Source: Octopus sinensis
Lineage: Eukaryota
Reading direction: 5' to 3'
Length of the DNA stretch: 38,615 bases
Assembly (NCBI RefSeq): GCF_006345805.1
Contig: NW_021835716.1
Span: 1-38,615, forward strand
The notes under the pieces are model-generated. The model was given only the letters and a program-made list of their open reading frames with translations. It was not told the DNA's origin and did no database searches. The position numbers and the translations under genes are program-made. Of this stretch, positions 1 through 38,615 are shown piece after piece (position 1 is the stretch's first letter; each line of letters begins with the position of its first letter).

Positions 1-619
1 AAATACTGTGCAGGACGATTTTTTCGTTAATTTGATAATTTTATAAATTAATAAATAGCTTACTACAAAATCTGCTTTAAAATCGTACAGGAATAATGAA
101 AATATTTGCTTAAGAATAGATTCGTTTATTGTTTGAATTGTTAATTTTTTTAAATGTTTAAATGACGCTTTTTGTTAACAATTTAGTCAATTTCGCGTTT
201 AAATCTTTATGGAGTGTATTTTAGTTTCGATTTCATTTTATTTAAACAAAAATGAAAATATGGAAAAGTAATTCAAATTCTTTTTTTTTGAAATAGCAAA
301 TAGTTGTCTATTTTCGATTGCAATCATAAAAGAACAAAAATTTAAGATATAAAGAAGTTTATTCCGAAACAAAATTTTTATAGTTTTCCAACGATAGCTA
401 GTCTATTAATATCGATCTCGTAAGGGGCCTCATGATTGATCAACATATTCGTCGAACTAATTTGGACCCTGTCGTGCTGTAAAATCCCAACGACAGTATA
501 TTCAGTACAATCCAAATGTTCGTGGAATGGTCGACGGCGTCAATTGTTAACGTTACAATCAATTGGCTGTTATTTTTTTAAAAATTGGTTTAATAATAAT
601 TAAAAGAAATTAAAAAGTA

Positions 620-860
620 CAGTGGTCTTAACCGGCATTTAAATATACCGGATCTCTCTCTAAACCGAATAAAATAATTCCCAGAAAAAGATTACTTTTT
701 AAAAACACAATTTATTATTAAAAAAGAAAATAAAATTAATGAGAAGGTTGATGTTTTTTTGATGCAAATTTTTCAAGTCATCTTCTTTTATATTGAGAAG
801 TGCTGAAGGTTCTCGGAAAATAAGCAAAAAATTTAATCCGCTTACGAAAGGATAAAAATT
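620..860 (-). mobile_element. Terminal remnant of a pogo/Tigger-like DNA transposon
   Basis: TA (618-619) is followed by CAGTGG...AACCGGCA...ACCGGAT, resembling pogo-type termini. The adjacent minus strand reads like a degenerate pogo C-terminus (FASKKTSTFS). No partner TIR was found. Confidence 0.3.
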
Positions 861-1899
861 ACACATTTCTCACCAAAATTCTGACAAAGGAAGTTTATCA
901 TACAATTCTTTAGTAATCAAAATATTGATTATATCAATAAAAGCCTCTTGAATATTTTCATCGACTATAGATGTGGATCGGGAAAGTATTTATTTACTGT
1001 ACGAATTAATTTTAAATTAAAATTGGCCAATTCTGGAAAGTATTTATTTACTTTTTTGAATATCTGTTAAATGTGCATAAATAAGGTCGAGTATTTTTTG
1101 GTTTCAAATTGATCTATTTCAACATTTCCAGTTATTATTTAGAAGATTTAAATATTTGGTTATACATTTTTTTTCTTTTAAACAATTTATATTCAAACAT
1201 TTCTTGTAGGGAGAATATCGATTATATTATTAGTACATACCAATAATTCTAAAAAGCCGACGTTTCAGAGTTGTTGGAATATCAGTCATAGCAATTTTAG
1301 TACTCAAAAAATGTCTTGAAATGTGATTAAAGGTCTTAGTAAGATACACTGACAGAAGTATAATTATTGGAGGAGATTTAAAATTGTTAATTATACGATA
1401 TGTATATTCAAATATTTTGAATCATTAGATCACTGAATTACTATAGTAATCTTCTTTACCTGAATGTAGATGCTTTTGCACTTTTAGTCTGATTATCAGA
1501 ACTATATAAATCTTATTTAAAATTAATGTTACATGCCATCAAATGCTATTTTTCGATCGCCAAAAATCAGTCGCCCCTTCTACTTTTAGTATTTTAATTA
1601 CTGACTGTATAGTATTCATGAAGACAATAAAATGTGCATATTCACAAATGGGTCAAAATATTTACTTGATTTCGGAGAGATACATGTCAAGCAGTAAGAT
1701 TTGGTCCTCTGTAAAATGACCTCCTCGATTTTAATCTCCATTGGTATTTAATCTTAAATGGACAGCTATGAAGAATTTTCTTTGACATTATGTGATTGAT
1801 TATTTATTTGAATATTTCCATATCTCCGGCTATCCAAAATTTAAGAAGGACGGGTTTTGTGGACATGACGGAATTCTATAATTCTGTTGAAAAACCTTG

Positions 1900-2075
1900 G
1901 GCAAGTAGCAATAGGAGCCCTGGTTCAAGAGGGAAAAGACGGTTATGTGTCCGGTGGACATTCACAAGACTTTCGACTCCGTGCCTAAGAAAATACTGAC
2001 TAGGAAAATATTTCTCAGCAAAATCCCCTCCATCCTAAAAAAGTGAATGACTAACTTCCTCATTGGGCGAAGAGG
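1900..2075 (+). pseudogene. LINE reverse transcriptase fragment
   Basis: Across a frameshift it translates as ALVQEGKDGYVS-VDIHKTFDSVPKKILTRKI...MTNFLIGR, matching the RT motif 'D(F)xKAFDSVPHxxLLxKL...WIxNFLxxR'. Confidence 0.55.
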
Positions 2076-2823
2076 GAGAATCTATACCAAAAGTATAAGG
2101 TCAAGCTCGAAGTATTTTCCAGATGGATAAAATTGATTTATCTTGATTAAAATATTTCTCAGAATTATGAATAATGGTACAATTTTATGTCATTCCATCA
2201 ATTTTCAATTCGCGAAAAACCGGTCTTGGTAAAGTTGACATTCTTTTGCAGCCATTTGAACGAATTGGAAGTAAATCTGTAAATTGAAAATAATTAAGCC
2301 ACATTAACTACTTCTCAACTCAATGGGACTTTTCACAGACAAGTGTATAATAATGGTATTATTACATTCATTTAAAATCAACATGATTCTTCCACGCAAA
2401 TTTAAAAAATTAAATTATATATTTATTTATATTATTGAGTTTAGCCTATTAAATGGTAAACCTAAAACTGTACAAATTCACATTGCTTAATTAACTGCGT
2501 CAACTAGTCGCATGTTCTTTTATTGCAAATAATTATTATTTTTATTCAAGGACTTGATGCATATTAATATTTGCTCAGAACCTTCCATGAATTAAAAATT
2601 GTTGGTTATGAGTTTGTTTCTCCCAATATTGCGATATGTATTATTCCTTTGTCTATATTTAAAATAATGACCTAATTTTTGAATTCCAGTGGTCAAATAG
2701 ATTCTTGATTTGACCTATTTATAATTTTATTTTTCAGACAATTAATAATTTATTTTTAATGTTTTTTGAGTGCTATTACTCAAACAACATTACTTAATGA
2801 TTATTAATGTTTTTATACTTTTA

Positions 2824-4244
2824 CAGACAAACTGGCGGAGCTACTCAATGGTATGTTTATGAAAAAGGAATTCCTCGGTCTTGATTCCGGATTATTAATA
2901 CCGATCCAAAAGCCTAACAAGCAGGCTGGGCCTGTCGAAAATCTACGCCCTATAATCTTGCTAAACACCTTACGGAAACTTTTGGGATTAGTTACACTGA
3001 ACCGAATAAGAGAACAAGTGGACAACTATCTATCCCCGAGTCATAGTGGATTTAGGACAGGAAGATCCACCGCCGATGCTGTCTGGGCCCACAAGTGGTA
3101 CTGCGCTATCACCCAGAGATACAAAAGTGCAACAACAGTCCTGGGAATAGACCTGTCTAGGGCCTTTGACACGGTACGCCGTGGTCTACTCCTCAAAATA
3201 CTGGAACAATTCCTGGACCCTGACTCTGTCAATATGATAAGAGTACTACTATCGAACACAAAGCTCAAGGTGCGGGTCGGCACGGCGTTTTCCCGTGAAT
3301 TCACGTGCAACGTCGGTACCCCTCAGGGAGACGCCCTCTCGCCGTTGCTATTCGTGATCTATCTGGAGACGGCACTACGAGACCTTCGAAAATTCTATGC
3401 TGGCAATATCGTCGAAATTGTATATGCAGATGACGTCGACTTCGTGTCAGACGACAAATCGGCCTTACTTCGACTCCTTGAAGTGGCACCTGCTGAGCTG
3501 AACAGATGGTTCCTTAAAATGAACGTTGGAAAAACCGACATCGTTGAAATCATGAGGATGGAGAGCAGCTCAAGTGAAGCCTGGCGCAAAACGAACAAAC
3601 TCGGTTCTCTACTTGGGGACGGCCATGATATTGTCAGAAGAAAGGCTCTCGCTTGGGCCACGATGAACAAGATAAAGAAAGAGTGGATCGGCAAACGACG
3701 ACTCTGTACGTCACTTCGTCTGAGGATGTATGAAGCCTTTGTCAAACCAATCCTGACATATAATTCGGCGACCTGGGGAATGTCTAGTACTGAACAACGT
3801 GGACTCGATTCTTTTCACCGCAGGCAACTTAGATCCCTACTGGGATTGAACTGGCCTATAAGAATCAACCAGGAATCGCTATACAATAGATGCAGAACTG
3901 GCCCTCTGAGTGTGGAAATCGTCAATATGCGGTGGAGGTTATTTGGCCATATTCTACGAATGGACATGCTTGCCCCAGCTAACATAGCAATGGAGGGCTA
4001 CTTCCTGAAAGAGGGATCGAGCTTCCGTGGACGTCCACGTGTTACGCTGCCGGAAACACTTGACGGAGACCTGAAATGTGTGAAGAAAAGGCTAAGGAGT
4101 GGTGAGGATCTGGACGAGCTGAGGAAACTCGCTCACGACAGAGGAGGTTGGAGGAGGCTGGTTCAAAGGATTGTTTTTAATGCTGCACGAGTAAAATTAT
4201 AACTAATATGATTCTACGTATGTTGCAAATAATAATAATAATAA
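2824..4244 (+). mobile_element. 5'-truncated RTE-clade non-LTR retrotransposon
   Basis: RT ORF followed by a short 3' UTR and an (AAT)n tail at 4228-4244. Candidate 7-bp TSD ACTTTTA at 2817-2823 and 4245-4251. Clearly more GC-rich than its flanks. Confidence 0.9.
2853..4202 (+). CDS. RTE-type reverse transcriptase (C-terminal 449 aa, uninterrupted, N-terminally truncated)
   Basis: Motifs LIPIQKP, LRPIILL, GFRTGRST, DLSRAFD, GTPQGDALSPLLF and YADD. C-terminal FHRRQLRSLLG...RWRLFGHILRM is typical of the RTE clade. No endonuclease domain is present in the window. Confidence 0.92.
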   Translation: MFMKKEFLGLDSGLLIPIQKPNKQAGPVENLRPIILLNTLRKLLGLVTLNRIREQVDNYLSPSHSGFRTGRSTADAVWAHKWYCAITQRYKSATTVLGIDLSRAFDTVRRGLLLKILEQFLDPDSVNMIRVLLSNTKLKVRVGTAFSREFTCNVGTPQGDALSPLLFVIYLETALRDLRKFYAGNIVEIVYADDVDFVSDDKSALLRLLEVAPAELNRWFLKMNVGKTDIVEIMRMESSSSEAWRKTNKLGSLLGDGHDIVRRKALAWATMNKIKKEWIGKRRLCTSLRLRMYEAFVKPILTYNSATWGMSSTEQRGLDSFHRRQLRSLLGLNWPIRINQESLYNRCRTGPLSVEIVNMRWRLFGHILRMDMLAPANIAMEGYFLKEGSSFRGRPRVTLPETLDGDLKCVKKRLRSGEDLDELRKLAHDRGGWRRLVQRIVFNAARVKL

Positions 4245-4825
4245 ACTTTTATTGTATGCCGAATTCTCATTTTATTAAATACAACAATTTCTATTATTTG
4301 ATTTCCCTTTATTTATTTTTGGTTGGCTTATCTTTACCGAGTACAAATACAGTGATATCTCTTCCAACATTTCTTTACGAAGGATAGCACAAGATAAGGC
4401 ACGATTGCTGTAACTCATATCGACTTTCCTGTATTGTCAAAGAACTAACTTTCGATTTAAGTCCATTTTAAGAAAAGTAGCTCATTATGTACTTACTCGG
4501 GTTTATTTTTCCAGTCAAGCTTTATCTTTATTTATTTTTACACGTTACTCGAGAGAAAATTAATGGAAAAGATTGTCTCTCATATGACCCTCCACTTGTG
4601 GATTTAATCATTATAATTAACATTCTTACAAAAAATATTTCTTGATACATGATTTAAAGATTTGCATTCTTTTGGTTACTATATTAACCAACTAGCTCAG
4701 CAGTTCGCTTCGCTCACTGCGAGCTAGCTCCTGCGGAGGCCCTGCTCGCTACGCTCGCAGTTTCCTTAAATAACTATAAATTTATGTAGATATATAAATG
4801 CGACCTGCTTTGATATAACCTTATT

Positions 4826-5640
4826 CTAAGGCCTGTGGATAAACGATGTTTGCAGTCCGTCCATCCTTGGCAAATATAAATAAATTTCTCTTCTACCTAC
4901 CCTTGAGCACCCCACATACAGCTGGCCATGTGAAAAGCACTCGTTCTCTAAAAATAAGCCTACTACCTTTAAAGACTGTCCCTGGGCCTTGTTTATTGTC
5001 ATAGCAAAACTTATCTTCAGCGGAAATTGTAGTCTCTTAAATCTATCGCAGGCCCTTTCATGGTCCATAATAACGTCGACCGATTTATATATTCTTTCTC
5101 TGCCAGGGATTTTCATTAATAAATCTAAATTTATATTAAGTACCTCATCATTAAGTGGAGCTAATATAGCTCGTTCACGCAGCCAGTCGAAATTCACGTA
5201 GTGTTCAGATAGTTCGGAATAGACGGCATTCAATAATTCTTCTGCTGTTTCTACGAAAATACATAATTCTTCCGGTAGCCTAATTTTCTGGTCGTGCATT
5301 TCTGAAGTGATTGCCCCATTTCCAATATCTAGAAGGATTTGTGGGAATATGCTATTAACGCCTTGTAAATGTGCATGTACATTTACATCTAAGCTTACCT
5401 TTTTCACGTGTGTCCACAAATATGACGATTTGAGGCAGGCATTCAATTCATCCGCAGGCGTCCCTCTTTGAATAATTGGCAGCGTCTGTCTAAAATCACC
5501 TGCCAATACAACTAATGCTCCCCCAAACAAATGGTCGCTACAATTCTTGATATCTCTATATGTTCGGTCAACTGCTTGAATGCGCCTTTATGAGCCATCG
5601 TACATTCATCCCAAACAATTAACCTAGAATGCATAATTCT
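4826..5640 (-). pseudogene. Helitron PIF1-family helicase, truncated, frameshifted and internally deleted
   Basis: IVWDECTMAHK (frameshift) ...FGGALVVLAGDFRQTLPII...CLKSSYLW...RAILAPLNDEV...FKRLQFPLKISFAMTINKAQGQSL...FSHGQLYVGCSRV. The usual segment before RLQFP is missing. Confidence 0.9.
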
Positions 5641-6342
5641 ATTACCCGTAGTTGAGTCTAACAGCAGTCCTGACCTTGTTCAGCTGTTGTCTAAGTTCCC
5701 TCACCATTTAAGCACATCTTCCCTCGTTTCTCTTTTTTGTTATATGGTTCATATTCTCTTGTTTGTTAACATTCTCAGATCTCTCTTTATAGGACATTCT
5801 TATGATTTTGTAAACGCGAATCAGTAATTTATATTAAATTTTCTACGTAAATTTATTTAGTGAAATTTATGTAAAGTGTATTATCCAATCAAAGCCATTA
5901 TACTTAATTGCCTCTATGTTTAAAGGAATTGAAACTTTAGCATAATCGAACTTGTCTGTTTCGGTAAAGAAAATGATAATCAGCTTCATCTTTGTAGTAT
6001 TATAAGGAAAAAAATTAAAGCCTGTTAAATCAAGGAGATTTAAATATAGGCAAATTGAAATTTACATGACTAATTTAAATTTTATTTGCCTCTATCTTTT
6101 AAGAAATCTAAACAGTAGCATAATCGAATTTGTCAGTTTCGGCAGTTAAAAAGAATCAATTATGTAAATCTCTAATAATTTTTGCTTTTTCCTTTTTAGT
6201 GGTTTTCAAAATCTGATAATTGCACAGTCTATTCATGGTCGATAACAATTAGAGCTTTTATTTTTTTTTTTTAACGAAAATTTAACAAAAAAGAATTTAT
6301 GTCATCGAAAAAAGATAGCTAAGCTAATTAATGGCCTCACGA

Positions 6343-8818
6343 GGCTTGAAGGTTGTGGAGGACCTCATCATGTGAGTCGAGGACTTTCTTGTCGTTCATT
6401 TTAACAAAAACGCAGAAAATATTTTTTTTAATTTTTGGGCTTGAAGGTTTTGGGGGACCACATCATGTGAGTCGAGGACTTTCTTGTTGTTCATTTAACA
6501 AAAACGCAGAAAATAATTTTTTTTAATTTTTTGGCTTGAAGGTTTTGAGGGACCACATCATGTGAGTCGAGGACTTTCTTGTTGTTCATTTTAACAAAAA
6601 CGCAGAAAATAATTTTTTTTAATTTTTTGGCTTGAAGGTTTTGAGGGACCACATCATGTGAGTCGAGGACTTTCTTGTTGTTCATTTTAACAAAAACGCA
6701 GAAAATAATTTTTTTTAATTTTTTGGCTTGAAGGTTTTGGGGGACCACATCATGTGAGTCGAGGACTTTCTTGTTGTTTATTTTAACAAAAACGCAGAAA
6801 ATAATTTTTTTAATTTTTTGGCTTGAAAGTTTTGGGGGACCACATCATGTGAGTCGAGGACTTTCTTGTTGTTCATTTTAACAAAAACGCAGAAAATAAT
6901 TTTTTTAATTTTTTAGCTTGAAGGTTTTGGGGGACCACATCATGTGAGTCGAGGACTTTCTTGTTGTTCATTTTAACAAAAACGCAGAAAATAATTTTTT
7001 TAATTTTTTACCTTGAAGGTTTTGGGGGACCACATCATGTGAGTCGAGGACTTTCTTGTTGTTCATTTTAACAAAAACGCAGAAAATAATTTTTTTAATT
7101 TTTTAGCTTGAAGGTTTTGGGGGACCACATCATGTGAGTCGAGGACTTTCTTGTTGTTCATTTTAACAAAAACGCAGAAAATAATTTTTTTAATTTTTTA
7201 GCTTGAAGGTTTTGGGGGACCACATCATGTGAGTCGAGGACTTTCTTGTTGTTCATTTTAACAAAAACGCAGAAAATAATTTTTTTAATTTTTTACCTTG
7301 AAGGTTTTGGGGGACCACATCATGTGAGTCGAGGACTTTCTTGTTGTTCATTTTAACAAAAACGCAGAAAATAATTTTTTTAATTTTTTAGCTTGAAGGT
7401 TTTGGGGGACCACATCATGTGAGTCGAGGACTTTTTGTTGTTCATTTTAACAAAAACGCAGAAAATAATTTTTTTTAATTTTTTGGCTTGAAGGTTTTGG
7501 GGACCACATCATGTGAGTCGAGGACTTTCTTGTTGTTCATTTTAACAAAAACGCAGAAAATAATTTTTTTAATTTTTTAGCTTGAAGGTTTTGGGGGACC
7601 ACATCATGTGAGTCGAGGACTTTCTTGTTGTTCATTTTAACAAAAACGCAGAAAATAATTTTTTTAATTTTTTAGCTTGAAGGTTTTGGGGGACCACATC
7701 ATGTGAGTCGAGGACTTTCTTGTTGTTCATTTTAACAAAAACGCAGAAAATAATTTTTTTTAATTTTTTGGCTTGAAGGTTTTGGGGACCACATCATGTG
7801 AGTCGAGGACTTTCTGTTGGTCATTTTAACAAAAACGCAGAAAATAATTTTTTTAATTTTTTAGCTTGAAGGTTTTGGGGGACCACATCATGTGAGTCGA
7901 GGACTTTCTTGTTGTCATTTTAACAAAACGCAAAATAATTTTTTTTAATTTTTTGGCTTGAAGGTTTTGGGGACCACATCATGTGAGTCGAGGACTTTCT
8001 TGTTGTTCATTTTAAAAAAAACGCAGAAAATAATTTTGTTTAATTTTTTGGCTTGAAGGTTTTGGGGGACCACATCATGTGAGTCGAGGACTTTCTTGTT
8101 GTTCATTTTAACAAAAACGCAGAAAATAATTTTTTTTATTTTTTGGCTTGAAGGTTTTGGGGGACCACATCATGTGAGTCGAGGACTTTCTTGTTGTTCA
8201 TTTTAACAAAAACGCAGAAAATAATTTTTTTAATTTTTTGGCTTGAAGGTTTTGGGGGACACATCATGTGAGTCGAGGACTTTCTTGTTGTTCATTTTAA
8301 CAAAAACGCAGAAAATAATTTTTTTAATTTTTTGGCTTGAAGGTTTTGGGGGACCACATCATGCGAGTCGGACTTTCTTGTTGGTCATTTTAACAAAAAC
8401 GCAGAAAATAATTTTTTTAATTTTTTAGCTTGAGGGTTTGGGGGACCACATCATGTGAGTCGAGGACTTCTTGTTGTTCATTTTAACAAAAACGCAGAAA
8501 ATAATTTTTTTAATTTTTTGGCTTGAAGGTTTTGGGGACCACATCATGTGAGTCGAGGACTTTCTTGTTGTTCATTTTAACAAAAACGCAGAAAATATTT
8601 TTTTTAATTTTTTGGCTTGAAGGTTTTGGGGGACCACATCATGTGAGTCGAGGACTTTCTTGTTGTTCATTTTAACAAAAACGCAGAAAATAATTTTTTT
8701 TAATTTTTTGGCTTGAAGGTTTTGGGGACCACATCATGTGAGTCGAGGACTTTCTTGTTGTTCATTTTAAAAAAAACGCAGAAAATTGACTTGAAGGTTT
8801 TGGGGGACCTCATCATCG
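6343..8818. repeat. Tandem array of about 26 copies of a 94-96 bp unit (minisatellite/satellite)
   Basis: Unit GCTTGAAGGTTTTGGGGGACCACATCATGTGAGTCGAGGACTTTCTTGTTGTTCATTTTAACAAAAACGCAGAAAATAATTTTTTTAATTTTTT(G/A), repeated head-to-tail. Copies differ mainly in homopolymer length. Confidence 0.98.
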
Positions 8819-8963
8819 AGGATATTCTTTCTTATTAAAATTTTTTGACAGGAAGGTTCTTAGAGGATATCAACCTTTTATTGTGCCTCATTATCGAATA
8901 ACTACAAAAGGGAAGGTTTTGACAATTTGATCTGGTTTGTAACAATTTGAATGTGGGTGTGCC

Positions 8964-9007
8964 ACAGACAGACAGACAGACACACAGACAGACAGACAGA
9001 CACACAC
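8964..9007. repeat. (ACAG)n/(AC)n microsatellite at the Helitron 5' end
   Basis: acagacagacagacagacacacagacagacagacagacacacac, ending about 20 bp inside the TC terminus. Confidence 0.9.
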
Positions 9008-9377
9008 CATACCATTTTATTATTAAGATAAATATGATGTTCGTTGACAGTGAAACTTGTTGAATGAGCCCATTTTCAGAATATAAAATTGAGGAGATTC
9101 TGGGAAAATTTATCTTAATTAAAATATTTCTCAGAATTATGAATAATGGTACAATTTTAAATCATTCCGCTTTTTTTAAAAATGATTTTTTGACTTAAAA
9201 TCTTGGTTTTTTAAATAAATGTTTCAGATATTTATTTAAATATGTAGAATCACTCAAATAGATAGGTAAAAATTATAGAATTTTTTTGATAGAATATAGG
9301 ATATTGATTATTTCTCTTACTCGCCAAATTCTCTTAGTCGCCAATTTTGACTTTGTCTAAAAATGACGAGCAATATA

Positions 9378-10867
9378 CAGTGCACGACAAAAGTAACCGG
9401 ACAAGCCAAATTTCCATTATTTTAAGTCATTTTAAAACTTTTTTCACATAAATCACTCTTTGTACATTAATTTACACGAAAACAATTTTTTACATTTTAA
9501 TTTAATCTTTTTTTCAATTGTACATTAAATTTAAAGCATAAATAATTACGAGGTGCGACAAAAGAAACCGGACAGTTAAAAATAATCAAAAATTAGTATC
9601 TAGAATTGCCTCCTTTGGCATTATACACTGCGTAGCTTCTCTCCTTCATTGATAAAATTAGTTTTTGTATGAACTCTATCGGGATTGATCTCCAAATTTG
9701 GATAATTTCCTTTTTTAGGTCATTGTGACATGTTGGGGTTTTTTCATCTATTTTTCTTTTCATATATGCCCAGACGTGCTCAATGGGATTGAGATCAGGT
9801 GACTGGGCGGGCCATGAAAGAACTTTGATTTGATTTTCGTTGAAATATTCCGTCACAATTTTTGCTTTGTGGCAGGGAGCATTGTCCTGTTGGAATGTGA
9901 AATCCGTTAAATTCATTTTTGCTGCAGATTCCATCAGGTTATTCGTCAACAAATTCACATATCGTCCACTGTTTAACGTACCATCAAAAAAAACTAAATT
10001 CCCCACTCCGTTGTATGAGATACATCCCCAAACCATTGTTTTACATTTTCCATGTTTTACAGTTGGCAAGATATATCTAAATAAATATCAAATCAACTAC
10101 TTTAAGGATTCCCCTTTCTTTCGGTAAACTATTCGAGATTTTTTATTCATAGATAATTGAAAAATTGATTCGTCTGAGAAAATTGTTCTCTTCCATTCTG
10201 CGTCCGAAATCATTAAAAAATTTTTAGATATGTTCCATCTATCCTTAACATTTTTTTTTGAGAGAAAGGGTCTTTTCAGGGTTAATCTCCCAAAATAATT
10301 ATTTTCATTCAATAAACGAATTATTGTCCTTTTGGAAATGTCTTTTCCAAACTTTTCATGTACAAAGGAACGTAAAACGTTTGAACTTTCATATGGATTT
10401 TCTACACTATCAGCAGTTAGCTCATCAGTTTCAATCTTAGAAAGTATTCTAGCTCTCCCAGAAACTGGAAGTCGTGAAATTATCATATTTTTCTTGTATT
10501 TTTTCAAAAAATCGTGGATCGTCGATTTTTTGGTACAAGTAAGATGCTAATGCGTCTGATAGACATTCCTTGATTTTTAAGGCAATTATTTGTCCTTTAA
10601 CAAAATCTGACATGTGTTTACCCCTAAAAAAGGTTAAAAAAATGTAATTTTGGCGAAAAACTGAAAAGTGTCCGGTTACTTTTGTCACCTACATTTAATA
10701 AGTGTGCTTTAAATTTAATGGATTATTGAAAAAAAAAGAAATTAAAAAAGTAAATATATTATTTAATGAATATTTTAATTAATAAGAAGCTATTTTTTTA
10801 AAAAAGCATTAAAATTGGCTAAAATAATGGAAATTTCGGCTTGTCCGGTTACTTTTGTCGTGCACTG
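9378..10867 (-). mobile_element. Full-length Tc1-family transposon of IR/DR type (1490 bp)
   Basis: TA TSDs at 9376-9377 and 10868-10869. Terminal IR CAGTGCACGACAAAAGTAACCGGACAAGCC at both ends. An 18-bp binding repeat GACAAAAG(T/A)AACCGGACA occurs at 9386, 9557, 10669 (inverted) and 10842 (inverted). Confidence 0.95.
9593..10613 (-). pseudogene. Tc1 DD34E-type transposase with frameshifts near the N-terminus and a putative 24-nt intron (10077-10100)
   Basis: Motifs GRARILS, IFSDES, PTVKHG..MVWGCIS, FQQDNAPCH and WPAQSPDLNPIEHVW. ORFs 10097-10507 and 9593-10069 share a frame and join when GT...AG 10100-10077 is removed. The N-terminal HTH needs two frameshifts. Confidence 0.9.
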
Positions 10868-12411
10868 TAGGGAAGACTGTATTTACATTTCCTATCACCC
10901 AGAAATTATCTTTCGGATCGAGAAGTTAAATAAAAAATAACTCCTTTTAACATGTATTGGAGTGGTTTTAAAAAGTTTATTGTTGGTTCCTCATTCATTA
11001 GTTTTGACTCGCGAAATGAATCTGCATTTATTTTTAGACTTTTGTCAGTTAATAAGATGTGCAGCGGTTTATAAAAACTCGTCATTTTCGTATTTCTTAT
11101 ATAAAAATATCTAAAGATACATTGTGGGTTGGGACTCATTAATGAATATGCATAGTGATTAATCTTCATAAATAGTGATTAATTTTTTCCCTGAAAAGAA
11201 GCATTTACCCTAAACTCGCTTTTGTTTTTATTTCTGTGTCAAGGTTTTTGTTAGCTGAGCGTCGTCGCTCAGACCCAGTGACTCTTTTCGTAATCGAAAA
11301 ATGGTTTTCTCCCGTAACCAAAAAATATTGTTTCTTAGTTTATTCTAGAATTTGTTTTAGAAATAGATTTATACGAAAACTAAAATCGAAATATTTATTT
11401 GACCCAAAAATGAACATGCAACCCTATTTGAATGACCCTGACGTAATTAAAGTGTTAGTGTATTTTAATCCAAATTATATGAATTATACTCAGTTATCGT
11501 CCACCAAGGCTATTCTAACATCAACAGACACTACATTTGTTATGTAATGTCCTGAAGTGGTAAGTGACTCATGATTACTGACCATCAAGTTTAATTACAA
11601 TATTTTTATTTCAGATACAAGCCACAATAGTGAATGTACTGTTTCAGTCTTTTCCATATTTTTTATTTTACAAAAGAATAGAAAAGTCAATCTCTAATGA
11701 TAAAGGAATTGAGATAGTAAACTAAAATTAACACTTTTATTTTAATTAATATATAAAAAAGGATAAGGCCTGTATTCCAAATTCTCGAACAACCTGAATT
11801 TTTGATTAATCCATTATCAGATAAAAGAAAAATTAAATCAAAACGCGCTGGAGAATAAAATTGTGTTTTCTAGGCGCATTCAGTCATGGACAGCCAACTT
11901 ATCGTGAATTCAGAATGCAGAAATCTAGGGAATATTAAATTTCTAGCCCACGAAGTTTTAAAGTTTTAAAGTTTTAAAAATATTTATTTTATAAAAATTA
12001 CACTTCTAAAGTTCTTTTGCTGATCTCTTTAGTAAATATCTGAGATTATTAATTTTTCTTTATTATTTTGGAACACGTCTACAATTCTGTGACTTTGAAA
12101 AATTTGCGACCCAAACTGCGTTGGACTTTTGCCTTCCTATCCAAAACTATATGTTCACTAGTCCAATCAACTAGCTTTAAATTAACCGAATTCTCCTCTT
12201 TACGGAAATTACGAGTAAACCTCGTAAAGTGGTCACACAATGCTAAATGACCTTATTACGTCAAACATGGTTTATTATTATACCGAACTATCCAAACTGT
12301 TCCTCATGCAGATATTATCTCCGCATCTCTATTTTTATACAAACCAATTGTCTTCTTTTTTTAACATCAGCCATTGGGATCTTTGGGAGCGACTGATAGA
12401 TGTCTGATTAG

Positions 12412-14286
12412 TAGGGCAATTTTTTTCAGGCACTTAAAATTTATTTTTAGGACCTTAAAAATAGGCATTTTAGGACTTTATTTTTAATTTTTAGGACTTT
12501 ATTCTACATTTTTAGGCACATTTAATAAGGTATTAAATCAAAAAGTCGTAAAAAATTATTTGTTATAGTAAGGTATTAAATAATTTTTGACATTTTCCGC
12601 ATTGAAACCTCTATCTTTAGTAATTAATTTTTAAGCATAGAAAATGCTCTTTCAACGGTTGATGATGTACACTGACATTTTTCTTATTAGTCCATATTCT
12701 TCAGGGGAGATATTACTTTTCTCCATTTCTATAATTGATTCTATGTCATTTTTGTGTAATCTTTTTTGTATGTATTCATTTATTTCTGCATTATCAGACG
12801 GAAATTTTAACAAACAAAGATCTGAATGTGCATCATTTATTGTATAACTTGTGGATTCCATTTTTTTCAATATTTGATTAAGTATCTGATAATTTTCATT
12901 TATTTCCATTAGACTTTTTCTTAAGGTTGGCGATTCAATTGCTTGTTTTACTTTTTTACTAATATTCCGTCGTCTTTGAAATTCTCCACAATTTCAGCAA
13001 TTGATACAAAATTATTTGCATAATAGTATGCTGCTTGCAGCCAACTACCCCATCTAGTTATGATGACGTCGGGCGGATAACCAATTGTAGAAAACATTTT
13101 TTTTCTAGTTTTGTTTTTCACTATGATGTCTTTATAGTCGCAATAAGATTATCAACGTCCGAATAATACGCCTTTACTCTGAGACAGCAATTATGTAACA
13201 AATGTGCAACACATGTTACATGGAACATCCTAGGATAAAGCATTTTCAATGTTTTTCCGGCTAAAAATAATTCAACAAACTACCCAAAATCATATACGGG
13301 GCTGCATCAGAAAGAAAAAGAAGAAAATTATTGCGTATAATCTCGAATTTTTTAATCTCTTCATCGATAATCTGAAGAATTGTGTTAGCAGTTACAGATT
13401 CATATAAAGGTTCACACGAAATTAAATAGGTCTTCTCTGGATAAGCGATATTCCAATGAGAACAACTACAAACTTCTGTCCATTTACGTCACCCTCGTCA
13501 ACAACCATAAAAATCTTTTGAGATCTAAAAATTAATCATTTGTTAACCTTAGATCACTTTTATACTTGGATAATTTTTGTTCACTGATTGCAGGAATACA
13601 ATTGCGACAGGCTGACTGGGAAGGAAGCGAAATATTCAATTTTTCAAACAATCCTTTAAGCTTGGATTATTGAGCTTATGAAGAGGAATGTTTGCTTCAG
13701 AAAAGGCTTTGGCAACTTCCATCGGCATACTCTGAAAGTCTTCCGTTTCGGTTTGACCGTTGAATAGGGAATCTAAGGATTGTTGGAATCCTTCATTGTT
13801 ATCTAAAAAAAATAATTTTAAATTACTCAAAAGCTTTAGATGTTTTGTAGATTGTCTATGCTGATCAATATTATTTTTTTTGATGCATTGACGTAGATCA
13901 TACATATTTTACAATATAGACTGCCTTTAATCACTGTGAATTCTTTTACGTAAGTTTCATAGGCTTTTAGAGCTTTAGACTTTATTGTAGAACGTACACG
14001 TGGCATTTGAACACAAAAAAGTAATTTATAGCGTGCCTAATTTGTTATTTTTAAAATATTTTTTTGTAACATTTAAAAATAATTTATTTTAAAAATTTTT
14101 AAGACCTTAAAAAAATTTTTAGGACCTTAAAAAAATTTTTTAGGACCTTAACAATTTTTTAAGCATTTAAGGCATTTATAACTCGTTGTAGATAAATCTA
14201 TTTTAATTAAATTATAGCTTAAATTAATTATTTAAATAAATAGACCTTTTGGTGCAAAAAGGCATTTTAGGCAAAAAATTGCCCTA
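12412..14286 (-). mobile_element. hAT-superfamily element (CGGBP1-like transposase, decayed), 1875 bp
   Basis: TIR TAGGGCAATTTTTT / AAAAAATTGCCCTA. Perfect 8-bp TSD CTGATTAG at 12404-12411 and 14287-14294. Subterminal TTTTAGGAC(C/T)TTA arrays at both ends. Remnant peptides AFSEANIPLHKLNNPSL and PPDVIITRWGSWLQAAYYY. Confidence 0.9.
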
Positions 14287-14442
14287 CTGATTAGTTATTC
14301 GCTTGCTGCATCATAGAAAAGTTGGTCTAAATAAATAGCTGATTAGATAGTTTTTTTTCAAAATCCGGAGAATTCTTGCTTTTGTTAATCATAAACAAGT
14401 TCTCTGACGAAATCGCGCAAATTAATAAAATCATCAAAAATA

Positions 14443-14471
14443 GCTTGTCCGGTTTTCAGTGACGAGGAGTG
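14443..14471 (-). mobile_element. Solo terminal inverted repeat of a second Tc1-like element
   Basis: The reverse complement reads TA|CACTCCTCGTCACTGAAAACCGGACAAGC and shares ACCGGACAAGC with the Tc1 at 9378. No partner end was found. Confidence 0.55.
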
Positions 14472-14879
14472 TACATTACTTTATATTTTTTCTTTTGGAT
14501 GTTTGATAATTTTATTTAAAATTTTGAATTTTTGACTATTTTAATTTAAATAACTAAAAGTCCAAGAAATTTAAAAATAAGGTTTGTTACTAAAAATCTG
14601 ATTATTTATAAATTTTAGTCCCGATTTTTAGTACCCGTCTCCGAAAAAGGGTTGAAAGATTGCTCAATTTATCTGGCCATAAATAATCTTAATCTTTTTT
14701 TGTTGATAGAAAAAAATCAATTATTAATTAGAGTTATGTACCAGCGCAAGGACGCAGTGTGCGTCGCTCCCAAAGATTTCAATCTTGATATTTAATTTCA
14801 AATAGACTAGATCCGCAATTAATAAAATAACGTAAGATAAAAAGTTAGAAATGCACATTCTTAAGATTCAGAATGTAAA

Positions 14880-15790
14880 ACGAACACCAAAGGGCTATAA
14901 GTCAATACAATTAAATGCGTTCTTCATATCAAGTTTTACTACGATGTAATTTGAATGAAATAGGTGGCAAAAATCGATAAAGTCCTTACGACGTAGATAA
15001 AAGTTTCACAGCCATCCTTGACTTCAAACCCCAGCTGAATGTTTTGAAAAATTTGTGGGAAAAATAGATCTTGCACTCGCAATTTTTGAGATCAGCCTTT
15101 TAAATACGTTACCAATAAAGATTTGTCTAATTCCGCCGTCTTTTTTATACAGTGCAGTCATGTTCCTAGAGAAAAACTAAGAACGGGAAAAATTAGATAA
15201 ATCTCCTTATAGAAAGAGATTTATTACAGAGATCATCGCTAAGATTATTTTTAACAGAAGTACATTCTAATGTGGCTGAGGCGTAGTCTATCGATGCCAC
15301 CACAACTGCTTGGAAATACGACTTTAAACTCCGAAATAATTCGTCCTTTATGACTTTGTGTTTAGGCTAACAAGTCAAATGTGATGGAACAGGATGTAAT
15401 AGGTGTTTTTCGCGAAGCAAATTAAGAATATTTTTAATTCACTCCAGCAATTCGGTTGTCAGAACTCAAAATCCTCAATGCGACAAAGAAATCTTCGACT
15501 ATTAACTTAGTGCGGACTCTTTTCCTGATGGTGCCTTCGGAGGTTAGAAAATTGTCGGGAGGTAACAAATGTTCACTGCCAACCATAGATTCAATGGAGA
15601 ATCGCTATAAGTGACAATAGAATTTTTAATTTTGATGGCCAATAAATCAGGCGAGAGTTTGCTAATGATCAAACTTAAGCTGAAAAAGGTAAAGCAAAAC
15701 ATTTTCGCCCAGTCGTTGTTGCAATTGGTTTGTATTGCTTTGAAAAGCTATCGGAGGCTAGAGTCTAAAATGCGTCAGAATTCTAATTGC
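14880..15790 (-). pseudogene. CRE-clade non-LTR retrotransposon, N-terminal and RT-start portion (decayed)
   Basis: IRKRVRTKLIVEDFFVALRILSSDN; FPSSCGGIDRLRLSHI; MTALYKKDGGIRQIFIGNVFKRLISKIA; QLGFEVKDGCE; VKLDMKNAFNCID. These match the CRE-type pre-RT and RT domains. Confidence 0.75.
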
Positions 15791-15814
15791 GACATGTCAC
15801 AGTCGGTGGTATTT

Positions 15815-16500
15815 GGAAAAATATATCTCACGAGACGCTGGGCCAACCTCGCGAATAGCAAAGCCATTCCCAGAAGTTCCAAAAGCCAGGATGACTCTCT
15901 GGAATCGTGTCTTATTTTTGATATCCGTCGACCGAGGAAGCGAAGGAAGCAAAACATCTTGGGGTAAAAGATTCCCAAACACTCCAAAACAATTGGGGGT
16001 AAAAAGAAGCGAATTCGAGAGGTGGCCCTACTTGAAAACCTTACGATCTTCGGCCAGCCTCAAAACGTGCCAGGATTGACATCGGACAAAGCGAGATTTC
16101 CGCACGAGAACGTTTCCAACCAGGTGGAGTCTCAAATAAGGGATTTCCCTTGCTCGTAAGGAAAGTTGGTCATGCCGTCTGGGCGTTTGCCGGCTCTCTG
16201 AATGATTGCGTTGAGTTCACTGTGGCGAGGGGCACGACCGGCACTCCGACGGCAAGCGGGAGGGACCAAACCGTACTCGTCAACAGCTTCCCCCACGGCG
16301 GTATTTGTGCGTTTGACAGATCTTCAGTTCAACATGGAGGGATATTGCGATTTTTAAGAAATCGTTTTTCGCCAGATTCCTGATGGAAGGGAGAGCCTTT
16401 AACCAAGCACAGCTGCTTTGGCAGCAACCTGCACGTAAGCATGCGAGTCGGTGTTGGGTGGAGACAGAGAGGAGGGCTTCGAAAGTCGCTGTTAGAACTA
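15815..16500 (-). pseudogene. CRE-clade retrotransposon C-terminus with restriction-like endonuclease (decayed)
   Basis: SCAWLKALPS...FLKIAISLHVELKICQTHKY; EAVDEYG...SAGRAPRHSELNAIIQRA; GKRPDGMTNFPYEQGKSLI*DST; LRFLGRRISKIRHDSRESSWL. The RH..N / RPD / WD RLE signature is present. Confidence 0.8.
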
Positions 16501-16609
16501 TAGATCTTATCAAAAGCAAAGTATAGGTCTTCAGGTTTAATGTGGATCTTATCAAAATCAAAGTGGGTCTTAGCAAATGGAACAATAAAATTATTTAATA
16601 AACCATGTC

Positions 16610-17209
16610 ATCATTATTTAGCACCGATGGGGCTAACCTCTGAATTCTAGCAATTACGATGTTGTAAGGAGATAAGGCTCTAATGGATGGCTAGACCGCT
16701 TTAAAAAATGTCATGAACTATTTTTTAGAGCAATATGCAACAATTTATCATATTTTTAAGGGAGACATGGAATCGAGTAACAAAAGACACAATAACTAAT
16801 TGTTGGAATAAAAAATGAATCAAGAATTAATGATTTCTAAATTAATCAAAACATTGCAGATAGAATTTGATGGAACTGAAAATGACTCAATTATATGATG
16901 GGTGTGATACTAAAATTGTGAATCATAACATCAAAGACAAGATGAATATAATGAATATTTTAAAAATTCATTATTAAATGTATGTTCCGAAAGTGAATAT
17001 TATGTTTTAAAATGAATGACTGGCAGAAATCGAGGAAATATTGAAGGGAAAATTAGCGATTCCTTTTTTTAATTGATAAATAAAATGGATTTTTTGATTT
17101 TTAAATGCTATTTTATTTAAAGAAATTAAAGAAAAAGCTGGGAAAAGGGTGTAAATTATCATACCCTCTGTATTTGGGACAGATTTCTATTGGGGCAGGG
17201 GTTCAACTG
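16610..17209 (+). mobile_element. Internally deleted pogo/Tigger remnant
   Basis: Fragments (S)NGWLDRFKKCH (CENP-B HTH) and TWNRVTKDTITNCWNKK (DDE-1 C-terminus). The right end is GGGGCAGGGGTTCAACTG|TA. Confidence 0.6.
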
Positions 17210-17380
17210 TAATATTGGAATTTTACTGGAATTTCCTCCGATTGATATTCCAATAATGAAATAATAAAATTTTTTCTTTATTTTATTGCCTTTTCTGGTT
17301 CATACCTGATATCTTTCAAAGAATAACAGGAACGGTCCAAGTGGACTCGAATGGTTTCTTTTGACACATTTAAGCTGAAA

Positions 17381-17815
17381 GCCCCCTTGGCTGAAGACTA
17401 AGCTATGGATAATGGATCTGGACAGTCGTGAGTTCGATTCCGAAGGAGGCTAGTCTCATCCGGGGGTCAATTCTCGTTATCGTTCCCCTGCCCGTGAGGC
17501 AACGAGTACTTATGGCACGACACAGTTGGAAATGGGGATCTCTTACCTTCCTTCCGGTCTTAGCGTGGCGTTATGGGGTCCACCATGTCAGTTGGAACTT
17601 CCAATCGGATATGGAAACGCTCAGGAGGCACTTAATGCCTACCGAAAAAGGACTTCTAGAACTCTGACCCTGGGACATCGTCGTCTCAGTCCGTTCATTG
17701 TGGGCAGGATCGAACCTTTCAGAAGGATCTCCCTCGCATGAATCGGGGGATCACGGGGGATTATAATTAACTGGCTTACCCTGGTTCTTTGGTCAATAAA
17801 AAGTGTTATTAAAAA
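17381..17815 (+). mobile_element. tRNA-headed SINE-like element or Pol III ncRNA
   Basis: The 70-nt head has acceptor-like pairing GCCCCCT/AGGAGGC (6 of 7), a D-like stem GCT/AGC, an A-box-like TGGCTGAAG and a B-box GAGTTCGATTCC. It is followed by a GC-rich non-coding body and AATAAA with A-rich sequence near 17795. No TSD was found. Confidence 0.55.
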
Positions 17816-19619
17816 AGAATTCTCAAGGGTAATTCTCAGGTTAAGTTCGATTTGTTCAACACAATAATTTTTATGCTGATCAAGAATTTTTTGCTTTTGA
17901 CCCCTTTCGCTGATTAGGTTTATCCTTCTTTTTCAACCAATAATAAGTAGTAGTTTTCGGAACATCGAGAGATTTTTCAAGTTCCATCAAGTCACCATCT
18001 TCTTCATAACTTTGATGATAAGATTTTTCTTAATTGCAGCTTCAGCTTTTTTTATTTGTGAAAAAAACATCTTCCGGCAAATCTGGTGCATCTGTTGTTT
18101 CTCTAGCCAATTTTAGGAGGTGGTTGGTGGCCCTCAAATTGTTTCCTAAATATAATTATTAAATAAAATCACTAACTGATTGAACTTTTTTTGACTGTAA
18201 CGTATCAGCTTGTTCAGATTTTTCCAAAAATTCCATTAGCTCTTCATTTTCAGTATATCCATAATCAACAAATTCACTATAAGATATTGGATTGTCAATT
18301 TGAAATTTCTTAATTATTTCTTCATAATTATTTTTGTAGTTCTTAGATTTACTGTTGATTGTGATTGTTTCATTAAAATGAGCAATAGATTTTTCACCAT
18401 CATTTACTGATCCACTGTCTCCATGAAATTTTCTTAACAAAATCAAAAAAACTCATAATATTTAATAATTAATCTATCATTAACAGTTGTTTTTGTGCTT
18501 AATTATCTGATAAACTGTAATCATGTGAATTTAATCGATCGTCTCTTTCTATCTTTGTTTGAAAATAATTTTTAGAATCGGAAAAACTAATATTTTGCTA
18601 TATTAAGTGGATGTAAGAATAAATGTTGCATGAGTCGGTCCCTGAAATGAACTGAGAGCATCAGACTTTAGCTGAATTTTTATTATAAATTCCAAATTAA
18701 TGAATTAATTGGAGTGGAAAAATATCTTATCATGCTAAACTATTTATTTTAGTAAAAACCAAAAATAAGAAAATCTAAATATGTGATCACCATCTTTTAA
18801 TCGTGCTTAGGCCGACTTCCGAATGATTGAAATATTTTTTTAATGCCGTTTTTGATATACAGGGCTTAATTATTTGTGTAGTCTGACTTTAATTAAACCC
18901 GACATATTTTCATCGGTGAGTCGTGTTCTACAAACAATTTTTGTTAATTTCATAAATGAAAAAAGTTGTTCACTCACATATGTCAAACTAAACATAACAA
19001 TTATTTTGGAGGAAAAATTTCTAAAGTATTTAAACATGTGGCATGTGGTTTATTTGGGTATTTGAGGCATGTCGAGGAGACCGGCTGATGAAGGTTAGGG
19101 AGGTTTACGACATAACCGACAGGATTCCGTCCAAAGTTGATTTTTGACTGTTTATTCGACGTTTGAAGGTTTGTGGGGGTGAGAGATTTGGGGTACATTT
19201 CGCGGAGGAATTCGTCGCACGGTCGTGATTTATTCAGGCGTTTTGTGCGTGTGTGGCTGAGTTTTGTGAAGAGTTGGATTTGGTGAAAATTGTTTTTCGG
19301 GCATCACATTTGGTTGCATTTGAATTTGAATCGAACGTGGAGAGGATTTTTGGTGATAAGAAACAGGTCTCTCAAATGGTTTCTAAATATCACATTTGTA
19401 ATGTCATTCCATATTTCTGGAATACCACAAGGGATATCTATATTCTTAATGCACTCAACAGCCACTCAAGATAACTTTGGGGAATATCACTATACTATTT
19501 CATAGTCTTTTTTAATTTATAAGCTACCTATGGAATGTTCTGAACATGATTTTGTTAAAAAAGTTTAGTTTTAATTTTTGAATTTTATTTTATAATAAAT
19601 AATAATAATAACGTGTTTG

Positions 19620-20060
19620 TATTTCTATGCCGAAGAGAATTTCTGTCAAAGACAAATTAGAGATTGCGAAGGCTTTAAAAACTAAAAATATGTCTGAAAG
19701 GGACAAGATTGTTTTTACTTCATTTCAAAAGTAATAATTAAATATGCCTAAATTAGATCTGGGAATAATTCGTTCATTTAAAACATGTTACTCACACGAA
19801 TTGGTTAAATTTATATGCTTTTTTGAAGGCGAAGAATTAATATTAAATGGTATTCACAGTAGACAAATATGAAATAATCTTTTAAGGTCTATCAAATATA
19901 AATATGAGAAATGTTTTGTTAGCAATTGAAGATGCTTAGATGAGTGTTACTATTAAAACGATCACGAATTGCTGGAATAAAATTAATGAGCAACGTACAG
20001 ATGATAAAAAAATATAACCAAATAAATGAATAAAAGATCGAAGAAACGTCAAGGAAATTA
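19620..20060 (+). mobile_element. Deleted pogo/Tigger derivative
   Basis: MPKRISVKDKLEIAKALK (HTH-like start), MPKLDLGIIRSFKTCY and VTIKTITNCWNKINE are joined by large deletions. Confidence 0.55.
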
Positions 20061-21063
20061 TATCAGTAGAAATCTCTTGTATAGAAAATGACGAGGCGTT
20101 AGACTGTATTACCTAACTTAGTTAGCTTAACTTTTTTTCTTGTAGTTAACATTTGTCTGAAATAGATTGTTTAGCATATAGCAGACATTTGATTACTGAC
20201 AACTATGTAAAGCGAAAGAAAATGAATAAATAAGAAAAATACATTTAAATAAAAAACGTGTCCTCTTCCGATTTAAACTAGCTAGTAGTTCGAGTGTAGA
20301 GTTTGCCGCAGATTAGTGTGGGGAAAATCTACCAGTACTTTTGTATATAATGGGCATTTGATTGCACACACAAAATGTTTAAAGTTCGAATTCGAGGATG
20401 ATTATTTCACGCAAGCTATATGGCTGTCTGATCCATAATTTGTGTCACATTAATGAATATTTTCCTAACTTAGTAAATACAACATGTTGTGGACTATTTT
20501 ATTTTGTTGAGTCCTCCATTCAATACGGCAACTTGAAATGACTTTCTATTCTTTTCCTGGCAATTTTAGGGAAACTTTTTTTATTTATATTTTCATTATT
20601 AGTTATCAAATAAAATATACATTAATATACACCATCGTTAGAGAACTTCAACCTGAATGACTAAATATAGTTTTTAATTAGTTTAAATCACTATAATCAA
20701 ATTTCACCGGTTTTTGAGCGGACCCGGAACCTCCTTAAACCGCCTTATAAGTCGATATAAATATGTACATATGACTGTTAATAAACTATTTTCTATATTT
20801 TTGTTTGAAAATGCGCTTGCGGTCCGAGCGGATGCCGGATCCAGGGAAAAACAATTTGTAAGTTAATCTCCTCCAAGCAATTTCTGAAGTTCGAGATTTC
20901 TACTTGTTTCCTTGTTGGAAATTGTTTGCTATTACTTTTAACATGTAATAACACTTATCAATTTAATTAATGACTTAAACAGAAAGTAATAAAAGAAACA
21001 AATAAGTTAAAAATGATTATTAATCCGATGCTCAACATTCTTGGCGAAGTGGAATTCCCTATA

Positions 21064-22292
21064 AACCTATCGTCATGAAAATATTTTTAATTGCGATGAA
21101 ACATCTTTGTATGTTAAAAAATTTCCTTCAAGATCTTATGTCGAATCGATAGAAGCATGTCATGGTACAAAATTCAGTAAAGAAAGAGTAACAGTCCTCC
21201 TTTGCTGTAATGCAGCAGGAAAAAAATTAAGACCTCTTGTTGTTGGAAAATACAAATCACCTCATTGTATGAAAAGTTGGCTTAATTATATTTGAACATA
21301 GATTTTGATTGTGAAAAATTCGGTATTTTATATGCAGCGTCAAAAAATTCCTGGATGAACAGAGAAATTTTCAAAATGTGGCTATCAAAGATTAACGACG
21401 ACTTTCTCTCACAAGATAGAAAAATAATTTTAATAATGGATAATGCTACATGCCATTCTTTATTGGAATACTCAAATGTTAAATTGTTTTTTCTTCCAAA
21501 AAACACAACATCTTTGATTCAACCTCTAGACATGGGTATAATAAAATGTTTTAAAGTATATTACACAAACTTCCTAATGGACTTTATGTTCGATTTGAAA
21601 GAAGATACAACAATTAATCCTAAATCTTTGAAAAATATAGATATGCGACAGATTATGGTACTTGTTAGAAAAGCGTGGATGGAAGTTAAAGAAACAACAA
21701 TAATTAATTGTTGGAAGAAAATTGAGGAAAATAGAGAAGAATTAGTTGAAGATAAAAATTGCGGGGAAGAAGTCCTGGAAGAAATAATAACTGAAGTAAT
21801 ATCTGAAGAAAATGAAGATCTAGTCAAAAGTCGCGAATTTTATAATAAAATTGAGATAGAGGACAAAACAACGATATTAGAAACGTATGAAATGATGGAT
21901 AAGTTGGAAAATGTAGCGCAAAATACATCTTTCGAGACACTCCAAAAATATTACGAGTTTAGATTTTAACTTGGAAAAGATTTAAGAAATAAGAAAAATT
22001 TGAAATTGACTGATTATTTCAAAAAAAATGTTTTAAAAATAATGATTTATTTTAATCAAAATCAAATTAAAAAACAGAATAAAAATCTATCAAACTATAG
22101 AGCAAAAAAGCACAACTTATTGTATTATCGGCATATAAACACTTTGTAAGATGTAAAAGAGTTCTTTGTTCGCAAAGTAAACCAAAATTTAAGTTAAATG
22201 AACTATAATTCAATAGTTTGAACCAGACCCTTGTTTGGAAGGGCACCCCCGCTTTTTAAGGCACTTTGGTGCTCCACCCCGGAGTTGGACTG
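21064..22292 (+). mobile_element. pogo/Tigger transposon, 5'-truncated, with frameshifted DDE-1 transposase (about 21064-21969)
   Basis: NIFNCDETSLY...SKERVTVLLCCNAAG.KLRPLVVGK; SWMNREIF; IILIMDNATCH; FLPKNTTSLIQPLDMGIIK. One frameshift near 21290. The right TIR ends ...GGAGTTGGACTG|TA. Confidence 0.88.
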
Positions 22293-23229
22293 TATTAAAT
22301 AAAATTTACGTAATTTTATTACAAAATATTTTATATAAAAACTCGAATAATTAATTGATAATAATATGTTTCAAAATGTTGATGATTTAAAGTTAATAAT
22401 TCTAAAACATTATAACTGTCCAGATTAAAAAACGAAAACTTAAGAAACATAGTAAATTATAAAACAATATTAAAACTTACTTTTTTATACAAAATTTATC
22501 ACGTAACACTTTCATACAAATTTATCATTTTACAATAGAAATTCATTCAACAAAAGACGTATTAGTGTTGCTGAATTGTTTTTAGAAGACAATCCTTCGT
22601 TCTGGAAGAAAAAGAAGGTTTTAGTCACCTAGAATCTTTGATAAGTCTTCTTCGTTTGACAATTGAGGAACACTAATTATAACCACAAACACAAACTTTC
22701 TCGCCACACAGTTATAAACATCAATACTGGACTTAACCACGTGCCATTCAGCACAATTCCATTTCCTTATGTTGGCTATTTTTTTGCTGATTTTGTACAG
22801 TCTAATAGGTTTCCGCCAATATGACATACAGAGCACGTAGGCGTATCTGCGGTTTTTTTCCGTGGTTTGGCAGTACTCATGGAACAAATTAGAATGGAAT
22901 GATTGAGGATTTATTTATTTATTTATTGAACCAGAAAACCACCGTCATAGCCAAAAGAAAGAAAAATTGAGGATTTATACTAATATTAAAAAGTATTATT
23001 ACTAAATATTTTGTATATTAAATGTAAAAAGATATAATATTCTTTGATTTGAAATTGAGATTATATTTACGTAAATATAATAGGAAATGAAAAACACTCA
23101 ATGGCCATGTTCAAATACAATGCACATCCAGATTATTTTCGATTATAAAAATACTCATATTCTCTTCTCTTACCGTCATTTCAGTTTTCTTTACATGTAT
23201 GCTAAGAAATTATTTTTCAAGCTCCCCAG

Positions 23230-25560
23230 GAGGCATTTTCCAGTACATTTAGAGTGAGGCTAACGCCTACGAACAAATTAAAGAAAGAATTCACCCGTCG
23301 AAGAGTTTTGTTCACTTTTTAAAATAATGAATTCTCAACTCTCTGTGATGGTTTGTTTGAATTCTCAACAATTCCCTGACTGGAGATTGTTTGGTCTTAT
23401 TTGACAAATTTAATACTCTTCACCGACATGAAGATGAACTTCTATAAGAAAGGAGTACAAATATATGTTATGAGTAGAGCAACATTTTTATTGACTTAAA
23501 AAAAATAAAAATTGCCCTTAAAAAGTCAATGTAATTGACCATAAAATTTTAAAAATTGACCAAATAATTGACAGTAAAAATACTACTTTATTTTCATATA
23601 TAAACTACGTTTATGAAAATTTAAAGTAATTTTATTCATCGTTTATCGAGTTATTTACAATTAAGTAATATTTTACATTATCCACTTTAAAATTCCTATC
23701 CTTGGTTAAGATTTTGTTAAGAATCGAAAATGATCGTTCTACTGCGCACGATGTTGCCTGACATTCAATCAACAAAGAATAATCTAAAGGTGAAATGGAA
23801 TGATCATCGAAATTCATAATTTTTGTGATATCATTGGAATTCATCCTTTTGATAATATAATTTTTTATTCCACACACGTCTTCTTTAGAATCCAATGTTT
23901 TCAAATAATTGAATGCTTTTTTTATAGTAAAATTGGTCGATTCTAAATCATCAAGCAAATGTAATAAAGGTGAATATTGTGATATTATCGTCGTTGGATC
24001 TTCATGAAGTTGTTCATTAAATAAACATTCTTTCGCTCTTTGTTCTGTGTTTGTTCACAAAAAATTGTTTCTTGCATGTCACATGTAACTCACATAATTT
24101 ACAAAAAAGCATTCCATTTGGTGTAATTGTAAACTCTTTAGGATATTTTTCACAAATATTTTTAGCTTTTTTAAAATCCGAAGGTTTATTTTTAGGCATA
24201 AGTACACTATAATTAAGTTTAAAATTTGTTACAATAAGAGACAAATGTCACTGCGATTATTTTAAATTTATTTTGGTAATCTCCAAATTTAGGCATGCTA
24301 TAAATCTCGACGTATAAGCAATAGATTTTAATTATTTTTTCATTTTTTATTAATTTAAGTTAAATTTAATGGATTTGTCTATTTTTTTAAGAATAAAAAT
24401 TAAGCCGAAAAATCGTATTGTAAACTATTAGGAGCAGAAATTGCAGCACCACTTCAACAATAGACAATTCCATTTAGAATTAGTCATGTTGGCCATTGCA
24501 TTTCACGTTTTTGAGGTATTTTTTTAATTATATGAGAAGTTTGGCGGGAACAATGGTTGAAAGGGTAGGTGGTTGGTTCATTGTTAGTTTATTGACGATG
24601 TGTGTTTTTCTTTAATTTATTAATATTAAATTATTTATTTCTAACAAGGAATTATTTTAATAAAATTTTAATAATTTATTTTCCTGTGGTTTATACCATG
24701 ACTAAAAGTGGAGATTACCTTTATTTTGAGCTTTAAATAATATTATTTAAATTTTTATTTAAAAATTGACCTAATAAAAAACATTGACCTGGAAATCTAA
24801 AAAGTTGACCAAATTGACCTAAAGAACTTTTATATAAACTTTTTTTGACTTTATTTTATTTAATCATTATTTTTAGACTTAAGTCTAACTCTGGATTGAA
24901 TTGACTTATTGACTTATGTTGCCCTAGTTATGAGATGATACTGCCCTGACAATTCCCACAGCCTGGATGAGGGCATCGTAGCCACAGTTTTTGAAAAGTG
25001 GCTAGAACATCTTGAATGATTTGCCTCTGGTTGGGGCCGCTCACAATGTACTGGAGATAGGGGAAATAGAATACCAAATATTTGAACATTATTCCCATTA
25101 GCACAACACCCTGAGCAACAGAAATTCCAATTTCCTGAATCCGTAGCAGTCTACAAGCAAAAAATAAAAGTATCAAAACAGTTATCATAAGTGGAGTGGG
25201 ATCCTAGACATTCCAGAGTCGACTACTTTTGGAAAAAGATATATAAGGCAATCGAGGTCCCGATCTCTTCCTGCATGTACGAGCCCACAATCCACATTGT
25301 ATATTTACTGCTTTGGGCAAATATAATTGACAGTTCTGCGCTAAATCCTTTTCAGTGACAACTCCCAGACGGAGAGCCAGTCGTTGAAGGACTGCACCCA
25401 AAATTGTGGAAACAACGACAGCCACAAGAGCTAGAAATTGCAAAATAGGGACCACTTAATATCCCGCCAACTTCCTGTTCTCAAATCAGATTCAATGTTT
25501 CCCGGTCGACGTATGCGATGCTGACCAAAAAATCTGGACCAAGATAGGCCAAGATTTATA
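23230..25560 (-). pseudogene. Nramp: NRAMP/SLC11 divalent metal transporter gene, disrupted by a hAT insertion and indels
   Basis: SIAYVD(P)GNIESDL, LQRLALRLGVVT, MQEEIGTSIAL, LITV.DTF...YGFRKLE, ALIQAVGIV and SHN|IYLYS split by the insertion. Tiny introns at 25431-25455, 25204-25226 and 25051-25074. The left boundary is approximate. Confidence 0.85.
23475..24926 (-). mobile_element. Internally deleted hAT element (CGGBP1-like), 1452 bp
   Basis: TIR TAG(A/G)GCAACAT. Perfect 8-bp TSD GTTATGAG at 23467-23474 and 24927-24934. Subterminal TTGAC(C/T) arrays. Peptides FCKLCELHVTCKKQFFVNKH (N-terminal zinc finger) and QATSCAVERSFSILNKIL (dimerisation-like). Confidence 0.9.
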
Positions 25561-26739
25561 TAAAAAGCAAAAACCATACTGTGTATGTAAGACCGTCTGA
25601 AACATAAAAAATCAAAACAATATTGTCATAATAAAAACTAATTACAAAATTAAACGTAATGCTCTTTAAAAAAATAAGAGTTCCAGATAAATTTTAGCTT
25701 ATAAATATATTTTTAATCTTTTATTACTATAATTTCTTAAGAAAATAATTAAATATATTTAAGAAATAAGTAATTCTTTCGGAATTTAAAAAATGCCAAT
25801 AATTCAAGTGTGAACTTTACACAAATAAAATTAACAGAAATTAATCAAGATAATAAACTTTTAGATCATTTTTTATTTCATTGAAATTATGTTCTTTTGA
25901 TTAGTGAATATTCAAAATTACCTTGATTTAATTGCTCCCTCATTTCGTTCATTTTTATTAGCTCATTTAAGCAAAAGTTTTCTAATTTTAAATCTGGAGA
26001 ACGAAAAAATATATTTTCAAGATGTTTTATTTTATTTTCTATACATTCGTTGCTGATTCTTAAGCTATCCGAGCGTTCAAATAGTAGCGATATGTACTGC
26101 TTAGAAGCCTTTAAAAGATTACGTCTAGAAATCTATTTACATCAAACGTAAAATTACATTTCTGTCTGAATTTGGATGATTTGATTCAGATTCTGAAAAC
26201 TTTTTTTTATTTTATTTCGTCGTTTTCTTTCTTGATAATTGTGATGAAGGCGTTCATCAATCTAAACGATAAACGAGAGATAGTATTGTTCGTTAACCAA
26301 TTTATCTGAATTAATATCAGAATCATTGTTCTGTTATTAAAGAATTATATTTATTATTGACCTTAAAAAATTTTGCAAATAAATACAATGATTAATTTTT
26401 GATATTTTAAATACAATAAAGGTACCCTAATAAACTCACTAAACTAAGGTACAAGATAAAGACGGGAAAACATTTAAAGTAGACTACAAAGACCATATTT
26501 TTAGGAATTTAACTGTAAATATAAACATCATTATATTCTAGCCCTCCTCTCTCATCCGTGTGCGAGATCCCAGCGGAACAGGCGAAAGAGAGTCACTGTA
26601 GTCAAATTTATGACCTGAGTGAATATACCGTGGGTTATCTAATTAAAAAATAAAAGTTTTGATGACGGAGAAGAGCGGACTTTATCCATAAAACAACTCA
26701 TAATATAAACGAACCAAAATTAGAATATTTTTCTGAAAT

Positions 26740-27220
26740 TGACAAAAATCCAATCGAAGAAAAAATCATCCCCAAAAAAATTGTCCGTAAAAAACAACTA
26801 ATTGGGTTATTTCCCTTCATCTCTAACCACAGTGCCCCAAAGTCATCTTTGACTGAGATTGTGGCCATCGGGGACGTAATTTGGCTAGAACCCTCAGGAG
26901 AGGATGAATTGGCCCATCTTGGCCTGGTCTGTGTAAATTCGGCCCAATTCTTTGGGAGAAGGATCGGTTGGGACACAAGTTCTTGTTTGTTCATTTTACA
27001 ACGATGAATTGTAGAGGGATTGAATAAGAATTAGTGTGGTTGTGGATAAATCTGAGTTGTCTACCTTCAATAGAAGTAAGACAAGGGCACCGTTGAATAC
27101 CAGTTTGTTCAAAGCAGTCGAAAAGGCCTGCATTTATTACGATTTGGACAATCTCCCTGAAAACTGGTCAAAAAACGAATTATTTAGGCCAATCTGGAGA
27201 AACAAACAGTCAGATTGAAT
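26740..27220 (+). pseudogene. PWWP-domain-like gene or gene fragment with indels
   Basis: IVAIGDVIW followed by a shifted (R)MNWP, then VVDKSELSTFNRSK...SLFKAVEKA, resembling the start and end of a PWWP domain. Candidate 27-nt intron GTTATTTCC...CCACAG upstream. Boundaries are uncertain. Confidence 0.4.
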
Positions 27221-27786
27221 TAAGCAATGTAAATGGATTAATTTATTCAAGTCTGTGTATTATTCCTCGTCCTCTGACGAACATTGCGATCGAGAACACA
27301 AGGATTGTTTTGTGGCTCATTTCTACAAGTTTTTTGAAGACTGTGCTTCGTCGATAACCACCACTCCTATGCTTGGTGAAAAGAACTTGATTTCTACGAA
27401 TTTTTTCGAGTGGTAAAAACTACGGAGATATAAGAAGGTCATAAATGTGTAATAAAAAAGGTTTCCCGCGATACAAAGTGCATTTTGTTCTGGAGAAAAT
27501 GAAGGATTACGAATGTGAGACTCACCAAACAAGCCTATATAAGTAATCTACGATTCATATTTTAATAGATTTTGAGTCAATTTGAAGATTTTAATAAAAA
27601 ATTTGGGTTTGTTGTCCACAATAGATCGACGGGTATTATTTCCGGTGCTTCTGGAGGGAGAATAACGTGAGAGTAATTCGACAGTCCTTCACTCCACGAA
27701 AGTTCGAGATTTTATTATTTGTGTAGAAAAGAGTATTTTTGCATTCCAAATGACCACAAATCCAACACCGCGAAAAAAATTTCAAA

Positions 27787-29002
27787 ATGGGTCAAATTTT
27801 AGTTTTAATATTTTTTAGGAGTTGAGTCGTTTTTGAAAGATGAGGAGTACTGCAGGTTGATATCAATACATTTTGGTGGGAAATGTGTTTGAAATATTGT
27901 CAGAGGACTCGAACATGTCCTACAAAGTGAAGGTAGTCATTTCTGGTGATTAGAAGGTCTCGGCAGTGGAAGAAAAAGAGGACGGGAAGCACTACACAGT
28001 CCACTACGTTGGCTGGAATTTTGACGGAAATGTTAGTTTTTTAGAATCGATTTGACGAGGTTTTTGACGAAGTGACTCTGTGGTTGTTTTTAAGACAAGT
28101 GAAGAGTAATTTTGTGGGAATGCGGACAGTTTGTGAGAGTTCTCAATGTACATCAGAAGGTGTCGATAAAAGTGTATTTCAGTTTCAGAAAATGCAGTTG
28201 ATTTGGCTAGTGAGGCAAGACTTTGTGAGGATAAAATGGATGTTTCTAATGAGAGTAAAAAAGAACAGGGAGAACACATAAATGTCCAATATGTCCAACC
28301 CAGTTCATATATTCCATATTTGGTCCAAAGTAAATTTGATATAAGAATTGGAGATTTGAGAGAGCTTAGTGATGACAGTGACAGAATGAACTTTATTCGA
28401 GAGTTTAATAAGAAGGTGTTAGATTTGGGTATTTGAAATGGGGGTGATGTGGTAGAGGAAGAAGATATGCTTACAGTCCAAAGCACCCCGAGTAGTGGCA
28501 GTACAACTTAAAAATCATCAACCGAGTAATCACATTGATCACCCAACTCCAAATGCGGGCCATGTGTTCTCTCAATTTGGTTTCCCTGGCCATTCGAGAA
28601 AGTGTGGACAACTGTCAATTTCAATGCAACTACAATTTCCCATCACAAATAATCCACGTAACTATTCCCCCCAATGACGAATTTGGCTATACTTCCCTTC
28701 ATCAATGAGGAAATGGCCGCCAGTCTCCACACCCAATCGGCACCAGTACTGGAAGGGAAAACTGACAAAACGTTGGTCTGTCCTTGCGGGGTGTGTTGGA
28801 GGAGGAAGAATAGGAGGAAGTTATGTTGAGATTTGTCTCCCAAATAGGCAGGGAGGAGAGAAGCATATTCTGCCAGGCAATAGAGCTGTTCGGGTGGGAG
28901 GACTCGATAATTATATATTATACTTGCAATTTGCTCACTAAACACCCCGATGGACTATTAAAAATTGTCGGGAATTATTTCATCCATCAACACCAAGGTT
29001 GA
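27787..29002 (+). CDS. MRG-family (MRG15/MSL3/Eaf3-like) chromo-barrel + MRG domain gene, multi-exon, possibly damaged
   Basis: After removing introns 27791-27818 and 27933-27953: MGVESFLKDEEYC...YKVKKVSAVEEKEDGKHYTVHYVGWN..RFDE (Tudor-knot). Downstream IRESVDNCQFQCNYNFPSQII and MLRFVSQIG resemble MRG-domain helices. The exon structure is only partly resolved. Confidence 0.6.
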
Positions 29003-29011
29003 TCAATGAAT

Positions 29012-29509
29012 TTAGTAAACATCTTGTTTTTCCATGTCGGCATCCATTGTATGTATTTTGTATAACCATCGCCCAAAACTAATAGGCTTGGCCGCAAAAT
29101 ACGGAGAATTCAGCACGCGCAGTATATTCCCTTCTAATCGTGGGACACCAATTGTCCTCTGATCATTAACAAGCTCGATATTCCTACGAATGCGACAATT
29201 CAGACTCAATCGGGTTAAACTGAGTCGTTGTAGTACAACAGATAAGCGCTTTTTAAAATTAGGTTTGGCCTTTTTAAACCGACAAGTAATCTCTCTGATC
29301 ACGCAGTGACACTTGTGTGCTATTCCAGTCATTTCATTATTTAATCCCCTTTGCTGACAAATCATATCCTCCAAAACACGAGGCACAATCCATCTCGACA
29401 AGCAAAAACTTATTTCCATGATAATAAAAATATGAACATTCCAAATTAATCTTTTTGAACTTTCGAATATCGGCAAGGAAGGGTCTTGGTGTATTCTCGA
29501 CAATTCCAT
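29012..29509 (-). CDS. Hypothetical protein, 165 aa, no family recognised
   Basis: Uninterrupted ATG-started ORF filling the gap between the MRG-like and PXK-like genes. No motif was recognised. Confidence 0.4.
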   Translation of the reverse strand: MELSRIHQDPSLPIFESSKRLIWNVHIFIIMEISFCLSRWIVPRVLEDMICQQRGLNNEMTGIAHKCHCVIREITCRFKKAKPNFKKRLSVVLQRLSLTRLSLNCRIRRNIELVNDQRTIGVPRLEGNILRVLNSPYFAAKPISFGRWLYKIHTMDADMEKQDVY

Positions 29510-29569
29510 TGATGGATGGGGGGCAGGGAAGACAGAGACTCCTCTTTCACATCCGAGTTACTCTCCTTC

Positions 29570-31240
29570 GAGGAAATTTGTTTCTAGTCATTTCTCCACT
29601 CAAAACAGACTTTATGGCGAGATAATATTTTGTTCCTTTCTTCTCGAGGAAAGTGAGGACACCTTGTTTGTATGCTTACCTTTTTTATCTGGAAACTGAC
29701 TTAACAAATACAGTCTTCCGATCACCGATGAGGCGTTGCAGCCAACTGGCCGAGTGGGCCTCGAGCAATCCCTGCATTTTGGTGGGACGTGGATAGGATT
29801 GGAGACATACTCGTCGGACACATTTCGGTAGTATCTGTGGGGTGAGAACGCACACTACTTGAATTTGGACAAGTTTTGGAATGACGGAATGCCCGACTTG
29901 AGTGTCTGCTTTCCCAAAACGGCGGAGAGGACGAGCACTAGAAATAAGTGGCATGTCTACTGGTCTTTGAAGTGGACTGACTCAACGTCGACGAATGTTT
30001 CCATGAGAAATCGCCCGGTGGCAGCCTCGTAGAGCATGTGTGCGTACAAATACACGTCGAATGCGGTGGCGGACTACCTCGACACTCCCACCAACCTTAA
30101 TACTGCCGTGATCCACGCACAGAGGTCAATGAAAAGACGAGACACCCAAGGGAACTTTCTGTTTCGACCAGTTTGAAGATGCCGTTGATGAAGAAGACAT
30201 TTCCGAGATGGACATTGCCATGGAACAGTCCGTGGGCGTGCAAGTACTCGAGGGCACGGAGGATGTGGAGACCCAACGTGTTGATACCCGAGGACGGGAG
30301 AGGAGTGTTCGGTCCACTCATTTTGCGGATGAGAGAAGGCGTTCATCTTGTTCTTGCCAATCCCGGACTGACCCGTTGGGGAGAAGACGTGTTGTGGAGT
30401 ACATTCCCGACACTGCAAAGTGGGAGGACACGACGGGGACGATGAACTGGCACTGGTGGTCACAATTGGCACACACCTGGAACTTTTGAGTGAGGACGAC
30501 TTCGACAGTGATTGGGGACTGTGGGGAAGTACTCGTCTGGGTGGCGAGAAGGGAGTACGAAGGACAGCAGGTAGTTGGTCTTGCAGTGGGAGACCTTCGA
30601 CACAACAAAGTAGTTCTTGGACCCCCCGCCAACCAATGTCTGCCAGGAGACGATGGACAGTCCAGTTGTTTGTCGCTGTGGAAGAAGATAAAGGCATTTT
30701 CGGAGTGGAGGTCGGGGTGAGGGAGGACTACTGTTTATGTTTCGACTCTCTTCTCGTACGTCTCCAAGACCTCCCGGACAACCCAATAGCAGGAGAGCAG
30801 TTTGTCCTCCAACACCCATTGAGGAATATTGCATGTCACCTCATCACTCATACATGCAAATCCCCCAGTCTTTTCTGCACAAATTGGGCATCCAGTTTCC
30901 CTATCACTTTTTTTGGGGGAGTGACGGGGTCTGCGGGTGCACTTTGCTGAGTTTGGAGTGGAGGGCCTCGAACTGGCTGGAAAAATATTTTTCCAGTTCT
31001 CTGTTTTTATAATAAGAATGATTGACACTTTCGATGACATTCCAGAATATGCTGGGTTGAATTGGTGGAATTGGAAGAAACCAAACGGAATCCTCCATCT
31101 GCACCAACCTCTGTCCTGCCTTCAAACCTCGAACGTAGGTAACCCCATCCTGTCCTTTAAATACTTTTATCTTTTGTGGCTCTGATGACGAGGAATCTAC
31201 AGGCTCACAAAATAGACAAACCAGACACCGTCGGTCCACT
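29570..31240 (-). pseudogene. PXK: PXK-like gene (PX domain + pseudokinase) with many tiny introns and several indels
   Basis: SQFEALHSKL...SLP(P)KKVIGKLDAQFVQKRLGDL (PX); WTVHRLLADIGWR|SKNYFVV; CQFIVPV...RLLPNGSVRD; LHILRALEYLHAHGLFHGNVHLGNVFF; FDVYLYAHMLYEAATGR; SGIPSF. These are colinear with PXK. Introns at 30537-30558, 30453-30476, 30074-30095, 29938-29960, 29835-29858 and 29689-29711. Confidence 0.82.
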
Positions 31241-33759
31241 CGAGTTATCTATTAACTATACCCTGTTTTCTCCGTGTCGCGGGAAACGTCCAAAATCCCT
31301 AAAATAATACAAGTGGACATACCTTCCGTTGTCTTGAATGTCAGAGGAGGAGTGACTGAGTGGCCTTTCGTTGATTATAACTAAAGATCGTAAAAACGAA
31401 AATCAAACGATCACAAAATACTCTGATCAGCCACAGGAAGTGCATATTTATTTTTAGCGGATTCCTATATTTGTGATTAACCATCAAATTACAGTAAATG
31501 TCTCAACATTGTTCTTGATGTGCCCTATATGGATAAATTTACTAATTTTTACCCTCTGAATTTCATTATTTTAAAAACTCGAGTAATGGTGAACGTCCTG
31601 TGCAAATCATCAACATCTTTCATGTCCGTTATTTCAGTAATGTTTGCCGAATGAAGTGTCCTTGTAACATTCCCACCACAAACGAGTTTTGCATTTATTT
31701 CCTTCCATCTATTAAAAACAACACCATTCCTTGCCGGAGTGATAATTTAATATTCGCAATTTAATGCAATCTCGGAATAAACGCGCAAACATTGTTCTAT
31801 ACTTCCAACCGGTCCCGAATGACGGTCTAATAGTCAGAAGACCAGGATTTTAAATCATCGCATATGTCATCATACAAATACCCCGATATCATTTTAGACA
31901 GTCCTCCACGACGACCCGTCTTCCAAAACTAAAAACAACAATCACCTTCGATGTAAATTTGAAGGCAGATTAAAAATTCCCTGTTTATTAGTCAATGTCG
32001 TAAATGTCTCCACGTCATCTGATGGATATAAAAGTGGCTTCTTATTGGACAGTTTTAACGGAAACGAATTTGCAGTATCTGGAAACCAAAGAGAAGAGAT
32101 CTATTTGTCCAATCTCACAAATGATGTACCTTTCTAGCCAGAGTATAAGAACCATCACTGCCGACATCAAAGTAGTTATTAGTTTCACTTTCTCGATATG
32201 AATTAAGCAAATTAGTAAACGAACTCAAATTTGAATCAAAAACCGAGACTAAATATTTTATACAAATATAAACTGAGTGGTAATGGAGTGCTAAATCAGG
32301 ACGACAGAATCGTTAGAATTCATTTCAAACTGACGGACAATACGGAGTCGCAGGGATTCCAATACTTTGAGACGAATGTCAAGAATACCATTCAAACTAC
32401 GACAGTCAATTAAGATATACATACATAGATTTATTGATAAACCAATGTGGATATATACTATGTTCTGTTATCCCATTTGACACACTAATCGGGTAATACA
32501 GTCGTTGCAAATTATTATCCGACCTCTCCAGTTCATTCAAGACAGACACAATTTTCATTTGCTATCATGACTTTACAACACTTTACATTATTGTAGCCTT
32601 CATCACTAATATTCGCACCTCGGATTAGACCCCCGTTCTTCGATCGGTTCTTTATTTCCTCCACCTTCCGAGAAAGTATCGACAATCCGATTGTATGAAA
32701 AGGACGTGATCGAGGATGTTTTACAACAACCATTCAACACCATCCACCACCTCTTCTACACTCCTCTCCAATCATAACTAATCTAAATTAGTTCTCCAAA
32801 ATCCAACATCATCCTTTGGTGTATTTACTAATTTCTGATATTTATCAACGTAGTCTCATCACCAGTCTTGGGTTTCCGAGTACAAGTAACTGTCTCCAAA
32901 AGGCCTATTTCAGTAACAAAGTCAGATTTTACCGAAAATTCATTCCAAGCATCAACATACATTGGCTAAAGTTGGCTTGCAGAATGGAAATCATCTTCTT
33001 AGCTGTTGGTAGTTCGAAGAACGGTGGATTTCATTAACCCATTTCTGTTTCTTTATCGACCACAGTCGACTCATGAAGAAAGGAGGAACATAATTCTCCA
33101 ACTGAATCATTCTATGATCGACTGAGATAGATAAATATACTTCGCACACAAAAAATTATTAAGCTCGTTCGATTTACTAAAAAAATTCCATTTCGGCTCG
33201 TTTTGACAGAGAACAAGTCAGACAAGAGTGCCTTCCTGTCGGCATGCGAATTCTTATTTCTCCGAGTACTTATTTATATACTCATGAGAATCCCTCCCTA
33301 TATATGACTAGTATCAGGACTAAATACCGAGAACATACAACTCTCTCCAATTCACCCCTCTCTGGATTCGACGGGGGAGGTGAAGGAAAAATTTGTCTTT
33401 ACCTTTGATCACTGTCGGACTGGAATGAGGCCATTCATTCGTAGGAGTACAATTTTGTGGACTTTGACGTTCACTCTGGTGCCGTCACTCTTTCTGAGTA
33501 GAAGATTGTTCACATCCTTCCCACCCGGCAGCTCATTGGCTAAGACATCATAAGATAACCCATACTTTTATCCCCTTTTATTTCGAGAGAGATCATCTAC
33601 ATGATATTTATATATCATACATTTTTAGGATTTATTTTTATAGAAATACCGATCTGCTTGTATCATTAGCTGAAATATTAATTTCGACAAAATACCTTTT
33701 CGTGTTGAATATAACTAAGTTTTTTGGACATGTTTGAACCCTCGTCTGTCAGGGTCTCA

Positions 33760-34290
33760 GTTACGGAGAAAGCACGATAAATATCCGAATTTTTGCCCGA
33801 AGATCAACCAAACTCCTCTCACACTCAATTCGACACGACCACTCAATTAGTCGTTTAAGTTTGCAGTTTGGTCGAATAATACACGTCATCCGAGGATTCG
33901 AACGACTACAAATAAAGAATGTGCTTACATCACAACTCTGCCCTGGCATATAGTATTTTTCCTCTCATTTCTATCCCTCCCCAGTAAAGATTCTTTCAAC
34001 CAAATCATGAACCCCCACAATCTACATCTCTGAGAACTCAATTCATACCATAAAACTCCTGCAGGCAGAACAACCCAAACTTGGCCAGAATCAGGCAAAC
34101 TGGAAACACATTCGGAGTGGAATGCAGCACAACATTGGTGACAATTCATCAGATTGTTAGCTCTGCCATAAATTCTAAAGAAACAAACTTTCCACATTCT
34201 CGACACTCGGTTATAACCAGGAATTAGCCGATGAGTCACATAATACTCACAATGCTCACATATAAACTCAATATGAGTAATTTCCTCCAT
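33760..34290 (-). pseudogene. PHD-finger protein gene or fragment
   Basis: Removing a 34-nt and a 26-nt (34163-34188) GT-AG intron gives YYCRECGKANNLMNCHQCCAAFHSECVSSLPDSGQVW(G)CSACR, a canonical PHD spacing. One frameshift is needed at the Trp. Confidence 0.6.
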
Positions 34291-34949
34291 TTTGAGAAAA
34301 GGAGAGAGATTGACTCAGACACTCATCAAGTTAGGAGAAACTGAGTTTTTAGGGAGAGAATTGGCATAGAGATATCATGTGAATTATTTAATAAAACACG
34401 TTATGACCCTACATAAAAGCTAATCCGGGTGCCCTAGTTAAAAGGCATCGAATTATTAAATTGATTAATTAAATTAATCGACCGGTAATTAATTAACGTG
34501 CTTTATCTGGGTGTCACACTTATAGTGGTCCCAACTCAAAAAATTACAATTTCCTTTCCTCATTAAAAATATAATTCAACATCAAACATTTTTTTAAGAA
34601 AATTTCAAAAATACACAAATCAAGGGTCGGAGCAACAATGAAAACGCCTAAATATGAAAGAACAAACCAAACTTTCATTCAAATCTTTATAATTTGAATG
34701 ACAACACATTTTCTTAGCACCTCCACTACACCCAATACACACACCAAACTACCTCACAGCCGAAACCACATCTACTGGGCTCATTTGACGATCTGATAAG
34801 ATTAATAACGACCAATAAAACTGAAAGGAAGAGTACACTCCTTTTTGAAGACTGAGTGGGGCGTAATAAAGTGTACAGGGGCATGAGAATATTTCCAGGA
34901 ATAGGAGGCGTACATTATTCGAACATTATAGCCACCCTATCCACTCACA

Positions 34950-36090
34950 AATATGAATACCAATTGGAATCCTGAGGCAAATATGGATAAAGTTCCAAAT
35001 GGTAGATTCCCTGCATCACAAGCAGCTACTCGCTCATTCGGTCCACTGCGAGGATTTTCCTCAGCGAAAACATGAAATTATTAACATCCTGCTGATAGAT
35101 TTGATATGAATCCAAATTTGGAACACTTTGGGGACGATTTTAGAATCTAATATGAGCATCAAAATCCACTTTTATGGCAATGTTTTGTTCAAATCTTTCA
35201 CTGAATATCGCGACGGATTTTTTGACCGTTTTTCCGGTAGCCTCAGTAAATTTAGAAGCATTCTGAAAGATTGAAATGGCCATATTTATACCTTGAGCTT
35301 CCAGTGAGTCGTTTTTTTCAAAAAACAGAGGAACCTTCTTTCCAGACATGAGCATTGCGTCGTTGGGAATGCCCAATGCAGAACATATATCATCGAATTG
35401 CTCATACTGTTGGCTCCGGGAATATAGACCAACCAGTGACAACTCTGCCATAATACAGCCGAGAGACCACATCGATGGGACATCCATACTCACAACCCAA
35501 AATAACCTCGGTGCCCTACATCATAATCACCAGAATGACCGGTATATCCCGATTGTAAGTAAAAGGAGTCGCTTATTCGATTACAATATACCGCAGAGCC
35601 AAAGTCAATAACTTTAATGTGGAATGGATATTCTTGGGGGTTAACCAGCATGATATTCTCCCTGCTTTAAATCAGTGGTGTAATCCCGAGGTATGAAAGC
35701 TTTATTAATGCTTTAAGAACCGATTTGTCAGATATTGAATACTTGAAAGGTAATTGCCCGAATGCCGTATTGGAATTGGAGAAAATGCATTATTTCTCAT
35801 GAAATCATACAAATTGATCGAAAGCAGTTCAAACACAATAAAAACGTGGCCTGCGTGTTCAAAATGGTCGAGAATAGAATTATGTGGTCTTGCCTCAAAT
35901 CCGACACAGCATTGTTGATACATTTAGCAAGGATATCTATAATATTATTTATGACGAACCTCGAATAGTCCTTGACGTTTATGAATCGGATTTTTCTTTC
36001 CAAAACTTTGATTGCAAACTCGACGATTAGTTTCATATTGCCAGGCTACTACTACTTGCCCAAACGTACCCCTCCACAGATAATCACTCA
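34950..36090 (-). pseudogene. HIPK: HIPK-like (CMGC/DYRK-group) protein kinase domain, heavily frameshifted
   Basis: RGTFGQVV, AIKVL, RQGLFE|ISLL, HVFIVFELLSINLYDFMRNNAFSPIP, DLK.ENIMLV.P.EYPFHIKVIDFGSA, YR|APEVILG, WSLGCIMAEL, LRKILAVD. Introns at 35937-35959 and 35516-35539. Confidence 0.8.
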
Positions 36091-36936
36091 CAATATAATG
36101 ACAAGTCATTGATTTTAACATCTGATAAATTAATCACATTTTACTTCATATCTTTCTAAATATATTCATCTAATCCCACTGACTGCCCAATATTCAAGTC
36201 GGCTGTCTCTAATCTCCTCGTCCATTCCATGACATTTGGTAGAGTTGTCTGCCTTCCCCATAGACTAGAACAATTTAATGGCCATAATATTTATCGAATT
36301 AAGGCTTTAGAGATTCCTTAATCGATAAGGAAAGTTTTAAATGTCATTTAGCATATTGAAAAATTCTGATTTTTTTTTAGTCAATTTAATGCTGAATAAA
36401 TACCTTTGATGGGTTAGAGATATCCGCCCGAGTTGTCTTGTCTTACTTTGTGGATTTTGTTCTTTTTACTAATTTATATTCAAACTGTAGTGAGGATGAG
36501 AATACATTCCAAAGATTATTTTAATGGCTTTTACCTGATAAAGTATTTATATTTAAACGATAAAAATAAAAATGCTAAATGGCGTCATTTTCGTAATTAA
36601 ATAAAACAAAATAATTCAATGCGTAATTATATTTTGAATACCTGATCATTCACTCCGATATGTTTTCTATCAAGAATTTAGAATTGATCAGCAATTAATG
36701 ACTATTTCAGTTGCTAGGAATTTCGCACATTGTTATCGATGTTGGCCAATCATTCCATTATGTAGTTTTTGGCATCTTGACAACTACGAAGTGGGTTTAA
36801 TTTTTTGCTTAATTAATGGCTGTTATAATTCAGCAAATTTACAGAGCCATTTGTGGGTCAAAGAATGCTATTTATTTGTTCTAACAATAATTTTTATTCA
36901 ATTTCAACCAATAATGGCATGCTTTTAATTTCAATA

Positions 36937-38615
36937 CAGTACGACCCGGTTTGGGGCAGACCCCATGGGTGGGGCACCCTCGGTTTTGGGGCACCCCCGC
37001 TTTTAGGGGCAGTTTTTTTGAAAACCGTAATTTTTCATTCTATTATTTATTTTTGATGACCCCGGTTTGGGGCACTTTTTAAATTTATTTAATTACAAAA
37101 TGTTAGTTTATTTATTAATTATAATTATACTATTATTTCACGTGTTTATTTTGACTTAGTATGGTTCGTAAAATAATTCAAAGATAATTATGAAACAAAA
37201 ATTAAATCGCTAAAGATATAAAACATGGTCAATTTTCAGAAGAGAGATCTTGCTAAAAAGTATACAACGAGCAAAGGTATCTTTTTTAACTAATTATTAA
37301 TTACAGGTACTATTTTTCTCGCATTAAAACAAAATTTTGTTTTTATTTTGACGCGGGATTAACTGAATCCGATAAATCAGGAATCACATGATCCAACAGC
37401 AGGTGTTCTCAACCGGGGGCGAATCGCCCCCCTAGGGGCGAAAATTTTGTACAAGGGGGCGATCAATTTTGTACAGGGGGGCGAGCATAATATTTTAATA
37501 AAAAAAAATTTATATTTATTAAAAATTGTTTAATTAGAATATTTTTAATGGCAAGCCTAATAATTTAGACTCAAAATTTAATGAAATACAATTCTTCTTC
37601 AAGGAATTTTGTCAACATGATTGATTGCAAAAGAATATGGAAACATTTGAAAAAAATTATTGCTTTATCGACATAATTTTTCTAAAATCAGTTTGGAAAC
37701 ATTTCACAACTATCTGAGATAAGTAAAATTTTAGTCAAAACAATATTTTGACATATTGTCAACATTTGACGGAACTAGAAGCGGATATATCTCTTAGATT
37801 CAAAGATTTGTTTGATTTGGAATTTGAAGCATGGATGAGTGATCCGTTTTCATGTGTGCCAAAAGATATGAACGAAACAATCCAAGAAGAGATATTGAAT
37901 TTAATATAATGAAGAATATATTCACAGATTTCAACAGGATGGTATCTCTAAATTTGGCAATCAAAAGATCTACAAATGAAATTTCCAAATTTATGGAAGG
38001 AAATGAGTAATGTACTATTGACATTCCCTACCACTTATTTGGTTGAAAGTGGATTTAGTTTTGTCAATCATAATAACAATGTGAAAAAAATAGACTGAAG
38101 TGTGGTTATAGAGGCGATATACGCCTAAAGTTGAGCAGATTAAACCCGACATAGAATATTTAGCGAGTAAACATCAATATCAAGGGTCTTCACTAATATT
38201 TTTAATAAAAATTCAATTTTTTACATTTGATTTATAATTTTATATTTTGATTTTGAGTTATGTACAAAAACAACCAATTAAGGGACAATGCCAAAATTTT
38301 TTAAATTGTAGTGGACAAGGGGGCGATAAAATTTCAAAGGGGGGCGACAAATTCTAAGGGGGCGATGAACAAAAAAGGTTGAGAATGCCTGATCCAAATA
38401 ATGAATTAGATAGATTAGTTTTGTGAAACTTTTCTACGTCTGAGAGATGAATTTCTTCCAATTTCTGGAACTATCTTAAAACTGATTGCAAAAAATTATC
38501 TAAAAGATAATTATGAATCATTTAAGGCATCAAATGGATGGCTAGACCGGTTCAAGAAAAGACACGAGTTGCTATTTAAAACTATAAGTTGGAGAAAGAA
38601 TTCATCTGACCTTTC
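36937..38615 (+). mobile_element. pogo/Tigger element (runs off the window end) interrupted by a hAT
   Basis: TA|CAGTACGACCCGGTTTGGGGCA left end with GGGCA-rich subterminal motifs shared with 22241-22270. After the hAT it resumes as LIAKKLSKDNYESFKASNGWLDRFKKRHELLFKTI (CENP-B HTH). Confidence 0.75.
37400..38391 (+). mobile_element. Non-autonomous Buster/Charlie-type hAT element
   Basis: TIR CAGGTGTTCTCAACC / GGTTGAGAATGCCTG (13 of 15). GGGGGCGA subterminal repeats at both ends. C-terminal remnant LLTFPTTYLVESGFSFV...DIRLKLSRLNPDIEYLASKHQ. The TSD is only partial (ATCCAA). Confidence 0.82.

Follow-up and report, generated by a model that had tools for sequence, protein, structure and literature searches.

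Five genes in the window, the 38,615-nucleotide stretch of DNA analysed here, contain 15 short GT...AG segments of 21-29 nt (median ~24 nt), and five of the 15 match introns of animal orthologues in both residue and phase; the remainder are candidates. The segments are very probably mini-introns of a known class that sit at ancestral positions in genes whose reading frames are broken. They would be ordinary U2-type GT-AG spliceosomal introns, reduced to 21-29 nt and inherited at ancestral metazoan positions. A reduced signal would have been kept, consisting of GT mostly followed by A, a pyrimidine before AG and a short pyrimidine-rich 3' end, possibly with an A ~8-9 nt upstream of AG. The frame-broken carrier genes would most likely belong to a decaying cluster copy, with NRAMP cut half-way.

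Intron position and phase in the NRAMP and HIPK-like genes

Alignments aware of frameshifts and introns were made with 40 HIPK and 20 NRAMP orthologues. The introns of P0122 (an animal NRAMP) and of the Nematostella, Ephydatia and Trichuris HIPKs were located by mapping each protein onto its own genomic locus, and residue and phase were compared with the following features (a slash within a motif marks the junction).

24927-25642, minus strand: NRAMP relic; Pfam Nramp 61 bits, profile positions 2-154 of 357
25431-25455, minus strand: predicted NRAMP intron, 25 nt, phase 0, before LLW; picked exactly with 18 of 20 orthologues
25204-25226, minus strand: predicted NRAMP intron, 23 nt, phase 2, in the K codon of K-IPL; phase-2 placement by P0122 alignment
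25051-25074, minus strand: predicted NRAMP intron, 24 nt, phase 0, at GYE/YV; picked with 14 of 20 orthologues
34960-36130, minus strand: HIPK-like kinase-domain relic; animal HIPKs are the best matches, 42-44% identity
35516-35539, minus strand: predicted HIPK intron, 24 nt, phase 2, in the R codon of YYR/APE; picked exactly with 40 of 40 orthologues
35263-35291, minus strand: additional predicted HIPK intron, outside the 14 segments of the initial annotation, 29 nt, phase 0, after WKLK, GTATAAATATGGCCATTTCAATCTTTCAG; picked by alignment
35937-35959, minus strand: HIPK candidate intron in the alpha-C helix; acceptor 35937 used with 34 of 40 orthologues

Three NRAMP and two HIPK segments have counterparts in animal orthologues, where long introns occupy the identical codon and phase. 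The NRAMP mini-introns correspond to three of the four introns of the animal NRAMP P0122 within the ~200 aligned codons, with equal phases; as a rough estimate, the probability of this match by chance is ~1e-7. The P0122 counterparts are a 497-nt phase-0 intron at ARFK/LLW for 25431-25455, a 706-nt phase-2 intron at LLSNG[K]IPLY for 25204-25226 and a 3370-nt phase-0 intron at FGYE/YVV for 25051-25074. The 25204-25226 segment was picked with just one of the 20 orthologues because its flanking loop is variable. The HIPK segments 35516-35539 and 35263-35291 correspond to phase-2 and phase-0 introns common to cnidarian, sponge and nematode: the Nematostella, Ephydatia and Trichuris genes have the former at the same residue and the latter after W[KMR]L[KR]. 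Two in-frame stops lie within 35516-35539, which interrupts the invariant YYRAPE motif, and the additional 35263-35291 segment also ends in YAG with a pyrimidine-rich run. Residue and phase firmly support the prediction that 25431-25455, 25204-25226, 25051-25074, 35516-35539 and 35263-35291 are introns. The initial annotation had proposed HIPK YYR/APE and NRAMP GYE/YV as ancestral positions, and the orthologue genomic loci bear this out to the level of phase.

The third HIPK segment is ambiguous at its donor. The acceptor proposed for 35937-35959 is supported; the proposed 23-nt donor at 35959 was used with only 6 of the 40 orthologues, and a donor at 35955 (19 nt) with 28. The mapped loci of the Nematostella, Ephydatia and Trichuris HIPKs lack an intron at this position.

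Broken reading frames in the five genes

Three further relics carry candidate segments.

27750-28100, plus strand: MRG/MSL3-type chromo-barrel relic (HYTVHYVGWN); Pfam MSL3_chromo-like E = 0.054
29600-31240, minus strand: PX and kinase-like relic (PXK-like); Pfam PX 33.5 bits, Pkinase 20 bits, under cut-off
33925-34290, minus strand: PHD-finger relic; Pfam PHD 20.7 bits, under cut-off

Homology had been described as resuming exactly upon excision of the segments. This does not hold, as in all five genes (NRAMP, MRG-like, PX-kinase-like, PHD and HIPK-like) the frame must also be corrected by 1-2 nt at sites where an intron cannot account for the shift. The HIPK-like gene has a median of 11 frameshifts against the 40 orthologues, 10 of them recurrent (~11 one- or two-base corrections per 0.8 kb), and no in-frame stops in the kinase core in these alignments. 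Its VAIK, DLK, (AP)E-VILG and GW..P motifs fall in shifted frames, and after frame correction it matches 86% of the columns that are at least 95% conserved among orthologues. For NRAMP, the alignments with the 20 orthologues give a median of 9 frameshifts (~9 frame corrections per 0.65 kb) together with 1-2 in-frame stops, and the corrected gene matches 79% of such columns. Only its N-terminal half is present; homology stops at SSHN-stop, the counterpart of the MPHN motif, and tblastn with full-length NRAMPs did not find the C-terminal half anywhere in the window. The MRG-like relic, which matches the plant MRG2 chromodomain in PDB with E = 0.024, changes frame ahead of NRFDEVF as read from the sequence. 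The PX-kinase relic is frameshifted, for example at a C5A7 run near 30910; a large protein search gave no homologue at E <= 1e-3, and the Nischarin PX domain matched with E = 0.006 only once the frame was corrected. Three-frame reading of the PHD relic places the final W-x-C-x2-C out of frame, with one T missing near 34075.

With an indel of 1-2 nt roughly every 75 nt of exon (~1.3%), the five genes are untranslatable from the present sequence. Only after the indels are undone would exon lengths between conserved introns give the right remainder modulo 3. The exons as given fail to join into open reading frames, and the copies may therefore be non-working genes. Either the five-gene copy is dead or its assembly is poor. 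Our preference, with modest confidence, is for decay: a small gene cluster lying in transposon-rich DNA would have lost its function in this copy, which might for example be a duplicated and redundant segment.

A possible but more tentative reading keeps the same introns in intact, working genes and attributes the ~1.3% frameshifting indels to uneven long-read consensus errors, with single-copy DNA corrected worse than multi-copy transposons. The gene lesions are nearly all indels, mostly missing bases, with 0-2 stops versus ~20 frameshifts, and their density is comparable in unrelated genes, all of which favours consensus error. Nearly all catalytic and zinc-binding residues are retained, and intact conserved residues and GT-AG/YAG signals point the same way, as do the ~1% indels, mainly in homopolymers, of a 95-nt satellite. 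The published assemblies of candidate source genomes are built on long reads, with either Racon or Medaka polishing or a merger with Illumina contigs (PacBio with Racon, ONT 24x with Medaka, Falcon merged with Platanus; PMC13644364, PMC11557904, PMC6736024). Against consensus error, five Pfam-confirmed transposon ORFs of 447-1392 nt within the window are unbroken: they total ~3.8 kb with no frameshifts, where ~50 would be expected at the gene rate. Across ~4 kb the window transposons show ~3 frameshifts and 2 stops; the Pfam-confirmed transposon reading frames are ~15 times cleaner than those of the genes, and their ORFs equal or exceed the genes in homopolymer runs. A number of the gene lesions involve two nucleotides or are situated away from homopolymers, and the NRAMP truncation is no indel error.

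Decay of a cluster copy resembles unprocessed pseudogenes and decaying segmental duplicates in having introns in place, many frameshifts at similar density in neighbouring genes, one truncated gene and transposon-rich surroundings. It differs from them in that stops are unusually rare relative to frameshifts and conserved residues are well kept. Indel-dominated lesions with kept conserved residues also resemble what indel noise would make of a working gene.

Splice signals and the remaining candidates

All 14 segments of the initial annotation have the coordinates and lengths given there, each being GT...AG on the sense strand and 21-28 nt long. Their signals were compared with a background of 158 further GT..AG pairs, likewise 21-28 nt long, that these genes contain on the sense strand. 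A pyrimidine precedes AG (position -3) in 14/14 segments versus 40% of background pairs (P ~ 1e-5), and A follows GT (position +3, the GTA donor) in 7/14, or 50%, versus 11% (P ~ 2e-4). Pyrimidines make up 70% of positions -8 to -3 versus 43% (P < 1e-5), and A occupies position -9 in 7/14 segments. Taken together, the 14 segments carry real splice signals. The other pairs in the same genes do not have the YAG, GTA and pyrimidine signals, and the earlier statement that hardly any signal exists besides the dinucleotides is therefore incorrect. The suggested length-defined splicing mode is speculation; in such genomes U2AF and conservation of the U2 branch-site region are reported (PMC13644364).

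The segments outside NRAMP and HIPK are listed below.

27791-27818, plus strand: MRG-like candidate intron, 28 nt; GT..TAG ends, T-rich 3' end
27933-27953, plus strand: MRG-like candidate intron, 21 nt; MRG2 chromodomain contiguous over the spliced junction, E = 0.024
30537-30558, minus strand: PX-kinase candidate intron, 22 nt; GTA..CAG, C-rich 3' end, spliced frame 32 to 72 codons
30453-30476, minus strand: PX-kinase candidate intron, 24 nt; splice-like ends alone
30074-30095, minus strand: PX-kinase candidate intron, 22 nt; GT..TAG, spliced frame 7 to 45 codons
29938-29960, minus strand: PX-kinase candidate intron, 23 nt; GTA..ATTTCTAG, spliced frame 1 to 84 codons
29835-29858, minus strand: PX-kinase candidate intron, 24 nt; GTA..CCCCACAG, spliced frame 1 to 74 codons
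29689-29711, minus strand: PX-kinase candidate intron, 23 nt; GTA..GTTTCCAG, spliced frame 8 to 34 codons
34163-34188, minus strand: PHD candidate intron, 26 nt, between CRECGK and ANNLMNCHQC; PHD-like spacing once excised

Unspliced, the frame at 27933-27953 closes after 6 codons, and the contiguous MRG2 match weakly supports its prediction as an intron. No homologue spanning the 27791-27818 junction was found. Excision of 34163-34188 yields a C-x2-C...C-x2-C-x4-H-x2-C spacing. The 30453-30476 segment is a doubtful intron: it is a multiple of three, stop-free and continuous with the ORF, and its excision is unnecessary for an open frame.

It is very unlikely that the segments are no introns and that GT...AG pairs 21-28 nt apart are simply so common that a frame-restoring one can always be found. 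Such pairs are indeed abundant (172 in 4.5 kb of sense strand), and 44% of the 158 non-listed pairs also gain at least 20 open codons, which makes a restored open frame no better than chance as intron evidence. Decoy alignments with all boundary dinucleotides did not single out GT-AG, which ranked 27th, 1st and 51st of 256 in HIPK and 13th and 23rd in NRAMP. Against this stand the coincidence of five segments with introns of distant orthologues in residue and phase, the YAG, GTA and pyrimidine enrichment over exactly those background pairs, and the stop-containing interruption of YYRAPE. The no-intron reading may apply to single candidates such as 30453-30476. The claim that the segments are introns stands for the five placed by orthologue position and phase, and the others are candidates; the statement of the initial annotation that the genes "are spliced" goes beyond what DNA can show. 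With frameshifts allowed, GT-AG was not clearly superior to other boundary pairs.

Relation to known mini-intron systems

Mini-introns occur in ciliates (Paramecium ~25 nt, Stentor 15-16 nt), nucleomorphs and microsporidia, whose 15-30 nt GT-AG introns with minimal signals resemble those described here; in contrast, gene content, animal-shared intron positions, the standard code and metazoan best HIPK matches indicate an animal. It is extremely improbable that the window comes from a non-animal eukaryote, for instance a ciliate, whose introns are tiny and whose altered genetic code would make the stops and shifts code or recoding effects. Introns of 15-30 nt are classic for ciliates and some apparent in-frame HIPK stops are TAA, but animal HIPKs match best, intron positions are common to sponge, cnidarian and nematode genes, the frame shifts both ways, also within VAIK, DLK and APE, which codon reassignment cannot repair, TGA, TAA and TAG are all present off-frame, and the standard code suffices to read the transposons (Tc1, pogo, RT, PIF1). 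The initial annotation was right to call the genes animal-type on the HIPK matches, and its miniaturised spliceosomal introns agree with the ancestral positions and phases in NRAMP and HIPK. In line with its suggestion of a possible myxozoan or dicyemid, the size class matches one for which the only published cases are myxobolid myxozoans and dicyemids (PMC13644364, PMC6543705, PMC6736024). Introns <30 nt in Dicyemida and Myxobolidae are already published, and the phenomenon is a known one, not a new splicing mode.

Ultra-short introns of myxobolids are described in Henneguya salminicola, Thelohanellus kitauei and Myxobolus spp. (PMC13644364, Mol Biol Evol 2026). Median lengths of 22-27 nt in Myxobolidae, with Dicyema japonicum similar, compare with 21-29 nt (median ~24) here, where 15 introns are too few for a length distribution. 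Also shared with myxobolids are GT-AG ends with no more than GTa left of the 5' site, weak A residues ahead of the AG, and introns at conserved positions between conserved exons (PMC13644364). Window GC is ~34% overall and 28-30% between genes, the latter like the 29% of the AT-rich H. salminicola, and Myxobolus is rich in DNA transposons (in M. rasmusseni, Tc1/pogo reach 12%; PMC11557904). Frame-broken genes such as those of the window are not described in PMC13644364.

Dicyemids (Dicyema japonicum, Dicyema sp.) are alike in a median of ~27 nt (27 nt in Dicyema sp., PMC6543705), two thirds of introns <30 nt, conserved exon-intron positions and a repeat-rich genome with 49% repeats (PMC6736024, PMC6543705); their mini-introns are also credited to Ogino et al. 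2010, as cited in PMC6736024/PMC6543705. The 3' site of D. japonicum is reported to be only AG (PMC13644364), whereas YAG and a pyrimidine-rich run occur here in all 14 segments and the additional one, and the reported dicyemid GC of 36.7% is somewhat above both window values. The AT-rich, DNA-transposon-rich setting fits a myxobolid- or dicyemid-type parasite genome, with a slight lean toward a myxobolid.

Ancestral positions of the short introns

Orthologue genomic loci were fetched, and each protein was mapped onto its own locus to obtain intron positions and phases. Sponge, cnidarian, nematode and other animal orthologues were covered. The initial annotation had proposed 14 GT...AG segments as introns of five host genes: NRAMP (24927-25642, minus strand), an MRG-like chromo-barrel gene (27750-28100, plus), a PX-kinase gene (29600-31240, minus), a PHD finger gene (33925-34290, minus) and a HIPK-like kinase gene (34960-36130, minus). 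The HIPK genes of Nematostella, Ephydatia and Trichuris have in common a phase-2 intron within the R codon of YYR|APE and a phase-0 intron after W[KMR]L[KR]. In the animal NRAMP orthologue P0122 (GCA_021869535.1), introns lie at ARFK|LLW (phase 0), LLSNG[K]IPLY (phase 2) and FGYE|YVV (phase 0), and P0122/L004 was the comparison for all three NRAMP segments. At HIPK YYR|APE and NRAMP GYE|YV, the two sites put forward earlier as checks of ancestral position, both residue and phase match the orthologues.

Segments matched to orthologue introns by residue and phase
35516-35539, minus strand: HIPK intron, 24 nt, phase 2, same R of YYR|APE, selected in alignments to 40/40 orthologues, two stops inside
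35263-35291, minus strand: HIPK intron, 29 nt, GTA...TTTCAG, phase 0 after 'WKLK', an addition to the 14
25431-25455, minus strand: NRAMP intron, P0122 ARFK|LLW residue, phase 0
25204-25226, minus strand: NRAMP intron, P0122 LLSNG[K]IPLY residue, phase 2
25051-25074, minus strand: NRAMP intron, P0122 FGYE|YVV residue, phase 0

The match in position and phase argues that these five segments (three in NRAMP, two in HIPK) are genuine ancestral introns, which would once have measured hundreds or thousands of bases and now have 23-29. The three NRAMP segments fall on three of only four intron slots among ~600, for which we estimate a chance probability of roughly 1e-7. The test is independent and, from sequence alone, confirms that introns of animals can shorten to 21-29 nt while keeping their ancestral sites.

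The Nematostella, Ephydatia and Trichuris orthologues have no intron at the position of the HIPK alpha-C candidate (35937-35959, minus strand); its acceptor agrees with the best alignments, and its donor is ambiguous, giving 19 or 23 nt. A possible second mini-intron lies at 35894-35921 (minus strand; 28 nt, GTATCAAC...TTTGAG), ending in GAG instead of YAG. Such an intron would place a 15-nt micro-exon, 'ISLLN', behind the alpha-C candidate; one 66-nt intron or a frameshift are the alternatives. The nine remaining segments are candidate introns by their resemblance to splice signals, and among them 30453-30476 is doubtful because its length is a multiple of three and it contains no stop. Downstream of the PHD finger, at 33100-33930 (minus strand), a cluster of 8-9 GTA...YAG segments of 19-31 nt may represent further exons and introns of the PHD gene; homology was not found across this interval.

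All 14 segments and 35263-35291 begin with GT and end with AG on the coding strand. The 14 lengths are 21-28 nt, as originally given, and the 15 together span 21-29 nt in this one window. GT...AG pairs spaced 21-28 nt occur 172 times in the 4.5 kb of sense strand, and 158 other pairs from the same genes and strand formed the background for splice signals. A pyrimidine occupies position -3 in 14/14 segments compared with 40% of the background (P ~ 1e-5), A is at +3 in 7/14 (50%) compared with 11% (P ~ 2e-4), and pyrimidines make up 70% of positions -8 to -3 compared with 43% (P < 1e-5). Donor positions +4 to +6 have no consensus in the 14 segments. With regard to a branch-point adenosine, there is a weak peak of A at -9 (7/14) and -8 (5/14), and 'AA' within -16 to -8 is not in excess (50% of segments, 45% of background). 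The enrichment of YAG, A at +3 and a pyrimidine-rich 3' end contradicts the earlier description of almost no signal beyond the dinucleotides, and the special length-defined splicing mechanism proposed with it finds no support. In their ends and extended splice-site preferences, the 14 segments resemble U2-type GT-AG spliceosomal introns.

Three other tests had little discriminating power. When all 256 donor/acceptor dinucleotide pairs were run as decoys in an alignment that tolerates frameshifts, GT-AG did not clearly surpass the other 255, ranking 27, 1 and 51 for HIPK and 13 and 23 for NRAMP; the test is weak because slid boundaries can swallow adjacent frameshifts, as they can in local exhaustive excision scans. 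Excision lengthened the open frame by at least 20 codons for 44% of the non-listed pairs, and the 14 segments were not significantly better (P = 0.05-0.08). A whole-window scan for GTA...Y-rich-YAG was useless as an intron detector because the pattern turns up in AT-rich intergenic DNA just as often as within genes. Frame restoration alone or alignment score alone shows no more than chance.

Frame breaks in the host genes

The five host genes are real, and their matches are of uneven quality. Pfam scores are above the cut-off for Nramp (61 bits) and PX (33.5 bits) and below it for the kinase domain of the PX gene (20 bits), the PHD finger (20.7 bits) and the MSL3/MRG chromo-barrel (E = 0.054). 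The HIPK-like gene matches animal HIPKs with 42-44% identity. The chromo-barrel has a weak match to plant MRG2 (E = 0.024) and the PX part of the PX-kinase gene to the Nischarin PX domain (E = 0.006); a search of 5.8 billion proteins found no homologue of the PX-kinase gene at E <= 1e-3. ORFs at 26.7-29.5 kb, 32.5-33 kb and 15.6-18.4 kb gave no usable Pfam match, which left the analysis without an intact host gene as an internal control. Immediately downstream of the PX-kinase gene, a 165-aa open frame (29012-29509, minus strand) without a Pfam family could belong to a further host gene or have arisen by chance in GC-richer DNA.

For this analysis a GeneWise-like aligner was written in which GT-AG introns and frameshifts of 1-2 nt are both permitted. 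None of the host genes reads through in a single frame after excision of the 14 segments. HIPK alignments to 40 orthologues required a median of 11 frameshifts over ~0.8 kb, with ten sites recurring in 25-40 of the 40 alignments and the kinase core free of in-frame stops. It is the most conserved motifs that are shifted: 'FAIKVLERK' (VAIK), 'TTDLKQ' (catalytic loop), '(AP)E-VILG' and 'GWSIFP'. NRAMP required a median of 9 frameshifts in ~0.65 kb against 20 orthologues, with 1-2 stops. One missing T puts the last W-x-C-x2-C of the PHD finger out of frame, the PX motif 'LPPKKVIGK' needs a frame shift at a C5A7 run, and the chromo-barrel needs one ahead of 'NRFDEVF'. Intron-only models scored far lower than models that allow frameshifts (HIPK 350 vs 419, NRAMP 121 vs 233) and lost conserved motifs. 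The claim that homology resumes exactly on excision is therefore only partly true: there are introns at ancestral sites, but frameshifts are needed in every gene. The initial observation as a whole is likewise confirmed in part, since all 14 coordinate pairs are GT...AG and orthologues bear out five introns, but exact resumption of homology fails.

Homology to NRAMP stops near 24927 with 'SSHN*', the MPHN motif, and tblastn with full-length NRAMPs did not find the C-terminal half anywhere in the window. The DNA downstream of this stop (from 24880-24930, minus strand, to ~22600) is AT-rich; fragments at 23635-24247 look hAT-like by eye, without confirmation by Pfam. The HIPK motif 'FSPLPLKY' occurs twice in tandem in different frames at 35720-35790 (minus strand; 'FSPIPIRH' then 'FGQLPFKY'), and the copies look like a diverged duplication of ~24 nt, roughly the size of an intron.

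Decay or assembly error

The window is mostly transposons, including reverse transcriptase, PIF1-type helicase, Tc1 (HTH and DDE_3) and pogo (DDE_1, Tc5 HTH) sequences.

Transposon features of the window
2808-4199, plus strand: RVT_1 reverse transcriptase, largely intact frame
4829-5587, minus strand: PIF1-like (Helitron-type) helicase, largely intact frame
9596-10688, minus strand: Tc1 transposase (HTH_Tnp_Tc3_2 and DDE_3), one in-frame stop, one shift
21065-21966, plus strand: pogo DDE_1, largely intact frame
~38420-38613 (window end), plus strand: Tc5-type HTH, largely intact frame

The genetic code of the transposon ORFs is the standard one. Across ~4 kb the transposons have ~3 frameshifts and 2 stops compared with ~1 frameshift per 75 nt in the genes, and frames are ~15 times cleaner in these ORFs than in host genes of the same window, indirect evidence that the gene lesions are real. 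At 15500-17700 lies a GC-richer block (~40%), possibly an unclassified repeat, in which both strands hold overlapping open frames of ~100-118 aa that have no Pfam match. A 95-nt satellite (6343-8786; 25.8 copies, 96% identity) adjoins a (CAGA)n-type microsatellite at 8963-9006. Its copies differ by many 1-nt length changes in T7 and G5 runs (25 indel vs 39 substitution cells).

Real decay of the gene cluster is the explanation we favor, at a little better than even confidence. Relative to functional orthologues, the genes carry the frame-disrupting lesions by which unprocessed pseudogenes are recognized. The equal lesion density in five unrelated neighbors would fit the joint decay of a single duplicated or silenced segment, and all of the numbers would agree with a pseudogene that has ~5% substitutions and a lesion spectrum rich in indels.

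Leftover assembly error is a serious contender to which we give the smaller share of confidence. The lesions consist almost wholly of indels, in most cases a loss of bases; stops are very few (0-2), and splice signals are intact in the frame-broken genes. After frame correction, 79% (NRAMP) and 86% (HIPK) of the columns that are at least 95% conserved among orthologues are kept, which is level with or slightly under what the most divergent orthologue keeps (minima of 0.81 and 0.89 in leave-one-out comparisons). The 95-nt satellite has ~1% indels, mostly in homopolymers, and the published genomes of the candidate organisms were assembled from long reads, then lightly polished or merged (PMC13644364, PMC11557904, PMC6736024). 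Against this explanation, NRAMP is cut short, and transposon ORFs of 447-1392 nt are unbroken although they have as many homopolymer runs as the genes. A uniform error rate, including uniform homopolymer error, is excluded because transposon ORFs are cleaner at equal homopolymer content; multi-copy elements could be better corrected than single-copy DNA.

Any other cause of the frame breaks is unlikely. Stop-codon reassignment (TAA/TAG or TGA as sense) was rejected, the breaks being frame changes in both directions through invariant motifs, and insertional RNA editing is unlikely because extra and missing bases both occur. It is most improbable that the indels are real in working genes whose transcripts or translation are repaired at ~10 sites in each gene through nuclear insertion/deletion editing, polymerase slippage or ribosomal frameshifting, which would account for selected-looking conserved residues and splice sites despite a broken DNA frame.

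The locus is either a dead gene cluster or a warning of ~1% indel errors in single-copy assembly regions, and in both cases fewer genes would be counted and BUSCO scores would fall. For such genomes the minimum intron length in gene finders has to be ~15-20 nt, and this locus also calls for a frameshift-aware approach.

Relation to known sub-30-nt intron systems

Ciliate-type mini-introns were rejected: the best homologues and intron positions are metazoan, the code is standard, and the breaks are frame changes, not stops. In dicyemids the median intron length is 27 nt, and two thirds of the introns are below 30 nt (PMC6543705); those of D. japonicum average 38 nt (PMC6736024). Introns of myxobolid myxozoans have medians of 22-27 nt and conserved positions; only 'GTa' is left of the 5' site, A residues are weakly present ahead of AG, and U2 snRNA and U2AF are retained (PMC13644364). 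The window resembles the Myxobolidae/Dicyemida class in intron length (~20-30 nt for all 15 segments), ends and positional conservation. The donor is 'GTa'-like (A at +3 in 7/14), as in PMC13644364. D. japonicum is reported to keep only 'AG' at the 3' site, whereas the window segments have a consistent YAG and pyrimidine run.

The earlier reading of a myxozoan or dicyemid is sensible, with an indirect fit to the animal HIPK, the AT-rich DNA and the many DNA transposons; Rfam and tRNA scans found no rRNA or tRNA in the window. Database searches gave no near-identical protein, and look-ups of exact proteins from window ORFs, like those for the contig, had no match. By analogy, the window leans towards a myxobolid because of its YAG and pyrimidine run, intergenic DNA of 28-30% GC and abundant DNA transposons. 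It is improbable that the contig belongs to neither Myxobolidae nor Dicyemida but to a third lineage of animals with sub-30-nt introns. Shrunken introns at ancestral sites were published before for dicyemids and in 2026 for myxobolid myxozoans (PMC13644364), so sub-30-nt animal introns are a known phenomenon; this locus adds a gene cluster that is frame-broken, either dead or badly assembled.
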